NCBI GenBank assembly: GCA_009929275.1
Contig: SAAW01000001.1
Span: 26,924-90,923 of the forward strand
Length of the DNA: 64,000 bases
Direction of reading: 5' to 3'
Source: Clostridia bacterium
GTDB lineage: Bacteria > Bacillota > Clostridia > Christensenellales > UBA1242
Part shown: positions 1 through 64,000 of the stretch, piece after piece
Layout: every line of letters begins with the position of its first letter
How positions within the stretch are numbered: position 1 is the stretch's first letter
The notes under the pieces: model-generated
Databases searched by the model: none
Told to the model about the DNA's origin: nothing
Seen by the model: the letters and a program-made list of their open reading frames with translations, nothing else
Translations under genes and position numbers: made by a program

Positions 1-60
1 TTAATGTTAAATTCCAAGCTGAGTATTTTTGCTAATTCCATAATAATCCTTCTATATTGC

Positions 61-1323
61 CTAAATTAGTTTTATTTTGTGTGCTTCCAAATAATATCTT
101 TTTTCTCTTGCTTCTCCCAGAGAAAACGCCTTGCGTGGCAAAATGCCATGTTTTATGACAAACTCAAACAACTCATTTTTGTTTAAAGTTGGAAGAGTTA
201 TGCCAATCGCCTTTTTATCTTTTTCGCAAATTGCTTTCAAACTTTCCAGCCCGTGAACATAGTCCACAGACATTTCAAGTTGTTCCGAAACTTCCTTTTC
301 AATGTATTCCTGAACCATTTTGATGGCAAGTGGAGAGTTGTTTGGCAAATAAAGTGGCACTTCTTCTCCAGACATAAAAATCGTTTCGGTCAAATAAGAG
401 TCTTTTTCCGCCTTATTGACATTAATCTTGGACAAATTGAGCAAGTCTTTCACAAAGCGTCTGTCTGGATTTCTCACAACTCGATAAATCGGGTTAAAGT
501 CAATCCCCTCATCGTGAATGTTCACCACCTCCACAAGTGCAAACCTTGCTGGGTGAACGAGTTTTTCCTCTTCGCTAATGAAATTTTTAACATTATTCCA
601 ATGCGCTTTTGCCGTCGCCAGACTATGATTTCCATCACCCACGGCAAACAAAAGTGGGGTTTTTGTGTTGAATGTTTTTTCTATATATTCAGGCTTTAAA
701 AGTTCGTCAAACTTGCCTATCACTTCGTCCACATCTTTAATCTTCCAACCACTCAGATGTCCACCTTCCATATTAAGATCAAAGTCATACACTTGCTCCA
801 AATTTTCCCTGTTTTTGAAAAGATTTTCGGCAATATTTTGCTCTCTATCGTCATAAAGAAGCATGGCGTGAGGGAGTTCAAAAATTGCATCTCGTCTTAT
901 CTCCAGTCGAGGCGGAATCTTCTCCACAATCGTGCCTTCAGTTGCTCTGATGAGGGTGTTTGCGTTTGCCTTATAATCAAAACTTTCAAGGTCAACAGCA
1001 ACCATAATCCCCAGCCTTTTTGGGTTGTTTTTTGTGGAACGATTTAATAAAATCATACAAGGTCCCGCGTCTTCAAGCAAGCCACTTTCATAATAACTAC
1101 GCATAGTTTTGTTGATGTTTTTTATTCTTTCAAAGTTATCTCTGCCAAAATATATCTCTGGCAAAACAAGGTCGAGTGTGCTTGGATTTCCGCCCACATA
1201 TTCACTCAATTTCTCCCAATATTCAGGCTCGCTTGAAAATTGACCGCAAGCAATCACTGACCATTTTGAATAGTCCAAATGCTTTTTTGGCAAAAATATG
1301 TGTTGTTTTTTAATTATGGACAT
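61..1323 (-). CDS. DUF1015 family protein
   Basis: 420-aa ORF. N-terminal FLPKK..DYSKWSVIACGQFSS and central FAVGDGNHSLATAKAHW resemble the DUF1015 signature (ADGHHR-type motif). Family recalled from memory. Confidence 0.6.
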   Translation of the reverse strand: MSIIKKQHIFLPKKHLDYSKWSVIACGQFSSEPEYWEKLSEYVGGNPSTLDLVLPEIYFGRDNFERIKNINKTMRSYYESGLLEDAGPCMILLNRSTKNNPKRLGIMVAVDLESFDYKANANTLIRATEGTIVEKIPPRLEIRRDAIFELPHAMLLYDDREQNIAENLFKNRENLEQVYDFDLNMEGGHLSGWKIKDVDEVIGKFDELLKPEYIEKTFNTKTPLLFAVGDGNHSLATAKAHWNNVKNFISEEEKLVHPARFALVEVVNIHDEGIDFNPIYRVVRNPDRRFVKDLLNLSKINVNKAEKDSYLTETIFMSGEEVPLYLPNNSPLAIKMVQEYIEKEVSEQLEMSVDYVHGLESLKAICEKDKKAIGITLPTLNKNELFEFVIKHGILPRKAFSLGEAREKRYYLEAHKIKLI

Positions 1324-1390
1324 TTTTCCTCCAAATTTATTTTTTAAAAGTATAGCATAAGTTAAAATATTTTATAAACTAATTTATATC

Positions 1391-1837
1391 TTAATTCTTT
1401 TTATTTAATCCCGTCGAACCAAACCCACCCTCACCGCGAGAAGTTGAAGATAGATTTTTCGCCTCCACACATTCAAAATGTTCCACTTTATTTATGACCA
1501 TTTGAGCAATCTTTTGATTTTTTTCCACTAAATATTCCTCTTTTGACAAATTCATCAGCATAACACACACTTCGCCACGATAATTTTCATCAACTGTCCC
1601 CGGACTGTTTAAAACAAAAAGACCATTTTTTAGGGCAAGCCCGCTTTTGCTTCTCACCTGTGATTCATATCCGTGAGGAAGTTCCATAGAAAACCCTGTC
1701 CTAATCTGCTCCCACGAAAACGGCTTAATCAACTTTTGTTCAAGGCTAAAAATGTCCATTCCCGCATCTTCCTTATGAGCATATTTTGGAAGTATGCAAT
1801 CCTTATCAAGTTTTTTAAACAAAATTTTATTCTTCAT
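1391..1837 (-). CDS. dut: dUTP diphosphatase (trimeric dUTPase)
   Basis: 148 aa with the classic dUTPase motifs AGMDI, RSKSGLALKNG, GTVDENYRGE and RGEGGFGSTG. Confidence 0.88.
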   Translation of the reverse strand: MKNKILFKKLDKDCILPKYAHKEDAGMDIFSLEQKLIKPFSWEQIRTGFSMELPHGYESQVRSKSGLALKNGLFVLNSPGTVDENYRGEVCVMLMNLSKEEYLVEKNQKIAQMVINKVEHFECVEAKNLSSTSRGEGGFGSTGLNKKN

Positions 1838-1853
1838 ATTTTCTCCCGTTTTT

Positions 1854-3251
1854 TCACAAATCTCCCAATTTTTCCACCATTTCTAAAACATAATTAAGCA
1901 TTTTTTCTACTTCTCTTTTTGTCTTTTGCTCTGCAACTAAACGCAACAAATTTTCTGTGCCACTGAACCGCACAAGAACCCATGTGTCATCGTCAAAAAT
2001 GAATTTAACTCCGTCTAATTTATCAATTCTAAAAACTTTTTTAGGAAAGTTTATATTTGAATTTTCAAAGAAAATTTCCACCTTTTTTCTGTCTTTAACT
2101 TTAAACGAAATTTCCTTATAAACGAGATTGTATCCCACTTCCTTTTTCATATCTTCAATAATCTTGCTTAAAGGTTTATTATAAAATTCGACAATCTCAA
2201 GAAGCATTGCAAACACAACAAGCCCATCCTTTGTGGACGTGTGGCAGGCAACTTCGCAACCGCTGTTTTCCGCTCCAATAATCCCATTATTTTCAGTTAT
2301 TGCTTTCGCAATATGTTTAAAACCAATGGCAGTTTCAATAATCTTTGTTTTTAAATTTTCACACACCTTGTCTGCTAAAATTGAAAACGAAAAATTCTTC
2401 ACAAACGCTCCCTTTTCATTTCTCTCTTTCACCAAATAATAGTAAATTAGCGAGCAAATTTCATTTCCGTTGTGATAATTCCCCACTTCATCAAACACGG
2501 CAAGTCTGTCGCCGTCACCGTCGGTGGCAAAAGCAAAATCAGCCTTTTTTTCAAGCGCCAATTTTTTGAAAACTTCCAAATTTTCTTCATTTGGAATTGG
2601 TGCAGAAAAACCAAAAGAAACATCTCTATTTTCGTTTGTGACTTGACAGTCAAGTTTTAGTTGTTTTTTAAGTTCCAAAACACATTCAAAACTTGAACCA
2701 TTCATAACATTGAAGAGAGTTTTTGCTTTTATATTTTTTTTAATTTTAACAAATTTTAGAATATTCCCCACATACTCTTTAACAAGAGAAACAATCTCAA
2801 CTTTTCCGTTTTTAACACATTCATCGTAATCTAAAAACTTAAATTTTTTCACTTTTGGAAGATTTTTTTCAAACATTTTTTCAAGTTCACTTTCGAGGTC
2901 TTGTCCATTTTTTGAGAAAATCTTTAAACCATTATAATAATAAGGGTTGTGACTCGCGGTTATCATTACGCTCAAATCATTATTAAGAAGTTTGTTTGAA
3001 AAACTAACAAGAGGAGACGGCACACTTGTCTTCGTCAATTTCGCCAAAATTCCATTCGCACAAAGGACTTCACAAATCCATTTTGCAAATATTTCAGACA
3101 AAAATCTGTTGTCAAAACCCACGACAACTTCTCTCTTAAAATTTTTCTTTTTTAAAATGTCACAAAGACATTGGGTTATTTTGCACACATTTTCCTTGCA
3201 AAAATCTTCCCCAATAACACCTCTGAATCCTGACGTTCCAATTTTCATCAT
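1854..3251 (-). CDS. alpha-D-phosphohexomutase family protein (phosphoglucomutase/phosphomannomutase-like)
   Basis: 465 aa. GTSGFRG N-terminus, active-site TASHNP, metal-binding DGDGDR and sugar-binding GAENSG loop. Ends in TGA. Confidence 0.82.
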   Translation of the reverse strand: MMKIGTSGFRGVIGEDFCKENVCKITQCLCDILKKKNFKREVVVGFDNRFLSEIFAKWICEVLCANGILAKLTKTSVPSPLVSFSNKLLNNDLSVMITASHNPYYYNGLKIFSKNGQDLESELEKMFEKNLPKVKKFKFLDYDECVKNGKVEIVSLVKEYVGNILKFVKIKKNIKAKTLFNVMNGSSFECVLELKKQLKLDCQVTNENRDVSFGFSAPIPNEENLEVFKKLALEKKADFAFATDGDGDRLAVFDEVGNYHNGNEICSLIYYYLVKERNEKGAFVKNFSFSILADKVCENLKTKIIETAIGFKHIAKAITENNGIIGAENSGCEVACHTSTKDGLVVFAMLLEIVEFYNKPLSKIIEDMKKEVGYNLVYKEISFKVKDRKKVEIFFENSNINFPKKVFRIDKLDGVKFIFDDDTWVLVRFSGTENLLRLVAEQKTKREVEKMLNYVLEMVEKLGDL

Positions 3252-3408
3252 AAAATTTTCTCCACTTAAAATTATTATAACTTTTTTTAGTTTTCTCTCA
3301 AAACATTTTTGATAAAATAAAAAAGACTGTGGTGCAAGAAAATAAAAAAACTATTTGCGAAAATAATAAAAATAATGTAAACTAAACGCATAAATTAAGG
3401 AGAAAAAT

Positions 3409-3837
3409 ATGGAAATATTTCAAATTTTCTGCATCATTTTGGGAGGTGTGATTGTCGTTCAATTCATTCTTCTCGCTTTCATCAATCACAAATACACCAA
3501 ACTTTTAAATGCTCTTAAAAATCGCGAAGTCGATAATGTTGAAGTCAAAAATGGCGTGCGTTACACTGTTGACCAAACTGTTCTTGATGAACAAGGCAAT
3601 GTGAACATTTCTCTTTCACAAAAAGACAACGTTCTAAAAATGAACAAGACGGAAATTGTCGGCATCAAAAATTTTGTGAAGCCGGGGAAATACACTCTTC
3701 TTTCCACCAGTGATGATGAGAAAACTTTCAACATTAGGGTGGGCAGTTATGTGACTGAATATCATCACAATCAAAGTATTGTCCTCACCGAAGGGCAAGA
3801 AGTCACTGCCGTTAATTGCTCGGTTATTTTAAGATAA
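3409..3837 (+). CDS. membrane-anchored small protein, possible NfeD-like partner of the adjacent SPFH protein
   Basis: 142 aa. AAGGAG RBS, one N-terminal TM helix (IFCIILGGVIVVQFILLAF) and a beta-rich C-terminal domain. Sits 16 nt upstream of the SPFH gene. The NfeD-like call is inference from size, topology and context only. Confidence 0.5.
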   Translation: MEIFQIFCIILGGVIVVQFILLAFINHKYTKLLNALKNREVDNVEVKNGVRYTVDQTVLDEQGNVNISLSQKDNVLKMNKTEIVGIKNFVKPGKYTLLSTSDDEKTFNIRVGSYVTEYHHNQSIVLTEGQEVTAVNCSVILR

Positions 3838-3853
3838 AAGGAAAAAACAAAAA

Positions 3854-4927
3854 ATGGGATTATTTAATTTTTTAAGTTCACAACTACTCAAAAACATTGA
3901 TTGGCTCGACAACACCTCTGAAACAATGGTCTATAAATATCCAATGGAAGGTCGCAACATTATGATCGGCTCCAAACTCACTGTCAGGGAGTCACAAGTG
4001 GCAATCTTTATGGTTAAGGGCAAAATTGCCGATGTTTTCACTGCGGGAATTCACACCTTGATTGTCAACAACCTGCCAATTTTGTCATCTCTCCTTGCTT
4101 GGCCTCGTGGGTTCAAAGCCCCTTTCACAGCAGATGTATTTTTTGTGAACACAAAACAATTCACAAATCAAAAATGGGGCACCACAAACCCAATCGTTAT
4201 GCGTGATAAAGACTTTGGCTCAATAAGAATAAAGAGTTTTGGAACTTTTGCTTTCAAAGTTAATGACGCAAAAACATTTTTGCACGAACTTTTTGGAACT
4301 TCTTCTCTCTACACGACAGAAAACATTGTGACATATCTCAAAAGTATGCTTGTTGCAGGCATTTCCGACACCATTGCAGAGAGCAAAATCAGCGCTCTCG
4401 ACCTCGCTTGCAACCTTCTTGAATTTAACAAAATGGCAAAGGAACAAATCAAAGAACAATTCACTTCCCTTGGGCTCGACCTCACAAATCTTGTGATTGA
4501 AAACATTTCCTTTCCAGAGCAAGTGGAAAAAGCAATCGACACCCAGACTTCAATGGGCGTGATGAAAAATAGTATGGACACCTATATCAAATTCAAATCC
4601 GCCGAAGCAATTGGCGACGCGGCCAAAAACCCGGGCGGAATGGCAGGGCTTGGTTCTCAGCTTGGGGCAGGAATGGCAATTGGAGAAATTGTTAAAGACT
4701 CACTTAAAACTTCCACAAAAAAAGACGAGAATGAAAAAGAAGTTGCTCCCACCGACAAATCAAAATTTTGCCCAGAATGTGGAGCAAAAAATACTCTCCG
4801 AGCAAGATTTTGCGTTGAGTGCGGACACAAATTTTCTCCAAAAGAAAAGCCAACTTGTCCAAATTGTGGCGCTGAAATTTCTCAAAACACCAAATTTTGC
4901 CCAGAATGTGGAAAAAAGGTGAAATAA
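3854..4927 (+). CDS. SPFH/Band-7 domain protein with C-terminal tandem zinc ribbons (B. subtilis YdjI-like)
   Basis: 357 aa. The N-terminal about 290 aa resemble the SPFH 'virion core protein-like' family. The C-terminus carries CPECG..CVECG and CPNCG..CPECG zinc ribbons. Confidence 0.72.
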   Translation: MGLFNFLSSQLLKNIDWLDNTSETMVYKYPMEGRNIMIGSKLTVRESQVAIFMVKGKIADVFTAGIHTLIVNNLPILSSLLAWPRGFKAPFTADVFFVNTKQFTNQKWGTTNPIVMRDKDFGSIRIKSFGTFAFKVNDAKTFLHELFGTSSLYTTENIVTYLKSMLVAGISDTIAESKISALDLACNLLEFNKMAKEQIKEQFTSLGLDLTNLVIENISFPEQVEKAIDTQTSMGVMKNSMDTYIKFKSAEAIGDAAKNPGGMAGLGSQLGAGMAIGEIVKDSLKTSTKKDENEKEVAPTDKSKFCPECGAKNTLRARFCVECGHKFSPKEKPTCPNCGAEISQNTKFCPECGKKVK

Positions 4928-4957
4928 ATTTTTTAACAAATTATCAAATTTTAATAA

Positions 4958-4988
4958 AAAGATAGTAATTCGCTATCTTTTTTTATTT
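4958..4988 (+). terminator. rho-independent terminator after the SPFH gene
   Basis: Stem aaagatag / ctatcttt with a 7-nt loop, followed by a T-run. Confidence 0.55.
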
Positions 4989-5059
4989 TAAAAAGATAGT
5001 CAAAAGATACACTATTTTGCTATAATAATTATGAAAATAATATTTAAAGGAGCGGAAAC

Positions 5060-6082
5060 TTGATTACTTCAAACAAATGTGCAAATTGCAGTGGAGAACT
5101 CGTCTATGATGTGGATAGTGGAGAACTCATATGCACCCATTGTTCCTCTCTTAAAGATTTTGAAAAAGAAAGTGAAAAGGCTGGAAAAAAGTTATTAACA
5201 CAAGACAGCACCATTGAGCAAAGTAAAACTAAATATACTCAATATTCCTGCCAAACCTGTGGAAGAAAGCACATTTCCGCCACCGACACCCCGCTTTTGC
5301 GTTGCCCAAGTTGCGGAGACAACAACCTTATTAAGACTGTGAAAATTGACTTCACTCCCGACGGCATAATTCCTTTTAAAATCAATAAAAACACAGCACT
5401 TGAACATTTCTACATTTGGCTCAAAACTCATCACTTCGCCCCAAATTCTCTCAAAAAGTTGGGAAAATCCAAAGTCCTCGACGGTTTTTATCTTCCCGCC
5501 TATTTCTATGACTTTGACACCTCAACACATTATTCTGGAGTTGGCATAAATACATACAGGACTCCAAATGGACAAATGCGTTATACTCGACACAGTTTTG
5601 ACAAAACAAGGAAAGACAAGTATGTCAATCGAATTGAGAGTGCCTCGTCCACCATTTCATCTGTGAAAATTCGACAACTAGGGAACTATTCCGAAGACAA
5701 GATTTTAGTCTATCGCACAGAATTTTTGTATGGTTGGTTTGGTGGTCAAGTTGATGCTTCGCTTCAAGAAAACAGCCAAAATATGAAAAGAATTGTCACG
5801 CAGGAGATTGCTCTCGACGTCCGGGCAAAACTTCCCTATTCCAATATAGAGAGTTTTAATTGCCAAACAAAATTTTCCGACATAATGTATAAATATGTCT
5901 ATCTTCCCGTCTATAAAGGGTTCTATAAATATAAAAATCGCGACTATTCTTACTACATAAACGGCGAAAACGGCAAAGTTGCGGGCAAAACACCAAAATC
6001 TTTTTGGAAAATTTTCTTCCTTGTTCTTGGCATCACCGCCGTTGCTGGCGCAATTGCATATCTATATTCTATATATCATTAA
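5060..6082 (+). CDS. zinc-ribbon protein with C-terminal TM anchor (B. subtilis YdjG-like)
   Basis: 340 aa. TTG start 8 nt after AAGGAG. Two CxxC..CxxC ribbons (CANCSG..CTHCSS, CQTCGR..CPSCGD) and a C-terminal TM helix (IFFLVLGITAVAGAIAYLY). Size and architecture match YdjG as I remember it. Confidence 0.55.
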   Translation: MITSNKCANCSGELVYDVDSGELICTHCSSLKDFEKESEKAGKKLLTQDSTIEQSKTKYTQYSCQTCGRKHISATDTPLLRCPSCGDNNLIKTVKIDFTPDGIIPFKINKNTALEHFYIWLKTHHFAPNSLKKLGKSKVLDGFYLPAYFYDFDTSTHYSGVGINTYRTPNGQMRYTRHSFDKTRKDKYVNRIESASSTISSVKIRQLGNYSEDKILVYRTEFLYGWFGGQVDASLQENSQNMKRIVTQEIALDVRAKLPYSNIESFNCQTKFSDIMYKYVYLPVYKGFYKYKNRDYSYYINGENGKVAGKTPKSFWKIFFLVLGITAVAGAIAYLYSIYH

Positions 6083-6152
6083 CCTTATAAAAACATTAAA
6101 AAACTATCCCTTTTAGAAATAGTTCTTTTATAAATATTATATTTTTTATAAT

Positions 6153-6590
6153 TTACAATAGAAGTTGACTTTCATCTTCAAAATATTTATCCACATTATC
6201 CATCTGATGAACAATACAACTATCATCAATAAGAGAAGAATATGATTTTTTAATAAGTTCAACACCACCCTCATGGACATAAATCAATAAAAATAATGAT
6301 TCGCAATATCCGCCTTTAAACCCCAACTCTGAAGACTCAAAGAGCCCCTTTGAATATACCTTACCCTTCACAGAAACTGGAACAATAGGGAGTTCATCTG
6401 CTGTTTCAATTTTTTCCATTTCATATGAAAAAACTCTCTCTGCTTTTTTTTGAGTTGCAATTTTTTCCATTTCTTCTGTAATTTCTCCATCTGCACCTTC
6501 AAACGAAATGTCTGCAAATTTAAATTTTTTATCAATTCCAAATTTAACCGCTCTCTTAATATCATCATCACTAAAAAATTTCATTGTCAT
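6153..6590 (-). CDS. hypothetical acidic protein
   Basis: 145-aa ORF with coding-like composition. No recognisable motif. Confidence 0.45.
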   Translation of the reverse strand: MTMKFFSDDDIKRAVKFGIDKKFKFADISFEGADGEITEEMEKIATQKKAERVFSYEMEKIETADELPIVPVSVKGKVYSKGLFESSELGFKGGYCESLFLLIYVHEGGVELIKKSYSSLIDDSCIVHQMDNVDKYFEDESQLLL

Positions 6591-6677
6591 TTTTTTTCTC
6601 CTAAAAAATTTATAATTTGATTATACACCCATAAAATTTGAATTTCAAGATGCAAAATTAAAAATAATAAATAAACG

Positions 6678-6706
6678 TTGACATTTTGCCAAATTCATAT
6701 TAAAAT
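6678..6706 (+). promoter_or_regulatory. SigA-type promoter for tRNA-Lys
   Basis: TTGACA (6678-6683), 17-nt spacer, TAAAAT (6701-6706). Lies about 70 nt upstream of the tRNA. Confidence 0.5.
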
Positions 6707-6778
6707 CAAACTCGCTAATTGAAATTGAAATTGAAATGTGTTAAACAATTGTGTTTTAATTCCACTAAAATTCCTTAT

Positions 6779-6854
6779 GGGCTGCTAGCTCAGCTGGTAG
6801 AGCAGACGACTCTTAATCGTAAGGTCCGGGGTTCAAACCCCCGGCGGCCCACCA
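6779..6854 (+). tRNA. tRNA-Lys (anticodon CUU)
   Basis: Cloverleaf folded by hand: acceptor GGGCTGC/GCGGCCC, D-arm GCTC..GAGC, anticodon loop CT-CTT-AA, T-loop GGTTCAAAC and an encoded CCA. Confidence 0.9.
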
Positions 6855-6863
6855 GAATTATAA

Positions 6864-6887
6864 GAGGCATTTTGCCTTTTATTTTTT
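6864..6887 (+). terminator. rho-independent terminator after tRNA-Lys
   Basis: Stem gaggc / gcctt with loop atttt, followed by a T-rich tract. Confidence 0.45.
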
Positions 6888-7105
6888 AGAGTTTTTTGCA
6901 AAACTAAAATTGTTATTAAAAATATATTTGCTGACAAAAATGTTTTTGAATTATAAAACCCTCTCATTTTATAATCAATTTCGCTTTAAAAATCATCTAT
7001 AATCGTCACAAAATGATTTATACAAAAAATTATTTTGCCAAAAGATAACATTGTCCTTTTAAAAATCTCATAAATATAGTATAATAAATTATAGGAGATA
7101 AAAAA

Positions 7106-7531
7106 ATGACAACTAACACAAAGAAAACATTATTTATCGTTGCAGATATTTTTGCAATAATAACAGGTGTAGTCCTTATTTTTGGGATAATCACAATTCC
7201 TTTTTCAGTGTTTCTTTTTATGGGCGGTTCAAAGATGAGAGAAATCTCAAATCAAAGCGAAGTCGAATTTGAAAAAACTTTGAAGAATAGAACAAATTTA
7301 AGTTGGGCAATCTACATTCTGATCTTGACATTCCCTGTTGGGATATGCGCACTTTTGCCATACATAATTGACACAGTCCCCCAGAACAATGAAAATAAAA
7401 AATCCACAAGTGAAGTTTCAGATAGCGTTAAAGATTTGGATATACTATTTGAAAAGAAAGAGAAAGGCATCATATCCGAAGAAGAATATGAAAAATTAAA
7501 AAGAAAGATTTTAGACAAAATAGAAAAATAA
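7106..7531 (+). CDS. membrane protein with C-terminal SHOCT-like domain
   Basis: 141 aa, GGAG RBS and two TM helices. The C-terminal LFEKKEKGIISEEEYEKLKRKILDKI matches the SHOCT short C-terminal motif. Confidence 0.6.
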   Translation: MTTNTKKTLFIVADIFAIITGVVLIFGIITIPFSVFLFMGGSKMREISNQSEVEFEKTLKNRTNLSWAIYILILTFPVGICALLPYIIDTVPQNNENKKSTSEVSDSVKDLDILFEKKEKGIISEEEYEKLKRKILDKIEK

Positions 7532-7597
7532 TTAATAAAAAAGTTTTGATAAAACCTTTTTGTATTAAAATAAAAAAAAGGAAGAAAAATATAATAT

Positions 7598-9217
7598 ATG
7601 AAATTTACAGAATTAGGATTAAGTCCCAAAATTTTAAAAGCGCTTGAAAGTTTTAACTTTGAGACGACAACCCAAGTACAAGAAGAGACTATCCCTTTAA
7701 TATTAGAGGGAAAAGACGTCACAGTGAGAAGCCAAACAGGCAGTGGGAAAACACTTGCCTATGCTTTGCCAATTCTCCAAAACACAAGCGAAATTGCAGA
7801 AAATATTGAGACCCTCATCATTTGCCCCACAAGAGAACTGTGCTTGCAAGTTACAGATGAAATCAAAAAAATAGTGGGATTTTTGGAAAGCATTAAAGTC
7901 GTGCCAGTCTATGGCGGAAGTGCAATTGAAAGGCAAATTCAGGCTTTAAAGCGAAGACCACAGATAATTGTGGGGACTCCGGGCAGAATTATGGACCATA
8001 TGGGAAGAAGGACAATTAAGATTGAAACTCTGAAAACTTTGGTGCTAGATGAAGCAGACGAAATGCTTAATATGGGCTTTAAGGAAGACATTGAAAAGAT
8101 ATTAAAATCGACTCCAAAGACAAGACAAACTTTACTTTTCAGTGCAACATACCCTGAACAAATAAGGCAAATTACAAAAAATTATCAAAACAACCCAATA
8201 AAAATTGAGATTGGAGTTGAAAATAGAAGTCTAAAAAGTCTTACTCAATACTATGTTATTGTGAACAAAAACAGTAAAAAAGAGGCTTTGCTTGAAATTT
8301 TAAACGAGAAAAAGCCAAAAATAGCAATCGTTTTTTCAAACACAAAGAGAATGGCAGACATAATTGCAAACTATTTGAATGAAAATTCTCACAACTCTGA
8401 GGCGCTTCACGGCGACTTGAAGCAATCTCAAAGAAAAAAAGTCATCGACAGAGTTAAAAGAGGGGAAACAGAAATACTCGTTGCAAGTGACGTCGCAGCC
8501 CGTGGGCTTGACATAAACGACGTTGAATATGTCATCAATTTTGACGTTCCTCTTAATGTTGAAAATTTTATTCATAGGATTGGCAGAACAGCAAGAATTG
8601 GCAAAAATGGAAACTCAATGACAATCATTGCAAGCAATCTTCAACTAAAATCCTTAAAAGATTATGAAAGACAAACCGACTCAAACATTCAAGAAATGCA
8701 ACTTTCCATAACTGAAAAAGCGGGCTCTTCAAGTCAAATTGAAGTCAAAAAAAGCACTCGCTCAGGTGGATTTTCAAGAGGCAGACAAGGTGTGTCGCAA
8801 TCAAGAGGAAGCCGAAGTTTCAGCGAAAGAAGACCAATGAATAGAGACAAATCTTCAACGCAAAGAACCGACAGGGGCTTCTCTTCAAAGGAAAATGGGG
8901 ATTCAAACGGACAAAAAAGAAGATTTGACAGAAATAAGAACTTTTCAAACGGCAGAAATTCAAGAGCGTTTACTCGCGACGACAATGAAGAAAATGAGAT
9001 TCGTTCCAACAATCAAGAAAGAAGTTTTTTTGAGAAAAATTTTGAAAATAAAAAGGAAAAGCCAAGATTTGAAAAAACTGACAAAAAACCTTTTTCAAAA
9101 TTTTCAGATAAAAGAAACAACAAAGATTTTTCAAATTCTTCAAAGAAGTCAAATTTTTCAAAACCTTATGAGAAAAAACCATACAAAGCAAAACCTTTCT
9201 CATCAAACACAAAATAA
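7598..9217 (+). CDS. DEAD-box ATP-dependent RNA helicase with long basic low-complexity C-terminal tail
   Basis: 539 aa. Q-motif region, Walker A SQTGSGKT, PTRELC, VLDEADEML, SAT, ARGLD and HRIGRTAR motifs. The C-terminal about 165 aa are rich in R, K, S, N and F. Confidence 0.92.
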   Translation: MKFTELGLSPKILKALESFNFETTTQVQEETIPLILEGKDVTVRSQTGSGKTLAYALPILQNTSEIAENIETLIICPTRELCLQVTDEIKKIVGFLESIKVVPVYGGSAIERQIQALKRRPQIIVGTPGRIMDHMGRRTIKIETLKTLVLDEADEMLNMGFKEDIEKILKSTPKTRQTLLFSATYPEQIRQITKNYQNNPIKIEIGVENRSLKSLTQYYVIVNKNSKKEALLEILNEKKPKIAIVFSNTKRMADIIANYLNENSHNSEALHGDLKQSQRKKVIDRVKRGETEILVASDVAARGLDINDVEYVINFDVPLNVENFIHRIGRTARIGKNGNSMTIIASNLQLKSLKDYERQTDSNIQEMQLSITEKAGSSSQIEVKKSTRSGGFSRGRQGVSQSRGSRSFSERRPMNRDKSSTQRTDRGFSSKENGDSNGQKRRFDRNKNFSNGRNSRAFTRDDNEENEIRSNNQERSFFEKNFENKKEKPRFEKTDKKPFSKFSDKRNNKDFSNSSKKSNFSKPYEKKPYKAKPFSSNTK

Positions 9218-9262
9218 ATTTTTATTTTTATAAACAAAATGTAACTTAAAATAATAGTTTAA

Positions 9263-9290
9263 AAAAAACAATCTTTACCGATTGTTTTTT
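9263..9290. terminator. bidirectional terminator between the convergent helicase and flippase genes
   Basis: Stem aaaaacaatc / gattgttttt with a 6-nt loop. An A-run precedes it and a T-run follows it. Confidence 0.5.
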
Positions 9291-9296
9291 TATTTT

Positions 9297-10859
9297 TTAA
9301 TTCTTTTTTAGTTTTAAAAGCGAAATTAACCACTGAATTGCTTGCTTGAATTCTGGCATCCAACACAGGCATAGAAACAAGACAATATTTGGCAAAACGG
9401 CACAAATTGCAAATTTGGCAACTAAAAGCAAAATCGTTCCGTTTGGGACAAACGAGCAAACAAACCAAGTCACAAGCCCTGCCGTTAAAGTTGCTCCCGC
9501 GTAAATCAAATATTTCCCCATATAAACAAAGGTTGATTTTTTGAAATAATATTTATTAAGAACGTGTGGCGCAACCCATAAAGGCATAAGAATTGTGCTT
9601 AAAATTGTCCCCAAAATTATCCCAGCCAGACCAATCCAAAGACCTAGCAAAATTGACGCAACTAAATTTATCGCAGACTCTATAATCGCACTAAATCGCC
9701 AAGGGTGAAACAGCCCTGCCGTCTCCAAAAACACCCCTGTCAAATATCTTGAATATGTTAAGAAAAAACTGACGCTAACCAATAGAACAATTTCATTCCC
9801 AAGCAACAAATTTACACTTGACGATTTTGTCAAAATGACAGATATAAAAGGCCCTGACAAGACAAAAATACACACAGCACAAAACCCTACAATCCAGAAA
9901 AAAACAAAATTGAGTTTTTCACGGAGCCTAAAATTATCCTCGACAGATTGAGTTGCGATTGAATTGCCAACACTGCCCCTGATAGAAGAAATTAACAGTG
10001 CAATTATTGCCCCAACATATGTGGTGATGAGAATGTAGTTTGAATATTTTCCAAGCGTGTCCAGCCCATTAATTAATATCATACTAATTAGAATGCTGTC
10101 AGTTCCAAAAACAATGACCCCACCAATTTTATGAAAGACCATTGCAATAACATTTTTCTTAATCTCTTTTTTTGTTTTAAAATCTAACTCTTCGCTTGGT
10201 TTTCCCAAATAATTCCTATATTTTTTTTGGGTAATAAACCAAACTAAAAAATTATTAAGAATTGTTATAAAAATCCCCACCGACAAATAAAAGTAATAAT
10301 CTTTTATGGTAAACAATATCAAAAGTTGCAAAATTGTCGAGGTTATATGTGCAATAATATTGATTTTTGACTCAATGTCATTTCGCTGACTGGTGTATAA
10401 TAGCGCCCTGCGGTGAGCAAAAAAATATGACATTGTCGTGTTCACAAGAAGAATTAAAAACACCACCTGCAAATTCACACTGACTGCCGGTGTTCCATTA
10501 ATTAATAGATGCACGAATGGTGTCAAAGCAAGCCCAATCCCAAGAACAACAAAGCCAACGACTAAATAAAACTTTTTGTAAAGTTCCAAAAATTGTTTTA
10601 CTTTCTCTTCATTTTTCTCCGCCATCGGCTTATACATTGCAAAAATAATTGCCGAGCCAAAGCCAAGTTCCGCTAAAGACAAAATGCTTAAAACATTTGA
10701 AAATAAGGCAGTGAGTCCAAGATATTCAGCACCAATAAAATATATAAAGTATCTTCGAACTATAAAGCCTAAAATAACTTGCAAAACATATGCAATAAGT
10801 GAAAATAAAATATTATTTAAAGACCTTTTCGTCCTAGTTTCCACAACTTGTGCCATCAC
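9297..10859 (-). CDS. oligosaccharide/polysaccharide flippase (Wzx-like, MOP superfamily)
   Basis: 520 aa and about 14 TM helices. The N-terminal NILFSLIAYVLQV..GAEYLGLTALFSNVLSILSLAELGFGSAIIFAMYKPMAEKNEEKV is typical of the polysaccharide-biosynthesis flippase family. Confidence 0.75.
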   Translation of the reverse strand: MMAQVVETRTKRSLNNILFSLIAYVLQVILGFIVRRYFIYFIGAEYLGLTALFSNVLSILSLAELGFGSAIIFAMYKPMAEKNEEKVKQFLELYKKFYLVVGFVVLGIGLALTPFVHLLINGTPAVSVNLQVVFLILLVNTTMSYFFAHRRALLYTSQRNDIESKINIIAHITSTILQLLILFTIKDYYFYLSVGIFITILNNFLVWFITQKKYRNYLGKPSEELDFKTKKEIKKNVIAMVFHKIGGVIVFGTDSILISMILINGLDTLGKYSNYILITTYVGAIIALLISSIRGSVGNSIATQSVEDNFRLREKLNFVFFWIVGFCAVCIFVLSGPFISVILTKSSSVNLLLGNEIVLLVSVSFFLTYSRYLTGVFLETAGLFHPWRFSAIIESAINLVASILLGLWIGLAGIILGTILSTILMPLWVAPHVLNKYYFKKSTFVYMGKYLIYAGATLTAGLVTWFVCSFVPNGTILLLVAKFAICAVLPNIVLFLCLCWMPEFKQAIQWLISLLKLKKN

Positions 10860-10932
10860 TTCTCTCTTTTAGTTTCTAATTATATAACTAAAATATTTTT
10901 CTAATATTTTTTAATTTAAGTTTTATTGACAC

Positions 10933-10970
10933 ATTACATAAAAAATTATTTCCTGCATTTTTTATGTAAT
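10933..10970. promoter_or_regulatory. perfect 14-bp inverted repeat in a divergent promoter region
   Basis: attacataaaaaat (10933-10946) and attttttatgtaat (10957-10970) are exact reverse complements separated by 10 nt. A TTGACA hexamer sits immediately upstream. Confidence 0.35.
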
Positions 10971-11182
10971 ATCACTTTTTAAGTATACTCATTTGAAGTT
11001 TTGGGTCAACTTAATTGGGCTTAAAGCATAAATTAATAAAATTAATTTGAATGAGAAAAATGCAATTTTAAGAATATAATATTTTAATTTTATAATTATA
11101 ATTATAAATAAAATTTTACAATATTTTAAAAAAGTATTTTTAATTAAAAAATTTTTTATGTATAATAAAAAGAGGTGAAAAA

Positions 11183-11821
11183 ATGTTATTTGGAAATGAA
11201 ATCTATAAAGGTCTTGCCGATTTGGCAAACAATTCCGTCAGAAGTATGGAAAATTTTAATTGGACTTTCATTGCAATTTTTGCGTTTGTCATCTATGTTT
11301 ATGCAGTTGAGATTAAAAAGAAAAATTATAAAGCAATTGTCGCAGGTTTGTCGCTCTATTCGGTTCACTGGTTGTGCGAAATTATAAACGCCATCATCGG
11401 TCGCGTTTCGGGCTATGCTTTATGGACTGTTTCCGCCGAAAGCACATCTTATGTTCTTCTCATCGGCGTAAGTTGGGAACTTTCGATGATGTTTGCAGTG
11501 GCTGGAATTATAACAAGCAAATTCTTGCTTAAAGACAAAAACGCAAAAATTCTTGGGATAAACAACCGCTGGTTTTTCGCGATTGCAAACGCCCTTATGT
11601 TTTCACTAGTTGAGATTTTCCTCGCTGCCACACCTGCTTTCATTTGGGTCTATCCATGGTGGGGTGCAATTCCTGTGTTTATAACAGTTTACATTCCTTT
11701 CTTCCTTGCCGCTTTTATTGTTCCCGACAAGAGTCCAAAATTTCAAAAAATATTTTTAACTAGTATAATATCCCTAAACATCATTTTACTTGCCACATTA
11801 ATTCCTCTGGGGATAATATAG
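11183..11821 (+). CDS. polytopic membrane protein, unknown function
   Basis: 212 aa, AGAGGTG RBS and about 6 TM helices. Confidence 0.5.
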   Translation: MLFGNEIYKGLADLANNSVRSMENFNWTFIAIFAFVIYVYAVEIKKKNYKAIVAGLSLYSVHWLCEIINAIIGRVSGYALWTVSAESTSYVLLIGVSWELSMMFAVAGIITSKFLLKDKNAKILGINNRWFFAIANALMFSLVEIFLAATPAFIWVYPWWGAIPVFITVYIPFFLAAFIVPDKSPKFQKIFLTSIISLNIILLATLIPLGII

Positions 11822-11841
11822 TATAGATTAAACTTAATTTC

Positions 11842-11885
11842 AAAAAAAAGACTAGCAAAATTTTTGTTAGCCTTTTTATTTTTAA
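11842..11885. terminator. terminator hairpin between convergent genes
   Basis: Stem ctagcaa / ttgttag (one wobble on the + strand) flanked by an A8 run and a T-run. It could serve the 11183 gene and the minus-strand operon that ends at 11930. Confidence 0.4.
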
Positions 11886-11929
11886 AACAAATTTATTAAC
11901 ACATAGTTTTTAAAATAATTTTAAAAAAT

Positions 11930-12145
11930 TTATCTTTTTTTATGCAAGAAAAGATATGTTAAAATAAAAACGACTGCAACGAAATTAATGGCACAAACGG
12001 CGTATGTGAAAAAGTTAAAATATATGTTAAAGACGACGACTTTGGCAACGACAAGCATTGTAAAAATTAATAAAAAAATTAAGTATATTGCGTCAATCCC
12101 ACCAATGCACAGAGCAACAATCTTTTTCCACTTTTCGCTATTCAA
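11930..12145 (-). CDS. small two-TM membrane peptide (last gene of the RF-like/helicase operon)
   Basis: 71 aa. TTG start overlaps the upstream stop codon by 8 nt. Two clear hydrophobic helices and a basic C-terminus. Confidence 0.4.
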   Translation of the reverse strand: MNSEKWKKIVALCIGGIDAIYLIFLLIFTMLVVAKVVVFNIYFNFFTYAVCAINFVAVVFILTYLFLHKKR

Positions 12146-14033
12146 AATACACCCCCAAATTTTTTATATCTGAAATTGAAGACATAGAAATCACGACTTG
12201 ATTGCCAGTCGAAGAATTTGTGCCAGTGTCATATCCAAACACATCATAAGAATAGACAGAACTATTTAAAACCATAACTCCAATTTGTTTTTCCACACTT
12301 TCACTTGTCAAAACATAGTTATTACTGCCGTTTATATATTGAATATTACTCAAATACCAAATACTGCCAAAACTCGCTCCCACATAGTTTTTTGTTTCAT
12401 CAAACGCAGTCACAAAAGTGGCAAGAGAAAAGCACTCTGTGAGTTGCCCATAAAAATGCCCGGCAATTCCTCCCACATATGCCTTTGCATTTTCTCCTGC
12501 GGTTACCACTGAAATCTCACCCTCCTGCCCGCAATTTTGCAGACACACAACAGTCAAATCATAAAAGTTATACGCCACAACTCCCCCACAATAGACAGAC
12601 AGAGTATTTGTCGTCACTTCAATGTTGCCCACATTTTTACTCAATTTTATTATTCCTTCATTTGAACCAACAATTCCTCCACAAATTGCAACTGCGGTGC
12701 TTGCCTCACTAAAAGTTGATGTGACTTTAAGCACTCCCACATTTCTGCAAGAGTTAATTTCTCCATTATTAATCCCAACAATGCCTGCAACCGTTGGCGA
12801 CCAATTATCTTCGTCGCTCGTTTGAGTTAGACTTGCATTGTTTGTGCAATTTTCCACTTTTCCACCTGAAATGTTGCTTGCAATAATTCCTGAAACGTCC
12901 ACTTCCAAAGCGTCAATCACCGAAGTCGCAAGAACGGAGCAATTAAAAATTATCCCGCTATTTTTACTCGCAATACCACTTACGTTCCCGTCACCAGTCC
13001 CGCTTCCAGAAATGCTTATTGATAATAAAATATTGCAATTTTTAATCTCGCCACTATTTGTCACTGCAAATCCTGAAAAATAACTGCCGTTTGTGTTTTT
13101 CTCAATGTTGATTGCAATTTTATCAGTCAAATCCTCTCTAGCAAACTCAATCTCCACATTTGAAATTGTGCCAGAATTTGTGCCACAAAGCAAACTTGAG
13201 GAAGACGAAAGTGTTGTTTCTTCATTAAAATTTTGATAGACAATTTTCAAATTTTCAATTGTCCCAGAGTTGTTTTCAATCAAATTTTTCCCATCATAAT
13301 TCACATAAATCGTGTGCCCATTCCCGTCGATTTCACCAGAAAAAGTGTCTAAAAATTGACTGTTTGAAAGGGTTAAATCATTCTGCAAAACTGCACTGCA
13401 ATTGCTTGATAAAGCACTCACAAATTGCGAACTTGAATATACTTTCGCTTGTAAAAAAGCCACACCTCCAAGAGTGAAGTCAATCGCCGTCATAGCACCC
13501 ACCAAACAAAAAATAAAGATAGAAAAAATCATTAGACAACGCTTTAAAAAACTTTTTTCTTCTTTTGAAATAATTTTTAGTCCAACTTTAATTTTGCCAT
13601 TTTTAAAAGAGATATCTTGCCCATAAAAAGTCGAATAAATCTTTGTTAAATTTTTTGTTATTATGTCGTTTATATATGCAAATTTATAAACTTTTTCAAG
13701 CCTGCCATCAAAGTGTAAAATTGCGAGCATTTCAAGTGGAGAGATGATAGATTCATCAGAAAAATATAACCTCACGCTCTTTTTTGCGTAGTTTTTAAAA
13801 TCTTTATAAACAGAAAATGGCTCGCTAACTCTTTCAAAATTATTAATTCTCAAAAGTTTTCTTTCAAAATTTTTAATGATTTTTTTTGCATTATAAAGAT
13901 AACATATGGATAGAATTGGAAATCTTCCAAAAGAAATATTGAGCAATTTTTCTTGACTAAACAGTTGCGAAAAAAAAGCCAAATCGTCGCGTTTGATTGT
14001 TTCTATAATTTCTCTTTCTTTTTCTTTCTCCAC
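12138..14033 (-). CDS. single-pass membrane protein with extracytoplasmic GLUG-motif-like beta-helical repeats
   Basis: 631 aa. GTG start 8 nt after AAGAGG. About 165-aa N-terminal soluble region, then one TM helix (CLMIFSIFIFCLVGAMTAI), then repeated units such as GIVGINNGEINSC, GGIVGSNEGIIKLS and GGIAGHFYGQLTEC. Confidence 0.6.
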   Translation of the reverse strand: MEKEKEREIIETIKRDDLAFFSQLFSQEKLLNISFGRFPILSICYLYNAKKIIKNFERKLLRINNFERVSEPFSVYKDFKNYAKKSVRLYFSDESIISPLEMLAILHFDGRLEKVYKFAYINDIITKNLTKIYSTFYGQDISFKNGKIKVGLKIISKEEKSFLKRCLMIFSIFIFCLVGAMTAIDFTLGGVAFLQAKVYSSSQFVSALSSNCSAVLQNDLTLSNSQFLDTFSGEIDGNGHTIYVNYDGKNLIENNSGTIENLKIVYQNFNEETTLSSSSSLLCGTNSGTISNVEIEFAREDLTDKIAINIEKNTNGSYFSGFAVTNSGEIKNCNILLSISISGSGTGDGNVSGIASKNSGIIFNCSVLATSVIDALEVDVSGIIASNISGGKVENCTNNASLTQTSDEDNWSPTVAGIVGINNGEINSCRNVGVLKVTSTFSEASTAVAICGGIVGSNEGIIKLSKNVGNIEVTTNTLSVYCGGVVAYNFYDLTVVCLQNCGQEGEISVVTAGENAKAYVGGIAGHFYGQLTECFSLATFVTAFDETKNYVGASFGSIWYLSNIQYINGSNNYVLTSESVEKQIGVMVLNSSVYSYDVFGYDTGTNSSTGNQVVISMSSISDIKNLGVYFE

Positions 14034-14044
14034 TTTTTTGCCTC

Positions 14045-14758
14045 TTATTTTTTTGTTTTAACTTTTCTAATCTCTGCCCATTTGTCCAAAATATCGAAAA
14101 TATATACTTCATTCACATCGTCTTTTTCCACAATCTTTTTTAAAAGCACATTATTTTTTTGATATTCTTGCACCAATTTTTCGATGCTTTCTTTTTCTTC
14201 CAAAAGAGTTTCAAAAACACTTTCATTTTTGTCTTTAATGAGAGATATCTTCTCACCACTCTGCTTCAAACTTTCCGACACGTCATTATTGATATATTCG
14301 CTCACTTTTTCAACCCCAATGTTATATTCTTCAAGGTTTTTTTGAAGTTGCTTAATGTCATAATTTTTCTTTTTTTCCTCGATGAGAGCGTCAAGTTTTT
14401 CAATTTGCTCTTCGGCCTTTTTTTCTATTTTATTTGCAAGAGTTATTCGTTCTTCCACTTTTTTAAGCGCCTCTGTCACGCCATCAATTGCAGTCAAATA
14501 TATTTTTGTCTTATCCGAAAAATTATTAATCTCACTTGCCAAACTTTTTGATTTTTCTGCTTGAAGCGACAAATCTTCAAAAATTTTGCCCAATTTTCCT
14601 TGAATATCTCCACCAAAAGTGGAATTAAGATTTTTTATGTCATCTTTCATTCCCTCAAAAGCCGACGAAAATTCGTTCAAATTTTGTGCAATTGGAGTTA
14701 TCAAATCCCTATAACCCCTGAATGCGTCCACCAAATCTTTAATTTCATTATTTTCCAT
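14045..14758 (-). CDS. coiled-coil protein, unknown function
   Basis: 237 aa. The start overlaps the helicase stop by 11 nt (AAATGGAAAATAA). E/K/L-rich with long heptad-like stretches and no TM helix. Confidence 0.55.
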   Translation of the reverse strand: MENNEIKDLVDAFRGYRDLITPIAQNLNEFSSAFEGMKDDIKNLNSTFGGDIQGKLGKIFEDLSLQAEKSKSLASEINNFSDKTKIYLTAIDGVTEALKKVEERITLANKIEKKAEEQIEKLDALIEEKKKNYDIKQLQKNLEEYNIGVEKVSEYINNDVSESLKQSGEKISLIKDKNESVFETLLEEKESIEKLVQEYQKNNVLLKKIVEKDDVNEVYIFDILDKWAEIRKVKTKK

Positions 14759-17204
14759 TTTTGTCTCCCACCTTTCTAAAATTTTCTTTAATTTCTTTCA
14801 TTTGTTGTCTTAAACTTTCCCTGTCATTTTCAATCGTTTTAAGAATTAATTCTTTTGCGACCTGATTTTCCTTTATGTCATCAAAATAGTTCACAATATC
14901 TATGCTTAATCTGCCCTCTTCCTTGCCCCTGCAAGCGTCAAGCAGTTGCGAAAGGGCTTCGTCACCAGACAATATAAATTGATTTTTTGCCTCTTTAAGC
15001 ATATTTAATTCCCAAAACTTCACGCCAGCATCTCGATGTTTTCCAAGTTGAATATATTTTTCATTAATGTCAATGCGACTGAGTTCTCGAATTCTCACCA
15101 CATCGTCTTTGATCTTATTTGCCGTCCACACTGCGTTTTCAAATTGCCCCAATTTGATAAATTCCTGCACTCGTTCCAAAATCTCGCTTTCAGTGAATTC
15201 AACCCTGCTCACAATGTCGCTCAAAAGTTTAATGGCTCCCGTCGTATCTTTTTTGTCAAAATTTTCCTCAAAAAAGTTTTCAAAAATAGGAATTTTCTTA
15301 TTTTCCACAACAAATAGATTCTGCTTTGCACGAGTGAGTCCCACATAAAAAAGGTTGTAATAATATCTATACACACTGTTTTCGTCTGCTTGTTTGTGAT
15401 TAACCTTATTACTTTGCAATGTCTGCCAACGCTCAATATTATCCGAAAGTAAATTATACGCCACAACCGTATTCCTCTCCAAGCCTTTAATCTCGCTGAC
15501 CGTCAACACTTCTTGATTTTTAAGCAAACTTTGAAGTTCCTTCTTTTTGTCGCTACTGCACACCACAAAAGTAAAGTTATCAAAACTACTCCCCGCAATT
15601 CGCCTTGCAAAATCGTCGTCAAACACGCACACAGTGGTAGTTTTAAGCCCCGTGTCGATGCTCTCTCCCTCCACAACAAAATTATGTGTGCCAAAAAGAT
15701 TTTTGTTGATTTCAGAAAGAGAATTGATAACTTCCTCAATCTTTTTTGTGTTCCTAAAATTCGCTTTAAGTTGTTTCACACAGGTCTCATCTTTCAAATA
15801 GAGGAGATTTTTGAGATATCCAAAATTAAAAAACGAAGGATTAATCATCTGAAGGGCATCGCCCACGCAAAAAAGTTTTATTGCAAGGGCTCTAAATAAG
15901 CACAGATTGGCTTGAGAAAAATCTTGCACTTCGTCCAAAATCGCAAGCGAATATTCTTCAAAGTCCTCTTTTTTCTCGATGAGTTCTCTTGAAGCACTGT
16001 TTAAATCAACAAGCCCTTGTCTTTTCAAAAATTCTCCATACTCACGAGCAATTTGATAGATAACTTTGCAATCTTCTCTCGAAAAACTGTCCGCTCTTTT
16101 TGAGATATAATCTTCTTCAAAAAGCATTTCATTTGTGTTTTCAATCTCGAAATTACCAAAAATCATTCCAAAAATTTCTTTATAAATAACCTCCTTGGAA
16201 TATCTCTCAATTTTTTTAAATGCTTTTGTCATCTGGTGATTACCACCGTTTTTGACAAAGTTTTTTAAAAAAAATCTCTCATCTGCAAAGAGTTTGTCGG
16301 CATCAATCTTTTTTCTGTATAAATCTTCAATCAAAAAATAGTCCACTTTATTTCCCAAAAAGTCGATTATTTTGTTTATTTTATCAAAAATCTTCTCGTC
16401 ATCATCGCTAAAAAAATATATCCCAAATTTGTTTTCAAGTGCTTTCTTGTGGTCGTCGTCCACAAAAATCACATTGTTTTTCTTCCTTGCGTTTTCAAAA
16501 TCCACCAAATCATTTTTAAACGATTCAACCTTTAACTTAGTATCCATCAAAAGTCCACGAGAGTAGGTCGAATAAAGCACTTTCCCGCCATAATTTCTGC
16601 AGGAAGAAAAGATAATTTTGTCGATGCAGACATTGGTTTTTCCGCTTCCCGCCACCCCTTGGACGAGAACATTTTGGTCCATTGTCTCCACAATTTCTTT
16701 TTGCTCTTTTGTCAGTTTTGGCAGATTGACGCCTGAGGAATTAGACAATAAATATAGTTTTTTAAAATCTTCTTTTTTCACAAGAAATTTAGTTTTTTGA
16801 ATTGTTTCGTTCACAAAAGTATGAAGTTTTAAATAGTCGTTTAATCTTTGGTCGTTTTGCCTAATTTCTTTTTTCCCTGCTTCATAGTCGAAAAAAACAA
16901 TATCTTTTTTGTTAAGCCCAGCAACTTGAAATCCAAATTTCAAAAGGAAACGAAATTCTTTGTCATCTGTTTCCAGTGAAAAACAATTCACAAAATCTTC
17001 ACTTTTTGTGTTTTCGTTTAAAAATATTTCGCTAAAATTCCTTATGAGCCCCTCAGCAAGTTTGCTCACAAAAAAATCAACATTGGAGATGTATCTCGTC
17101 TTTTTCAAAAAATTTTCGGTTTTATATAAGCAACTCTCGCTTGAAAGCACAATCTTTTGTGTGTCGACGCGGATTTTAAGAGAATTTTCAATCATTGCCG
17201 TCAC
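14748..17204 (-). CDS. SF1 UvrD/Rep-like helicase family ATPase with novel N- and C-terminal extensions
   Basis: 818 aa. Walker [12 protein letters not shown], motif [30 protein letters not shown] and [14 protein letters not shown]. Start is GTG at 17204 or ATG at 17195; both overlap the upstream stop. Confidence 0.75.
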
Positions 17205-18042
17205 CGCTAAAAAGTTTTTCTAACAAATAGTCCTCTTCAAAATTATAAAGCCTTCTAACTTTACCTTGCTCCATCAGTTTGTTTTGTTCTTTTTTAAGTC
17301 TTTTCAACTCGTCAAAAGCCAACTTTTCATAATGTTCTTTAACCTTTTTGACGAGGAGTTCCATAGCGATGTTTTTGTTTTGAAGTTGCGTCCTTTCAGT
17401 TTGGCAAGCACAAACAATTTTTGACTTCAAGTGAGTTATTCTCACTGCCGTCGCCACTTTGTTGACATTTTGCCCGCCCGCACCTGAAGAATGATAGATG
17501 TCAATCCTCAAGTCACCATCTTTAAAGTCAAACTCCTGCTTTTTTGAAGACTTATAGACAAAGACGAGAATGTCTTCACTATTTTTCTTTTGCACACCTC
17601 TATGCCTGCCAATTTCTCTGCTAAATCTCTCAAATGCACCAAAGCCCACAATATCAAAAACAGTGTTTTCATTATTTTCGATAGAATATTCAAACTCCTG
17701 TTCTTTGCATATTTTTTCAAAATATTGAATGAGTAAATCATAAAGAAAAAACGATTTGTTTTTGCACACAATCTCCACTTGAACACTCTGTTTTTCATTG
17801 TTAAACTTAAAGAGCAGTTTTTGGAGCATAGTCTCCAGTTCGTCGTTTTCATCTCCTGTGCCACTTTCAATTTGAGTGGAAATATCGACAATAGCTTTCA
17901 TTTTTGCGTTTTCCTTCATAAGCCTTGTGCAAAGGATTTTGTCGCACAACACTTCCTCATAAGTCAAAAGTTCACTATTGTGATTATATTTCTTCAAAAT
18001 AACCTGCAATTGATTTTTTTCTTCATTGTTTAATTTTTTCAT
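17188..18042 (-). CDS. class-I peptide chain release factor homologue (GGQ retained, codon-recognition motif degenerate)
   Basis: 284 aa. [40 protein letters not shown] aligns to RF1/RF2 domain 3. The upstream region aligns loosely to the PCRF domain, but neither a PxT nor an SPF tripeptide is present. Confidence 0.75.
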
Positions 18043-18178
18043 ATTACACTAAAAATGATACAACATTTTTCTTTTCTTTTCAATCAATTATATGAAGTTT
18101 AAAAAATATCCAAAAAAGTTTTATGGTTGTTTTTAAAATAAAATTTACACAACAAAAAAAATAGGCTAAACTAAGCCT

Positions 18179-18721
18179 ATGAGAATTATATCAGGAAAAT
18201 ATCGGGGAGTTACAATACCTTCGCCAAAGGAAGATATCGTCCGTCCCACGCTCGACAGAGTGAAAGAAAATATCTTTAATATTTTGCAATTTAAGGTGAC
18301 AAACAGCCTTTGTCTCGACCTTTTTTGTGGAAGTGGTGCCTTTGGACTAGAATGTCTTTCAAGGAATGCACAAAATGTTGACTTTGTGGACAACAATAAA
18401 AATAATATTTCGGCTCTTAAAAAATTTTTGGAAAAACTAAACGCAAAAAATTTTATGCTTCACAATTGCGGTTTTTTTGACGCCTTAAAAAATTTTTCAA
18501 ACGACAAAAAATGCTTTGACATAATCTTTCTTGACCCACCCTTTGACAGCAATTTCGCAAATATTGCTATTCAAAAGATTTTTAAACTAAATCTGCTTTC
18601 AAAAGACGGGGTAATCATCTGGGAACACGAAAATAATGTCAAAAATGACTATGCTTTTAAAGTATTTGACACACGGACATATGGAAGAATTGTCATCGAT
18701 TTTCTCTCAAACAAAGTTTAA
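18179..18721 (+). CDS. rsmD: 16S rRNA (guanine966-N2)-methyltransferase
   Basis: 180 aa. MRIISGKYRG..., SAM-binding motif DLFCGSGAFGLE, and FLDPPF. Confidence 0.82.
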   Translation: MRIISGKYRGVTIPSPKEDIVRPTLDRVKENIFNILQFKVTNSLCLDLFCGSGAFGLECLSRNAQNVDFVDNNKNNISALKKFLEKLNAKNFMLHNCGFFDALKNFSNDKKCFDIIFLDPPFDSNFANIAIQKIFKLNLLSKDGVIIWEHENNVKNDYAFKVFDTRTYGRIVIDFLSNKV

Positions 18722-18722
18722 T

Positions 18723-19352
18723 CTATTTCACTGCCTTGATTCTGTGAATATAAAAACTGCTCACACCATTTTGAGAAGTGTAAGAACTTGAAAAAAATCC
18801 CATTGTCGTGCATTTTATTTTTGATTTTGTCGTGTCAACTTCTGCTTTAACACACATAAGTGAGTTAAGAGTCCCGCTCAAGCCACAAGTTGCACCGTTA
18901 TAATTATTTTCTAATAAATTTAATTTGCACAAATCTAAATATAGTTTTAATTCCACATTGTCGCAAGTTGCATAAATATAAAGTCCCTTATATGCCTCGA
19001 AAAATGAAGTTGTTTTTGCGACTTCCACTCCGCCGAGAATTCCGTCAACATATCCCCAATTCAAACTGTTATCTAAACTATTTTTATCATAAATTTCCTC
19101 GAAAGAATTTGTCTGCAATTTATCTAAAAAACTTTCCACATCTTCTGTCGTTAGATTACTGGCGTCTTTTTTTGCACAAGAATTAATCGCTGTTGTCACA
19201 ACTCCATTTTGAATCCCGTTAATGCTGGCGTCATCAAGTTCACTGTCAATCACAATCTTTTTTGCATTTTCAAGTGTCTTAACTCTCATCGACACACTGT
19301 CAATCTCTGCCAAAAGAAGATTTATCTTCTCATCAATTAGTTTTTCAAACAT
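18723..19352 (-). CDS. hypothetical protein (N-terminal coiled coil, Cys-containing C-terminal domain)
   Basis: 209-aa ORF. Its stop lies 1 nt from the rsmD stop (convergent genes). No recognised motif. Confidence 0.45.
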   Translation of the reverse strand: MFEKLIDEKINLLLAEIDSVSMRVKTLENAKKIVIDSELDDASINGIQNGVVTTAINSCAKKDASNLTTEDVESFLDKLQTNSFEEIYDKNSLDNSLNWGYVDGILGGVEVAKTTSFFEAYKGLYIYATCDNVELKLYLDLCKLNLLENNYNGATCGLSGTLNSLMCVKAEVDTTKSKIKCTTMGFFSSSYTSQNGVSSFYIHRIKAVK

Positions 19353-19504
19353 TACTTCACCTCTAAAAAAATTTTAACCTGCAAAAATTCAATTTTCAAT
19401 GTTTACTGCCAACTTTTTTTAAAAAATTTTTAGCAATTCTATATTTAATTTTTAATAAAAATTAAAACAAAAATATTTTTATTTTTTCAATTAGATTAAT
19501 AATG

Positions 19505-19536
19505 ACAATAAAATCACTTCAAACAAAATTGAAGTG
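19505..19536 (-). terminator. terminator after initiator tRNA
   Basis: Stem cacttcaa / ttgaagtg (19515-19536) with a 6-nt loop, followed on the minus strand by ATTTTATTG. Confidence 0.45.
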
Positions 19537-19547
19537 CTTTAAAATTT

Positions 19548-19623
19548 TGGTTGCGGGAGAAGGACTCGAACCTACGACCTCTGGGTTATGAGCCCAGCGA
19601 GCTGCCAACTGCTCCACCCCGCG
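19548..19623 (-). tRNA. initiator tRNA-fMet (anticodon CAU)
   Basis: The reverse complement reads CGCGGGG...CTCATAA...CCCGCAACCA. It has the C1-A72 mismatch and three consecutive G-C pairs closing the anticodon stem (GGG/CCC), both initiator hallmarks. Confidence 0.88.
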
Positions 19624-19634
19624 ATAATAAGTAA

Positions 19635-19663
19635 ATTATACACTCAAAAAAAAGCATTGTCAA
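19635..19663 (-). promoter_or_regulatory. consensus SigA-type promoter for initiator tRNA
   Basis: On the minus strand: TTGACA (19663-19658), 17-nt spacer, TATAAT (19640-19635). Lies 11 nt upstream of the tRNA 5' end. Confidence 0.6.
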
Positions 19664-19704
19664 GAGATAATATTCCATTTTTTTCTTAAAAATATTTGTT
19701 TTGC

Positions 19705-19733
19705 TTGACACATTTTTAAAGCAAAAGTAGAAT
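19705..19733 (+). promoter_or_regulatory. SigA-type promoter for the 19782 ORF
   Basis: TTGACA (19705-19710), 17-nt spacer, TAGAAT (19728-19733). Confidence 0.5.
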
Positions 19734-19781
19734 AACAAAGTATATGCTATGAATTATTTTTTGATGAATAAAGAGGTTATA

Positions 19782-20102
19782 ATGCAAAGTATTAATGTGG
19801 ACTTTAATGGCAATCTTTCCGATAGCGACCGATATGACATAACAATCAATTCTCTTATTGAGGTTATAAAAGAAAAAGATAAAAATAAAAGCAAAATCAT
19901 TTCTGACATTTGCAATGAGACAATAGTGCAAATTTTATCAGACTCGTTTTTACATGGAGACGAACTAAAATACATAAAAAAGCGAATTGAGCACCTTTTA
20001 AACGCATCGGAAGAAGACGGCGAAAAACGCTTTCTTTCTATAATAAAAAGAAAAATTGAACTTTTTTATTCAAAGCAAAATTTTAAAGGACTTAGTGAAT
20101 AA
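19782..20102 (+). CDS. hypothetical small protein
   Basis: 106 aa from the ATG at 19782, which has an AAAGAGG RBS 7 nt upstream. The ORF track begins at 19749. No motif recognised. Confidence 0.45.
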   Translation: MQSINVDFNGNLSDSDRYDITINSLIEVIKEKDKNKSKIISDICNETIVQILSDSFLHGDELKYIKKRIEHLLNASEEDGEKRFLSIIKRKIELFYSKQNFKGLSE

Positions 20103-20110
20103 GTCCTTTT

Positions 20111-20680
20111 CTATTCTCCCAAAATGACTGGCTGAATTTGCCTATTTTCGACGGCTTCTAAAATTGTATCCAAAAGCAAATCCCATTTTGCAATCATTGA
20201 TTTTGGCTTATTTGTTGGATTATCCTGACCAAAAGGCACGAAAAACACATTCTTTTCATTGATTAATTTTGCAATGTTTTGAAGATTAAGCCCCAAGGCA
20301 TCGTTTGTCGAAATGCCGATGACAAGCGGTTTGTAATTTCTCATATGAGCTTTTGCCGACATCGTCACAGCATCATCGCTAAGCCCATTTGCAAGTTTTG
20401 AAAGCGTGTTTCCTGTGCAAGGCGCAACCACCAAAACATCAATGGCGTTTTTTGGCCCGAGAGGCTCTGACTCAACAATGTTTGTGATGACATCTTTCCC
20501 CGTCAATGATTTGAGCCTATCCAAATAGTCCTGTGCATTCCCAAATCTTGTGTCTATAAGTTTCACTTCTTCAGTCACTATTGCAGTCACATTGTGCCCT
20601 GCTTTGACCAAAGTCTCAATCTGCTCAAAAATTTTATTATATATGCAAAACGAACCCGTTATTGCTAGCCCAATATTCAT
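20111..20680 (-). CDS. spoVFB: dipicolinate synthase subunit B
   Basis: 189-aa flavoprotein-fold protein (MNIGLAITGSFC..., PCTGNTLSKLANG). It overlaps the upstream subunit A gene by 4 nt. Confidence 0.78.
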   Translation of the reverse strand: MNIGLAITGSFCIYNKIFEQIETLVKAGHNVTAIVTEEVKLIDTRFGNAQDYLDRLKSLTGKDVITNIVESEPLGPKNAIDVLVVAPCTGNTLSKLANGLSDDAVTMSAKAHMRNYKPLVIGISTNDALGLNLQNIAKLINEKNVFFVPFGQDNPTNKPKSMIAKWDLLLDTILEAVENRQIQPVILGE

Positions 20681-21426
20681 TTATATTCTCCTATCATAAT
20701 TTCATTAAAAATAAGTTTTCCTGCGGAAAAGGGCATATATTTTGCTGGAAGTGAAGGGCATAAAATGTAATTCACCTGCTTAATATTATTTTCATTTAAG
20801 CACTTTTTTGAAGCCAATTCAAACACATTTGCCCCTTTTTTAAAGAAAGAGTCGTCGCTAAAAAGTTCAATAGGGATTGTGTTTATAACAGTGTCATAAT
20901 CTTTCAAATTCTCAAAAATATCTTTAAGCAAAAAACTTTTTTTTGAGACAAGTTCACTCAAAAAACACTCTTTTTCATCTCTCATTGAAACATCAAATTT
21001 AACTTTTAAGTCGTGCAAAACTTGCCACACAGCCTTTGCCACTCTTCCATTGCCCAAAACCAAAATATTTTGTTCATAAAGCGATTTTTTTGTGTTAGAT
21101 ATCAAATCTGCCAAAAAAGCCTCCGCCGTCAGCCTTGCATTTTCCACAACAAAACGCTCATTTTCCATAAGATTTATATAATTTATTCTCTCTTTTTCAG
21201 CAAAAAATTCTTCTGCCACCGCTCCGCCAAAAACCGTTGTTCTGTCTTTCAAGAGAGACAAAGTTTCTTTTTTCCACCTGTAAGATGGCGACACAACACA
21301 CACATCAAAAGAGGAGATTTTCTCAATATTTTCTTCAAAGTCAAAAACATTCAGTCCCCTCTCCTCCAGCATAGTTTTCACTTCCAAAAGTCGTCTGTCT
21401 TTCAGATCCAAAAAATAATTTTTCAT
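20677..21426 (-). CDS. spoVFA: dipicolinate synthase subunit A
   Basis: 249 aa from the ATG at 21426, preceded by an AGGGAG RBS. The ORF track begins at 21441. Rossmann motif VLGNGRVAKAV. Paired with spoVFB. Confidence 0.68.
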   Translation of the reverse strand: MKNYFLDLKDRRLLEVKTMLEERGLNVFDFEENIEKISSFDVCVVSPSYRWKKETLSLLKDRTTVFGGAVAEEFFAEKERINYINLMENERFVVENARLTAEAFLADLISNTKKSLYEQNILVLGNGRVAKAVWQVLHDLKVKFDVSMRDEKECFLSELVSKKSFLLKDIFENLKDYDTVINTIPIELFSDDSFFKKGANVFELASKKCLNENNIKQVNYILCPSLPAKYMPFSAGKLIFNEIMIGEYK

Positions 21427-21580
21427 TTTTCTCCCTTTCAATTCACTTTATGCAGGTTTTTGCTTCCTTGTGAAAACTTTTTTTGGAAAAATATCATTTA
21501 TTAATTTGTTTAAAATAAAAAAACTTCTCTGACAAATGAGTTAGAAAAGTTTTTAATATTAAAATAAGCATAATTTGTTT

Positions 21581-22174
21581 CTAAATTTTAACTCTATGCT
21601 TTATGAGGTCTAGCACAAAAGACAAAATTATGACTACTTGAAGTGGCGCTCCCACAATGTAAACAAGCCAGACTTTGTAGTCTTGCAAAATTAGGCAAAT
21701 CGCAGTGATGAGAGTCCAAACAAACAGCGACGCAAAAATAACGCTCATAACTCTCCATTTCCAAACAGAAGAAAGGATTGTTAGCAACACAAAGAAAGTA
21801 GGCACAGCCACAATGAACGATAGCCATTCATTCTCAATCCCGGGAATGTAAGTAAGCACAACATAGGCGACTGTCGCAACAAACCAGACGAGCATCGCCG
21901 ATAAAACGGAAAGAATGACCCGAAAACTTCGTCTATTCTTTTTAGGTTGAACAGATTTGTTTTCATACACAATGTCTTGAATTTTCACCCCGTAGAATTC
22001 AGCAAGAGCCATCAAAACATAGGCATTTGGCACGCAATCTCCCTTTTCCCACTTTGAAACAGCCTTGTCGGAATAGTTCAATTTTTCAGCCAACTGAAGT
22101 TGTGTCAGTTGAGATTTTTTCCTAAGTGTCGATAAATTTCTTGCGATTACGCTATTTAATTCATTCATACACAT
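21581..22174 (-). CDS. XRE-family HTH transcriptional regulator fused to a four-TM membrane domain
   Basis: 197 aa. N-terminal LSTLRKKSQLTQLQLAEKLNYSDKAVSKWEKG is an HTH_3-type motif. The C-terminal half contains about 4 hydrophobic helices. Confidence 0.7.
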   Translation of the reverse strand: MCMNELNSVIARNLSTLRKKSQLTQLQLAEKLNYSDKAVSKWEKGDCVPNAYVLMALAEFYGVKIQDIVYENKSVQPKKNRRSFRVILSVLSAMLVWFVATVAYVVLTYIPGIENEWLSFIVAVPTFFVLLTILSSVWKWRVMSVIFASLFVWTLITAICLILQDYKVWLVYIVGAPLQVVIILSFVLDLIKHRVKI

Positions 22175-22363
22175 TTAAAATATACTATTATTTAAAATAT
22201 GTCAAACATTTTTCACTATAAATTGGGAATTCTACTCACAAGAGAGTTGATTTTTTAATCCTAAAATGATATTCTATTTTAGAGAGAGCCATTTTAAAAA
22301 AGTAGATAAATATTTTTACATAATGTTTTAAAATATAATAAAAATAATTAAAGGAGATTTCAT

Positions 22364-23218
22364 ATGAAAATAGCCCTGTCATGCGAGTCTAGTGCAGACT
22401 TTAATAAGGAAATGTATGAAAAAAACAAAATTAGTGTCGTTCCGTTTTCAATTATATTAGGAGACAATTTGATTCCAGACGTTGACGGTGCATCTAAAAA
22501 AATTTTTGACTTTGTCGAAAAAACAAAAGTTTTGCCGAAAACTTCTGCTGTCAATCAAGAACAATATAAAGAACACTTCACGAATCTTTTAAAGGAACAC
22601 GATGTCGTCATTCACATCACTCTTAGTTCAAAAATCAGTTGCGCAAACAGTAATGCCCTTTTGGCAGCCAAAGAGATTGGCGAAGATAGAATAAAAATTA
22701 TCGATTCTCTCTCGCTTTCCACAGGCATCGCACTTCTTCTTTTATACGCAAGAAAACTTATAGATAATGGCGAAGATGTGAACACAATCGTCAAAAAGGT
22801 TGAAGAACGAGTTCCTCACCTTCAAGTAAGTTTTGTCGCAAACAATCTGGAATATCTTTATAAAGGTGGCAGATGTGGAACACTTGCCTATTACAGTGCA
22901 AACCTCCTCAAAATAAAGCCAAAAATTAGCGTTCAAAACGGAGCAATGGTGAGTTCAAAGAAATTTTTTGGGCTTTTCCCAAAGATTTTAGAAAAATATT
23001 ATGAAGATGTTATGCAAAAACACAACACTCCAGACCTTGAAAATGTTTTCATAACCTACTCGACTGCTCCCGAACAAATCATCAAAACTTTGCAAGAAAA
23101 ACTAAAAAGTCGAGGCTTTAAAAACATTTTTGTCACAAACGCAGGCGGAACAATTTCCAGCCATTGCGGGCCAGAATGTCTTGGTGTGCTTTTTATTAAC
23201 GACGGGAACAGCAGATAA
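22364..23218 (+). CDS. DegV family fatty-acid-binding protein
   Basis: 284 aa, AAGGAG RBS. MKIALSCESSADF start with DegV-like length and layout; the C-terminus ends in GPECLGV. Confidence 0.82.
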   Translation: MKIALSCESSADFNKEMYEKNKISVVPFSIILGDNLIPDVDGASKKIFDFVEKTKVLPKTSAVNQEQYKEHFTNLLKEHDVVIHITLSSKISCANSNALLAAKEIGEDRIKIIDSLSLSTGIALLLLYARKLIDNGEDVNTIVKKVEERVPHLQVSFVANNLEYLYKGGRCGTLAYYSANLLKIKPKISVQNGAMVSSKKFFGLFPKILEKYYEDVMQKHNTPDLENVFITYSTAPEQIIKTLQEKLKSRGFKNIFVTNAGGTISSHCGPECLGVLFINDGNSR

Positions 23219-23237
23219 AATTTAACAACAAGAAAAA

Positions 23238-23260
23238 GCACTCATTTGAGTGTTTTTTTC
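23238..23260 (+). terminator. rho-independent terminator after degV-family gene
   Basis: Stem gcactc / gagtgt with loop attt, followed by T7. Confidence 0.55.
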
Positions 23261-23397
23261 TTCTATAATATTTTCAAAATAAAGTTATTTTCTATGTGTT
23301 TTTTAAAATAATATTTTTTTATTCTATAAACATTTTTCTATCTTGCTTTGTTTAACAAAATGTTTTTAAAGCAAAATCTTCCCAATACATTTATTTG

Positions 23398-23426
23398 TTG
23401 ACTTTAAAGCATAATTAAAATATAAT
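23398..23426 (+). promoter_or_regulatory. consensus SigA-type promoter upstream of tRNA-Arg
   Basis: TTGACT (23398-23403), 17-nt spacer, TATAAT (23421-23426). Lies about 110 nt upstream of the tRNA. Confidence 0.5.
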
Positions 23427-23537
23427 ATTTTTTGTGAAAAGTTGCTTAAAAAGTGAAAAAAACATTAATTTTTAACAAAATTAAAAATATTTTTCTAAAA
23501 AGCATTGTAAAAATCTTTCCACATTTTAAGTCCTCAT

Positions 23538-23614
23538 GTACTCGTAGCTCAGCTGGATAGAGCGTTGGTCTACGGAACCAAAGGTCGGGGGTTCAAATCC
23601 CTTCGAGTACACCA
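23538..23614 (+). tRNA. tRNA-Arg (anticodon ACG)
   Basis: Acceptor GTACTCG/CGAGTAC, D-arm GCTC..GAGC, anticodon stem TTGGT/ACCAA with loop CT-ACG-GA, T-loop TTCAAAT and an encoded CCA. Confidence 0.9.
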
Positions 23615-23619
23615 AAAAT

Positions 23620-24744
23620 TTATTTTAATAATTTTAAACATATTTCTTCAACTTGAGATATAGCACTTTGATTATCAAAATGTTTTTCTTTTATTTTTTC
23701 ATGTCCATTTACTCTTTTATATTTTCTTAAAGAAATAATTTTTTTAGCCCACTCTTTTGAGGATTCATTAAGAGAAATAAATAAATTATTTTCATTTATA
23801 TTTGCTTGTTTTGAAATATTTTCTGATAAAACATTTATAAGCCCTGTTGCTTGAGACTCTACACAGACAATAGGCAAACCTTCATGAAAAGATGTCATAA
23901 GAAATATATCTGAAGCCTGCATAATTTTTGAGACATCATCTAAAATTCCTAAAAATATTGTTTTATTTGATAGATTTAATCTTTTAACTTTTTCTTCAAT
24001 TTGTTTTTTTAATTCTCCATTCCCAACAAGAATAAGATAAGAATTATCATAAATTTTTTGAATTTCGTTAAAAACATCAATTAAAAAATTATGATTTTTT
24101 TGCAAATTAAACCTTGCAACACTTAATATGACAAAAGTATCTTTTTTAATACCTAGCTCAATACGCATTTTTTCTCTTGTAATTGTTGAAAAATCAAACT
24201 GACTTAAATTAACAGAATTATTAATCATAATATAATTGTTTTTTTGGGAAATTTTTTTGCCGAATACAAAATTTGCCGCAGTATCTGAACATGCTAGACG
24301 AATATTTGCAATTTTATTTAGCAAAATTTTATAAATAAAATTAAACTTTATTATTTTAGAATTGCTTCCACCCATATGTGAATGAAAAATAATTTTTTTA
24401 ATATTTCCAAATACTTTTGCAATTATAGCAACTAAAACTTCTTTTGATGTCGCACAATTGATATACATTATATCAAATATTCTTTTATTGTTTTTAAAAT
24501 AATCTTTTAATGTTTTATATCTTTCAATTTTTGATTTATCACCAAATCTGCAGAAAAATACTTTGACGCCAGCTTCAATAAATTCTTGATAAAACTGCTT
24601 ATCATAATTTTCACCATTGTCAATTAATAAATACATTTCAAAATAATTTTTGTTTATATTCTTGCACAAATTTAAAAAATATTTTTCCGTTCCGCCCTTA
24701 TTAAGCCAAAAATTGTAACACAAAATTTTAATCTTTTTTTCCAT
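23620..24744 (-). CDS. glycosyltransferase family 4 (GT-B)
   Basis: 374 aa. C-terminal FLMTSFHEGLPIVCVESQATGL is the EX7E region typical of GT4. Confidence 0.75.
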   Translation of the reverse strand: MEKKIKILCYNFWLNKGGTEKYFLNLCKNINKNYFEMYLLIDNGENYDKQFYQEFIEAGVKVFFCRFGDKSKIERYKTLKDYFKNNKRIFDIMYINCATSKEVLVAIIAKVFGNIKKIIFHSHMGGSNSKIIKFNFIYKILLNKIANIRLACSDTAANFVFGKKISQKNNYIMINNSVNLSQFDFSTITREKMRIELGIKKDTFVILSVARFNLQKNHNFLIDVFNEIQKIYDNSYLILVGNGELKKQIEEKVKRLNLSNKTIFLGILDDVSKIMQASDIFLMTSFHEGLPIVCVESQATGLINVLSENISKQANINENNLFISLNESSKEWAKKIISLRKYKRVNGHEKIKEKHFDNQSAISQVEEICLKLLK

Positions 24745-24757
24745 TTTATCTCCAATC

Positions 24758-25711
24758 TTATTTCTTTATAAAATATTTTGAACTCCACAACATAAATTTT
24801 AATCCAAAAATTTTATATAAATAATATGCAATCTTTGCTTTAATACTAAATGGCTTTAAAATAAGCTCTTTATGTTTTTTTATATAATAAATTGCCTCTT
24901 TTTGTTCCTCTTTTGCCATAAAGTTTATTCGCCCAATATTTCCAACAATGTTCCTTGACAGAATTCTAAAAATATTTTTCTTTAATTTTTCTTCAATATC
25001 AATAATATTTATCATATCATAAACTTTTTGATGATTACTAATCAAATCTTTAAAACCATCAAGCCTAAAAGTGTGTGTCACAGATTTTTCATTTTGAAAA
25101 TAAATATAATAAGCAACGTCCACAAGCATAAAATTTTTACATTTTAAGATTGAAGAAATTGAAAAAACTAAATCTTCTGCTTTTTTCCCTTTAGAAAATT
25201 CTAGTTTATTGCCTTTTATAAGTTTACTTTTAAAAATTTTATTACAAGAGCTTTCAAAATATCCATTTAACACTTTTAATAAATTATTCTTGTTGATAAG
25301 ATCTAATTTTTCTGTTTTATGCGGACGTAAAATTTTATTATTTAATATTGCTTCAAACATAAAAATTTCAATTTCTTTATTGCTTTCTAAAACATCAAAA
25401 ATTTTATAAAAATTTTCATTCACATAATCATCACTATCCACAAAAGTTATGTATTCGCCTGTTGCAATCTTCATTCCCTCGTTTCTTGCCGAAGACACCC
25501 CTCCATTTTCTTTGTGAATGACTTTCACAAAGTCAAATTTTTCTGCATATTCATCACAAATTAAGGGGCATTTATCTGGCGAACCATCATCAATTAAAAT
25601 AATCTCAATGTCTTCAATTTTTTCTTTTGTGTGTTCAACAATACTGTCGACACACCTGTTTAAAAACTGCTCCACTTTATAAACTGGAATAATTATACTA
25701 ATTTTTTTCAT
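24758..25711 (-). CDS. glycosyltransferase family 2
   Basis: 317 aa. N-terminal ISIIIPVYKVEQFLNRCVDSI, then DDGSPD, then the DSDD DXD motif. Confidence 0.82.
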   Translation of the reverse strand: MKKISIIIPVYKVEQFLNRCVDSIVEHTKEKIEDIEIILIDDGSPDKCPLICDEYAEKFDFVKVIHKENGGVSSARNEGMKIATGEYITFVDSDDYVNENFYKIFDVLESNKEIEIFMFEAILNNKILRPHKTEKLDLINKNNLLKVLNGYFESSCNKIFKSKLIKGNKLEFSKGKKAEDLVFSISSILKCKNFMLVDVAYYIYFQNEKSVTHTFRLDGFKDLISNHQKVYDMINIIDIEEKLKKNIFRILSRNIVGNIGRINFMAKEEQKEAIYYIKKHKELILKPFSIKAKIAYYLYKIFGLKFMLWSSKYFIKK

Positions 25712-26733
25712 TTTTTCTCCAATACTTTTTCTATCTCTTTTTTGTATCTGTTAAGATTGTTTATTTTTTTGGAATATGTTAAACAATCTTTTTTATATTT
25801 ACTTGGATTTTTTAAAATTTTAAAAATATATTTTACTGCTTCTTCTTTTGATTTATAAATATAACCTGTTTTACCGATTTTTATCAAGTCCACAAGCCCA
25901 TCAGTTGCCGTGGAGACTATTGGAACGCCAAGAGCAATGGATTCAAGAGCGCACATTGGAGTTCCCTCATACTCTGATGACATCAGCATAACCTTACTAT
26001 CTTTTAAGATTTTATATGGATTAGAGAGAAATCCATATAGTTTAATGTTTTTTTCTAATTTATTGATTTTAATAAATTCTTCACATTGTTGCCTTAATTC
26101 TCCATCTCCAATGATTGAACAATTTAATACTTTGTTTTTTTCAACAGCAAGTTTCAAAATTTCTAGGAGATACAATGGATTTTTAGGTTCAGACAAACGA
26201 CCCAAAAAAATGACATCATTTTTATAATGTTTTAAATCTTGTTTAACTTTACTCTCTAATTCATTTGCGGAAATAACATTTTTTAAAATGACTGACTTTT
26301 TTTCTACTTGTTTTTTAAAATAAAAATCATTAAAATTGCTGTTTGAAACAAATATGACTTTTTTTGCATTTTTACAAGCCAATTTAAATAAAAAACTTTT
26401 TACTGTAAATTTTCTGTTTTCTTGTGCGTTGTTATGCAAATGACATATGTATGGAATTTTTTTATGTGTCAAACTAACCAAAAATGAAGCCTTGATGTCG
26501 TGAGCGTGAATTATGTCAGGCTTAACTTTTTTTATTACTTTATTAAGTTCTAAAATATTAATTTTATTCATTCCAACAAAAGTAATATTTTTATCTTTCA
26601 AACTCTCCTCAATCGGACCATTTGGTGAACAATAATAAATTTGATGCTTGTCTCCAATCAGACTAGCAATTTGACAAACTACATTCTCTGCACCAGAATA
26701 TTTGTTACTCGACAATACATTAAGAATTATCAT
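25708..26733 (-). CDS. glycosyltransferase family 4 (GT-B)
   Basis: 341 aa. MLMSSEYEGTPMCALESIALGVP is the EX7E region. Overlaps the downstream GT2 gene by 4 nt. Confidence 0.75.
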   Translation of the reverse strand: MIILNVLSSNKYSGAENVVCQIASLIGDKHQIYYCSPNGPIEESLKDKNITFVGMNKINILELNKVIKKVKPDIIHAHDIKASFLVSLTHKKIPYICHLHNNAQENRKFTVKSFLFKLACKNAKKVIFVSNSNFNDFYFKKQVEKKSVILKNVISANELESKVKQDLKHYKNDVIFLGRLSEPKNPLYLLEILKLAVEKNKVLNCSIIGDGELRQQCEEFIKINKLEKNIKLYGFLSNPYKILKDSKVMLMSSEYEGTPMCALESIALGVPIVSTATDGLVDLIKIGKTGYIYKSKEEAVKYIFKILKNPSKYKKDCLTYSKKINNLNRYKKEIEKVLEKK

Positions 26734-27463
26734 CCTTATTTTTCCTCATTTTTAATTTAATTTTTTCCACATTTTTTTCGCCCACAATTCTTTTTATAAA
26801 CTGAAGTATTTTCCCTTTAATTTTTTTTCTAAATGGAAGCCACGAAGCAAGATAGTGATGAATAGAAAAAGTTTTTTTTGTTAATCTTATCTTTCCGTCG
26901 CTAAGACTCTTAGGGCAAAAATACTCTGTTGGATAAAATGCAATATCATCAATTATTTGCAGTGAATTGTCAGTTCTGAGTCCAATTTGCTTGAAATAGT
27001 CTGTAGAAATAATGCAAACAGTTTTTAAAATAGGCTTTCCTTCTTCATCTAAAAATGAAAGATTTTTATAGATATTTAGGAGGTCTTCAATTTCCTTGAC
27101 GCCCTTTTCAGCGCCAAAAATAAGCCCGGGGGCAATTGAGTCTTCTTTCTCAAAAGCAAAAAAAGCCTTGTTTTTCAAAAAACTCTCGTCCAAAGGTTTA
27201 ATAAACTCTACATCAATGTCCAAATAGAGTCCACCATAGATGTTTAAGATGTCAAACCTGAGGACGTCACTTGCATATGCCCATTTTTTTGTGTCATATG
27301 CCTGTCTGACGAATTTAAACTTGTCTATGTCAAGATTGCTCTCGTCCCACCTTTTTATTTCAAAATTAGGAAGGAACTTTTTCCAACTTTTAATGCACTT
27401 GACAGCAATTTCTGGCAGAGGTTTCCCTCCTATCCAAATGTAATGAATAATCTTTGGAATCAT
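26720..27463 (-). CDS. glycosyltransferase with DXD sugar-binding region (GT32/OCH1-like)
   Basis: 247 aa. MIPKIIHYIWIGG..P start, SDVLRFDILNIYGGLYLDIDV motif. Confidence 0.65.
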   Translation of the reverse strand: MIPKIIHYIWIGGKPLPEIAVKCIKSWKKFLPNFEIKRWDESNLDIDKFKFVRQAYDTKKWAYASDVLRFDILNIYGGLYLDIDVEFIKPLDESFLKNKAFFAFEKEDSIAPGLIFGAEKGVKEIEDLLNIYKNLSFLDEEGKPILKTVCIISTDYFKQIGLRTDNSLQIIDDIAFYPTEYFCPKSLSDGKIRLTKKTFSIHHYLASWLPFRKKIKGKILQFIKRIVGEKNVEKIKLKMRKNKDDNS

Positions 27464-27521
27464 TTTTTCTCCTTTTGCATTTTGTAAATTTTATTTTATA
27501 TTATTTTAAATCTTTTCAGTT

Positions 27522-28685
27522 TTATTTCCAAATAAATTCATACGATGCCACCCCACATGAAAGTTTCACGGCGTAGAGATAATACATATATCCGCTGGCA
27601 ATGACATAGACTGCTGGCACGACAAATTTATAGTATTTCGTTCCCTTTGTGCCTTGCGCAAACAGCGGAATGAGAATGATTAGTGAAATGAAGAAGTATA
27701 AAGTGAACCTATTCACTAGCGTTTGGTATGAAAGAGCCATGCCAAAAATCCTTATTAATGGCACCATCAGAAACATTAGAAGAAGAAAATCATATTGTTT
27801 TGTTTGGCTTTTGTCTAATTTTAATCTATTTCTGAAAATATATAACACACCGAAAATTAGGCATAAAGAAACGGTGTAGAGAATGTCAAGAAGACTTGTT
27901 TGCATCAAAAAAGTTTGATTTGCAAAATATTTTTGATAATAATCCACTCCAAACAGCATATCTAAAACATACATTATTTGTTTGAACCCAAAGAAACAAA
28001 TCACGGTCAAGGCGGTGAAGAAAAGAATTGTTTTCCAATTCAATTTTATAAATTTGAAAAAAATTAAACTAAAACACAGTATAGCACTGCTGTGAAATGT
28101 AAAAGCGAGAAGAGTTAGGAGAGTGAACCATAAATATTTGTTTTTAAAAATCATCACAATTGCAACAGCCACGAGTGACATTGCAACTATCTGCCTGTAG
28201 GCTGAAAAACTTTGGGCGTAGGTTCCAAGTGCAATAAAAAGAAAATATGACATTCCCTTATCTTGTGAAAGATTTCTGATAAAAAAACTAAAACATATTG
28301 CAGTGATGAGAGCGATTGCAAGTTGCAAAAACACAAAGCCTAGGTTAAGCATTGCTAAAATTGAATTGAGAAAAACATATCCAATCTCAAAACTGCTTGA
28401 AGTAAATTCAAACAAAACTACTTGCCCTGTCCTCAGTTCTTCATAATAATTATAGTAATTTACTGTGTCGAGTCCCACCCCGACCGCCTTAAAAGTGGCG
28501 AGGAAAATCATCGCAAAAACAATTAAAAACTTGCTTCCCACCAAAAAATCAAGAAAAAGGCTATATCTTTTCCCATTTCTATTTTCACTGCCAATAATCG
28601 CATATTTTGTCAGCATTTTTTCTGCAATAATGTTTGCAATCACAAGTAATACTAGTAAAAAATATATTAGCACTCTTTTCTCCAT
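27522..28685 (-). CDS. EpsG-family polytopic membrane protein (putative Wzy-type glycan polymerase)
   Basis: 387 aa and more than 10 TM helices. The early GVGLDTVNYYNYYE loop resembles the EpsG family. Confidence 0.6.
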   Translation of the reverse strand: MEKRVLIYFLLVLLVIANIIAEKMLTKYAIIGSENRNGKRYSLFLDFLVGSKFLIVFAMIFLATFKAVGVGLDTVNYYNYYEELRTGQVVLFEFTSSSFEIGYVFLNSILAMLNLGFVFLQLAIALITAICFSFFIRNLSQDKGMSYFLFIALGTYAQSFSAYRQIVAMSLVAVAIVMIFKNKYLWFTLLTLLAFTFHSSAILCFSLIFFKFIKLNWKTILFFTALTVICFFGFKQIMYVLDMLFGVDYYQKYFANQTFLMQTSLLDILYTVSLCLIFGVLYIFRNRLKLDKSQTKQYDFLLLMFLMVPLIRIFGMALSYQTLVNRFTLYFFISLIILIPLFAQGTKGTKYYKFVVPAVYVIASGYMYYLYAVKLSCGVASYEFIWK

Positions 28686-28833
28686 ATAAAATAATTTCTG
28701 TTAATAAAATATACTAACACAAGTTTAATTTCTAATCAAATAAAACACAGTGCCAAAAAAATGAAGGGCAAAAATATCTATTTATTTATTAATAAATATG
28801 TTAATATATTTATATAAAAAGAAAGAAGAAAAA

Positions 28834-29853
28834 ATGAACACATTACTACTTAAACCAAACAAAAAAAGCATTGATCTTGCTTGCACACTTTTAAAACAAG
28901 GGGAAGTTGTGGGAGTTCCCACTGAAACTGTCTATGGACTCGCTGGAGACTCCTCAAATCCTCTTGCCATAAAAAGAATTTTTGAAGCAAAAGGGCGTCC
29001 CTCTGACAATCCTCTCATCGTTCACATTTCAAATATGGAAATGCTTGAAAAAGTTGTGTCAAAAGTTCCAGATGACGCTAAAAAATTGGCAAAAGTTTTT
29101 TGGCCGGGCCCTCTCACAATTATTTTGCCAAAAGGAAAGGGGGTGTGCAGTGAGAGTTGTGCGGGGCTGGACTCTGTGGGGGTTAGAATGCCCTCAAATG
29201 AAGTTGCCCGTAAGATAATCGAACAATTGGGCTTTCCTTTTTCAGCACCCAGTGCAAACCTCAGCGGAAAACCAAGCCCTACAAATGCACAAGATGTCTA
29301 TGCAGATATGAATGGAAGGATTCCTCTCATCATTGACGACGGATCTTCCAATGCTGGTGTAGAGTCCACCGTGGTGTCTTTGCTCAGTGAAACCCCTGTT
29401 ATTCTTCGTCCAGGAGTTGTCACCAAGGAAGATATGGAAAAAGTTCTTCAAAAGCCCGTTCTCATAGCAAAAGAAGTCACCGAAGGAATGAAAGATAATG
29501 AAGTCGTTCGTTCACCTGGAATGAAATATAAACACTATTCCCCCACAGCAGAAGTCACTGTTGTAAAAGGGAATTTTGAAAACTTTAAAAAATTTGTCGA
29601 AAAAAATAATGGAAACAATGTTTTTGCAATGTGCTTTGACGGCGAAGAAAAATTACTCAGCGTAAAATCACTTTCTTTTGGTCAAAAAGATGACGCTTTG
29701 TCACAAGCCCACAACCTTTTCACAGTCCTGCGAGCGTTGGACAAATTAGGGGCAAAAACTGTGTATGCAAGATGCCCAAAATCCACAGGGGTGTCACTTG
29801 CCGTCTACAATCGACTCGTTCGCAGTGCTGGATTTAAGATTATTGAGGTTTAA
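28834..29853 (+). CDS. tsaC: L-threonylcarbamoyladenylate synthase (Sua5/YwlC long form)
   Basis: 339 aa from the ATG at 28834; the ORF track begins at 28798. VGVPTETVYGLAGD, KGRPSDNPLIVH, SAPSANLSGKPSPT, plus a C-terminal Sua5 domain. Confidence 0.85.
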   Translation: MNTLLLKPNKKSIDLACTLLKQGEVVGVPTETVYGLAGDSSNPLAIKRIFEAKGRPSDNPLIVHISNMEMLEKVVSKVPDDAKKLAKVFWPGPLTIILPKGKGVCSESCAGLDSVGVRMPSNEVARKIIEQLGFPFSAPSANLSGKPSPTNAQDVYADMNGRIPLIIDDGSSNAGVESTVVSLLSETPVILRPGVVTKEDMEKVLQKPVLIAKEVTEGMKDNEVVRSPGMKYKHYSPTAEVTVVKGNFENFKKFVEKNNGNNVFAMCFDGEEKLLSVKSLSFGQKDDALSQAHNLFTVLRALDKLGAKTVYARCPKSTGVSLAVYNRLVRSAGFKIIEV

Positions 29854-29874
29854 AAATTTAAAGGAGAAAACACA

Positions 29875-30588
29875 ATGAATTTAATAAAAGAGCATTGGAC
29901 TCAAAAAGATGTTGAGAATTTTAAAACATATCTTTTGTCTTTTAGTAAAGGAGCAGAGAAAGGACTTTGGGAACAAAGAATAATCAACACAAAACTTCCC
30001 TGCATTGCCGTTCCCTCGCCTGTTGTGAAAGACATCACCAAAGAGATTTCAAAAGGCAATTTCATTCAATTTTTGGATTTTTGGGTTTGGGATAATTTCA
30101 CGCACACAAGCGTGAATGGCGGATTAATTTGCAAAATTAAAGATTTTGTTGTAATGAAAAAATATTTGCTAGAATATGCAAACAAAATAGATAATTGGGC
30201 TTCGTGCGACTTATTAAAATTTAAAATCACCCCAAAAAACAAAGAATTATATTATAATTTGAGTCAAGAATGTATAATGTCATCTAAGCCGTTTGTCCGA
30301 AGACTTGGTGTTAAAATTTTGTTCAATTTTATTGCTGACAACAATTATATTGATAAGATTTTCAACATTCTTAATTCTTTTGAAATGGAAACGGAATATT
30401 ATGTTAATATGATTAATGCGTGGATTTTTGCTGAGTGTTTCACAAAACAAAGAGAGAAAACAATCAAATTCTTAGACTCGCATAAGTTGAATAAATTTAC
30501 AATCAATAAAGGTATTCAAAAGTGTCGTGATAGTTTTCGAGTGTCAAAAGAAGACAAAGAAATGCTACTTAAATACAAAGTAAAATAG
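29875..30588 (+). CDS. DNA alkylation repair protein family (HEAT-like repeat, AlkD-related)
   Basis: 237 aa, AGGAG RBS. IDNWASCDLL, KPFVRRLGVKIL and NAWIFAECF resemble PF08713-type proteins as I remember them. Confidence 0.6.
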   Translation: MNLIKEHWTQKDVENFKTYLLSFSKGAEKGLWEQRIINTKLPCIAVPSPVVKDITKEISKGNFIQFLDFWVWDNFTHTSVNGGLICKIKDFVVMKKYLLEYANKIDNWASCDLLKFKITPKNKELYYNLSQECIMSSKPFVRRLGVKILFNFIADNNYIDKIFNILNSFEMETEYYVNMINAWIFAECFTKQREKTIKFLDSHKLNKFTINKGIQKCRDSFRVSKEDKEMLLKYKVK

Positions 30589-30625
30589 ACTATAATTTAT
30601 ATTTTAATTTTTTTATTTATGACAC

Positions 30626-30660
30626 AAAAAAAGACAAGTTACTTCAACTTGTTTTTTTTG
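30626..30660. terminator. bidirectional terminator
   Basis: Stem gacaagtt / aacttgt with loop acttc, flanked by A7 and T8 runs. Lies between convergent genes. Confidence 0.55.
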
Positions 30661-30701
30661 TTTTACATAATTATATATTAATATTGACTATTAATTTTTC
30701 A

Positions 30702-31091
30702 TTATTCTTCGTTAAACTGCAAATCGATATTGTTAAGAAGTATGAGTGATTGAAGAAATCTACTCATTGCCAAGACCGCCTTTTTTTCGTCCACAATTTT
30801 CATAAAAATCTCTTTCTTTTCATTCATTTTAACGCCAAAAGTGGAGAAAACTCTTGCTAAATATTCCGCCAATTGCTCGTCGTCTAGTTCAATATCCACT
30901 GCAAGCAACCTTTTATATGTCAGCCCCATATCAGTCAAAATTATTTCCTCGCCCTTTTCAACAAACGCCACAGGCATATCTTCATTGTCCAAATTATAGC
31001 AAACAAAACTGTTATTGATTAAACAACCGCTGTCTGTTTTTCTGAACATAAACGCAGATTTTAAGTCGGTTTTTATTTTTTCAATATCCAT
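30702..31091 (-). CDS. small acidic protein of unknown function (possibly DUF1828-like), second gene of a two-gene cassette
   Basis: 129 aa from the ATG at 31091, 1 nt after the upstream TAG stop. The ORF-track version (to 31202) would overlap the upstream gene by 110 nt. The DUF1828 resemblance is a weak impression only. Confidence 0.5.
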   Translation of the reverse strand: MDIEKIKTDLKSAFMFRKTDSGCLINNSFVCYNLDNEDMPVAFVEKGEEIILTDMGLTYKRLLAVDIELDDEQLAEYLARVFSTFGVKMNEKKEIFMKIVDEKKAVLAMSRFLQSLILLNNIDLQFNEE

Positions 31092-31092
31092 T

Positions 31093-32667
31093 CTATTCTC
31101 CCATTTGCCTTTCAAATTTCCCACAGTTATTTTCACATTCTTTTCCCAAATAATATTTTTGTGAATCGACTTTTTGGGTATAATTCCAACCACTTTTTTC
31201 ACTCAAATCATCTTCAAAAATATATTTTCCATTCACAATTGCCAAAGGACAGTTGTCTAAAATGTATTCTTTCAAATAAAAATTATGCGAAATTTTTGGT
31301 GCTTTCTCGTCGATAAAATAATGTTGCCATTCAAAATCTTTAAGCATATTTTCAAAAGTTTCATAGGTTTTCTCAATACTTTCCGAATTACAATTGATCG
31401 GCGTTGGACAAATGTCTGCTGATTGATTTTGAGTCAAAAGAAGTCTTTGTTTCAAATTATATAGGTGGATATGACTATGCTGTGTCTTTTCACAAAGATA
31501 TCCGTTTAAGTCTATGTTCCCATAATTATTTAACTTGTTAAAATGGATTCCCAGAGGCTCATAATCCCATCTCGACACGACAAATTTGCCTCTTTCCAAG
31601 CCTCTTGCATACACACAAAACTTGATGCTACTTCCTGCATTTTGGACGACGTCGTCACCACAATAATTATAAGTTCTTGTGAACTCGCCAATCATACACT
31701 CTTCGCCCACTTGAAATGCCACTTTTTTCACTTGAATTGTATGAAAACTATCTCTTCTTACTGTTTCCCATTCTGTCAGTGGGATTTTAGGGGCAGAAAT
31801 CATGTCTTCTAAAAATTCGTCGCTGTGTGTAAAAACAAAACACTCAGGTTTTTTTGTGAATTTATCATTTGGAATCTCGCGAAAAAGATAGTCATCAGGG
31901 ATTCCATAATGTTCCAAAACTTCTGGAAAAGTCCTTTTTAACTTTTTATTGCAAATATCAAGCATCAATTTTTGATTTTTTTCATTGTTTAACCATACTG
32001 CTCTTAAAAAATTATTGAAATATTGATCTTTTCCTGGGTCTTCAAAAAATTCATCTTTAGTATAAGGGCTTAAAGAAAACAAAGCAAATGAGGGATTGTC
32101 CAAAGCGTGGTCATAGAAAAAAAGCATTTTTTCGATATATCTTGGCGTCCAAAACTTTTTCAACACCTTAAAAACGTCTGTGTCTTTGGCGGGGTTTTTA
32201 AGATATTCAAGATAAGCCCGCATAACATCTTCTTGAGACACAGAAAAATTGATTTTGTTTGGACTTTTATTGTTTAATTTATTTTCTTCTTGGCTACTTT
32301 TCGTTTTTGCATAATTATAGTTTTTGACATCAACCAATGAAGTTCTTTGCAAAACTTTATCCATTATATTTGAAAATTTTTTATAACTAGAATTGCAATT
32401 AAACTTACTTAAATTAAAATATTTAACCTCTTCTTGAGAAGTTTTAGGGTTGTTTATATATTCAAGATAAATTGAAATAATTTCGTCTATAGACAAATCC
32501 AAATTTGCTTTTTTTAAATATTTTTGAAAAAGTTTTATTTGCTCTTGTCCAATCTTTTCATTTTTTTTGTTTACACTGGTGACATCAAACAAAGCATTGT
32601 TTTTTATAATATAATTTATTTTTTTGTTCGATTTTTTATAATTGTTATGACATTGACGTTTTCTCAA
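31093..32667 (-). CDS. hypothetical 524-aa protein, no recognisable family
   Basis: Long uninterrupted ORF. TTG start 6 nt after a GGTG Shine-Dalgarno-like element. Basic N-terminus and an internal duplicated helix motif (IISIYLEYINNPKTSQEE and VMRAYLEYLKNPAKDTD). Confidence 0.55.
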   Translation of the reverse strand: MRKRQCHNNYKKSNKKINYIIKNNALFDVTSVNKKNEKIGQEQIKLFQKYLKKANLDLSIDEIISIYLEYINNPKTSQEEVKYFNLSKFNCNSSYKKFSNIMDKVLQRTSLVDVKNYNYAKTKSSQEENKLNNKSPNKINFSVSQEDVMRAYLEYLKNPAKDTDVFKVLKKFWTPRYIEKMLFFYDHALDNPSFALFSLSPYTKDEFFEDPGKDQYFNNFLRAVWLNNEKNQKLMLDICNKKLKRTFPEVLEHYGIPDDYLFREIPNDKFTKKPECFVFTHSDEFLEDMISAPKIPLTEWETVRRDSFHTIQVKKVAFQVGEECMIGEFTRTYNYCGDDVVQNAGSSIKFCVYARGLERGKFVVSRWDYEPLGIHFNKLNNYGNIDLNGYLCEKTQHSHIHLYNLKQRLLLTQNQSADICPTPINCNSESIEKTYETFENMLKDFEWQHYFIDEKAPKISHNFYLKEYILDNCPLAIVNGKYIFEDDLSEKSGWNYTQKVDSQKYYLGKECENNCGKFERQMGE

Positions 32668-32693
32668 AATGCACCACTTCTTTTCTTTTTTTT

Positions 32694-32722
32694 AGTCTAC
32701 CACTAGAACGCCCACTAGTCAA
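32694..32722 (-). promoter_or_regulatory. putative promoter of the two-gene cassette, with a direct repeat in the spacer
   Basis: On the minus strand: TTGACT (32722-32717), 17-nt spacer, TAGACT (32699-32694). The spacer carries CTAGTGG twice at a 12-nt period and is unusually GC-rich for this window. Confidence 0.35.
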
Positions 32723-32770
32723 TATTAAGAATTACTATATCTTTTAAATTTTTTTAAAAAATTTTCAACT

Positions 32771-34507
32771 TTAGTTTTTGATTTCTGTTACTTTCTCCAA
32801 ATCAACATCTTCCATTTTTGTAATTTTTTGAGATTCATTTTCTGCCTGTGAATTTAATTCTTCTTTTTTCTTTTCATTATTTTCAATTGAATGCTCCAAG
32901 TCAGATTTTGCTTTTTCATTTGTATTTTCTAAGTTATTTTTTATATTTTCGTTTGTTTTTTCGATTTTGTTTTTAACGTCTTTTGTAGAATTTTCTAAAA
33001 TTGTTTTCTCATCACTATCATTCAAAGAAACATCTTTTGCAACACTTGATTTTTCATTCTCCACATTTTCTTCTAATTTTTCCTTATTTTGAGCCAATTT
33101 ATCATCGGCATTTATCAAGTCATTTTCAGTTTCTTTTTCATCGACATTTTTCGTTTCATTTTCAGTTGCTTTTTCATCGGCATTTGTCGTTTCATTTTCA
33201 GTTGCTTTTTCATCGGCATTTGTTGTTTCAGTTTCAGTTGCTTTCTCGTCTACTTTTTCAGCATTTTCCAATTTATTAACACTTTCTGTTTTTGACGTTT
33301 GTTCCGCCACCTTTTCACTTTCGTCAATTGCTTTTACGTTTTCATCAACTATATTATTTTTATTTTCTTCTTTCTCACTTATTTCGTTAACATTTTCAGC
33401 AGTTTCTTTTGTTTCCGCAATTTCCGCAGTTTTTTCTTCGACATTTTCAGCAGTTTCTTTTGTTTCCACATTTTCCGCAGTTTTTTCGTCTACATTTTTA
33501 GCAGTTTTTTCGTCTACATTTTCCGCAGTTTTTTCGTCTACATTTTCCGCAGTTTTTTCGTCTACATTTTCAGCAGTTTTTTCTTCGACATTTTTAGCAG
33601 TTTCTTCGGCTGGTTCTTTGGCTGGTTCTTTCGCTGGTTCTTCGGCTGGTTTTGAAGTGTTTGCGTCAATATATTTTTGATATTCTTCTTGCGCCTCAAA
33701 AATTTGGAAAGTTTTTTCCACTTCATTAGTATAATTTCCTTTCCCGCAAATCTTGACTTTGTATATTCCCGCACTCACGAAATCATCGACTAACTCACCA
33801 AACTCCTCGCCTTCATTTTTTTTATATTCATAGCTCACAACATAATTTTCTTCGCTTGAAAGCCCCTCAATTGTCACTTCTGGTTTTAGTGAATTGCCCG
33901 TGTAAACTTCATTTGGAATGTCTTCAACCATATCTTCCTGCAAAGATTTTTTCTCAATAGAAAAGGCACTCACAACCTCTTTTCTCGCATAATCACTTGT
34001 TGTCTGCACAGTTGTTTTCAGAATATAATTCCCCGCGTCTGTTGGCTCTTTTTTAAAATAAAATTCATCGCCTAACACAGCATATTCAAAAACAACTTCT
34101 CCATTTCCGCTATTATTTTCGACCACAGGGGTTTTTGCTTCCTCGCCGAAAGTCCAATCTTCCACACTCACATTCAGGTTTTCAAGAGGCTCATAAGCCA
34201 CCACAGAAACGACCCCCGTCGCTCCCAAATATTTTTTGCTATTTTTCGGTTCAAACACCCACTCATATTCATTTTCACCTTTGATTAATGTGGTCTCGCC
34301 GTCTTTCCAAAACAAATTGCCCTCAACTTTGCTTTCGCCAAAATCCAAAAAAACATCGTTTAAAGTCTGTGAAACAAGATAATTCATATTGTTATCTACC
34401 ATAGGACTAATTTCTGCGTTCACTGCCTCTTCGTTACACCCCGAAAAAAACATTCCCGCAATGAAAAAAATTGTCAAAAATATAATTAAAAACTTTTTTA
34501 CTTTCAT
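32771..34507 (-). CDS. surface lipoprotein with an Ig-like N-terminal region and a long acidic tandem-repeat C-terminal region
   Basis: 578 aa from the ATG at 34507, preceded by an AGGTG RBS. The ORF track begins at 34540. Signal peptide with lipobox FFSGC. The C-terminal half is E/K/T/N-rich repeats. Confidence 0.68.
   Translation of the reverse strand: MKVKKFLIIFLTIFFIAGMFFSGCNEEAVNAEISPMVDNNMNYLVSQTLNDVFLDFGESKVEGNLFWKDGETTLIKGENEYEWVFEPKNSKKYLGATGVVSVVAYEPLENLNVSVEDWTFGEEAKTPVVENNSGNGEVVFEYAVLGDEFYFKKEPTDAGNYILKTTVQTTSDYARKEVVSAFSIEKKSLQEDMVEDIPNEVYTGNSLKPEVTIEGLSSEENYVVSYEYKKNEGEEFGELVDDFVSAGIYKVKICGKGNYTNEVEKTFQIFEAQEEYQKYIDANTSKPAEEPAKEPAKEPAEETAKNVEEKTAENVDEKTAENVDEKTAENVDEKTAKNVDEKTAENVETKETAENVEEKTAEIAETKETAENVNEISEKEENKNNIVDENVKAIDESEKVAEQTSKTESVNKLENAEKVDEKATETETTNADEKATENETTNADEKATENETKNVDEKETENDLINADDKLAQNKEKLEENVENEKSSVAKDVSLNDSDEKTILENSTKDVKNKIEKTNENIKNNLENTNEKAKSDLEHSIENNEKKKEELNSQAENESQKITKMEDVDLEKVTEIKN
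33135..33242 (-). repeat. 3 x 36-bp in-frame tandem repeat (DEKATENETTNA units)
   Basis: The unit ttttcatcggcatttgtcgtttcattttcagttgct is repeated at 33135, 33171 and 33207 with a few substitutions. Confidence 0.85.
33415..33606 (-). repeat. about 8 x 24-bp in-frame tandem repeat (EKTAENVD units)
   Basis: The unit cgtctacattttccgcagtttttt is near-identical at 33487, 33511, 33535 and 33559. Degenerate copies flank these. Confidence 0.85.
33608..33655 (-). repeat. 4 x 12-bp in-frame tandem repeat (EPAK units)
   Basis: ggctggttcttt-type unit present four times. Confidence 0.8.
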
Positions 34508-34647
34508 AATTTCACCTTTTTTTATTTTATTTTGTGACAAAACACTTATAAAAATACTTTCAGCAAAAATAATTTTTATTTCTATAAAAAAAAATCTATT
34601 ACAAATAGACTTTTTTACATTGGATTTTTTTGCATTTATTTAATTTT

Positions 34648-35136
34648 TTATACGCTTAGTTTTTGAATGACTAAATTCACATTCTCAAAAGTTGCACCAC
34701 TTCCACTATTATTTCTAAGGTTGATAATGGTGTTTGTCATTGTGTTGTTATAGATAAAACTGGTGGATAAGTGCGTTGGCAATCCCGCTGTCGCAAACGC
34801 CGAACTCAAACTTATCGCCACATTGCTCCCGTCTGCGGTTATTTTCAGCCCCACAATTCCGCTTGCCGTTCGAAAAGCATCTGCATCATATGTAATCAAA
34901 TAATATCCGCCTGTCGCCAGCGTAACATCAGCAGTCCCCGAAGTATGAATGATGTCTTCTGCGTCGAAATTGACATTATTAAGAAGGGTAATCGCAACAT
35001 CGTTACCAATCTCCTCGGTGTTTAAGTTATAAAAATCTGCAATCCTGTTTAATCCGCTTGGTCCCCTAGGTCCTGTTGCTCCCTTTGCACCTTTGCAAGG
35101 GTCATATGTCGAACAAATACAATTACAACAATTCAT
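34648..35136 (-). CDS. small Cys-rich, short collagen-like protein with a BclA-C-terminal-like (C1q/TNF-like) domain
   Basis: 162 aa. N-terminus MNCCNCICSTYDPC, four GXY triplets (GAKGATGPRGPSG), then a beta-rich domain ending NVNLVIQKL, as in the paralogues at 51892-54351. Confidence 0.6.
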   Translation of the reverse strand: MNCCNCICSTYDPCKGAKGATGPRGPSGLNRIADFYNLNTEEIGNDVAITLLNNVNFDAEDIIHTSGTADVTLATGGYYLITYDADAFRTASGIVGLKITADGSNVAISLSSAFATAGLPTHLSTSFIYNNTMTNTIINLRNNSGSGATFENVNLVIQKLSV

Positions 35137-35237
35137 ATCATTCCTCTCTGCATTAATTTACGCTTAAAATAAAAAAAATGTTAATATTCGTTTTTCAAAA
35201 AATACTTTGTAATATATAATTATGATTAAGAGGTAAT

Positions 35238-35561
35238 ATGGATAAAAATATTTTCATCAGCACTTCAAAGATTGTGCCTGCTGGCAGTTTCAGCAAACTT
35301 GTCATATCAATCTTCGACAAAGACAACAAAACATCAAATTTTTCAACGAGTTTGATGACAAAATATAACACAGAAAAATATGAAAAACAGGCACTCGAAC
35401 TTCTTGGTTTTAAGAATTGGTTTGACATAACATATGGCACCTTGTTCCCACAACTCACAGTCTTAACAGACTCCGACAATGAGGGTGAAATAGTTGGGCT
35501 TGCATGCAAAAATGGACTTCTTCTTAAAAACGAAGTGAAGTTTTTTCAAAAACAAAACTGA
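35238..35561 (+). CDS. hypothetical protein
   Basis: 107-aa ORF with an AAGAGGT RBS. Ends in TGA. No motif recognised. Confidence 0.45.
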   Translation: MDKNIFISTSKIVPAGSFSKLVISIFDKDNKTSNFSTSLMTKYNTEKYEKQALELLGFKNWFDITYGTLFPQLTVLTDSDNEGEIVGLACKNGLLLKNEVKFFQKQN

Positions 35562-35618
35562 AAAAATTTTATTTATATTTATTTAACGAAAAATTTATAT
35601 CTAAAATAATAACTACAT

Positions 35619-35644
35619 AAAAAAAAGGCATTTGCCTTTTTTTA
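35619..35644. terminator. bidirectional terminator
   Basis: Stem aaggc / gcctt with loop attt, flanked by A8 and T7 runs. Lies between convergent genes. Confidence 0.5.
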
Positions 35645-36571
35645 TTTTCTCTTTAACCTCAAGTCTTTGTTGTCCATTTTAAGCAAGATTGAATTTCTTT
35701 TATTGCAAAGCCTGCTAAAAACTCTCTCGCCATATTTTTCTAAAATGCCTTCAAGTGAAAGATTTGTGGTTATAATCGTGCTTTTATTTTTCGTTAAGCG
35801 TTCGTTTATGATGAGATAGAAATATTCTTCCGTAACATTTTTTAATTTTGGCTCTGTTCCAAGGTCGTCGATAATAAGAACGTCTGCATTGAGAACTCCG
35901 TCAAGCAGGCTAGATTTTGAGTCATCAAATGTTGTGTGAAATTTCAAAAATAAATTGTTTAAAGCAAAAGCTGAGAAAAAACACACCGGAATATCTTTTT
36001 TTAAAAGTTTATTGCAAATGCACTCGACCAGAAAAGTCTTTCCAACGCCTGTTTTACCCGAAAAAAGTAGGTTTTTATATTCGCTTTCTTCAATTTTATC
36101 GCACCAATTTTCAATCTTTTCGTATATTTTTTTAATTTTTTCTTTATCGTCAAAAATCTCAAAATCTGCCTTTTCAAAAGAGTGAGAATTGTCCACATTC
36201 ATTCCCACATTGTTGACAAGTTCCTTGTTTAATTTTTTATAGTAGCACCCGCAAAGTTTTCCCCCAACATAACCCGTGTCATTACATTTTTTGCAAGAAT
36301 ATTTTGGTTCAAAATCACAAAAATTAAGCCCCATTTTTGCAAGAATTTTCCTTGCTTCGATTGTTATTTTTGAGAGTTCCTTTGTTTTTTCATCACAATT
36401 TTTCTTTTCAAACGAAAGTTTTGAGATGTCAAAATTAAGTGAGCGCATTTGAAGATAAAGTTTTTTAAACTCCAAGTTTTTCATAGCATCGCTAAAATTC
36501 TTCTCCGCCAAAGTTTCGGATTTTTCTTTGCTCAATTTTAAATCTAATAAAACTTTCAATTTTATATTCAT
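35642..36571 (-). CDS. dnaI: replicative helicase loader, DnaI/DnaC-type AAA+ ATPase with an N-terminal zinc module
   Basis: 309 aa. CKKCNDTGYVGGKLCGCY zinc motif, Walker A GKTGVGKTFL, Walker B LIIDDLGTE. Immediately downstream of a DnaD-domain gene, as in the B. subtilis dnaB-dnaI pair. Confidence 0.75.
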   Translation of the reverse strand: MNIKLKVLLDLKLSKEKSETLAEKNFSDAMKNLEFKKLYLQMRSLNFDISKLSFEKKNCDEKTKELSKITIEARKILAKMGLNFCDFEPKYSCKKCNDTGYVGGKLCGCYYKKLNKELVNNVGMNVDNSHSFEKADFEIFDDKEKIKKIYEKIENWCDKIEESEYKNLLFSGKTGVGKTFLVECICNKLLKKDIPVCFFSAFALNNLFLKFHTTFDDSKSSLLDGVLNADVLIIDDLGTEPKLKNVTEEYFYLIINERLTKNKSTIITTNLSLEGILEKYGERVFSRLCNKRNSILLKMDNKDLRLKRK

Positions 36572-36625
36572 CTTTTCTTCTTTTAATTTCCAAATTTTAA
36601 GAAAAACATTTTAATTTGAAAAAAA

Positions 36626-38086
36626 TTAAATGTTAATTTCATCAAGGTTGTCAAACAAAGCACTAACTTCTTCCGAAGTATATGTCTTGTTTTGTGAAAA
36701 TGATTTGCCCACAAAATTGCTGTTTTTTTCCACATTCACGGCAATCTTCTGCTTTTTGATATCCTCGAGTTTTACAAGCCCCAAGTCGTGCCAATTTGTT
36801 AGGATTGCATTTGCGTATTTGAGTGCGTTTATTTTGTCTTTGGAAAGTTCCGTCGCATACATAATGATGTCGTCCGAAAATTTATAAGTTTCCGTCCAAG
36901 TTTTAAAGAAGGCTCTGTCAAAACTATTCACCCGCCTGTCCAAATTAAGTGCCGACAAAATGAGTTTAATCTTCCCGTCAAGAGTCATAACTTCGCCTAG
37001 ATAGTTGTCAATCCCGCTTATTGACGTTAGCCCAAGTTTATAAAATTTTTGCACAATCAAATCCATTCCGTCCAGAGTTCTCACATTGTTTTTAAAGCAA
37101 AAATTGGCAATCTGCACGAGCGCTTGCTCATTAAATCCCTTTGAAAGCCAAGGCAATATGTAAATATCAATCTCATTTTCGACAGATTCATAATAGATGC
37201 CAATTGCCTTATTAACTTCCCTTGAAAGCGTCGTCAAATCGCTTTTGTTAGCCTCATATTCTTCCATTTCTCCAAAAGTCATCAGTTTAAGTTCAAAATA
37301 TTTTGTCAGCAACTTATCAAGCATCTCAAAGCTATAATTTTTTGTTTTTGCAGAGATTTTTTTGGCAAGAAGTAAAATATTTGTCAGGAAAAATCCAAAA
37401 GACTTTGTCCACTTTTCATAGAGTTGTTGATGCTCGATGGACAAGTTCCCCTTGAATTTGAGTGCTTTCGCCACTTGACTTATGTCCGAAGTGGTTAGAG
37501 TTAAGTTTTCAATCTTCTCCTCAATCTTTTCCGCTGTCCTAACGCCCTCTTCTGCCCACACTCGTGCCACTGTCAAAATGTAGTTTGAATTGATTGAGTC
37601 ACCCTTTTTCTCCACGCAATACTTCACAATCATATTAAAATCACAAGGTTGAATGTTGAAATTTTCAATAAAATCAATGTATTTATAATATTCGTTTGGA
37701 CCAATCTGCCTGCCTGTGATAATCTCTTGAACTTCAGTCACAAAGGAACTATATTTTTTATTTTCAATTTTTTTGCAATTTCTTATGGCGTCTTTAATAG
37801 GGAGATATCGAATTTCCACAGGATTGACTTCCAAAATCTGCACCAAATTTTGTTCTTGCCAATATTCAAAACTCTTCATAACCTCTTCTTTTGAAACCCC
37901 AAGGACATTGACAAAGTTTTCAATATTATTGTCTGCCCCAGCACTGTTTTGGCATTTTAAAAGTCCAAAAAGATAAACTTTCAGATAGTTTTCAGGGGCA
38001 AACGGAAGATAATCGTTCAAAAAACGACCGTCAATGTTTATGAAACTATTTCCGATGAAAGAACTAGAATGTTTGCAAAAAGACAT
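36626..38086 (-). CDS. DnaD-domain replication initiation / membrane attachment protein (B. subtilis DnaB-like)
   Basis: 486 aa. N-terminal winged-helix-like region and two DnaD/DnaB_2-like helical repeats. Paired with dnaI. Confidence 0.68.
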   Translation of the reverse strand: MSFCKHSSSFIGNSFINIDGRFLNDYLPFAPENYLKVYLFGLLKCQNSAGADNNIENFVNVLGVSKEEVMKSFEYWQEQNLVQILEVNPVEIRYLPIKDAIRNCKKIENKKYSSFVTEVQEIITGRQIGPNEYYKYIDFIENFNIQPCDFNMIVKYCVEKKGDSINSNYILTVARVWAEEGVRTAEKIEEKIENLTLTTSDISQVAKALKFKGNLSIEHQQLYEKWTKSFGFFLTNILLLAKKISAKTKNYSFEMLDKLLTKYFELKLMTFGEMEEYEANKSDLTTLSREVNKAIGIYYESVENEIDIYILPWLSKGFNEQALVQIANFCFKNNVRTLDGMDLIVQKFYKLGLTSISGIDNYLGEVMTLDGKIKLILSALNLDRRVNSFDRAFFKTWTETYKFSDDIIMYATELSKDKINALKYANAILTNWHDLGLVKLEDIKKQKIAVNVEKNSNFVGKSFSQNKTYTSEEVSALFDNLDEINI

Positions 38087-38184
38087 TTCCTCTCCTTATT
38101 TTTCATTTTAAATTGTATCAAAGAAATGAAAATCTTTCAATCTCTAAACGAAAGTTTTTTAAAATCTTTGTGTCACTTGCACAA

Positions 38185-39345
38185 CTAACCTTTCTCTAAA
38201 TTAATGTCAAATTTGCAATTTTCCACAACACATTTTTCGTTTAGCTGATTATATATGAATTGCAAATCCACATCTTTTTCAAAAGGTGCCACCAAATCAA
38301 ACCTTATTTTAGCACAATTTTTGTCTTTCACAACATCAAAATCGTGAATATAAAAATCCTCATCAATATTTTTTAAAATAACTAATATTTTTTTTCTTAA
38401 AAATTTATTGTTTTCGTCGTCAATATCGACAAATTCAACGTGAATTGTCAAGTTTATGTTAAAATCATTTTTAAATTTTTTTTCAATTATATACATTTCT
38501 TGGGATATTCTCAAAGTGTCGTTTTTGACATTTACCTCGACATCAACACTTGCAAAATATTTTTTTGCGCCATAGCTGTGCAAAACAAAATTATAGACAC
38601 CGAGGACACAATCAAACGCCAAGATTTCTTTTTTAATATTATCTATAAACTCTTTTTTTGGCATTTCTCCCAAAAGTGGACTAATCATTTCTTTGATTAA
38701 TTTTATGCTTGATAAAATCACCAAAACGGAGAGAATAAGACCAAAAAGTCCGTCGACGCTCACTCCAACATTGCCAAAAACTTTTATAAATATCATTGCA
38801 AAAAGCACAACAGATGATGAAATGACGTCATTTCTACTGTCCATTGCACTAGCACGCAAAGTGTCACTTTTAATACTTTTTGCAAAATCTTTGTAGAGGA
38901 GCATTTGAAAAAATTTTATCACAACCGCACTTCCCAAAAACACAAAGGTCACTGTGCTGACTTTCACTTCGTCTGGATTAATCAGTCTTTCAATGCTTTT
39001 TTCAAAAAAAAATAACCCCACTCCAAAGACAATGACAGAAATGATGAGCGCCATAACTTGTTCAATTCTCTCGTGACCAAAGGGGTGAGTTCTGTCGGCG
39101 GGCTTTAAGCAATATTTAAAGCCATAAACGAGCAAATTTGAACTGACAAAGTCAAAAAAATTATTCACGGCATCTGCCACAATTGTTATGCTCCCGGCCA
39201 AAAACCCCACAGAGATTTTTCCCACAAAAAGAATAAAATTTGTTATAATCCCAAAAATTCCAGCAACTATGCCATATCTAGTCCTAACAATCTCGTCTTC
39301 TGTGTTTTTATAATCTCTCACGCACAACTTTTTTAAAAAATTCAT
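38185..39345 (-). CDS. cation diffusion facilitator (CDF) family transporter
   Basis: 386 aa. Six TM helices with AGSITIVADAVNNFFD and HPFGHERIE motifs, plus a C-terminal cytoplasmic domain. Confidence 0.8.
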   Translation of the reverse strand: MNFLKKLCVRDYKNTEDEIVRTRYGIVAGIFGIITNFILFVGKISVGFLAGSITIVADAVNNFFDFVSSNLLVYGFKYCLKPADRTHPFGHERIEQVMALIISVIVFGVGLFFFEKSIERLINPDEVKVSTVTFVFLGSAVVIKFFQMLLYKDFAKSIKSDTLRASAMDSRNDVISSSVVLFAMIFIKVFGNVGVSVDGLFGLILSVLVILSSIKLIKEMISPLLGEMPKKEFIDNIKKEILAFDCVLGVYNFVLHSYGAKKYFASVDVEVNVKNDTLRISQEMYIIEKKFKNDFNINLTIHVEFVDIDDENNKFLRKKILVILKNIDEDFYIHDFDVVKDKNCAKIRFDLVAPFEKDVDLQFIYNQLNEKCVVENCKFDINLEKG

Positions 39346-39349
39346 TAAC

Positions 39350-39616
39350 TTACCAGTCTTCTCTCACAAATTTATTTTTTTGCTTGATGTCGTTATAAAA
39401 ATCTTCATATTCTCTCTTAAAATTCTGTTTTTTAGGAGCGAAATCTTCTCTTTCAAATGACTCGCAATCTTGCTTTTCTGCCAACTTTAAAAGTTCTAAA
39501 TTGCTCAATTCTGCTTTTTTATTTTTGGCAATTTTTGCATTTTCTTTTTTGCCATATACAACTAATTTTTCATCTCTTTCAGTAAAATTTTCGTTCATAA
39601 AAACTCCTAATATCAA
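39350..39616 (-). CDS. small charged hypothetical protein
   Basis: 88-aa ORF. Its stop is 4 nt upstream of the CDF start. Lys/Glu-rich. Confidence 0.4.
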   Translation of the reverse strand: MILGVFMNENFTERDEKLVVYGKKENAKIAKNKKAELSNLELLKLAEKQDCESFEREDFAPKKQNFKREYEDFYNDIKQKNKFVREDW

Positions 39617-39706
39617 TTAAAAATAATATGATTTTTATATCAAATTTGTTTCTTTTTTTAGTAAAACTCGCTTAAAAATGTTTTATAAATTTATAAAAAA
39701 TATATA

Positions 39707-40552
39707 TTATTTTGCGTTTTCAACCCACTTGCTATCAAGCCACTCTGGGTATCTTGTGAAACTCTTTCCACTTAAATTTTCTATAAGTCCACCTAAATTT
39801 TTATCAAAAACAAGTTCAAAACAGCACAGTTTTTGATAAACTTGGTGAAATTTTTCATTGACTTTTTTCTCTCCATACTTGCTGTCGCCCAAAATTGGGT
39901 GTCCCAAAAAAGCAAGGTGAGCGCGAATTTGATGAGTCTTTCCCGTTATAAGTTCACATTCCACAAGGCTTGTTTGACTGCCGTGTTTGATTGTCTTAAA
40001 TCGTGTTAAGATTTCCACAGTCTTTGGCTTTTTTTCTTTTGAGATAAACACAAGCGACTTTTTTGCATCTTTAAACAAATATGCTCTCTCAATAGTCCCT
40101 TTAAATTTGGTGTCACCAATCACTTCGCACACATATTTTTTCTTAACAAGTCCATCTTTAAAAACTTTTTCAAGAAGCGTTTTTGCTTCAATATTTTTAG
40201 CAAATACATTAAGTCCTTGTGTATTTCTGTCTAGTCTATGCACGGCAAAAGCAGATAGTCTGCCCTCCATTCCGTCTTCTCCAGTGCTTTCAATGCCTGA
40301 ATATTTCAGGGCAATAATGACATTTTCATCTTCAAAAAATTTCTCAATCTCTCTAACTTTCTTTTCACTTTGAGAAAAACACACAACTTCGTCATCTTTA
40401 AACAACTCAATATTTGTAGACACTTTTTTACCGTTAATTCTCAAATCTTTATTTTTAAGCATTTTTTTGACAGCAAAAAAAGCAAAACCCTTGTCTTGCA
40501 AAAATTTCTCAAGAGACGAATCATTTTCAACCTTAAATTTTTTCATTTCCAT
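39707..40552 (-). CDS. RluA-family pseudouridine synthase with an N-terminal S4 domain
   Basis: 281 aa. HRLDRNTQGL (catalytic Asp) and GKTHQIRAHLA motifs. Confidence 0.85.
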   Translation of the reverse strand: MEMKKFKVENDSSLEKFLQDKGFAFFAVKKMLKNKDLRINGKKVSTNIELFKDDEVVCFSQSEKKVREIEKFFEDENVIIALKYSGIESTGEDGMEGRLSAFAVHRLDRNTQGLNVFAKNIEAKTLLEKVFKDGLVKKKYVCEVIGDTKFKGTIERAYLFKDAKKSLVFISKEKKPKTVEILTRFKTIKHGSQTSLVECELITGKTHQIRAHLAFLGHPILGDSKYGEKKVNEKFHQVYQKLCCFELVFDKNLGGLIENLSGKSFTRYPEWLDSKWVENAK

Positions 40553-40598
40553 ATCAATTATGTTAACACAAAAAGCCGTTTGTGTTAATCTTCTTTTT

Positions 40599-42809
40599 TT
40601 ATTTCATAAGATTTTCTAAATATTCCTTAATTTCAATCAATTCTTCAATCATCGTTGACGCCCCGCCAGTCAACCCAATTTTTGTTTTGCTCGAAAGTTT
40701 AATTTCTTTCAAACAGTCTTTCACTTCATTAATGTTTTCCACAAAATATGCTTTTGTGTGTTTGCTAACATTATCAAAAAGTTCCTTTGTGTTGCTTGAA
40801 TTTTTCCCGCCGACGACAAACATAATATCCACTTCTTTTGCCAACTCCACAGAACTCAAATTAATTTCTTTTTGAGCGTTGCAAGTGGTGTTTTTATATT
40901 CAAACTGCTTTCCAATTTTTTCAAATTTTTCTTTTAAAATTTTGATTATTTCAACTGCAAGCGAATAGGAAAAAGTGGTCTGAACGACGAGATAATAACT
41001 TTCAAAGTGAGTATCAATTTTTATTGCATCTTCCTCGTCTTCCACAAAAAGGGGTTTATTACAATACCCTGCCGTGCCCAAAACTTCAGGGTGCATTTCC
41101 CCGTTTTTTTTGCCATATTTCCCGACTATAATAATCTTTTTGCCCTCAGTTTCTTTCATCTGAACAAGTTTATTTATTGCCTTAACATTCGGACAAGTGC
41201 AATCCAAATATTTGATGCCTTTGTTTTCAAAAAATTCAAAGGTTGATTTTGGCTCACCATGTGCACGAATGACAGCAATATCATCACTCTTAAAATCAGT
41301 TAAATTTTGATATTCACTCACTCCAAGATTTGAAAGTTCACTGACAACTCGCTTGTTGTGAAGAAGTTCCTTATAAAGCACTATATTCTCTCTAACATTC
41401 GCACTATCTTTCACCATAGAAAATGCTCTGTTTGAGCCATAACAAAGACAGCATTTTTGTGCAATATAGACGCTTTGTTTTTGGTTTAACTCAATTGACG
41501 ACAAAAGTAAAAGCGTTATGATATAAATAAAAATATCCATAGTCGCCGCTTGGTCGGTTATCCCGGAAAGTTCAATAAGAATGATGATGCCGATTAAAAA
41601 GAAGTTTGATTTATTATATTTTTTGAACATAATTTGATATTTTTTGAAGTAAAAATAACAAATCAAAACTGTTCCGACAATTCCAAGAGTTGTGAGAAAT
41701 TGAAGAGGGGTGTTGTGAGCCATAACGACTTTTGTCTCTAGTTCAAGGGACGGAATATTCTCTGTCGTGACAAAACCATAGCCAAAAATAGGATTTTGCA
41801 AAAACTTTTCAAAACACCACGTCCAAAGATCCGATCTGCCAAGATTAAAATTGTTTGTAAATCTGCCAATAAAAGATTCAATAAGAGGATATATATTATC
41901 GATAAAAATGACACAAAACAAAAATAATATTGAAAAAATCAATATGAAAGTTATTAAAAATTGTCGCTTATTCTTTGAATTTTTAACCATAATTATGGTG
42001 AAAAAGATTAAGGGTAAAAAAGATAGTAAAATCATCATTCTGGAATATGTGAAAAAAACCATAAGGGTAAAAAACAAAGATAGCAAAAAATATAAATAGT
42101 CATTTTTCTTTTTATATCCAATGGCAAATGAAGCAATCATTCCCATAGTTAAAAAAAGCGCTACAACATTTATGTTTTGTGAGCCAATTCTATAACAACG
42201 CCTTTGAATTATAGACAAGACAATATCGTCGCTTGACAAATGAGTGAAAAGAAGTTGAACTGAAATGAAAATTGCTCCACAGAGAAAAAGATAGAGGAGA
42301 TATTTTTTCAAATCTTTGCAGAAATTGATTGACGTCCAATAGAAAAAATAGGAAACAAGGCAAAATCCCAAAACGACAACTGATGTTAAAATGTTGAAAT
42401 TACCAATAATTCCACCCAAAAGATAGGCAATGTTGGCGACGACAAGTGGCCAAAACAATTTGCCTTTTTTAAGTGGAGTCTTAAACTTTTTGCTTTCAAT
42501 TAGTTTTTTGACAACAAAATAGATGATTGATATGACAACTATACCTATGCACGAGCCATAGACAACCCAGTTTGCGACTGAATAGAATATGTATTGCACA
42601 AAAAAATGAATGTAGAGAATTGGAGCAAAGGCGACTTTAACATCTTCACAAAAGAAGAAAACAAAGCAGACATATATCGCAAAAACGCACACTGTTATGC
42701 CAACAAAATCAATTGCCCAAAAAAACACTGCAAAAGCGAATAACGCAGGCATCGACCATTTTGATTGAACTAAAGACTTAATTTTATTTAGCACCATTAA
42801 AATTTTCAC
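40599..42809 (-). CDS. ispH: fusion protein: N-terminal O-antigen-ligase/Wzy_C-like polytopic membrane domain plus C-terminal 4-hydroxy-3-methylbut-2-enyl diphosphate reductase (IspH/LytB)
   Basis: 736-aa continuous ORF. The first about 455 aa contain about 12 TM helices with a large loop (AHNTPLQFLTTLGIVG). The C-terminal about 280 aa carry all the IspH landmarks: CLCYGSNRAF, LHN, RAHGEP, DCTCPNV, HPEVLG, VVQTT, NTTCNAQ, GGKNSSNTKEL and GGASTM. Confidence 0.75.
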   Translation of the reverse strand: MKILMVLNKIKSLVQSKWSMPALFAFAVFFWAIDFVGITVCVFAIYVCFVFFFCEDVKVAFAPILYIHFFVQYIFYSVANWVVYGSCIGIVVISIIYFVVKKLIESKKFKTPLKKGKLFWPLVVANIAYLLGGIIGNFNILTSVVVLGFCLVSYFFYWTSINFCKDLKKYLLYLFLCGAIFISVQLLFTHLSSDDIVLSIIQRRCYRIGSQNINVVALFLTMGMIASFAIGYKKKNDYLYFLLSLFFTLMVFFTYSRMMILLSFLPLIFFTIIMVKNSKNKRQFLITFILIFSILFLFCVIFIDNIYPLIESFIGRFTNNFNLGRSDLWTWCFEKFLQNPIFGYGFVTTENIPSLELETKVVMAHNTPLQFLTTLGIVGTVLICYFYFKKYQIMFKKYNKSNFFLIGIIILIELSGITDQAATMDIFIYIITLLLLSSIELNQKQSVYIAQKCCLCYGSNRAFSMVKDSANVRENIVLYKELLHNKRVVSELSNLGVSEYQNLTDFKSDDIAVIRAHGEPKSTFEFFENKGIKYLDCTCPNVKAINKLVQMKETEGKKIIIVGKYGKKNGEMHPEVLGTAGYCNKPLFVEDEEDAIKIDTHFESYYLVVQTTFSYSLAVEIIKILKEKFEKIGKQFEYKNTTCNAQKEINLSSVELAKEVDIMFVVGGKNSSNTKELFDNVSKHTKAYFVENINEVKDCLKEIKLSSKTKIGLTGGASTMIEELIEIKEYLENLMK

Positions 42810-43006
42810 CTTAATTATAAATATTTCAAATAATTTTATTTTTTTATTATATCATACTTTTTGATAATAAAGGAATAGTTTTTTTATAAAAGAACTGTTC
42901 AATTTATTAATGCAAATGTATGACTTTTTGTTTGCGGAAATTTTAATTTTAGGCTAATCTTAATATATCTTAATGCTAAAATATATAAATTATTTCGAGG
43001 TTTTTA

Positions 43007-44188
43007 ATGATAAAAAAAGAGACTAAAAAACTTAAAATTGGACTTTTTATCGATGTTTTCTATCCTATGGTCGACGGCGTTATTGTTGTGGTGGACAACT
43101 ATGCTCGTAGGCTATGCAAATTTGCCGATGTGACAGTTTTTGCCCCAACAGGACGCAAAGATTTCGATGACAGCACTCTTCCATACAAAGTGGTGAGATG
43201 TCGCTCGCGTTTAAAACTGATATTCTTAGATTATGATTTGAGTTTGCCAAGTTTGGACAAAGATTTTAAAAAGGCACTGCGAGAAAGTGATTTAGATATT
43301 GTCCACATTCATTCTCCTTTCAGCATTGGAAAACAGGGATTAAAATATGCAAAAAAACACAATATTCCAGTTGTTTCAACAATGCATAGCCAATTTAAAA
43401 AAGATTTTCTCAAAAACACTCATTCAAAATTATTGACAAATATTATGCTAAAAAAGATTATGAAAGTATTCAATTCTTGTGATGAATGTTGGGCGGTAAA
43501 CGACAATATTGGCAATGTTTTTGTCGAATATGGTGCAAAAAAGACGCCAAAAACTCAAAATAACGGCACAGATTTGAAACTTATGACAGATAACAAAAAA
43601 TTGGAAGAACTTAGAAAAAAATATAACATTTTAAAAGAAGAAAAAGTTTTCCTTTTTGTCGGAAGAATTGACAAACTAAAAAATATTTTTTTCACCGTGG
43701 ACGCTTTGAAAATCCTCAAAGACAAAGGATTTAAGTTTAAGATGATTTTTGTGGGTGGCGGAATTGACGAAAAAGAACTTCAAAATAAAATTACAAATGA
43801 AAATCTTTCAAAAAACATAATCCTTGCTGGGAAAATCTTTGACAGAAACGAACTTGCTTGCCATTATGCGCTTGCAGACCTCTTTCTTTTCCCTTCTCTC
43901 TATGACGCCAGTTCTCTTGTTCAAATTGAAGCCGCCTCACAAAAAACCCCAACAGTTTTTATCAGAGGCGCCGTCACCGCAGGAACAGTCACAGAGAATG
44001 TAAATGGCTTTTTAAGCGAAAACGATGCTTCATCTTTTGCACAAAAAATTATTGATATCTTTTGTGATGAAAATTTCTATAATCAAGTTTGTGACTCGGC
44101 GTATAAAGACCTTTATGTTTCTTGGGACGATGCTGTCAAAAAGGCATATGACGACTATCTTAAACTTATCGAAAAGAAACAAAAATAA
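43007..44188 (+). CDS. glycosyltransferase family 4
   Basis: 393 aa. The C-terminal region FLFPSLYDASSLVQIEAASQKTP is EX7E-like. Confidence 0.78.
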   Translation: MIKKETKKLKIGLFIDVFYPMVDGVIVVVDNYARRLCKFADVTVFAPTGRKDFDDSTLPYKVVRCRSRLKLIFLDYDLSLPSLDKDFKKALRESDLDIVHIHSPFSIGKQGLKYAKKHNIPVVSTMHSQFKKDFLKNTHSKLLTNIMLKKIMKVFNSCDECWAVNDNIGNVFVEYGAKKTPKTQNNGTDLKLMTDNKKLEELRKKYNILKEEKVFLFVGRIDKLKNIFFTVDALKILKDKGFKFKMIFVGGGIDEKELQNKITNENLSKNIILAGKIFDRNELACHYALADLFLFPSLYDASSLVQIEAASQKTPTVFIRGAVTAGTVTENVNGFLSENDASSFAQKIIDIFCDENFYNQVCDSAYKDLYVSWDDAVKKAYDDYLKLIEKKQK

Positions 44189-44214
44189 AATTAATATTAT
44201 AACAATCTAAAAAT

Positions 44215-44240
44215 TCACTAGTTTTTCTGGTGATTTTTTC
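44215..44240 (+). terminator. rho-independent terminator
   Basis: Stem tcactag / ctggtga (one G-U wobble) with loop ttttt, followed by T6. Confidence 0.5.
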
Positions 44241-44283
44241 TGTTTGCGTTCGCACATATTTATTTTTTTTATATTATAAAATA

Positions 44284-45168
44284 CTATAAATTTACATCAA
44301 TTTCGCCTTCAAAAACTTTTTTTGAGTCACCTTTTAGAAACATTCCTTTTTTGGTCTCTCTAACTCTGAGTTTTCCTCCTTTTAGAAATAGTAGAACTTC
44401 TTTTTTTGAATCTGCCATCGCTTTTTTTATGGCAACTGCCGCCACAGCACAAGCCCCCGTTCCGCAAGACAAAGTTTCACCACTTCCCCTTTCCCACACT
44501 CTGACTTTAAACCTATTTCTCCCCAAATCATTCACAAATTCTGTGTTTATTCTTTCTGGAAAAACAGGGTGATTTTCAAATTTTGCACCAATTTTTTCTA
44601 ATTCCAATTTGTCAACATCTTCTTCCACAAAAACAACACAATGAGGATTTCCCATTGACACACAACAAACTTTATAGTTTTTATCTTTAATTTTTAGGAT
44701 TTCATTTTCGTTTAGGAGTGTGGGGATTTTTTCTTTGTCAAATTCGGGAAATCCCATATTAACACTCACACTTATAACTCTGCCATTTTTTATTTTTTGT
44801 TGCACAATTTTAATCCCACTTGCAGTTTGAATCTTTAAAGTTAGACTTCCATTCCCTCGCCTTATGTTCTCGATTTCACTTTTCGAAAAATTCAAATTTT
44901 CAAGGCAATTTTTTTCGTCAAACAAAAATCTTGCCAAACAACGAATGGCATTACCGCACATTTTGCCTTCACTGCCATCAGCATTAAACATCTGCATTCT
45001 TGCATCTGCTTTGATAGATTTTTTGATGAGAACAAGCCCGTCTGCCCCCACGCCAAAGTGACGGTTAGACAAAATTGAACTTAATTTGGAGGTATTTTTT
45101 ATTATATTTTCATAGTCTTCAATAAAAATATAGTCATTTCCCGTGCCTTGCATTTTAACAAACTTCAT
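44284..45168 (-). CDS. dapF: diaminopimelate epimerase
   Basis: 294 aa. MKFVKMQGTGNDYIFI start and the two catalytic Cys contexts (MCGNAIRC and LSCGTGACA). Confidence 0.9.
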   Translation of the reverse strand: MKFVKMQGTGNDYIFIEDYENIIKNTSKLSSILSNRHFGVGADGLVLIKKSIKADARMQMFNADGSEGKMCGNAIRCLARFLFDEKNCLENLNFSKSEIENIRRGNGSLTLKIQTASGIKIVQQKIKNGRVISVSVNMGFPEFDKEKIPTLLNENEILKIKDKNYKVCCVSMGNPHCVVFVEEDVDKLELEKIGAKFENHPVFPERINTEFVNDLGRNRFKVRVWERGSGETLSCGTGACAVAAVAIKKAMADSKKEVLLFLKGGKLRVRETKKGMFLKGDSKKVFEGEIDVNL

Positions 45169-45231
45169 AAAATAAAATATGAAAACTCGGCTTTTTTTGT
45201 GAAATATAATATGAAAGAAAAGGACGAAAAT

Positions 45232-45321
45232 AATAAGACTTTCCTTTGGAAAGTCTTATTGCCCCCTCCAAAAAAGTATTTTTTTAAAGGGGGCAGTGAA
45301 AATAGTAATGGCTATTTTCAC
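45232..45321 (-). other. three contiguous perfect stem-loops between asnB and dapF (terminator plus possible regulatory RNA or sRNA)
   Basis: Hairpins at 45232-45260 (13-bp stem, 3-nt loop), 45260-45295 (8-bp G/C-rich stem tgccccct/agggggca, 20-nt loop) and 45296-45321 (10-bp stem gtgaaaatag/ctattttcac). On the minus strand the last one is followed by a U-rich tract. Confidence 0.6.
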
Positions 45322-45358
45322 AATTTTCGCCCACACATATTTTCTTTTTTTTCAATTT

Positions 45359-47212
45359 TTAAAGCACAATCTCGACATTATATTGTCTGAACCACTCATC
45401 AATTTGAATTAGATGAGCAATGAGTTGAGGTCTTGACATAAGTTGCCCAAGCCAAGGTTTTGAGATATCAAGTGGAGAACTAATCAATTTATATAATTTT
45501 TTTAAGTCCAAAAACTCTGTCAATTTGCAATCTTCCAATTTAAGTCGTCTTTTCAGCTCTTTCACCACAACATTGAAATATTCAGGGTCTTGTGTTTTTG
45601 GATAAGGGCTTTTTTTCCTTGTTACAATGCATTTTGGCAACAACCCTCTCACAGCCTTTCTCATTAATCCTTTTTCACGCCCGTTTAAGAGTTTCCATTC
45701 AAAAGGAATGTTATAAACATAATCCACAATTCGTCTGTCGCAGAAAGGAACTCGAACTTCAAGGCTAGCCCTCATGCTCATTTTGTCTTTTCTTTCAAGC
45801 AAGTTTTGCATAAAACTTTTGATGCTCAAAAATTGAATTTGCTTGAGTTTTTTCTCTTTATTACTCTCATTGTTTAAAAGTGGAGTGTCTCTTAAAGTCT
45901 CAATGTATCTTCTTCTTGCATATTCGGCGGGTTTAATTTTGTCTATAAATTCCTTTTTTAAAATGCTCAATTTTTCATTTTTTTCTTCAATGAAAGGAAA
46001 AAAGTCTTTATTAATTAAGTCTTCTTTCCAAAACCAAGGATAGCCACAAAAAATCTCGTCTGCACATTCGCCAGAAAGGGCGACGGTGAAATTTTTCTTA
46101 ATCTCCTTGCAAAACAAGAGTAGAGATGAATCAATATCCGCCATTCCGGGCGAATCTCTGGCAATCACGGCTTCCACAAGCGAGTCGCACAGCGACTTTT
46201 TACTGCCAAGCATAAAGTATTCGTGATTAGTTCTATATTTTTTCACCATAATTTTAACAAAATCAACATCGGCATTTGGCTGAAACAGGCTCTTTTTAAA
46301 ATACTTATCATTGTTTTCAAAATCAATGGAATATGTGGAAAGTGTTTTATTATTTTTTTTAAGTTCTTTTGAAGCAATTGCAGTTATAATGCTGGAGTCA
46401 AGTCCGCCGGACAAAAATGTGCAGAAGCCAACGTCAGACACAAGTTGAGATTTAATCGAATTTACGATGAGTTTTCTGACCTTTTTTATCGTTTTTCTTT
46501 TTGAATCCGTATGTGGTTTTGCAGAAATTTTATAATAGATTTTCTTTCTCAGTCCATTTTTTTCAAATTCCGCCATTTCGCCACCTTTAAGTTCAAAAAT
46601 ATTCTTAAAAAGGGTTATCCCCTCAGTTTTGATTGGGCATAAACTAAACATTTCCTGCAATCCAGTTTTGTCGATTTGGGCTTTAATCATTTTGCTGGCA
46701 AGAATACTTTTTTGTTCCGAAGCAAAAATAAGACTCTTTCCCACCTGTGCATAGTAAAGGGGTTTCACGCCAAAATTGTCTCTCGCCAAAAAGACTTTCT
46801 TATGTTTTTCATCGTATATTGCAAATGCAAAAATGCCAATTATTTTGTCCAAAATCTTTTCTCCAAAACAAATGTAACCTAAAAGAAGCGTCTCTGTGTC
46901 GCAATTCATCGTTTGCACAAAGCCGTGACTTTCAATCTCAGTTCTAATTTCCAAAGTATTATACAATTCACCATTATACACGATGGTATATTTAAAACCC
47001 TCGAACTCACGGGTCATCGGTTGTTTTCCATTTTCTGGGTCAATAATCGAAAGTCTTCTATGCCCTAAAAAAATATTGTTTTCACAAAAAAATCCCTCGG
47101 CATCTGGACCTCGAAACTTTAATGTTTCAGTCATATTTTTTACTTTTTGCAAATATTTTTCCCGCACAAGAGTTTTATCTTGAAAATTAACAATTCCTGC
47201 TATTCCGCACAT
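45359..47212 (-). CDS. asnB: asparagine synthase (glutamine-hydrolysing)
   Basis: 617 aa. MCGIAG N-terminal nucleophile and SGGLDSS pyrophosphatase motif. Confidence 0.9.
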   Translation of the reverse strand: MCGIAGIVNFQDKTLVREKYLQKVKNMTETLKFRGPDAEGFFCENNIFLGHRRLSIIDPENGKQPMTREFEGFKYTIVYNGELYNTLEIRTEIESHGFVQTMNCDTETLLLGYICFGEKILDKIIGIFAFAIYDEKHKKVFLARDNFGVKPLYYAQVGKSLIFASEQKSILASKMIKAQIDKTGLQEMFSLCPIKTEGITLFKNIFELKGGEMAEFEKNGLRKKIYYKISAKPHTDSKRKTIKKVRKLIVNSIKSQLVSDVGFCTFLSGGLDSSIITAIASKELKKNNKTLSTYSIDFENNDKYFKKSLFQPNADVDFVKIMVKKYRTNHEYFMLGSKKSLCDSLVEAVIARDSPGMADIDSSLLLFCKEIKKNFTVALSGECADEIFCGYPWFWKEDLINKDFFPFIEEKNEKLSILKKEFIDKIKPAEYARRRYIETLRDTPLLNNESNKEKKLKQIQFLSIKSFMQNLLERKDKMSMRASLEVRVPFCDRRIVDYVYNIPFEWKLLNGREKGLMRKAVRGLLPKCIVTRKKSPYPKTQDPEYFNVVVKELKRRLKLEDCKLTEFLDLKKLYKLISSPLDISKPWLGQLMSRPQLIAHLIQIDEWFRQYNVEIVL

Positions 47213-47450
47213 TTTTTCTCCTATTTTTTAATAAAATTACCAGTTGCATTTGAATGATTTATACTTTTTATATTAAAATTATTATAAAATCATTATTCAG
47301 TTTTTTTCATATTCCAGTCTATGAAAAGATTTTTCAAAGTGACACTTTGTAAAAACTTTTTTTTGATTTCAATTAATTGTGAAAATAATTCAATTGAATT
47401 GACTTTAACCTCTTTAAAGATATAAAATTTAGTTATAAAGGCAGGTTTCA

Positions 47451-48326
47451 ATGAAAAAAACTTTTTCTTTTTTAGGAATGGAATTTAACACAAAAAACTC
47501 AATTCTTGCTGTTTCAATTTTCACAGGGATTGTTGGAATTTTGGTCGCAATTGATTTGACTTATAATGCTATGAATTGGTATGGTTTTTTGATTGGAATG
47601 GGGTTCATTGTTGCCATAATTTTTTCTTCCAAACTCGCAAAATATCGGGGGCTTGACAAGCAGTTCCCCTATGAAATCATTTATTTTGTCTTGCCACTTT
47701 CCATAATTGGCGCAAGGGCTTATTATGTAATTTTTAATGGGGTTCCTCTTTTTTGGGACGCATTTATGATTTGGAACGGAGGCTTGGCAATTTATGGCGG
47801 AGTTATCGGCGGGGCAATTGGCGGAATCATATATTGCTTAATCAAAAAACAAAGCATTTTATCTTCGGCTGACGTCGTCGCTCCTGTTTTAATTTTAGGG
47901 CAGGCGATAGGTCGCTGGGGAAACTTCATCAACAAAGAGGTTTATGGTTTTGTCGTGACAGACACTGCTTGGCAATGGTTCCCTTTTGCAGTGCCTATTG
48001 AGAGTTTTGGAGGTTCTGTCACTTGGCATCTTGCCACTTTTTTCTATGAAAGTTTCTTTGACTTAATTGGCTTTTTCCTTTTAGTATTCATTTTAAGACG
48101 AACAAAAAAACATAGAGGGATTGTTGGCTGTGCATATCTTATTTATTATGGAATTGCGAGATATTTCTTGGAAGGTTTAAGGATTCCCGAATATATTCTC
48201 TATCTCCCAAACACCACTTTTCCAGTGTCGCAACTCGTCAGCCTCATAAGCATTGGGTTGGGAATTGTTGGACTTGCAATAATTTTAATTTTAAACAAAA
48301 CAAAAAAAGAAAATCTTTTAAAATAA
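47451..48326 (+). CDS. lgt: prolipoprotein diacylglyceryl transferase
   Basis: 291 aa. GGLAIYGGVIGG and GRWGNFINKE motifs. Polytopic. Confidence 0.9.
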   Translation: MKKTFSFLGMEFNTKNSILAVSIFTGIVGILVAIDLTYNAMNWYGFLIGMGFIVAIIFSSKLAKYRGLDKQFPYEIIYFVLPLSIIGARAYYVIFNGVPLFWDAFMIWNGGLAIYGGVIGGAIGGIIYCLIKKQSILSSADVVAPVLILGQAIGRWGNFINKEVYGFVVTDTAWQWFPFAVPIESFGGSVTWHLATFFYESFFDLIGFFLLVFILRRTKKHRGIVGCAYLIYYGIARYFLEGLRIPEYILYLPNTTFPVSQLVSLISIGLGIVGLAIILILNKTKKENLLK

Positions 48327-48352
48327 ATTTTAAGTAAGAGGTGTTTTAAATT

Positions 48353-49429
48353 TTGAAAAAAATAGTTTCATTTATTTTCGGAGTTATATTCATTGTCACA
48401 AGCAACATATTTCTCTCCAGTTGCGGAGGTAATAACTATTATTATGACGACGGTGGTGATGATATTTTACTCCAATATTTCGACCCAACTCTGCCAGACG
48501 GCACAATCGAATTTTCGACTCCCATTTTGGATTTAGAGCATTTTGACAGAATAATTCCTTTGGGACAAATCAATCCCCCTGGACACACTTTCCCCACAGA
48601 CCACATTTATTTTGTGTTCAATGGGTTTGAACGCACTGTTTATGCACCATGCAAAGGAAAAATTTTATTCATCGAAGAATCAGGAATGTATGGCGACGGT
48701 TCAATAAGAATTGGCGTGACAAACACAATGGCATACTATTTAGGACATATCTTTGTTAATGAAGATTTGCAAGTGGGAGATATTGTCGAGGCTGGTGATG
48801 AAATTGCAATTAGTAGTAACAACAGTTCTTGCGTTGATTTTGGGGTGATAAATAAAAACATTGATAATGAGTTTTTAAGCCAAAAACACCCGCCTTCCAC
48901 ATTGTATGGAGATAAGCCTCTAACTTTTTATAGCGAACCTCTTCGCACTCAACTTTATGAAAAAGTTGTTTCACCTACACCTCCAGACGCGGAAGATTTT
49001 GTCTATGACGAGGGCGTCACCGACGGCGAATTTGCCATTGACTTGGCGGGGACACTTCGTGGGAATTGGTTTAGAGAGGGTTGTTTTAATTCACAAGGGT
49101 GGTATGAATGGACAGACGAATTAGCCTTTGGATATGACACTTTTTACCCAGATCAAATTAGGATTGGGATTGGGACGTCGAGTTATGCTTTTGCCATCAA
49201 TGAAAATGACAACCCATTGAGACCTGAAGATGTTAATTCGTCGTCGGGAGCAGTGGCATATTATCTTTATAATGCAAATAATTTTGTTGGAAAAGTTTTT
49301 TCTACAGGGCGTGAAAAATTGATGATGGTGCAAATGCTTAGCAACACACGGTTAAGACTTGAAATTTTTGATGACGCAATAAGTGCGAGCCGTGAATTCA
49401 CAAGCGCCTCTTCCTTTTATATTAGATAA
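48353..49429 (+). CDS. secreted lipoprotein of unknown function
   Basis: 358 aa with a TTG start. Signal peptide with lipobox LSSCGG. PGHTFPTDHIYF and GHIFV are faintly reminiscent of metallopeptidase His motifs, but I make no such call. Confidence 0.55.
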   Translation: MKKIVSFIFGVIFIVTSNIFLSSCGGNNYYYDDGGDDILLQYFDPTLPDGTIEFSTPILDLEHFDRIIPLGQINPPGHTFPTDHIYFVFNGFERTVYAPCKGKILFIEESGMYGDGSIRIGVTNTMAYYLGHIFVNEDLQVGDIVEAGDEIAISSNNSSCVDFGVINKNIDNEFLSQKHPPSTLYGDKPLTFYSEPLRTQLYEKVVSPTPPDAEDFVYDEGVTDGEFAIDLAGTLRGNWFREGCFNSQGWYEWTDELAFGYDTFYPDQIRIGIGTSSYAFAINENDNPLRPEDVNSSSGAVAYYLYNANNFVGKVFSTGREKLMMVQMLSNTRLRLEIFDDAISASREFTSASSFYIR

Positions 49430-49490
49430 AAAAAGTTTAAGGCAAAATGCTTTAAACTCTTATAAAATTTTTATAGAAAAGAAAAATAAT

Positions 49491-51065
49491 TTATATTATT
49501 GCATTAAAAGTTGAAAGTGCATTCTTTTTTAGATAAATTACCAGACCGCAAATTAATCCAATATAGATTACATTTATTAAAATGCAAAACAAAATCGTTG
49601 AAAATACGCTTGTTAGTAGATATGAATATAGCAAGAATGGAGCAAGTGTCAACACAAACCCAGTAAGCATAAAAATAAGAACATTTGCACTTTGTTTAAC
49701 CATCGCAATCTCGCTTGACCAGTGAAGATTGCAATGTTTTAAGTCAATAACAATCCCCAGTATAGCAGACAAAACAATTGTGGAAAGCATTAAAATTAAA
49801 ATTAGCGCAACTTGCAAAATGGAAAAATTAAAGAAAATTGAAAGGATTGTCACCCCAATGACGTTTGGGATTAAAAACAGCGAAATCATTGCAAGCATTT
49901 TGCCAAAAATAATCTGTGATAAACTCACTGGCAATGTTTTTAAAAGCCAAAAATATTTCCCTTCCAGTGAAAATGTTGTGGTGGTTGTGCTTGCCATCAA
50001 ATTTGAGATGCCTATTATTAAAAATGAAATCGAAAATCCATCAATAATTCCAAACATATCCATCGACCCAGTTAAGACCGAAACTGCAAAAATAATCAAA
50101 ATTAAAGGACCTGCACAACTGTTTAAGAGGACCATTGGCGAAGAAAAAATTCGTCCATACTCTTTGTGTAAAATTGAAACAATGGCACTTTTGCTCTTTG
50201 CCTGATAGGCAATAGCTTTAACATTTGCAGACTTATTAAAATATGAATTCAAATATTTATATTTTTTTGCGATTGCAAAAACAAGCAATAAAAATGGAAC
50301 AAGTGAAACCAAAACAAAATAAAACAAATTTAAAAAATCATTATATGCAATTGCCTTACTGATGAACAGGCTTGGAAAATATATTGTCAGCATTGTTGAG
50401 TATGTCGCTTGTGCATTTGTGACAATACTCATCATAAAATCTTGCATTTTAAAACTCATAATCATTATGCAAACAAACAATGCGATTAGTAAAATTAAGT
50501 TTAAAATATTTTTATATCTAAAATTAATTGTGGCAAAATTGACCAAAAAAGCTAGTAGAAGCCCAATGAACATTGGAAACAGTGGAAGAAGCAAAAATCC
50601 AATTATTGTGAATAAAAAAGCGATGAAATTAAACCCCGCGAACACAAAATAGATGACTGCGATTGGAGCGAAAAATATTAAGCCTATGGCATAGCAAAAA
50701 AGAAGAAGACTTGTGAGTTTACTTAAAATGACGACCCAATTTTTTAGTGGAAAACTTGCAAGTAGGTCATAGTCTTTTGCTTTAAAAATAAAATTAAAAC
50801 TGCTGAAAAAAACTTGAAGGAAAACCATCATAGAAGAAAGAAGAAATGCAAGGACAATAAGTATTTTTTCCATATGAACAGTTGAAAGCGAAACTCCCAT
50901 CTGATAGGCGGAAAAACTGAAAATGAAGACTAGATATAAGACAGCGATCAACAAAATTATGGAATAAGTATATTTTTTTTTCTTGCTTGCTTCTTTGTCC
51001 ATAAATGAGGTTCTCACAAAAAGTTGAGAGAGATTTATTTTAACAAGTGCCCAAAAATTATTCAT
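49491..51065 (-). CDS. large polytopic ABC exporter permease-like protein
   Basis: 524 aa with 12 or more TM helices. The start overlaps the upstream ATPase stop by 8 nt. Paralogue of 59740-61362. Confidence 0.6.
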   Translation of the reverse strand: MNNFWALVKINLSQLFVRTSFMDKEASKKKKYTYSIILLIAVLYLVFIFSFSAYQMGVSLSTVHMEKILIVLAFLLSSMMVFLQVFFSSFNFIFKAKDYDLLASFPLKNWVVILSKLTSLLLFCYAIGLIFFAPIAVIYFVFAGFNFIAFLFTIIGFLLLPLFPMFIGLLLAFLVNFATINFRYKNILNLILLIALFVCIMIMSFKMQDFMMSIVTNAQATYSTMLTIYFPSLFISKAIAYNDFLNLFYFVLVSLVPFLLLVFAIAKKYKYLNSYFNKSANVKAIAYQAKSKSAIVSILHKEYGRIFSSPMVLLNSCAGPLILIIFAVSVLTGSMDMFGIIDGFSISFLIIGISNLMASTTTTTFSLEGKYFWLLKTLPVSLSQIIFGKMLAMISLFLIPNVIGVTILSIFFNFSILQVALILILMLSTIVLSAILGIVIDLKHCNLHWSSEIAMVKQSANVLIFMLTGFVLTLAPFLLYSYLLTSVFSTILFCILINVIYIGLICGLVIYLKKNALSTFNAII

Positions 51066-51768
51066 TTTCTAACTCCAAAAAAATGTCTTCAAGAGTGGAA
51101 TCTTTTTTGATTTCACTCATAGTTCCGCATTTGATTATCTCACCTTTTTTGATTATCGCAACTTTGTTACAAAGTTTTTCGGCAACTTCAAGGACGTGGG
51201 TTGAAAAGAAGATTGCACCGCCTTCATCGCAAAATTGTTTCATCATTAATTTTAAAGCATGCGAAGCAACAGGGTCCAGCCCAACAAAAGGTTCGTCCAA
51301 AATGAGAAGTTTTGGCTTGTGTATAAAACTTGAAATTAAGACGAGTTTTTGCCTCATTCCATGTGAATATGTGCTTATCTTTTGCGACAAATTTTTGTCG
51401 ATACCAAATGCTTTTGAATATGAATCAATCAGTTTTTTACGTTCAATTTTTTCGATTTGATATATGTTTGAAACAAAATCAAGGTATTGCGAACCTGTCA
51501 TAAAATCATAAACATCAGGGTTATCGGGGACATAAGCCACAATTTTCTTACAATCATCAGGCTGTGTTTTAATGCTTTTCCCGTCAATGAAAATCTCGCC
51601 TTCATCAAAGTCAATGATCCCACACACCGCTTTAATAAGCGTGCTCTTGCCTGCTCCATTATGCCCAATGAAAGCAAACAAGTCCTTTGGGCTCACTTCG
51701 AGCGAAAGGTTTTTGACTGCTGGTTTATTTTTTATGTAACATTTTGTAAAATTTTTTATACTAAGCAT
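51058..51768 (-). CDS. ABC transporter ATP-binding protein
   Basis: 236 aa. Walker A GHNGAGKST, signature YSHGMRQKL, Walker B LLILDEP and an H-loop. Confidence 0.88.
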   Translation of the reverse strand: MLSIKNFTKCYIKNKPAVKNLSLEVSPKDLFAFIGHNGAGKSTLIKAVCGIIDFDEGEIFIDGKSIKTQPDDCKKIVAYVPDNPDVYDFMTGSQYLDFVSNIYQIEKIERKKLIDSYSKAFGIDKNLSQKISTYSHGMRQKLVLISSFIHKPKLLILDEPFVGLDPVASHALKLMMKQFCDEGGAIFFSTHVLEVAEKLCNKVAIIKKGEIIKCGTMSEIKKDSTLEDIFLELENE

Positions 51769-51842
51769 TATTTCTTTCCTTTAATTCTAATAAGTTAATT
51801 ATATTATATTTTAATAAAAAAATCTAGTATTTATGAATTATT

Positions 51843-51870
51843 AAAAAAGACAAAATAGATTTGTCTTTTT
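51843..51870 (-). terminator. rho-independent terminator after the BclA-like gene pair
   Basis: Stem agacaaa / tttgtct with a 5-nt loop, flanked by A and T runs. Confidence 0.5.
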
Positions 51871-51891
51871 ATATTTATCTTTTATAAGTTT

Positions 51892-52842
51892 TTAAATTTC
51901 AGTTTTTTTAAGATTTGACGATTTTTTGGCAGAAGGTGTTTCAGTGATAATTATCGATGCTTCGGTTGCAGGAATAAAAGTTGGGTTTGTGCCTGCCATA
52001 TCTTCTGTGACGACAATCATTCCATAGGGTGATTTATAGATAAATCCCGAGCGAGAATTTCCAATGCTAAAAACGACATCATCAACTGCTGTTCCTTCTG
52101 GCAAATAGTCGTGAACGGAAGTAATAACGTCTGTCGACCACCCCGCTGGAAAAGGCTCCAATGGGGACAAAAAAGTCATACTTTCATCATAAGTCGAGCC
52201 GTCACCTGCATAAATTCCCGTTATCATATTTAGCGGAACTGCCTGAATTGCTCCTTCATCTGTTGATATGAAAAGCCCCACTCCGCTTGAAGACGAATAA
52301 AGTGCCGTTGGAGTTCCTTCCATATAATATAGTCCTCTGACAAAAATTGAAAGGATATTGTCAGGATAAAGAGTGATGATTTGAGAGAGGACGTTTGTTA
52401 GTTGCAAAATTTGAAAATTATACATTGTTGAAGTGGGAGCATCTTCTTTAACCATTGAAATCATAAGCGTTGCTTTAACAGAAGTATTACTGCATAAATA
52501 TGCTGTTCCAGCGCTTGAATTTACAAGTCGCAAAGTGGTGGGGGAAGTCACTTGAACAATGCCTATCCCCGAAAAACTGCTTGTTTTTGAAGGTGAATTT
52601 GAAATTATATTCGCTCCACTTCCAGAAATAAGAGAGAATGAAACGTCGAGCCCCGCAGAAACGCTTTGATTTGCCACCCACCAACTTATGTGATAGTTCC
52701 CCGCTTCGCTCAAAGTGATAATTCCGCTGGAAGTGTTGTAACTCATTGAACCTTCATTTAAGACAACATTGTCAAAAATAATATTTTCATTTGTTAAAAC
52801 TTGACCCATAAGCGTTTTTTGAATTAATAATAAATTCTCCAT
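51892..52842 (-). CDS. BclA-C-terminal-like (C1q/TNF-like) domain protein with an extra C-terminal domain
   Basis: 316 aa. The N-terminal 130 aa (IIFDNVVLNEG..GIITLSEAGNYHISWWVANQS..TLRLVNSS..KATLMISMV) are paralogous to the C-terminal domains of the 52847 and 53599 proteins. Starts 4 nt after the upstream stop. Confidence 0.55.
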   Translation of the reverse strand: MENLLLIQKTLMGQVLTNENIIFDNVVLNEGSMSYNTSSGIITLSEAGNYHISWWVANQSVSAGLDVSFSLISGSGANIISNSPSKTSSFSGIGIVQVTSPTTLRLVNSSAGTAYLCSNTSVKATLMISMVKEDAPTSTMYNFQILQLTNVLSQIITLYPDNILSIFVRGLYYMEGTPTALYSSSSGVGLFISTDEGAIQAVPLNMITGIYAGDGSTYDESMTFLSPLEPFPAGWSTDVITSVHDYLPEGTAVDDVVFSIGNSRSGFIYKSPYGMIVVTEDMAGTNPTFIPATEASIIITETPSAKKSSNLKKTEI

Positions 52843-52846
52843 TTTG

Positions 52847-53428
52847 TCACAACTTTTGTATCACAATGTCTGCTTGCACGAGTGAAGTCGCAAGAATAAC
52901 TGTATCTCCTGTGTTGTTGACCAAAGACAAAGTTGCGGGAACGCTCCCCACATCAAACAGCCCTTGCCCATATAATTCCAAAGTTGTCAATCCTGTTGGC
53001 GATGAAGCCGAGATTGATGTCGCTCCACTTTCTGCACTGAAAATAACGCTCGTTGACTGGCTCGCTCCATCAACATTAACCCACCAATTAACTAAATATC
53101 TGCCAGGTGCGTTTAGAGTGAAAATTCCAGTGGTGTCATCATACGTTATCTCGCTTGATGTGTTCAAGAGAACTGTGTCAAAAATGATATTTGCACCGTC
53201 TAAAATTGCTCCCTCACTATTATCCTGCAATTGTGCCTGAATGGACGTCAAAACCACAGGAGGTGGATTATTTATAATTGAAAAATGCGAACAGCCACGT
53301 TTTGATTCTCTAAAACAATCTGGATAGTAATTATCACATTTTGACTCGTGACAATGCTCGCAACATTTGTCGAAATGAGGCTTGTGACAAGGCTGGCAAC
53401 ATAGACTGCAACAATTAAACCTATTCAT
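52847..53428 (-). CDS. Cys/His-rich N-terminal domain plus BclA-C-terminal-like domain protein
   Basis: 193 aa. The N-terminal 47 aa contain 12 Cys and 5 His (NCCSLCCQPCHKPHFDKCCEHCHESKCDNYYPDC). The C-terminal domain reads IIFDTVLLNTS..GIFTLNAPGRYLVNWWVNVDG..ADIVIQKL. Confidence 0.6.
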   Translation of the reverse strand: MNRFNCCSLCCQPCHKPHFDKCCEHCHESKCDNYYPDCFRESKRGCSHFSIINNPPPVVLTSIQAQLQDNSEGAILDGANIIFDTVLLNTSSEITYDDTTGIFTLNAPGRYLVNWWVNVDGASQSTSVIFSAESGATSISASSPTGLTTLELYGQGLFDVGSVPATLSLVNNTGDTVILATSLVQADIVIQKL

Positions 53429-53562
53429 AAAAAAACTCCTTTTATATTTTTCATAGCAAAAAATTTTCTACTATGTATAAAAAAGTTTCCTATCTCATAT
53501 TATGAAAAATTCTGTATTCAGTGTTATTTTTTTTATTTTTAACATATGAAAAATCATTTTAA

Positions 53563-54351
<789 letters not shown>

Positions 54352-54371
54352 TATTTTACAGCAAACAAAAT

Positions 54372-54401
54372 AAAAAACGAGGAATAATTCCTCGCTTTTT
54401 T
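54372..54401. terminator. bidirectional terminator
   Basis: Perfect palindrome cgaggaat-a-attcctcg (54378-54394), preceded by A6 and followed by CTTTTTT. Confidence 0.62.
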
Positions 54402-54429
54402 ATTAGTTTATCAAAAATATTTTTAAAAA

Positions 54430-54975
54430 TTAATTTTCTCTTTTAAACATACTTTTAACTGCATAAACAATAGGCAATGCCCCAAAAATCATCATATTAA
54501 TAATTTTTGTGTAGGTTGCCGAATTCAATGCATATTCTGAAACTTCAAGTTTGTTGATAAAGGCTTCCTTAGTGATGTTACCGATTGCTTCAATCTCAAT
54601 GCCTGCTGGAAGAGTGTCTGCAACAGCAAATCCAGTTTGAATTTCTGATCTGGCAAAGTCCACATATGCAACTGCACTTGTCATGCTTAAAAGTGCGAAA
54701 ACTAATGCACCAACGCCAAGCACTAAAAGAACATAGTTGCCGATTTTTTGTGTGCTTTCAAACATTCTTAAAACAACGAACGCAAGAATTGCAACAAAAA
54801 ATAACATTTGAGCAATAAGTGAATAAAGACCGCTTGTATACATTGCATCAGTATATTCTCCCAAAGAAACATCTCTAACAGGTCCGCTGAGAAGTAGAAT
54901 TGCGGTGAAAACAACACCCACAAAAGCCAAAATAGAAACAACAAGTTTAACCCAATTTTCTTTTACAAAATCCAT
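54430..54975 (-). CDS. four-TM membrane protein, unknown function
   Basis: 181 aa, GGAGG RBS, four hydrophobic helices. Confidence 0.55.
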   Translation of the reverse strand: MDFVKENWVKLVVSILAFVGVVFTAILLLSGPVRDVSLGEYTDAMYTSGLYSLIAQMLFFVAILAFVVLRMFESTQKIGNYVLLVLGVGALVFALLSMTSAVAYVDFARSEIQTGFAVADTLPAGIEIEAIGNITKEAFINKLEVSEYALNSATYTKIINMMIFGALPIVYAVKSMFKREN

Positions 54976-55066
54976 TTTTACCTCCTTTTAAGCCTTTTTG
55001 TTAAACTTATGCTTTAACAAAAATCTATTTTAGTTTAGCCAAACAAATAATTTTTGTCAAACAAAA

Positions 55067-55085
55067 TAGTTAGTTAAACTAACTA
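55067..55085. promoter_or_regulatory. 9-1-9 perfect palindrome, candidate operator
   Basis: tagttagtt-a-aactaacta. Lies about 95 nt upstream of the 54975 start and downstream of the MarR gene. Confidence 0.35.
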
Positions 55086-55297
55086 ATTTATTTATATGTT
55101 TTTGTTTTGTCTAAAATGACGAAAATATTTTTCATTTCTATTGTTTTTTTTCATAATTATTTCTTTTAGTTTTTTACAATAAAAACTTTCATAGAGGTTA
55201 AACTCTATAAAAATAATATCTCTCATTTTAAGATTTCTATGCAAATGCAAAAATAAAAAAAGTTTCAATAAGAAACTTTTTTAATAATTCTTTTAGT

Positions 55298-55762
55298 TTA
55301 AAACTCCGACTTAAACATTTCGTTTAAGGTGCTGACACCTTTTGCTAAAAACTTTTTTTCTTCATTTTTTAAGTTTTTTGAAATCTTCGCAATCATATTT
55401 TTGTGGAAATTTTCGTGCTGTTCATTTATCTTTTTGCCCTTTTTGGTGAGTTGCAGATATGTATGCCTTGCGTCTGTTTTGCTCTTGTTTTTAATCAAAA
55501 ACCCACCTTGAACAAGTTTGTTCACCATAACCGTCACACTAGCCAGAGTTATTCCAAAAGATTTTGATATTATGCTTACCGTTGTGCAATTTTCCTTGTC
55601 GTTTGCAACGATTTCAAGCAGGTGAACTTCACGCATTGAAAGCCCCGACTTTGTTATACTGTTAATCATTTTAAGTTCAACTTTTAAAATGTTATGAAAA
55701 GTGTCCACTATAAGCAAATTAAACTCTTTTTCAAAATTTTTATCGTCCATCATTTTCTCCAA
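55298..55762 (-). CDS. MarR-family transcriptional regulator
   Basis: 154 aa. A winged-HTH core (GLSMREVHLLEIV..TVSIISKSFGITLASVTVMVNKLVQGGFLIK..D.R) flanked by dimerisation helices. Confidence 0.8.
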   Translation of the reverse strand: MEKMMDDKNFEKEFNLLIVDTFHNILKVELKMINSITKSGLSMREVHLLEIVANDKENCTTVSIISKSFGITLASVTVMVNKLVQGGFLIKNKSKTDARHTYLQLTKKGKKINEQHENFHKNMIAKISKNLKNEEKKFLAKGVSTLNEMFKSEF

Positions 55763-55857
55763 AAAAATAATAACATATCTCTCAATATTTTTAAAACATT
55801 TTTTTATTTTTATTATAAATGAGTTTTTTTGATATAACTTTTTTATATTTTATAAAA

Positions 55858-58800
55858 TCAATCAGCCCCTGAGTTATATAAGCTCATCAAAATGTGAACT
55901 GTTCCTACTCCAGGGACAGGTGTAACTACTTCAAGATAGGAACTGAAATATAAGTATGCGGCTGTTTGCGCTTGTTCTTGACTGTATCCTAATCCCATAT
56001 AAAATAACACTTTATCTGCAAATTCTTGTGAGGCTAAGATTGTTGGTTCGCATTTTATTGCTTCCGCCCCAGAGGGAGCGGTGGTGTTTGCTCTTGACAC
56101 AATAATCCCCCCAATTTGCATTGTGCCTGACATCTGTCCAGTTGGTTGAGTATTTCCAAAATCCTCGTGAATGACGACTGAAAAATTAAACTTTGAAACC
56201 GGTTGGCCATCATAAGTGAAATGTTTAAGGATTGTCTTTCCTGTTCCAGAAAGTCCGTCTTCAATGGTAGATTTGAAAGTAGGAACAATTGGGGACATAT
56301 TTTGCGCTATAAACCATGCCTCACCACCAGAAACAAGGTTAATGATGGTCGTGTTTAAGTCTATGATTACTTTTGGATTATTAAGTTCTGAATCACTTAT
56401 ATTATTATCTGTCATCCAAATTGCTGAACCGCCCGCAGAACCCAAATAACTGTTAGTTACATTCAATAGATTTGAGGTATGTCCATAAATATCATTTGCC
56501 CAAGTTTCATATATTTTTGTGTAATTAACAAATGCATCTGTGCCAGAACTTGTTAAGTTTATACCAAGACAAACATTTTTTAAAATGCAATTATTAGTTG
56601 TAACATCGGTATAACTGCTTCTTATTGCCGAGTGACTGCCAGAATTTTCATACAACTCATTGCCCTGTTGCGTGTCTGGAGTAATCGTGTTCCCGACAAT
56701 AAGTAAATTATTATAGGTAATAATATTATTCATCAAAGAGTTAAATTCATTTGTTGTTGTTGCGCCAGTTTTAGAAACATCTCTTATTTCACTTCTAAAA
56801 ATTGAAATTTGAGAATTTAAGACAGCATTTTCGTCTTCAATTGAGCCGTTTAAAAGATTGTCGACTTGACCGTTAACCCCAAGATATGCTGGATTGATAA
56901 GTTTTAATCCCGAAGCGTCAATTGTTTGATAATTTCCGTTAAGTATAAGATTGTCGCCTGTTTTTGACTCGCTATATCTAACATAAGGATTTCCTGTGTT
57001 GTTAGATGTCAAATCGTTGCCATCATAAATAACTCTATCACTTAAACTAGAATAGTTTAAAGGTGAACCGTCTGGATTCGTTTGATTTCCACTTAAAGTA
57101 ACTATGATTGTTCTTAAAATATTTATTGACTGGACGGATAAATTTCCAAAGGCAGATTTAAGTTCGGCATCATTATAGACATTCACCCCGTTGTTTAAGA
57201 CAAACTCAAACGAGATTGGTGTCCTGTTGTTATATTTTGGTTTAATGGTGACCCTAATTTTTCTTCCGACAAAAGATGAATTAAACAAAATTCCCACGCC
57301 ATAAACACTGCTTTTTGTTTTTGAGAGAACTAAATTTTCATCGGTTACATAAGCCTGCGTTTCCTCGTCAAAAACTTCACAAGTGTAAGTGATGTAACTC
57401 TCGTCTGTGACAAACGAGGAATTCATAACAACATCAAAATAGAATTCATTTTCACTTCCCACAGTGAACGGCACAATATTATCACTGTCAAGGAATGTTG
57501 AATTTACTCCCGTATTGTTTATGTAGTTCGTTATGCCTGCACCCACTCCAAAAGTTGAAATCCAAGGCACAACTCTTATATTTTTAGAAGTTGGAACTCC
57601 GTCTTTATCATAATTTAAAATGTAATTTCCAAGTTCATTTAAGATAAGGGTTGTCCCCTCAACCGCAGTTGTTACGCTATCTTCCCCTGTGTAAGTTAGG
57701 TTTAAAACGTCAAAGGTGTATTCTGCCCCTTTGAAAAGAACGAGAGTGTCACCTTCATTAAAGAATGTTGTGGGATCAGCCCCGGACTCGGCTATTGTTA
57801 TTTGAAAGGTTTCAGATAAATCTCCTTTTGTGATTGTGACTGTGTATGTCCCTGGAGTTGAATTGCTAAATCCATCTTCAATTTCAATGTCATAGTTAAC
57901 GACTGGTAAGGTTGAATCATCACTGAAAACTGTGTAAACTTTAAGATCGTCAAAATTAGGATTTTCAGCATAATTATAAATACATCTCACATTTGATAGG
58001 TCAAGTTGCAAGCCCGTTTCAGCAACAGACAAGACTTGGATCTCAAAAGAAGTTATTTCGAAATCTTGATAACCTACATTTATGACATATGTGCCTGCAA
58101 TGTTAGGGTTAAAAGCGGTTGTGTCCATAAGATAACCTGAATTTATCACAACTCTATCTCCATCTTCGTAAATTGTTGTGACAATCAAATTTTGCCAAAT
58201 TGGGATTGAACCAAAACCAACAATTAAATCCATATCTGTTGTGTCAATCTCAAATCTTGTTATGACGGGCTCTGCGATTGTTATCTCAAAAGTCTTTGAT
58301 AAAGTCCCCTTTGTTATCGTCACTGTATATGTTCCGGGCGTTGTTACACTATACCCCTCTTCAAAAGATATGTTATAATTCACCACAGTTTGAGTTGAGT
58401 TGTCACTAAAAACTGAACGAACGATAAGATTTTCAAAATTTGGAGTTACTCCATAGCCATAGTCAAGTTCAACATTTGTCAAATCAAGTTGCAAATCATC
58501 TTCAGTTGCGGACAAAACTTCAATATCAAAAGGTAAAGTGCTAAATCCTTGGTATCCCACATTAACTGTGTATGTTCCGGTGATGTTAGGATTGAATGAT
58601 GTTGCATCGATGAGATAGCCTGACTCTAATGCAACTTTACTTCCGTCGGCATACACTGCCTTTACAATCAAATCTCCCCAAATTGGAATGGAGCCATGCC
58701 CGATGATTAAGTCCATATTAGAAGTGTCAATCTCAAACCCAATAATCTTTGGCGCTAAGACTGTGACAGAAACAATTATTTCGTTCCCTTTATATGTAAT

Positions 58801-59085
58801 TTTAATCTCATAATCCCCTGCCGATAAGATGTCAAGTTCGTCGGAGTCAAAAGAAAAATCTTCTTCAAAATCTGCATACTTAACGACTTTTGATGTTCCG
58901 TCAGCAAAATTAAGCAAAATTTCTAGGTCGTCAAAATCTAATTCTTCATTATATTCTAACTCTGTGTCGAGCGTGCCCGACAAAACGGTGAAACTTGTAA
59001 CACTCGCCTCGCAAGCCGTCATCATAGGCACTGAAAAACATAGTAATAAAAATATTCCAAAAAATAATTTTTTTAAATTTCTCAT
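55858..59085 (-). CDS. large secreted or lipid-anchored surface protein with Ig-like repeats and a parallel beta-helix-like C-terminal region
   Basis: 1075 aa. Signal peptide ending MMTAC. Repeated TGTYTVxV/ITxG modules. The later N/T/G-rich segments (NNCILKNVCLGINLTSSGTD...) are typical of right-handed beta-helices. Confidence 0.7.
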   Translation of the reverse strand: MRNLKKLFFGIFLLLCFSVPMMTACEASVTSFTVLSGTLDTELEYNEELDFDDLEILLNFADGTSKVVKYADFEEDFSFDSDELDILSAGDYEIKITYKGNEIIVSVTVLAPKIIGFEIDTSNMDLIIGHGSIPIWGDLIVKAVYADGSKVALESGYLIDATSFNPNITGTYTVNVGYQGFSTLPFDIEVLSATEDDLQLDLTNVELDYGYGVTPNFENLIVRSVFSDNSTQTVVNYNISFEEGYSVTTPGTYTVTITKGTLSKTFEITIAEPVITRFEIDTTDMDLIVGFGSIPIWQNLIVTTIYEDGDRVVINSGYLMDTTAFNPNIAGTYVINVGYQDFEITSFEIQVLSVAETGLQLDLSNVRCIYNYAENPNFDDLKVYTVFSDDSTLPVVNYDIEIEDGFSNSTPGTYTVTITKGDLSETFQITIAESGADPTTFFNEGDTLVLFKGAEYTFDVLNLTYTGEDSVTTAVEGTTLILNELGNYILNYDKDGVPTSKNIRVVPWISTFGVGAGITNYINNTGVNSTFLDSDNIVPFTVGSENEFYFDVVMNSSFVTDESYITYTCEVFDEETQAYVTDENLVLSKTKSSVYGVGILFNSSFVGRKIRVTIKPKYNNRTPISFEFVLNNGVNVYNDAELKSAFGNLSVQSINILRTIIVTLSGNQTNPDGSPLNYSSLSDRVIYDGNDLTSNNTGNPYVRYSESKTGDNLILNGNYQTIDASGLKLINPAYLGVNGQVDNLLNGSIEDENAVLNSQISIFRSEIRDVSKTGATTTNEFNSLMNNIITYNNLLIVGNTITPDTQQGNELYENSGSHSAIRSSYTDVTTNNCILKNVCLGINLTSSGTDAFVNYTKIYETWANDIYGHTSNLLNVTNSYLGSAGGSAIWMTDNNISDSELNNPKVIIDLNTTIINLVSGGEAWFIAQNMSPIVPTFKSTIEDGLSGTGKTILKHFTYDGQPVSKFNFSVVIHEDFGNTQPTGQMSGTMQIGGIIVSRANTTAPSGAEAIKCEPTILASQEFADKVLFYMGLGYSQEQAQTAAYLYFSSYLEVVTPVPGVGTVHILMSLYNSGAD
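57787..58752 (-). repeat. 2 x 483-bp in-frame tandem duplication (161-aa double-Ig module)
   Basis: Residues 112-272 and 273-433 align end to end (about 60 percent identity by eye), for example FEIDTSNMDLIIGHGSIPIWGDLIV against FEIDTTDMDLIVGFGSIPIWQNLIV. Confidence 0.8.
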
Positions 59086-59279
59086 AATTTTTCCTTTTTA
59101 AAACAAATAATATTTCAAAGCAACATAAATAATTAGTTATATATTCATATTTTATCTTATTAAGGTATTTTTAGCAATAAAAAACAAAATAATAAAATAT
59201 TTTAATTTTTTAAAATTTTTTTTGTATTTTATTGTTATTATTTATTATCTTTTATTCAAATTTTAAAAAAAATCTTATG

Positions 59280-59708
59280 CTACAAAGGCAATTGTCCACC
59301 ACTTGGAGGTCCGAAAGAAATTATTATCCTACGTGATAGTAAAGAATTATCGGTGGTAAAGATTGTTATCACAGCCCCCTCATTTGCCATCAAAAAAGTC
59401 AAAAGCCCTCCTTCGCCAACTGAAACATTGCTGTTGTCGCTTGAAAATCTCACTGTTTTAATTGTCGAATTTTCAGGCCCAACATACCAAACTAGTTGAT
59501 AGGTGATTGTGCCGTCTTGAAGTTCTAATTCATAATCATTTGCAACTTTTTCGCCGTCAACCAAAAAATAGACCTCTTCACAATAGTTGAAATCTTTCCA
59601 ATTTTCAGGATTTCTGCCATAAAGACTTATGATTATGACTGCAATGACGACGACTGCAATTTGAATTAAAATTAAAACTTTCTTGCTCATTTTTCTCCTT
59701 TTTTTCAA
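59280..59708 (-). CDS. N-terminally anchored extracytoplasmic protein, unknown function
   Basis: 142 aa. One TM helix (VLILIQIAVVVIAVIIISLY) and a beta-rich ectodomain. Downstream of the ABC locus. Confidence 0.5.
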   Translation of the reverse strand: MKKRRKMSKKVLILIQIAVVVIAVIIISLYGRNPENWKDFNYCEEVYFLVDGEKVANDYELELQDGTITYQLVWYVGPENSTIKTVRFSSDNSNVSVGEGGLLTFLMANEGAVITIFTTDNSLLSRRIIISFGPPSGGQLPL

Positions 59709-59739
59709 TATTCTTTAATATATTTTAATTTTTTTGACT

Positions 59740-61362
59740 CTACATTTCAAGTCTTTTATAATAAACTTTTATATTAATTGTGAGCAAATATGCTCTGAGT
59801 GCCAAAAAGCCTGTGGCAATTGCGAGCAGTGTTAACCAGCCGTTGACAATGTTCATATTCATAAAATATATCGCAATAATCCCAAACAAGAATGAAAACA
59901 AAACTCCAATTAAAACTGATTTTGCCATATTTGGATTATTTGCACTCTTTCCTTTTTCTTTATACATAGCAAAAAATGGGGAGAGCAAATCAAGCTGAAT
60001 TGACCACAAAATATGGGCAATGCTAACAATCAAAAAGACAAGTGAAAGCAATAGAATGTGGACAATGCTTATCTGAGTGATGACTGCCAAAACAACAAAA
60101 CCCAAAACTATTGCACAAAAAGTGAGAACTATGTTGATAAGAATTTTTGCCCAAATGACATTTTGAGTTCTGTTAGGCACAGTTTTTAAAAGACCAAACT
60201 CTTCTCCCTCACTCGAAATAACGTTTGAAGCAACACTATTCGCCGACATCAAAATCATAAGTCCAATGATAAGATTAAATCCGATAACAAGAGTGTCTCC
60301 AAGCCTATTTGTGTTTATTGCGGTGAAAATAGTGTTTAAAACATACAATATGAACGGAAAACTTATTATAGAAACAAGATATTCAGTGAATTTGTCCGTA
60401 TTTCTCGTCATTGACCTTATTTCTTTTAAAAGAAAAACTTTGAAAACGCCGTTTTTATTATTTGAATAGGAATTTTTAAACTTAAAAGGCTGTGAAGTGT
60501 CGCTGATTACGTTGACCATTTTGAAATAAAAAGGCAGAGAAATGGCATAAATCATAGCAACAAGCATAAATATAATGCCAATAATCAGAAGATAATCATA
60601 TATGGTTCGCGTTGCAAATAAAATATTTATCAAATTGCTATAAAACAAAAGGAAACTGTTAAAAGTTTGCATTGCACCATAGACCCAAACAATGAAACTA
60701 TGGTATATTTCAAGGAGTCTTAAAGGGACAGGGAGCATATTCATTATGCTCGCAATAAAAAGCCAAACAAAAAACACGAATGCAACAATGAAAATCATTT
60801 TTACATATGGAAATTTTGCAAACAATTTTTTAACAAACGAATAGCCCACTGAAAAAATAGCACCAAAAAGGATTGGGAACAACGGAAGCACAATGATTAA
60901 TAGCATTAGATTTACAAAATATAAAATATTTAAACCAAAAAACGAGCCAAAGGCAAAAAATAGAGGGAGCAAAAAGAATAGATTTTGATTGAAACCTTTG
61001 ATGTAGAAAACAATTAATCTGCTGAATAAAATCTCATTGTTTTTAACTGGCAAAGAAAACAAAATGGGGTTGTCTTTTGAAAAAAACAAGTCATTTGTTA
61101 GAGAAAATGTAATTGAAATTATGCCAATTATCTGCATAAAGCCAACAACAAAAAGCAAAAGCGACTGGTCTATGCGAAGTGCCATAAAATTCTTTAAAAA
61201 ATAGAGAACAAAATAAAAAAATCCCGTTGAGATTATCATAAGCAAAAGTTTTATGCAAACATATGCCACGGCAAGTTTTTTGTTATTCAAACTTCTTAAA
61301 AATTTTCTGTTTTGCAGTTGCATTAAGACTAGCAACTTAAATCTTTTAACCATTAATCTCAC
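59740..61362 (-). CDS. large polytopic ABC exporter permease-like protein
   Basis: 540 aa with 12 or more TM helices. The start overlaps the upstream ATPase-fusion stop by 4 nt. Paralogue of 49491-51065. Confidence 0.6.
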   Translation of the reverse strand: MRLMVKRFKLLVLMQLQNRKFLRSLNNKKLAVAYVCIKLLLMIISTGFFYFVLYFLKNFMALRIDQSLLLFVVGFMQIIGIISITFSLTNDLFFSKDNPILFSLPVKNNEILFSRLIVFYIKGFNQNLFFLLPLFFAFGSFFGLNILYFVNLMLLIIVLPLFPILFGAIFSVGYSFVKKLFAKFPYVKMIFIVAFVFFVWLFIASIMNMLPVPLRLLEIYHSFIVWVYGAMQTFNSFLLFYSNLINILFATRTIYDYLLIIGIIFMLVAMIYAISLPFYFKMVNVISDTSQPFKFKNSYSNNKNGVFKVFLLKEIRSMTRNTDKFTEYLVSIISFPFILYVLNTIFTAINTNRLGDTLVIGFNLIIGLMILMSANSVASNVISSEGEEFGLLKTVPNRTQNVIWAKILINIVLTFCAIVLGFVVLAVITQISIVHILLLSLVFLIVSIAHILWSIQLDLLSPFFAMYKEKGKSANNPNMAKSVLIGVLFSFLFGIIAIYFMNMNIVNGWLTLLAIATGFLALRAYLLTINIKVYYKRLEM

Positions 61363-63530
61363 TTTATTTCTTCATCTTTTGGGCTGATAAAAGACATATA
61401 TAAATCTTCTAGGTCGACTTTTTCTTTTTTTAGTTGTTCCATATCATAGACACCTTGTAGTTTGCCTTTTTTGATTATGGCAATTCTATCACAAATCTTT
61501 TCGACAATCTCTATGACGTGACTGCTGAAAAACACAATGTTATTTTTGTTTGCATGCTCTCGCATACATTCTTTGATTTGAAACGCACTTGTTGGGTCAA
61601 GTCCTGTTAGAGGTTCGTCCAAAATCCAAACTTTTGGCTCGTGGACAAGGGCGGCGATGACGACAACTTTTTGCTTCATTCCGTGGCTATAACTTTTAAT
61701 TGGGTTGTCAAAAGCATCTTTCAAATTGAAAAGATTAATATATTTTTCGATAATTTGTGTTCGTTTTTCTTTGGAAACATTATATAAATCGGCAATATAA
61801 TTCACATACTCTCGCCCCGTTAGGTGTTCATAGACGCTATGATTGTCTGAAACATATCCAATGAGTGCCTTTGCTTGCAAGGGTTGCTTTTGAATGTCGA
61901 ATCCGCAAATTTCAATCTTTCCACTTGTTATGGATTGAATTCCAACCATACTCTTAATTAATGTTGACTTGCCACTGCCATTGTGTCCCAAAAATCCAAA
62001 AACTTCACCTTCTTTAACTTTGAGAGAAAAATCATCAACTGCTTTGACTTTTGAGGAAGGATATTTCTTTGTGAAATGAGAGATGTTAACCATTTTTTTA
62101 CTCCTTATATTTAAAGGTTTGTTCATATTTCCAAAAAGTTTTTTTCTTGTTTGCTTTTCTTCAAGTCTGTCAATCTTTCTTAGGAGCGAAACTTCGGCGT
62201 AGTGGTCTTGGACTTTGAAAATGTTTGTGTAGAGAAGCCAGATTATGAACATTAAAATTATGTAGCCAAAATATAAAAATATGTCATATAGCCAATGAGT
62301 TGTGTAAGCCGTATTGTTAACTACAACAGTCAGATTAAAATTTATCCTCCACAATTCCAAAAAAGAAGCATGTTTTGAGATGGCATTTCCTTCGAGGAAA
62401 AAATAGTCAACTGATGCAAACGAATTTACATAGGCATTCACAAAAATCATTGAAACAAAATAGATGCTGAAAATCCCAATGGCTTTTATCATCATTTTTA
62501 GATTTGGCCTTTCATAAACATTTAAAACGACACCTAAAACTGGTAAAATTGTTATATATATATGATTATACCAAAATCTAACGTTATACCACATAAAAAG
62601 CGAACCAGATGTGTCTGGCAAAACCATTGCAAACATTCCTCCGATGACATTCACAAGAAGTGTGAAATAAAAAATGCTTTTTACCCTAAATACATATGCA
62701 ATGAAAATTAAAAAAACAGCAGTGTTACAGATGTGAAACGGAAGATTTGTGAATGATAAATTATTTATATTTATCGTGTAGCAAAATTGAATTAGACACG
62801 CAGTCGCCATATAGACAAGGGCAAGTTCCTTTTCGTTCTTTTTGCGATTTCTAAGTGCAAAATATATTACAAAAAAGATTGCGACACAAAAATATAGAGT
62901 CATGCGATGAGTGGACGTGAACCCATCTGCTTCATCTCCAAATGTTCCAAACAAAATGTTAAAAAAACTGACTGGCAAAACGGCAATGAAAAGAAGAGTG
63001 AAGATTCCAAGGGCATTAAAAATATCTTTTAAAAAAGATTTGTTTTTAAAAGTTTTTATAGAAGATATAAAATAATAAATTGAGATTGTTGCCATTAAGA
63101 CTGTTTCGACTGCAAATTGAAGAGATCTAAAACTTATCAGGTCGACTTCACTCGCACCAAAAAAAGCCTGGACGTTTTGATAGAAAAATATTATGTTTAA
63201 GATTGAAATGATAGGCACGAGATATTTTAAAATATTTTCGGTTGTTTTGCATTTATAAAAAGAAGTGAGTGCCGTTATCATCACGCAGACCAAAGTAAAG
63301 CCCTTTAAAAAAAGCATAAACGCGACAAGAAATGGGCTCATATATGAACAATTTAACATTAAAATATCGTCAAATTTATCGCTTGTGACAAGTCTTACGG
63401 AATATACCACTGCAAACAAAATTGACAAGACTTTTAAAACAATAGTCGCCTTGCTTGAAAACTTCTTTGTAAAAAATAAAAGCAAAAGTTCTAATACTAT
63501 TATCGATAAAAACAAATATAAGGTAAACAT
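61359..63530 (-). CDS. fusion of an about 485-aa polytopic membrane domain to an ABC ATP-binding domain
   Basis: 723 aa from the ATG at 63530, which has AGGAG 11 nt upstream. The ORF track begins at 63620. C-terminal Walker A GHNGSGKST, signature YSHGMKQKV and Walker B VWILDEP. An internal AAGGAG-7nt-ATG at 62093 marks the start of the ATPase module. Confidence 0.72.
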   Translation of the reverse strand: MFTLYLFLSIIVLELLLLFFTKKFSSKATIVLKVLSILFAVVYSVRLVTSDKFDDILMLNCSYMSPFLVAFMLFLKGFTLVCVMITALTSFYKCKTTENILKYLVPIISILNIIFFYQNVQAFFGASEVDLISFRSLQFAVETVLMATISIYYFISSIKTFKNKSFLKDIFNALGIFTLLFIAVLPVSFFNILFGTFGDEADGFTSTHRMTLYFCVAIFFVIYFALRNRKKNEKELALVYMATACLIQFCYTININNLSFTNLPFHICNTAVFLIFIAYVFRVKSIFYFTLLVNVIGGMFAMVLPDTSGSLFMWYNVRFWYNHIYITILPVLGVVLNVYERPNLKMMIKAIGIFSIYFVSMIFVNAYVNSFASVDYFFLEGNAISKHASFLELWRINFNLTVVVNNTAYTTHWLYDIFLYFGYIILMFIIWLLYTNIFKVQDHYAEVSLLRKIDRLEEKQTRKKLFGNMNKPLNIRSKKMVNISHFTKKYPSSKVKAVDDFSLKVKEGEVFGFLGHNGSGKSTLIKSMVGIQSITSGKIEICGFDIQKQPLQAKALIGYVSDNHSVYEHLTGREYVNYIADLYNVSKEKRTQIIEKYINLFNLKDAFDNPIKSYSHGMKQKVVVIAALVHEPKVWILDEPLTGLDPTSAFQIKECMREHANKNNIVFFSSHVIEIVEKICDRIAIIKKGKLQGVYDMEQLKKEKVDLEDLYMSFISPKDEEIK

Positions 63531-63737
63531 TATAAATTTTTCTCCTGTATTTATAATTAGTATAGAATTTTTTGCAAAATTAATTAATATATTGTAATAA
63601 AAATATAACGGAATTAACATTTTTTGTCAATTCATTTCTATTTTTGTAAACATTTTAAGTGTTATTATTGCTTTATATATTGAATTACTGTTTTGTTTTT
63701 TTAAAATTCTTTCAAAATTAAATTTTATTTTTTAATG

Positions 63738-63770
63738 AAAAAATAAAAGCCATAAGGATTGCCTTACAGC
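63738..63770 (-). terminator. rho-independent terminator after the truncated right-edge gene
   Basis: On the minus strand: stem ggctgtaagg / ccttatggc (two G-U wobbles) with loop caat, followed by TTTTATTTTTT. Confidence 0.45.
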
Positions 63771-63795
63771 CTTTATAATTTTAGGGTTTAATTAT

Positions 63796-64000
63796 TTATT
63801 TTTGTGTTTTTCTTTTCGATTTTGCCTTTGGCATAGTTTTTGTATAAATTGTTACAAATCCAAAAGCAACTGCTCCTGCAAATATTACACCCGTAAAGCA
63901 TAGGATAATTATTAGCCAAGCGAAACTTGTTTCCTGTGTTTCCACGATTGCAAATTCGCCCAATTCTTCAACCTCAAATGTGAGGATTCCGTTTGAATAT
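63796..64000 (-). CDS. 3' end of a gene running off the window; C-terminal TM anchor
   Basis: Hand translation of the minus strand gives ...YSNGILTFEVEELGEFAIVETQETSFAWLIIILCFTGVIFAGAVAFGFVTIYTKTMPKAKSKRKTQK*. This is a hydrophobic helix with a basic tail. Not in the ORF track because it is truncated. Confidence 0.4.
   Translation of the reverse strand, partial: YSNGILTFEVEELGEFAIVETQETSFAWLIIILCFTGVIFAGAVAFGFVTIYTKTMPKAKSKRKTQK

Follow-up and report, generated by a model that had tools for sequence, protein, structure and literature searches.

Release factor paralogues that act independently of the codon are the standard solution to ribosome rescue, as exemplified by ArfB, PrfH and the ArfA-RF2 pair. 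In the ArfA-RF2, BrfA-RF2 and ArfB systems peptidyl-tRNA on stalled ribosomes is hydrolyzed through a GGQ domain in a codon-independent manner, with an adaptor or a basic tail sensing the empty mRNA channel. ArfA and BrfA use the housekeeping RF2 for this purpose while ArfB is a 140-aa GGQ domain with a tail of its own, and neither a helicase nor a membrane anchor takes part in any of these systems. Domain 1 is missing from PrfH, which recognizes cleaved 16S rRNA through a modified decoding domain. PrfH is partnered with the RNA ligase RtcB, it is sporadically distributed and horizontally transferred, and it functions without membrane components. In eukaryotes, eRF1-eRF3-Upf1 (nonsense-mediated decay) and Vms1-Cdc48 (ribosome quality control) also bring together a release-factor fold and an SF1 helicase or ATP motor on aberrant translation. 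ArfB is absent from Firmicutes (PMC6514570), and what the PrfH-RtcB2 system acts on is determined by the operon partner (PMC6514570, PMC9304027).

The locus described here lies in a 64-kb stretch of clostridial DNA, which we refer to as the window. Like PrfH-RtcB2, it contains an extra class-I release factor paralogue that has an intact GGQ, that would not read normal stop codons and that is encoded in an operon with a nucleic-acid enzyme. However, there are several important differences. Specifically, domain 1 is present in most members of the family, the partner is an SF1A helicase instead of an RNA ligase, the module is vertically inherited within one order, and membrane proteins are an obligatory part of it. 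A likeness to the ArfA, BrfA and ArfB systems is also seen in a coiled-coil protein that ends in a conserved basic tail. The eukaryotic complexes are a functional analogy only, as the eRF1 fold is unrelated to that of the bacterial release factors and there is no homology between those systems and this module. We tentatively favor, at somewhat less than even odds, the reading that the operon encodes a membrane-tethered machine for codon-independent ribosome rescue or nascent-chain release.

As listed in Table 1, five minus-strand ORFs run head to tail across positions 11930-18042. The coordinates were re-checked and the junctions were read from the DNA, and the arrangement and all junctions are as the original prediction described them. 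The RF-like and helicase genes overlap by 17 nt when the helicase is read from its GTG start and by 8 nt (ATGATTGA) when it is read from an ATG at 17195, with the ATG probably being the likelier start given that this Met is invariant in the family. The helicase and coiled-coil genes overlap by 11 nt with GGTGGGAG upstream, an 11-nt gap separates the coiled-coil and membrane-protein genes where an AAGAGG Shine-Dalgarno straddles the TAA stop, and the membrane-protein and small-peptide genes overlap by 8 nt with GGGGGTG upstream of the TTG start. The candidate promoter is located in a 136-nt divergent intergenic region common to the RF-like gene and rsmD, and its -10 element ends 13 nt before the RF-like ATG. 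No Shine-Dalgarno is visible before this ATG when the sequence is read directly. Downstream, a terminator scan that needs at least three G-C pairs made no call on the possible hairpin, and the gene that follows the operon (11183-11821, + strand) is convergent.

Table 1. Features of the five-gene operon, in positions of the 64-kb window
Feature	Position	Strand	Details
RF-like gene	17188-18042	-	284 aa, ATG/TGA
GGQ catalytic tripeptide	17470..17478	-	residues 189-191, invariant in family
Site of lost decoding segment	17575..17601	-	RGVQKKNSE where RF1 has QRVPxTExSGRIHTS
Helicase gene	14748-17204	-	818 aa from GTG, stop TAA
Helicase orphan alpha/beta N-domain	16740-17204	-	residues 1-155, mixed alpha/beta with seven strands in model
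Walker A GSGKT	16635..16649	-	residues 186-190; G186, S187, G188, K189, T190 invariant in 76 sequences
Helicase orphan helical C-domain	14751-15242	-	predicted structure
Coiled-coil gene	14045-14758	-	237 aa, ATG/TAA
Coiled-coil basic C-terminal tail	14048-14086	-	DKWAEIRKVKTKK, conserved
Membrane-protein gene	12138-14033	-	631 aa, GTG/TAG
Membrane-protein cytoplasmic N-domain	13569-14033	-	most conserved part
Membrane-protein TM segment	13452-13556	-	residues 160-194
Membrane-protein GLUG-type repeat ectodomain	12141-13451	-	variable, from family comparison
Small-peptide gene	11930-12145	-	71 aa, TTG/TAA
Candidate sigma-A-like promoter	18055..18083	-	TTGAAA-17-TATCAT; consensus scan, 10/12 matches; consensus match only
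Possible weak AT-rich hairpin then T-run	11842..11870	-	putative operon end, read from sequence, tentative

A search for the helicase found 827 homologues, and the protein is encoded in 227 species. The order RF-like, helicase, coiled-coil and membrane protein (RF-HEL-CC-MEM) is kept in ~75 of 80 species-level genomes of Christensenellales-type Clostridia, among which RF-like identity falls to 18-30%, so the adjacency of the RF-like and helicase genes is conserved well beyond close relatives. Recurrence in unrelated Bacillota, about which the original prediction had asked, was not found; all matches are Christensenellales-type MAGs. The module is a lineage-wide operon of this group of gut bacteria. 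Among 63 complete homologous loci, junctions of 30 nt or less are seen for RF-HEL in 48, for HEL-CC in 60 and for CC-MEM in 56, and the junction of the membrane-protein and small-peptide genes is this tight in 21 of 21 cases, indicating that the close packing in the window is not due to chance. The 265 flanking genes fall into 206 clusters, with the module junctions staying tight while the flanks differ, which indicates that it is the module as a whole on which selection acts. In every locus long enough to show them, the genes for the helicase, the coiled-coil protein and the membrane protein occur together, and they constitute the invariant core of the module. The RF-like gene has no copy at the locus in five of the 80 species and is relocated in one, so that it is missing or moved in 6/80 and kept in ~93%. 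Its median pairwise identity is also low, at 26% versus 45% for the helicase. Pairwise divergence is correlated from one component to another (Spearman 0.70 for RF-HEL, 0.75 for HEL-CC), and local synteny is kept within subclades, which together indicate vertical inheritance within one order; there is one locus per genome assembly. The three distal genes, whose connection with the first two was left undecided in the original prediction, do belong with them.

The RF-like protein contains an RF-1 domain (PF00472, E = 1.5e-28). When compared against the PDB, the family profile scores 267 bits with RF1, ~200-215 with RF2, 132 with PrfH and ~49 with ArfB, and it aligns end to end with RF1. The protein is an RF1-derived paralogue. 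Of the features that mark canonical RF1 and RF2, the GGQ in the peptidyl-tRNA-hydrolase domain is present, with A188, G189, G190, Q191, N194, H204, R217, Q219 and N222 invariant in 66 members, while the PxT (RF1) or SPF (RF2) loop and the adjacent GxxHTS element are not. Specifically, a MAFFT alignment with five canonical RF1s revealed that all 76 members have a shortened QRVPxTExSGRIHTS segment that shows no conservation, a result with which the family profile agrees. Both the PxT loop and the GRIHTS element are absent from this 15-residue segment in every member, and a pairwise HMMER alignment with the RF1 structure 1zbt places an 8-residue gap there. The protein is 284 aa in the window, where domain 1 is shortened throughout the subclade, and 316-366 aa in other subclades; most members keep domain 1 (the family profile aligns from RF1 residue 13) and have all four domains. 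The earlier description of this factor as degenerate thus holds for its stop-codon-reading segment, and for domain 1 in the window's subclade, but not for its catalytic domain, which is intact.

A protein that is RF1-derived, that has four domains in most members and that has no second release factor gene beside it in the 64-kb window could in principle be the organism's housekeeping RF1 (prfA), with its neighborhood being incidental. We consider the chance of this to be very slight. The loss of the decoding segment in every member means that it cannot be a housekeeping RF1 or RF2, and it scores far below the NCBIfam cutoffs for prfA (101.7 bits versus 400, and 101.0 versus 423.25 for the equivalog) and for prfB (97.1 versus 370), in keeping with the original prediction of an RF paralogue. 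In addition, a family median identity of 26% is far under that of an essential termination factor, and some species have the locus without an RF-like gene. Note that the window uses all three stop codons (TAA 34, TAG 12, TGA 7), so that TAG and TGA are both in use. With no other release factor gene in the window, we infer that the true RF1 and RF2 are encoded elsewhere, which would make the RF-like gene an extra, specialized factor.

Assignment to either of the known rescue paralogues was rejected. With the PrfH model TIGR03072 the window protein scores 72.8 bits versus a cutoff of 166.65, most members have domain 1, and no RtcB is found in the window locus or in the fetched loci with inspected gene calls. 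The gene downstream of the RF-like gene is always the helicase. With the ArfB (YaeJ) model NF006718 it scores 44.5 bits versus a cutoff of 100, and at 284 aa with RF1 domains 2-4 it is not a stand-alone ~140-aa GGQ domain with a linker and a basic helix.

The helicase matches UvrD-helicase (PF00580) with 38.1 bits versus a cutoff of 23 and belongs to the SF1A (PcrA/UvrD/Rep-like) motors, its ATPase motifs being intact. In addition to Walker A, the Walker B residues D424, E425, Q427 and D428 (DEVQD), G448, D449 and Q452 (GDxxQ), and Y620, V621 and R625 (Y-V-x-x-x-R) are invariant in 76 sequences, and the features of UvrD/PcrA/Rep-like enzymes (Walker A and B, motifs III and VI, and a two-RecA-domain fold) are all present. 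An AlphaFold2 model (pLDDT 84.7, pTM 0.85) has PcrA, UvrD and Rep as its best Foldseek matches (E = 6e-14 to 2e-11), with target-normalized TM of 0.42-0.48 versus 0.29-0.36 for Upf1, which is an SF1B enzyme. The motor fold and all ATPase/helicase motifs are thus common to this protein and to UvrD, PcrA, Rep and HelD, but its identity to chains of these enzymes is only 11-15% and its end domains are family-specific, with neither the N- nor the C-terminal domain having relatives in Pfam or the PDB. Identity with HelD, which is among the Foldseek matches, was rejected. Specifically, there is no N-terminal antiparallel coiled coil of the kind that enters the RNA polymerase secondary channel, residues 1-155 being alpha/beta in the model, and the score with the helicase IV model NF008276 is 29.7 bits versus a cutoff of 543.

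Among the SF1A relatives of the helicase, UvrD, PcrA and HelD have DNA and stalled RNA polymerase as their targets. The helicase, coiled-coil and membrane proteins might accordingly form a membrane-anchored nucleic-acid-processing machine, with the RF-like protein as an accessory. Where ribosomes are coupled to the complex that the machine takes apart, this protein would free their nascent chains. Such a machine might release chromosomal loci tethered by coupled transcription, translation and insertion, or might handle DNA at the envelope. It would account for why these three genes are present in every sufficiently long locus with the membrane tether as the most constant feature, while 5-6 of 80 loci dispense with the RF-like gene. 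Nevertheless we regard it as rather improbable, given that the helicase has no recognizable DNA-binding or RNA-polymerase-binding accessory domain, that its N-domain and its helicase IV score are not those of HelD, and that the operon begins with the RF-like gene, which is so widely kept. This reading is also speculative and overlaps with that of ribosome rescue.

Regarding the coiled-coil protein, there is no family for it in Pfam, NCBIfam or PADLOC. It has 344 homologues, of 230-244 aa among the matches listed, and 92 matches in 1.84 billion representative proteins. The protein varies little in length, at 236-243 aa in nearly all complete copies, and it is conserved at both ends, where the invariant residues are located. 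It is all-helical, with four long helices predicted by AlphaFold2 (pLDDT 66). The 631-aa protein crosses the membrane once in type II (N-in) orientation, with its TM segment at about residue 160-194 in all 70 members and a total length across the family of 598-1082 aa. Its N-domain has no relatives in Pfam or the PDB. The GLUG label that was originally given to this protein needs a correction. In Pfam the window copy has no Glug match at E ≤0.1, and only Pectate_lyase_5 at E = 4.9e-4, which is below cutoff, while 10 of 52 family members have a significant Glug motif (PF07581; best E = 2.5e-15) and NxGxIxNC/GGI repeats are visible in the family consensus.

Ectodomains with GLUG-type repeats are typical of surface adhesins. 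The genes could thus be co-transcribed yet have separate functions, with a cytoplasmic RF/helicase pair and an unrelated surface-adhesin cassette composed of the coiled-coil protein, the GLUG protein and the small peptide, and no domain-level link was found between the cytoplasmic and membrane parts. We think this improbable, more so than a nucleic-acid machine, as the gene order and the overlapping or abutting HEL-CC-MEM junctions persist where the flanks differ completely. The coiled-coil protein also has no signal peptide or TM segment and co-diverges with the helicase, and it is the cytoplasmic domain of the membrane protein, not the ectodomain, that is best conserved.

The genomic surroundings were also analyzed. 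The nearest flanking genes are housekeeping genes (gpsA, rsmD, cysS, MarR, ABC transporters), and the 25 most frequent Pfam families of the 136 nearest flanking genes include no integrase, transposase or restriction-modification family, nor is there an enrichment of PADLOC families, for which matches are sparse and generic. A search of 2.9 million viral contigs revealed no copy of the helicase. With vertical inheritance in addition, the expectation that the module would reside in defense islands or variable contexts fails. PADLOC-DB v2 gives partial GajB matches to the helicase (E ~1e-11) that cover parts of the motor core only, weak coiled-coil-type models for the coiled-coil protein (E 5e-4 or weaker) and no matches for the RF-like, membrane and small proteins. 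Gabija shares these GajB matches but was rejected, as the GajA OLD-family ATPase-nuclease is absent in and near the locus and the context is not a defense island; no other nuclease or toxin domain is present in the five proteins, and no GajA or nuclease is found among the neighbors. No named defense system is matched, and Pfam, NCBIfam, PADLOC and the literature have no entry describing this five-gene system, in line with the original view that no described system pairs these components.

These results bear directly on whether the operon is an anti-phage abortive-infection or conflict system. In such a system the helicase or the surface-exposed membrane protein would sense infection, and either the RF-like protein would release nascent chains early, shutting translation, or the two-TM peptide and the membrane protein would be membrane effectors. 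Extra terminal domains on UvrD-like helicases are a frequent feature of defense systems, and the helicase here gives partial GajB matches. Also suggestive are the fast divergence and occasional loss of the RF-like component, the highly variable ectodomain length, and a terminal small two-TM peptide that resembles a membrane effector, as well as the one locus that adjoins a T4SS coupling-protein gene. Against this are the missing defense-island context, viral copies and nuclease or toxin domains, the paucity of PADLOC matches, and an order-wide, syntenic, co-diverging, single-locus distribution that is vertical and not patchy. We thus judge abortive infection to be unlikely, and a weaker reading than ribosome rescue.

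The codon-independent ribosome rescue that we tentatively favor would operate as follows. The RF-like protein would still dock in the ribosomal A site, with its GGQ placed in the peptidyl-transferase center, but a stop codon would be unable to trigger it. Triggering and targeting may instead be supplied by its partners, by analogy with ArfA and BrfA licensing RF2 or PrfH reading a damaged decoding site. The helicase would spend ATP to engage or clear nucleic acid where the ribosome is stuck, either the mRNA or a transcription complex behind it. The helicase would also bring in the RF-like protein or open it. Judging from topology and conservation patterns, the ends and basic tail of the coiled-coil protein may connect the helicase/RF pair with the cytoplasmic part of the membrane protein, and the same patterns suggest a tether that would site the action at the membrane, for example on ribosomes stalled during protein insertion or secretion. 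What argues for ribosome rescue is the strictly conserved GGQ center together with the lost decoding segment, the invariant motor motifs and confident structural model of the helicase, the order, tight junctions and co-divergence across loci, and the housekeeping flanks, lack of viral copies and sigma-A-like candidate promoter. SF1A helicases, however, are typically DNA motors, and RNA or ribosome binding by this helicase is a proposal. A pure rescue model also offers no place for a variable surface-exposed ectodomain. The faster divergence of the RF-like protein than of the helicase and its loss at 5/80 are also more what one would expect of an accessory or conflict-facing component than of a core rescue factor.

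A more specific version of this reading, which we consider possible but doubtful, is that these proteins represent a fifth class of bacterial release factor paralogue beside RF1, RF2, ArfB and PrfH. This would be a codon-blind RF1 derivative that is delivered by an SF1 helicase, with a fixed-length coiled-coil 'ruler' and a type II membrane protein keeping that helicase at the membrane. If true, the operon would encode an undescribed machine for the surveillance of ribosomes that are membrane-engaged or coupled to transcription, which would be the functional counterpart in bacteria of the eukaryotic release-factor/helicase surveillance complexes.

Finally, in regards to the small peptide, two hydrophobic TM segments are predicted within its 71 aa, as was originally proposed. 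HMM homologues of this peptide are present in 22 distinct loci, and in 26 loci the membrane-protein stop is overlapped by a small ORF with two TM segments, so that by the union of the HMM and ORF evidence a two-TM peptide is encoded in at least 43 of 68 loci.

The operon comprises five minus-strand genes that run head to tail, and the arrangement originally predicted for it was borne out, with the ORFs located as listed in the table and every junction read from the sequence. Specifically, the stop of the RF-like gene overlaps the helicase start by 17 nt when counted from a GTG, or by 8 nt (ATGATTGA) when counted from the ATG at 17195, and the latter is the likelier start since that methionine is invariant in homologues. 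The helicase stop overlaps the start of the coiled-coil protein (CC) gene by 11 nt, the CC stop is straddled by an AAGAGG Shine-Dalgarno sequence and followed by an 11-nt gap, and the genes for the membrane protein (MEM) and the small peptide (SM) overlap by 8 nt. Such tight junctions are conserved across the homologous loci. A candidate sigma-A-like promoter (TTGAAA-17-TATCAT) lies a short distance before the RF-like ATG, within the intergenic region 18043-18178. Note that this candidate leaves almost no leader and that the RF-like ATG has no preceding Shine-Dalgarno sequence. At the distal end, reading of the sequence after SM revealed an AT-rich hairpin with a T-run and no GC-rich terminator, and the Rfam matches in the window were limited to three tRNAs, with no RNA elements or leaders.

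Coordinates of the operon genes, the adjacent rsmD and the tRNAs in the window
Feature	Position	Strand	Length	Remarks
RF-like protein	17188-18042	-	284 aa	
Helicase	14748-17204	-	818 aa	
Coiled-coil protein CC	14045-14758	-	237 aa	
Membrane protein MEM	12138-14033	-	631 aa	
Small peptide SM	11930-12145	-	71 aa	TTG start
rsmD	18179-18721	+		16S rRNA m2G966 methyltransferase family PF03602; divergent from RF-like gene
tRNA Lys-CTT	6779-6854			Rfam
tRNA Met-CAT	19548-19623			Rfam; ~1.5 kb upstream of operon
tRNA Arg-ACG	23538-23614			Rfam

The RF-like protein has a clear RF-1 domain (Pfam, E = 1.5e-28) and scores below the NCBIfam cutoff for each of the release factor families, with ~101 bits against the prfA and prfB equivalogs (cutoffs 370-423), 72.8 bits against PrfH (cutoff 166.65) and 44.5 bits against ArfB (cutoff 100). 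A profile built from 66 members can be aligned over its full length to RF1 structures (1zbt residues 13-351, 267 bits) and more weakly with RF2 (~200-215 bits), PrfH (132 bits) and ArfB (~49 bits), indicating that the family derives from RF1 and that most members have kept all four domains. Domain 1 is shortened in the subclade of the window (284 aa vs 316-366 aa). Residues A188, G189, G190, Q191, N194, H204, R217, Q219 and N222 are invariant in the family, indicating that the catalytic domain is under strict purifying selection. The PxT tripeptide of canonical RF1, together with the recognition element next to it, lies in the segment QRVPxTExSGRIHTS. In 76 of 76 RF-like members a shorter stretch without conservation takes the place of this segment, and direct alignment of the window protein with RF1 leaves an 8-residue gap at this location. 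Judging from these alignments, the protein is predicted to be an RF1-derived hydrolase that is no longer able to read stop codons. The concern that this gene might be the sole, housekeeping prfA of the organism can be dismissed, as this is effectively excluded by the shortened decoding segment, by scores below the equivalog cutoff and by high divergence within the family. All three stop codons are used in the window (TAA 34, TAG 12, TGA 7) and no second release factor gene is present in its 64 kb, which implies that the genuine RF1 and RF2 are encoded elsewhere.

The helicase has a weak UvrD-helicase match in Pfam that is nevertheless above threshold (38 bits, cutoff 23), and it partially matches the PADLOC models for GajB. 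The motifs Walker A (GSGKT), Walker B (DEVQD), GDxxQ and motif VI (Y-V-x-x-x-R) show no variation across 76 sequences. Its AlphaFold2 model is confident (pLDDT 84.7, pTM 0.85), and the best structural matches to this model are PcrA, UvrD and Rep (E = 6e-14 to 2e-11, target-normalised TM 0.42-0.48), with HelD and the SF1B RNA helicases Upf1, Ighmbp2 and Setx matching at lower TM. These best matches indicate an SF1A-type motor, which is predicted to be active. Searches with Pfam on every family member and with PDB profiles found no consistent relative for either the N-terminal alpha/beta domain (1-155) or the C-terminal helical domain (655-818).

We also determined how far this gene order extends. 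Close homologues of the RF-like protein number only nine (51-100% identity), after which identity drops to 29-48%; P0011, the second-ranked match below these nine, also lies within the module, that is, the order RF-like gene, helicase, CC, MEM and often SM. At the three close homologues with examined contexts, all five genes are again present next to the divergent rsmD, a pairing with the RF-like gene that is kept only in the subclade of the window (5 genomes). The helicase is much better conserved, with 827 homologues, of which more than 120 are full-length and 50-87% identical. At three helicase homologues that were examined the loci encode an RF-like protein (316-328 aa), the helicase, a 237/238-aa protein and a 628-636-aa protein, with entirely different flanks; a 72-78-aa peptide was called in two of these loci and added in the third by an HMM census of ORFs, which was used to count gene content in all fetched loci. 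When one genome per GTDB species was scanned with the helicase alignment, 227 species were found to encode a relative. The taxonomic census covers the best 80 of these 227 species' loci and rests on two peptide patterns; all 80 are metagenome-assembled genomes that come from gut, rumen and digester samples and are labelled Christensenella sp., Christensenellales or Clostridia bacterium.

The original prediction had asked whether the adjacency of the RF-like gene and the helicase recurs, and it does so in ~75 of the 80 species' loci, with the RF-like gene immediately upstream in all but one. CC and MEM follow the helicase in every locus long enough to show them, MEM varying from 598 to 1082 aa, and an SM-like two-TM peptide overlaps the MEM stop in at least 43 of 68 loci. 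The pairwise identities of one component are correlated with those of the next (Spearman 0.70 for RF-like and helicase, 0.75 for helicase and CC), indicating that the genes are inherited together. The RF-like protein, helicase, CC and MEM, joined by SM in most loci, are kept together and co-diverge across the order in housekeeping contexts. That the genes are merely co-transcribed and have unrelated functions is improbable. The helicase has the highest median pairwise identity (45%), followed by CC (42%), the MEM N-domain (32%) and the RF-like protein (26%), making the last of these the fastest-evolving part, and the adjacent RF-like gene is missing in five loci and convergent downstream in one. 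A membrane-anchored nucleic-acid machine made of helicase, CC and MEM, to which the RF-like protein is an accessory, is another reading that we consider unlikely. As a separate observation, in the six loci lacking an RF-like gene upstream of the helicase (L031, L033, L035, L041, L043 and L046), MEM is much longer in five (881-1006 aa) and 636 aa in L033; in L046 the convergent RF-like gene lies just downstream of the MEM gene.

CC has no family in Pfam, NCBIfam or PADLOC scans. AlphaFold2 renders it all-helical with four long helices (pLDDT 66), a low-confidence model without a Foldseek match at E <= 0.001, and its PDB profile matches are coiled-coil noise only. A profile search of 1.84 billion representative proteins gave 92 matches, almost all of them the CC family itself or its fragments, and scans of metagenome contigs recovered no loci of divergent relatives. 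Nearly all complete copies from ~75 species are 236-243 aa long, with identity down to 31%, and the conserved positions cluster at the two ends, in an N-terminal LxxxFxxYRDLxxP motif and a C-terminal DKWAExRKVKxKK motif, which forms a basic tail that persists even in relatives at ~20% identity. We infer that CC is a fixed-length spacer with two docking ends. For MEM, a single TM segment at approximately residues 160-194 is present in 70 of 70 members, and the positively charged N-terminal flank indicates an N-in, type II topology. The cytoplasmic N-domain is the most conserved part (motif FGRFPxLSLCYLY) and is an orphan, with no consistent match from Pfam on every family member or from PDB profiles, and the C-terminal part varies in length. 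As to the GLUG assignment made for MEM, the ectodomain in the family has NxGxIxNC/GGI repeats with a significant Glug motif in 10 of 52 members. The window protein has no significant Glug match and only a sub-threshold Pectate_lyase_5 match across Pfam, NCBIfam and PADLOC. SM is a two-TM peptide with no match in these three databases.

Regarding genomic context, clustering of the 265 flanking genes by sequence gave 206 clusters, and neighbours are common only within subclades, for example rsmD in that of the window and gpsA in another. In Pfam the 136 nearest flanking proteins include gpsA, LRR_5 surface proteins, RsmD, MarR, ABC transporters, cysteinyl-tRNA synthetase and similar proteins, with no integrase, transposase or restriction-modification family among their 25 most frequent families. 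PADLOC gave only sparse generic matches on these 136 proteins, such as the methyltransferase-type 'mad2' model on RsmD and ABC-like ATPases, and a viral-contig scan with the helicase alignment found no viral contig encoding it. The window neighbourhood is likewise housekeeping, with a DEAD-box helicase, rsmD, and a flavoprotein-family ORF (20111-20680) and neighbouring ORF (20677-21441) that are putatively dipicolinate synthase dpaB/dpaA. The housekeeping flanks, sparse PADLOC matches and absence of viral copies in that scan are typical of an operon that is passed on vertically and is under selection as a whole, and do not fit a mobile defence island. These context data also argue against an abortive-infection role, which we consider unlikely even though the RF-like gene is fast-evolving and occasionally lost, the MEM ectodomain is variable and SM is a small TM peptide.

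To our knowledge, every codon-independent RF paralogue or licensed RF (ArfB, PrfH, ArfA-RF2, BrfA-RF2, mitochondrial ICT1 and MTRFR) functions in ribosome rescue, and GGQ domains work in the ribosomal peptidyl-transferase centre. On these grounds a rescue function is the most likely one, and by analogy we tentatively propose that the RF-like protein would release nascent chains from stalled rather than terminating ribosomes, that the helicase would supply targeting and remodelling, and that CC, MEM and SM would localise this activity at the membrane.

A comprehensive 2019 survey of bacterial RF-type peptidyl hydrolases covers RF1, RF2, ArfB and PrfH only, with a helicase-linked form unmentioned (PMC6514570). 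The view that no described system pairs an RF paralogue with an SF1 helicase and a membrane-spanning beta-helical protein also agrees with literature searches on release-factor/helicase operons, release factors in defence and Christensenellales release factors, which returned nothing comparable. A named defence system was considered and rejected, as PADLOC gave only partial GajB matches on the five proteins and the flanks are without defence enrichment. By their membership criteria, the operon belongs to none of RF1/RF2, PrfH-RtcB, ArfB, Gabija or HelD, and no system-level description in PADLOC, NCBIfam or Pfam fits it. The operon is akin to RF-paralogue-based systems, with a real chance of being something more distinct. 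Bacterial RF paralogues are few, and each that we know of has been found to define a ribosome rescue or repair pathway. Here an RF1-derived lineage that has lost the stop-codon-reading segment and kept the catalytic centre is locked in a helicase/membrane operon across an order of abundant gut and rumen bacteria, which may point to an unrecognised way of resolving stuck ribosomes. If true, this would be the first pairing of a bacterial release factor with an SF1 helicase, would physically link translation quality control to the membrane, and would give context to three orphan domain families (the helicase N- and C-domains and the MEM N-domain) and one orphan protein.

Several other features were observed. 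In one lineage (loci L092, 4056-6062, and L093, 887-2893) a T4SS coupling-protein gene of the TraG/VirD4 type lies on the opposite strand, ~1 kb upstream of the module; no other neighbour resembling a mobile element was seen. Near the operon, the DEAD-box RNA helicase (7598-9217, plus strand) has a ~200-aa low-complexity C-terminal tail rich in K, R, S and N, and a 209-aa orphan protein (18723-19352, minus strand) has a 467-aa counterpart in locus L001 (2396-3799), where the segment SNLTSANVTSFNAKLGVD occurs twice in tandem within the sequence part shown. The region 23620-28685 (minus strand) has a markedly low GC content (0.25-0.27 vs ~0.33 elsewhere in the window) and contains an exopolysaccharide-type cluster of GT1, GT2 and GT4 glycosyltransferases, a Caps_synth/DXD sugar transferase and an EpsG-family polymerase, which may have been acquired horizontally. 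A 736-aa ORF (40599-42809, minus strand) has both a Wzy_C O-antigen-ligase-like membrane domain (243-383) and a complete LytB/IspH domain (447-728), which reflects either an unusual fusion or the joining of two genes by mechanical ORF calling. Finally, a 753-aa ORF (61359-63620, minus strand) combines a TMEM164-family membrane domain with an ABC-transporter ATPase domain.

Follow-up and report, generated by a model that had tools for sequence, protein, structure and literature searches.

An RF1-derived, apparently codon-blind release-factor-like protein encoded in a conserved four-gene helicase cassette of Clostridia

The window (the whole 64-kb stretch of DNA analysed here) carries on its reverse strand a cassette of four genes, in this order: release factor (RF)-like protein, UvrD-like SF1 ATPase, 237-aa helical protein and single-pass membrane protein. 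The first gene, for an RF1-derived protein of 284 aa, runs from ATG to TGA at 17188..18042 (reverse strand) and is entered at NCBI as a 'peptide chain release factor-like protein' (NCB48023.1). A preliminary description of this DNA had placed the reading frame exactly, and every string it quoted, CKNKS among them, was found. Thirteen nucleotides upstream of the ATG ends a promoter-like site (TTGAAA, 17 nt, TATCAT; 18055..18083, reverse strand), a pattern match only, scoring 10/12 in a consensus scan; it is the candidate promoter for the cassette. The start of the ATPase gene (14748..17195, reverse strand; 815 aa; Pfam UvrD-helicase, 1.8e-9) overlaps the RF-like stop (ATGATTGA), an arrangement that predicts translational coupling of the two genes. 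The gene for the 237-aa protein (14045..14758, reverse strand) overlaps the helicase stop in turn, by 11 nt, and the 631-aa membrane protein, recognized by hydropathy, positive-inside analysis and alignment, follows at 12138..14033 (reverse strand). Divergently transcribed from all of these is an rsmD-type 16S rRNA methyltransferase gene (18179..18721, forward strand; Pfam Cons_hypoth95, 4e-46). It adjoins the cassette in the closest relatives (loci L001, L003, L005 and L011) and not in more distant loci; it lies outside the conserved cassette.

The partners of the RF-like protein are partly familiar. The helicase has all the ATPase motifs, the invariant ones including GDxxQMINP and YVGxTRA, framed by two domains that lack any Pfam or PDB profile match: a novel, beta-rich one at the N-terminus (about aa 1-160) and a helical one at the C-terminus (about aa 650-815). 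Its AF2 model (pTM 0.82) brings up UvrD, PcrA and Rep first in Foldseek; HelD and Upf1 appear with low scores and large rmsd. The 237-aa protein is all-helical, a coiled coil or a bundle, and ends in a conserved basic tail, DKWAxxRKVKTKK. The membrane protein has a cytoplasmic N-terminal domain of about 160 aa in which GRFPxLS and SPxEM are invariant, then a transmembrane helix (about aa 165-192; 13458..13541, reverse strand; Kyte-Doolittle scan) which 74 family members have at a conserved position. Beyond it lies an extracellular part that is repeat-rich, beta-helix-like and fast-evolving and that differs in length across the family (605 to 1082 aa); Pectate_lyase_5 and Glug matches are both sub-threshold. 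Profile searches of Pfam, NCBIfam and the PDB returned nothing meaningful for the 237-aa protein or for the cytoplasmic domain of the membrane protein.

The RF-like protein is homologous to RF1, far beyond chance. Its sole Pfam domain is RF-1 (PF00472; residues 169-270, E 1.5e-28, 99.5 bits against a cut-off of 35); PCRF (PF03462) gave no match at E up to 1 in the same Pfam search, and matches to it are faint or weak in more distant members of the family. Family assignment was by the curated NCBIfam cut-offs. The protein scores 101.0 and 101.7 bits with the prfA models TIGR00019 and NF001859 (cut-offs 423 and 400), 97.1 with the prfB model TIGR00020 (370), 72.8 with the prfH model TIGR03072 (166.65; domain 3 alone matched) and 44.5 with the ArfB model NF006718 (100). 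The profile check that the preliminary description had proposed thus finds the RF-1 domain and leaves the protein short of the cut-offs of all four RF families. Profile-profile alignment by hhalign matches it to RF1 with a probability of 100% (E 3e-66, 291 columns), and all four RF domains align, as they do when MAFFT is used with canonical RF1. Within domain 3, identity to Firmicute RF1 is 48-56%. Beyond the protein's own 9-member family, all 111 of the 111 closest matches are RF1 or RF1-like and none is RF2, and its nearest solved relative is the RF1 of S. mutans. The AF2 model (pLDDT 82.9) has an RF-like fold, with ribosome-bound RF1, RF2 and mtRF1 as top Foldseek matches; its superposition on RF1 in the ribosome-bound state covers about 230 residues at about 4 A. 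The likeness is to be read with caution, for canonical RF1 dominated the input alignment and so pulls the model towards that fold.

Conservation is concentrated in the catalytic part. Domain 3, the peptidyl-tRNA hydrolase domain with its long alpha7 helix (aa 166-260; 17263..17547, reverse strand; Pfam RF-1), is well conserved, as had been claimed, and carries the catalytic tripeptide G189 G190 Q191 at 17470..17478 (reverse strand), read directly from the codons GGC GGG CAA. Domain 1 (aa 1-83; 17794..18042, reverse strand) is a three-helix bundle by the alignments and the secondary structure of the model, shortened by about 45 residues relative to RF1 in both MAFFT and hhalign; one RF1-type motif, of 10 residues, persists in it. 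Domain 2 (aa 84-165; 17548..17793, reverse strand) is degenerate in the alignments and hypervariable across the family. At the tip of alpha5, CKNKS replaces AGTGGEEA with a 3-residue deletion; where RF1 has VQRVPxTExxGRIHTS there is an 8-residue deletion and total divergence. Neither the PxT loop nor the RIHTS strand can be recognized any longer, much as the first reading by eye had it; the unrelated sequence GVQKKNSED occupies the recognition-loop region, and in the model a beta-hairpin (aa 145-164; 17551..17610, reverse strand) stands there, its strands (145-151 and 154-164) joined by a turn of 2 residues (aa 152-153). Proper alignment by MAFFT and hhalign brought to light no intact PxT or SPF motif, and SPF is absent from the sequence altogether. 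DRVTDHRIG of RF1 has no counterpart in the alignments; the C-terminal helix of RF1, described before as truncated, is lost in both, and the C-terminus is acidic (GDGND). A switch-loop-like segment, KVRRLYNF, and the domain 2/4 sheet are retained. To judge from these alignments, all three stop-codon-reading elements have been lost: the alpha5 tip, the PxT loop and the Q/T/I residues of the RIHTS strand.

The same division runs through the family, which comprises at least about 145 clusters at 50% identity. GGQ is present in 144/144 family representatives and in 77/77 RF sequences taken from related loci (76 RF-like proteins and one canonical RF1, that of locus L065). In 72 of the best 80 helicase loci an RF-like gene lies immediately upstream, and none of these genes encodes PxT. 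Among the 76 members, mean pairwise identity is 0.46 in domain 3 and 0.23 in domain 2, the latter to be set against 0.68 for domain 2 of canonical RF1. Outside domain 3, only M1, E30, D34, G133 and G145 are conserved in at least 90% of these members, which leaves no conserved alternative reading head. The gene evolves faster than that of the neighbouring helicase (30% versus 45-57% identity) and is nonetheless under purifying selection, with dN/dS of 0.09-0.19, the N-terminal half included, and 0.03-0.13 in domain 3; it is thus not decaying. No fusion of the RF-like protein with a partner, of the kind that would give Rosetta-stone evidence, was found among the family representatives. Two proteins of about 480 aa that the search for representatives brought up are RF1s duplicated by mis-assembly.

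The helicase has 252 matching stretches in the GTDB species genomes, taken as one genome per species. The genes that recur in the best 80 of these 252 loci are those of the cassette and no others (helicase 80, 237-aa protein 77, membrane protein 74, RF-like protein 73), and the same four stand beside homologues at 54, 51, 34 and about 31% identity in differing flanks. The cassette is conserved among Christensenellales-type MAGs. The window gene has an RF1-like GGQ scaffold, a shortened, variable hairpin and a place directly upstream of an SF1 ATPase of about 810 aa; the RF-like genes of 72 of the best 80 related loci share all three features. In 5 of 78 informative loci the helicase, helical-protein and membrane genes are present with no RF-like gene nearby, so that the RF-like protein may be an accessory of the system and not its core. 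The unit comes and goes as a whole as well: at the site syntenic to L065 in a sister species (L091) the cassette is absent, about 0.5 kb of intergenic DNA lies in its place, and the flanks are 74-83% identical.

How might such a protein act? In every characterized relative the GGQ domain hydrolyses peptidyl-tRNA in the peptidyl-transferase centre of the ribosome. The RF homologues without decoding motifs that have been studied so far (ArfB/ICT1, PrfH and C12orf65) are all rescue factors (PMC6514570 and established knowledge). The account we hold, with modest confidence, to be probably right is that the protein is a functional, RF1-derived class-I RF paralogue that releases nascent chains with no need of a stop codon, its substrate ribosome being picked by ribosome state, by the cassette partners or by both, and not by the codon. 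The logic would be analogous to that by which ArfA or BrfA chooses ribosomes for RF2, or a damaged decoding centre is chosen for PrfH beside RtcB. From homology we infer that the protein binds the ribosome, enters the A site, which a four-domain scaffold of this kind should be able to span, and there hydrolyses peptidyl-tRNA independently of the codon. Dependence on partners and a physiological trigger would presumably belong to the same scheme. Codon recognition is normally required for RF accommodation; a codon-blind RF that lacks a partner may therefore have no activity. In this scheme the SF1 ATPase would translocate along the associated nucleic acid or remodel it; a role on mRNA or rRNA is only putative, because the likeness of the ATPase to DNA helicases (UvrD, PcrA, Rep) equals that to RNA helicases. 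The membrane protein may tether or regulate the complex. Conservation of all four genes as a cassette shifts the likely biology away from a free, ArfB-like factor and towards a part in a system of several proteins.

The barest alternative is that the protein is simply the housekeeping RF1 of its lineage, reading stops by a new mode. No other RF gene, canonical prfA and prfB included, lies within the 64-kb window, and TAG serves as a stop there: the 54 ORFs of the window end with TAA (35), TAG (12) or TGA (7), and a real RF1 is needed, since TAG ends 12 of them. (An alternative genetic code or a missing RF was considered and set aside, with all three stops in use in the 54 ORFs and no suppressor tRNA found.) Yet a related contig, L065, has both: positions 1108-2178 are a canonical prfA with HRVQRVPETESQGRVHTS, and an RF-like gene follows at 6988-7995. 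This bears out the earlier claim that the gene is a paralogue, and it is the only direct co-occurrence of prfA and cassette found; none of five RF1 matches looked up from a search with the RF1 of L065 (P0403, P0415, P0406 and P0392 among them) comes from an assembly in the cassette list. Related Christensenellales have an ordinary prfA in the rpmE-prmC-prfA context; the would-be reading head has no conserved residues across the family; and absence of the cassette from the sister species, and of the RF-like gene from some cassettes, marks the protein as no essential factor. The housekeeping explanation is barely credible on these grounds. Little better placed is the proposal that the gene is a decaying relic of a duplicated prfA, either on its way to becoming a pseudogene or kept as a structural subunit to which catalysis does not matter. 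Motif loss, shortened domains, evolution faster than that of the helicase and the cassettes that do without the gene all suit such a relic, but its reading frame is intact in 72 of the best 80 loci, with GGQ and the surrounding 11-residue motif conserved there, GGQ is present in all of those many clusters, the dN/dS values are low, and the gene appears translationally coupled to the next; the proposal is strongly disfavoured.

Two further explanations grant the protein an activity and differ over its purpose or its substrate. One makes it the effector of an abortive-infection or conflict system: the membrane protein, the SF1 ATPase or both sense an invader, and the RF-like protein terminates elongating ribosomes, halting protein synthesis. 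Presence of the cassette in L065 and absence at the syntenic L091 site is the gain and loss expected of accessory genes; its flanks vary between lineages; one instance adjoins a TraG/VirD4 coupling protein; the extracellular domain of the membrane protein evolves fast and varies in length; and the helicase has weak matches of the GajB type, the best in PADLOC being 1.6e-11 over about 50 residues. Against this, PADLOC matches neither the RF-like nor the membrane protein, and has only weak, generic matches for the other two. The cassette was not found in collections of phages (tblastn against 50,697 phage records), viral contigs (IMG/VR) or plasmids, the last giving only distant, generic UvrD matches that do not speak for a plasmid origin; PHROGs matched only with generic RF-1 and helicase families, and a BFVD fold search only with small GGQ-domain phage proteins. 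The flanks in the best 80 loci are housekeeping genes, with no other defence or mobile-element gene recurring, the L065 insertion is not bordered by direct or inverted repeats of any convincing kind, and a literature search turned up no RF-domain effector in any defence system. We consider the effector explanation unlikely. Less probable again is action on the large subunit, in which the protein would rescue split 50S-peptidyl-tRNA, like mtRF-R/C12orf65 with MTRES1 or the eukaryotic Vms1, and the degenerate domains 1, 2 and 4 would be scaffolds for binding partners and nothing else. A domain 2 without a conserved decoding-centre residue, a hypervariable decoding half joined to a conserved domain 3 and dependence on co-encoded partners would all follow, and GGQ proteins on split subunits have precedent (PMC6514570 and known biology). 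But the full-length RF architecture, with the KVRRLYNF segment and the domain 2/4 sheet, is needless for action on the 50S alone, and the known 50S-acting GGQ factors are short, at about 140-170 aa.

A full-text literature search found no description of the RF-like family or of the cassette. Four kinds of bacterial class-I release-factor protein have been described: RF1, RF2, ArfB and PrfH (PMC6514570); the helicase-linked, codon-blind proteins would make a fifth. If codon-independent release is indeed their activity, they provide a new stop-codon-independent route of peptide release in Firmicutes, and link the rescue or abortion of translation to a helicase and the cell envelope. A more ambitious version, doubtful as yet, is that the four genes form a hitherto unrecognized membrane-anchored system in which a signal from the surface or envelope, received by the variable, beta-helix-like extracellular domain, and an SF1 motor are coupled to a dedicated codon-blind RF, as a new class of ribosome-directed conflict or rescue system. 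An RF paralogue would then abort translation, or rescue it, when so instructed; ArfB and PrfH apart, this would be the first bacterial class-I RF put to such use. Spread over hundreds of species of gut and rumen Clostridia, the family is also a natural experiment: it could show which features an RF scaffold must have for accommodation in the peptidyl-transferase centre once codon recognition is gone. Some 800 or more helicase proteins listed as 'hypothetical' are also marked out, together with their partners, as a single functional module of the abundant gut Christensenellales.

Comparison with known systems begins with RF1 of the Firmicute/Chloroflexi type, with which common ancestry is clear and the GGQ region nearly identical; the RF-like gene differs in lying in a helicase operon and not in the rpmE-prmC-prfA context. 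For the ATPase, the UvrD/PcrA/Rep SF1A helicases have the core fold in common with the 815-aa protein, and GajB, HelD and Upf1 are functional analogues. Identity to solved helicases is only 11-14% at a TM of about 0.45, however, and the N- and C-terminal domains are unique. The cassette helicase has no nuclease partner such as Gabija has, and no catalogued defence system, Gabija included, was recognized: PADLOC gave only weak GajB-like and coiled-coil matches and no GajA.

Among rescue systems, ArfB (YaeJ)/ICT1 shares with the RF-like protein the concept of a stop-codon-independent GGQ hydrolase. ArfB is a protein of about 140 aa, a GGQ domain followed by a basic tail at the C-terminus, which probes the mRNA channel when this is empty; the RF-like protein, by contrast, has 284 aa, domains 1, 2 and 4 and an acidic C-terminus. 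Firmicutes are reportedly without ArfB (PMC6514570), which leaves a niche there. The ArfA-RF2, BrfA-RF2 and ArfT-RF systems, in which a small co-factor recruits an RF scaffold without a stop codon, come close in another way, and the basic tail of the 237-aa protein, RKVKTKK, is reminiscent of channel-probing tails. Those systems use a canonical RF, whereas here there is a dedicated paralogue, and no homology between the cassette partners and ArfA, BrfA or ArfT was detected. PrfH (RFH), of the PrfH-RtcB operon for ribosome rescue and repair, is likewise an RF paralogue with GGQ, remodelled domains 2 and 4 and no stop-codon motifs. Sporadic in its distribution, it shares an accessory operon with an enzyme that processes nucleic acids, and its rescue activity is triggered by the state of the ribosome and not by the codon (PMC9304027, PMC6514570). 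PrfH has about 200 aa and no domain 1, whereas the RF-like protein keeps the N-terminal three-helix domain, and its structural match to PrfH is weaker than that to RF1 or RF2. The partner of PrfH is the RNA ligase RtcB, which is absent both from the window cassette and from the related loci; the RF-like protein is partnered instead by an SF1 ATPase and two further proteins.

The release-factor-like gene (17188..18042, minus strand; 284 aa, ATG to TGA) encodes a selectively maintained paralogue derived from RF1, with the GGQ tripeptide intact and the decoding elements gone. The sole Pfam match is the RF-1 (GGQ) domain PF00472 (residues 169-270, E 1.5e-28; GGQ codons at 17470-17478); the same search finds no PCRF domain. 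Bit scores with NCBI's curated models are 101 for prfA (cut-off 423), 97 for prfB (370), 73 for prfH (167) and 44.5 for ArfB (100); as it falls under all four cut-offs, the protein belongs to none of the four described bacterial release factor families. Among solved proteins, RF1 of Streptococcus mutans is nearest (E 7.6e-24). The identical NCBI entry, NCB48023.1, is titled 'MAG: peptide chain release factor-like protein [Clostridia bacterium]', and database names for the family are no more specific than 'peptide chain release factor-like' or 'PCRF domain-containing'.

All four release factor domains can be aligned with canonical RF1, both by MAFFT and by profile-profile comparison (hhalign, 14 RF-like vs 22 canonical RF1 sequences: probability 100%, E 3e-66, 291 columns), and the gaps coincide exactly with the decoding elements of RF1. 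At the alpha5 tip, AGTGGEEA of RF1 becomes CKNKS, with a 3-residue deletion; the recognition loop and strand, VQRVPxTExxGRIHTS, become GVQKKNSED, with an 8-residue deletion; domain 1 is ~45 residues short; DRVTDHRIG and the C-terminal helix are both missing; and there is no SPF motif. The AF2 model (pLDDT 82.9) has release factor architecture, with a 2-residue turn at the site of the recognition loop. Its first Foldseek matches are ribosome-bound RF1, RF2 and mtRF1 (~4 A over ~230 residues); PrfH is clearly poorer. The preliminary description, in which the GGQ domain was kept, any PxT or SPF tripeptide absent, AGTGG replaced by CKNKS, and domain 1 and the C-terminal helix reduced, is confirmed in every detail.

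The same pattern characterizes the family. Among 76 RF-like sequences from related loci, all keep GGQ and none has the HRVQRVPxTE block; the hairpin, shorter by 5-12 residues, is hypervariable. Mean pairwise identity is 0.46 in domain 3 (0.65 in canonical RF1), as against 0.23 in domain 2 (0.68), 0.25 in domain 1 (0.36) and 0.25 at the C-terminus (0.68). Outside domain 3 only M1, E30, D34, G133 and G145 are conserved at >=90%, and per-position conservation reveals no alternative conserved 'reading head'. From 1.84 billion representatives searched by profile, the 144 best new ones (50% clusters) all have GGQ, and 137 of them lack the canonical motif; with the query members, the family comprises at least ~145 clusters at 50%. 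That search also returned two 'RF1' proteins of ~480 aa (P0242, P0243) that are canonical RF1 duplicated internally, most likely through misassembly in public metagenome data.

The gene opens a conserved accessory cassette of four genes, a context that the preliminary description missed. The stop of the RF-like gene overlaps the start (ATGATTGA) of a gene for an 815-aa UvrD-like SF1 ATPase, whose helicase motifs, Walker A and Walker B among them, are all intact; the model (pTM 0.82) best matches UvrD, PcrA and Rep (TM about 0.45), with HelD, Upf1 and others poorer. The helicase stop in turn overlaps the start of a gene for an all-helical 237-aa protein whose basic tail (DKWAxxRKVKTKK) is conserved. 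Eleven nucleotides further on begins the gene for a 631-aa membrane protein: a conserved cytoplasmic N-terminal domain with invariant GRFPxLS and SPxEM, a single transmembrane helix (~aa 165-192, N-terminus inside) and an extracellular part rich in repeats. Neither the beta-rich N-terminal and helical C-terminal domains of the helicase, nor the 237-aa protein, nor the cytoplasmic domain of the membrane protein has an informative Pfam, NCBIfam or PDB match. Gene set and order are identical around homologues at 70, 54, 51, 34 and ~31% identity; the flanks differ.

When a helicase alignment was run against GTDB genomes, one for each species, it matched 252 stretches. The 80 top-scoring ones all come from MAGs that carry the label Christensenella, Christensenellales or Clostridia and derive from human, mouse, ruminant and bird guts. 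Only the four cassette genes recur there (80, 77, 74 and 73 loci); the next commonest flanking family occurs at 10. At 72 of the 80, the helicase is immediately preceded by an RF-like ORF. The remainder are two truncated loci; L041, where the gene (14270-15352; 360 aa, no recognition loop) lies downstream on the opposite strand; and five with none within the available flanks (L027, L029, L031, L036, L038), a sub-clade whose membrane proteins are much longer (881-1006 aa) save that of L029 (636 aa). Clustered at 90% identity, the helicase family forms at least 827 groups, whose members go by the names 'hypothetical' or 'UvrD-helicase domain-containing'. Accessory behavior is seen between loci L065 and L091, from sister species, which are collinear at 74-83% nucleotide identity: where the first has 7.3 kb containing all of the cassette (L065:6183-13506), the second has ~0.5 kb of intergenic DNA (L091:15318-15823) between a 199-aa gene and PEPCK, so that the cassette is cleanly missing, and no repeats flank the junctions. 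A distant cassette (L007:7056-9062 and L007:1-4319; RF-like protein 34% identical) neighbors a TraG/VirD4-type coupling protein, a PLD-family protein and a 4087-aa protein, which suggests a conjugative element. The cassette was not found in phage, IMG/VR or plasmid collections, and matched no catalogued defence system.

Upstream of the RF-like ATG, within 18042-18083 (minus strand), a promoter-like -10 element ends only 13 nt away, no obvious Shine-Dalgarno sequence is visible, and close homologues are annotated with 9-15 additional N-terminal residues; the true start and leader are therefore uncertain. The divergent neighbor, rsmD (18179-18721, plus strand; 16S rRNA m2G966 methyltransferase family), adjoins the cassette here and in the four closest relatives. 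More distant cassettes do not have it alongside, and the adjacency is probably lineage synteny, not a functional link. Also nearby is a dipicolinate-synthase-like pair (20111-21441, minus strand; flavoprotein-type B subunit and 254-aa A-like subunit). Elsewhere in the window, collagen-triple-helix and BclA-C-terminal-domain proteins, exosporium-like surface proteins, are clustered (51892-54351 and 34648-35136), together with a Cys-rich ORF (52847-53428); the dipicolinate pair and BclA-like genes suggest that this Christensenellales-type organism forms spores. A 736-aa ORF (40599-42809, minus strand) joins a Wzy_C O-antigen-ligase-like membrane domain (aa 243-383) to a complete IspH/LytB domain (aa 447-728); for an enzyme of the isoprenoid pathway, such a fusion is unusual.

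What the protein does must be judged against several readings. That so eroded a gene is a relic is very improbable: in comparisons with two relatives dN/dS comes to 0.09 and 0.19 (0.12-0.20 in the degenerate N-terminal half), rough values because dS is near saturation. That it is instead the housekeeping RF1, decoding in a novel way, is scarcely credible. The 54 window ORFs stop at TAA (35), TAG (12) and TGA (7) and the window encodes no suppressor tRNA, so a real RF1 is required; none was found within the 64 kb. On one contig of a related genome (L065), a canonical RF1 (356 aa, HRVQRVPETESQGRVHTS) is encoded along with an RF-like gene, 4.8 kb upstream of the cassette, and related Christensenellales have an ordinary prfA in the context rpmE, DUF1385/PrmC, prfA, thrC.

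GGQ domains of class-I release factors act at the peptidyl-transferase centre only, and the motif-less homologues studied so far are all rescue factors (PMC6514570, PMC9304027). From this we infer, with moderate confidence, that the protein releases nascent chains in the absence of a stop codon, acting on ribosomes chosen by their state, by its cassette partners or by both. It might instead be an effector of the abortive-infection type, ending translation on command, an idea we regard as unlikely; action on split 50S-peptidyl-tRNA complexes seems to us more doubtful still.

Full-text literature searches found no prior description of the family or the cassette. A 2019 survey of release factor evolution recognized only RF1, RF2, ArfB and PrfH in bacteria, with ArfB absent from Firmicutes (PMC6514570). 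The RF-like proteins would add to these a fifth bacterial family of release factor type, carried in a new operon.
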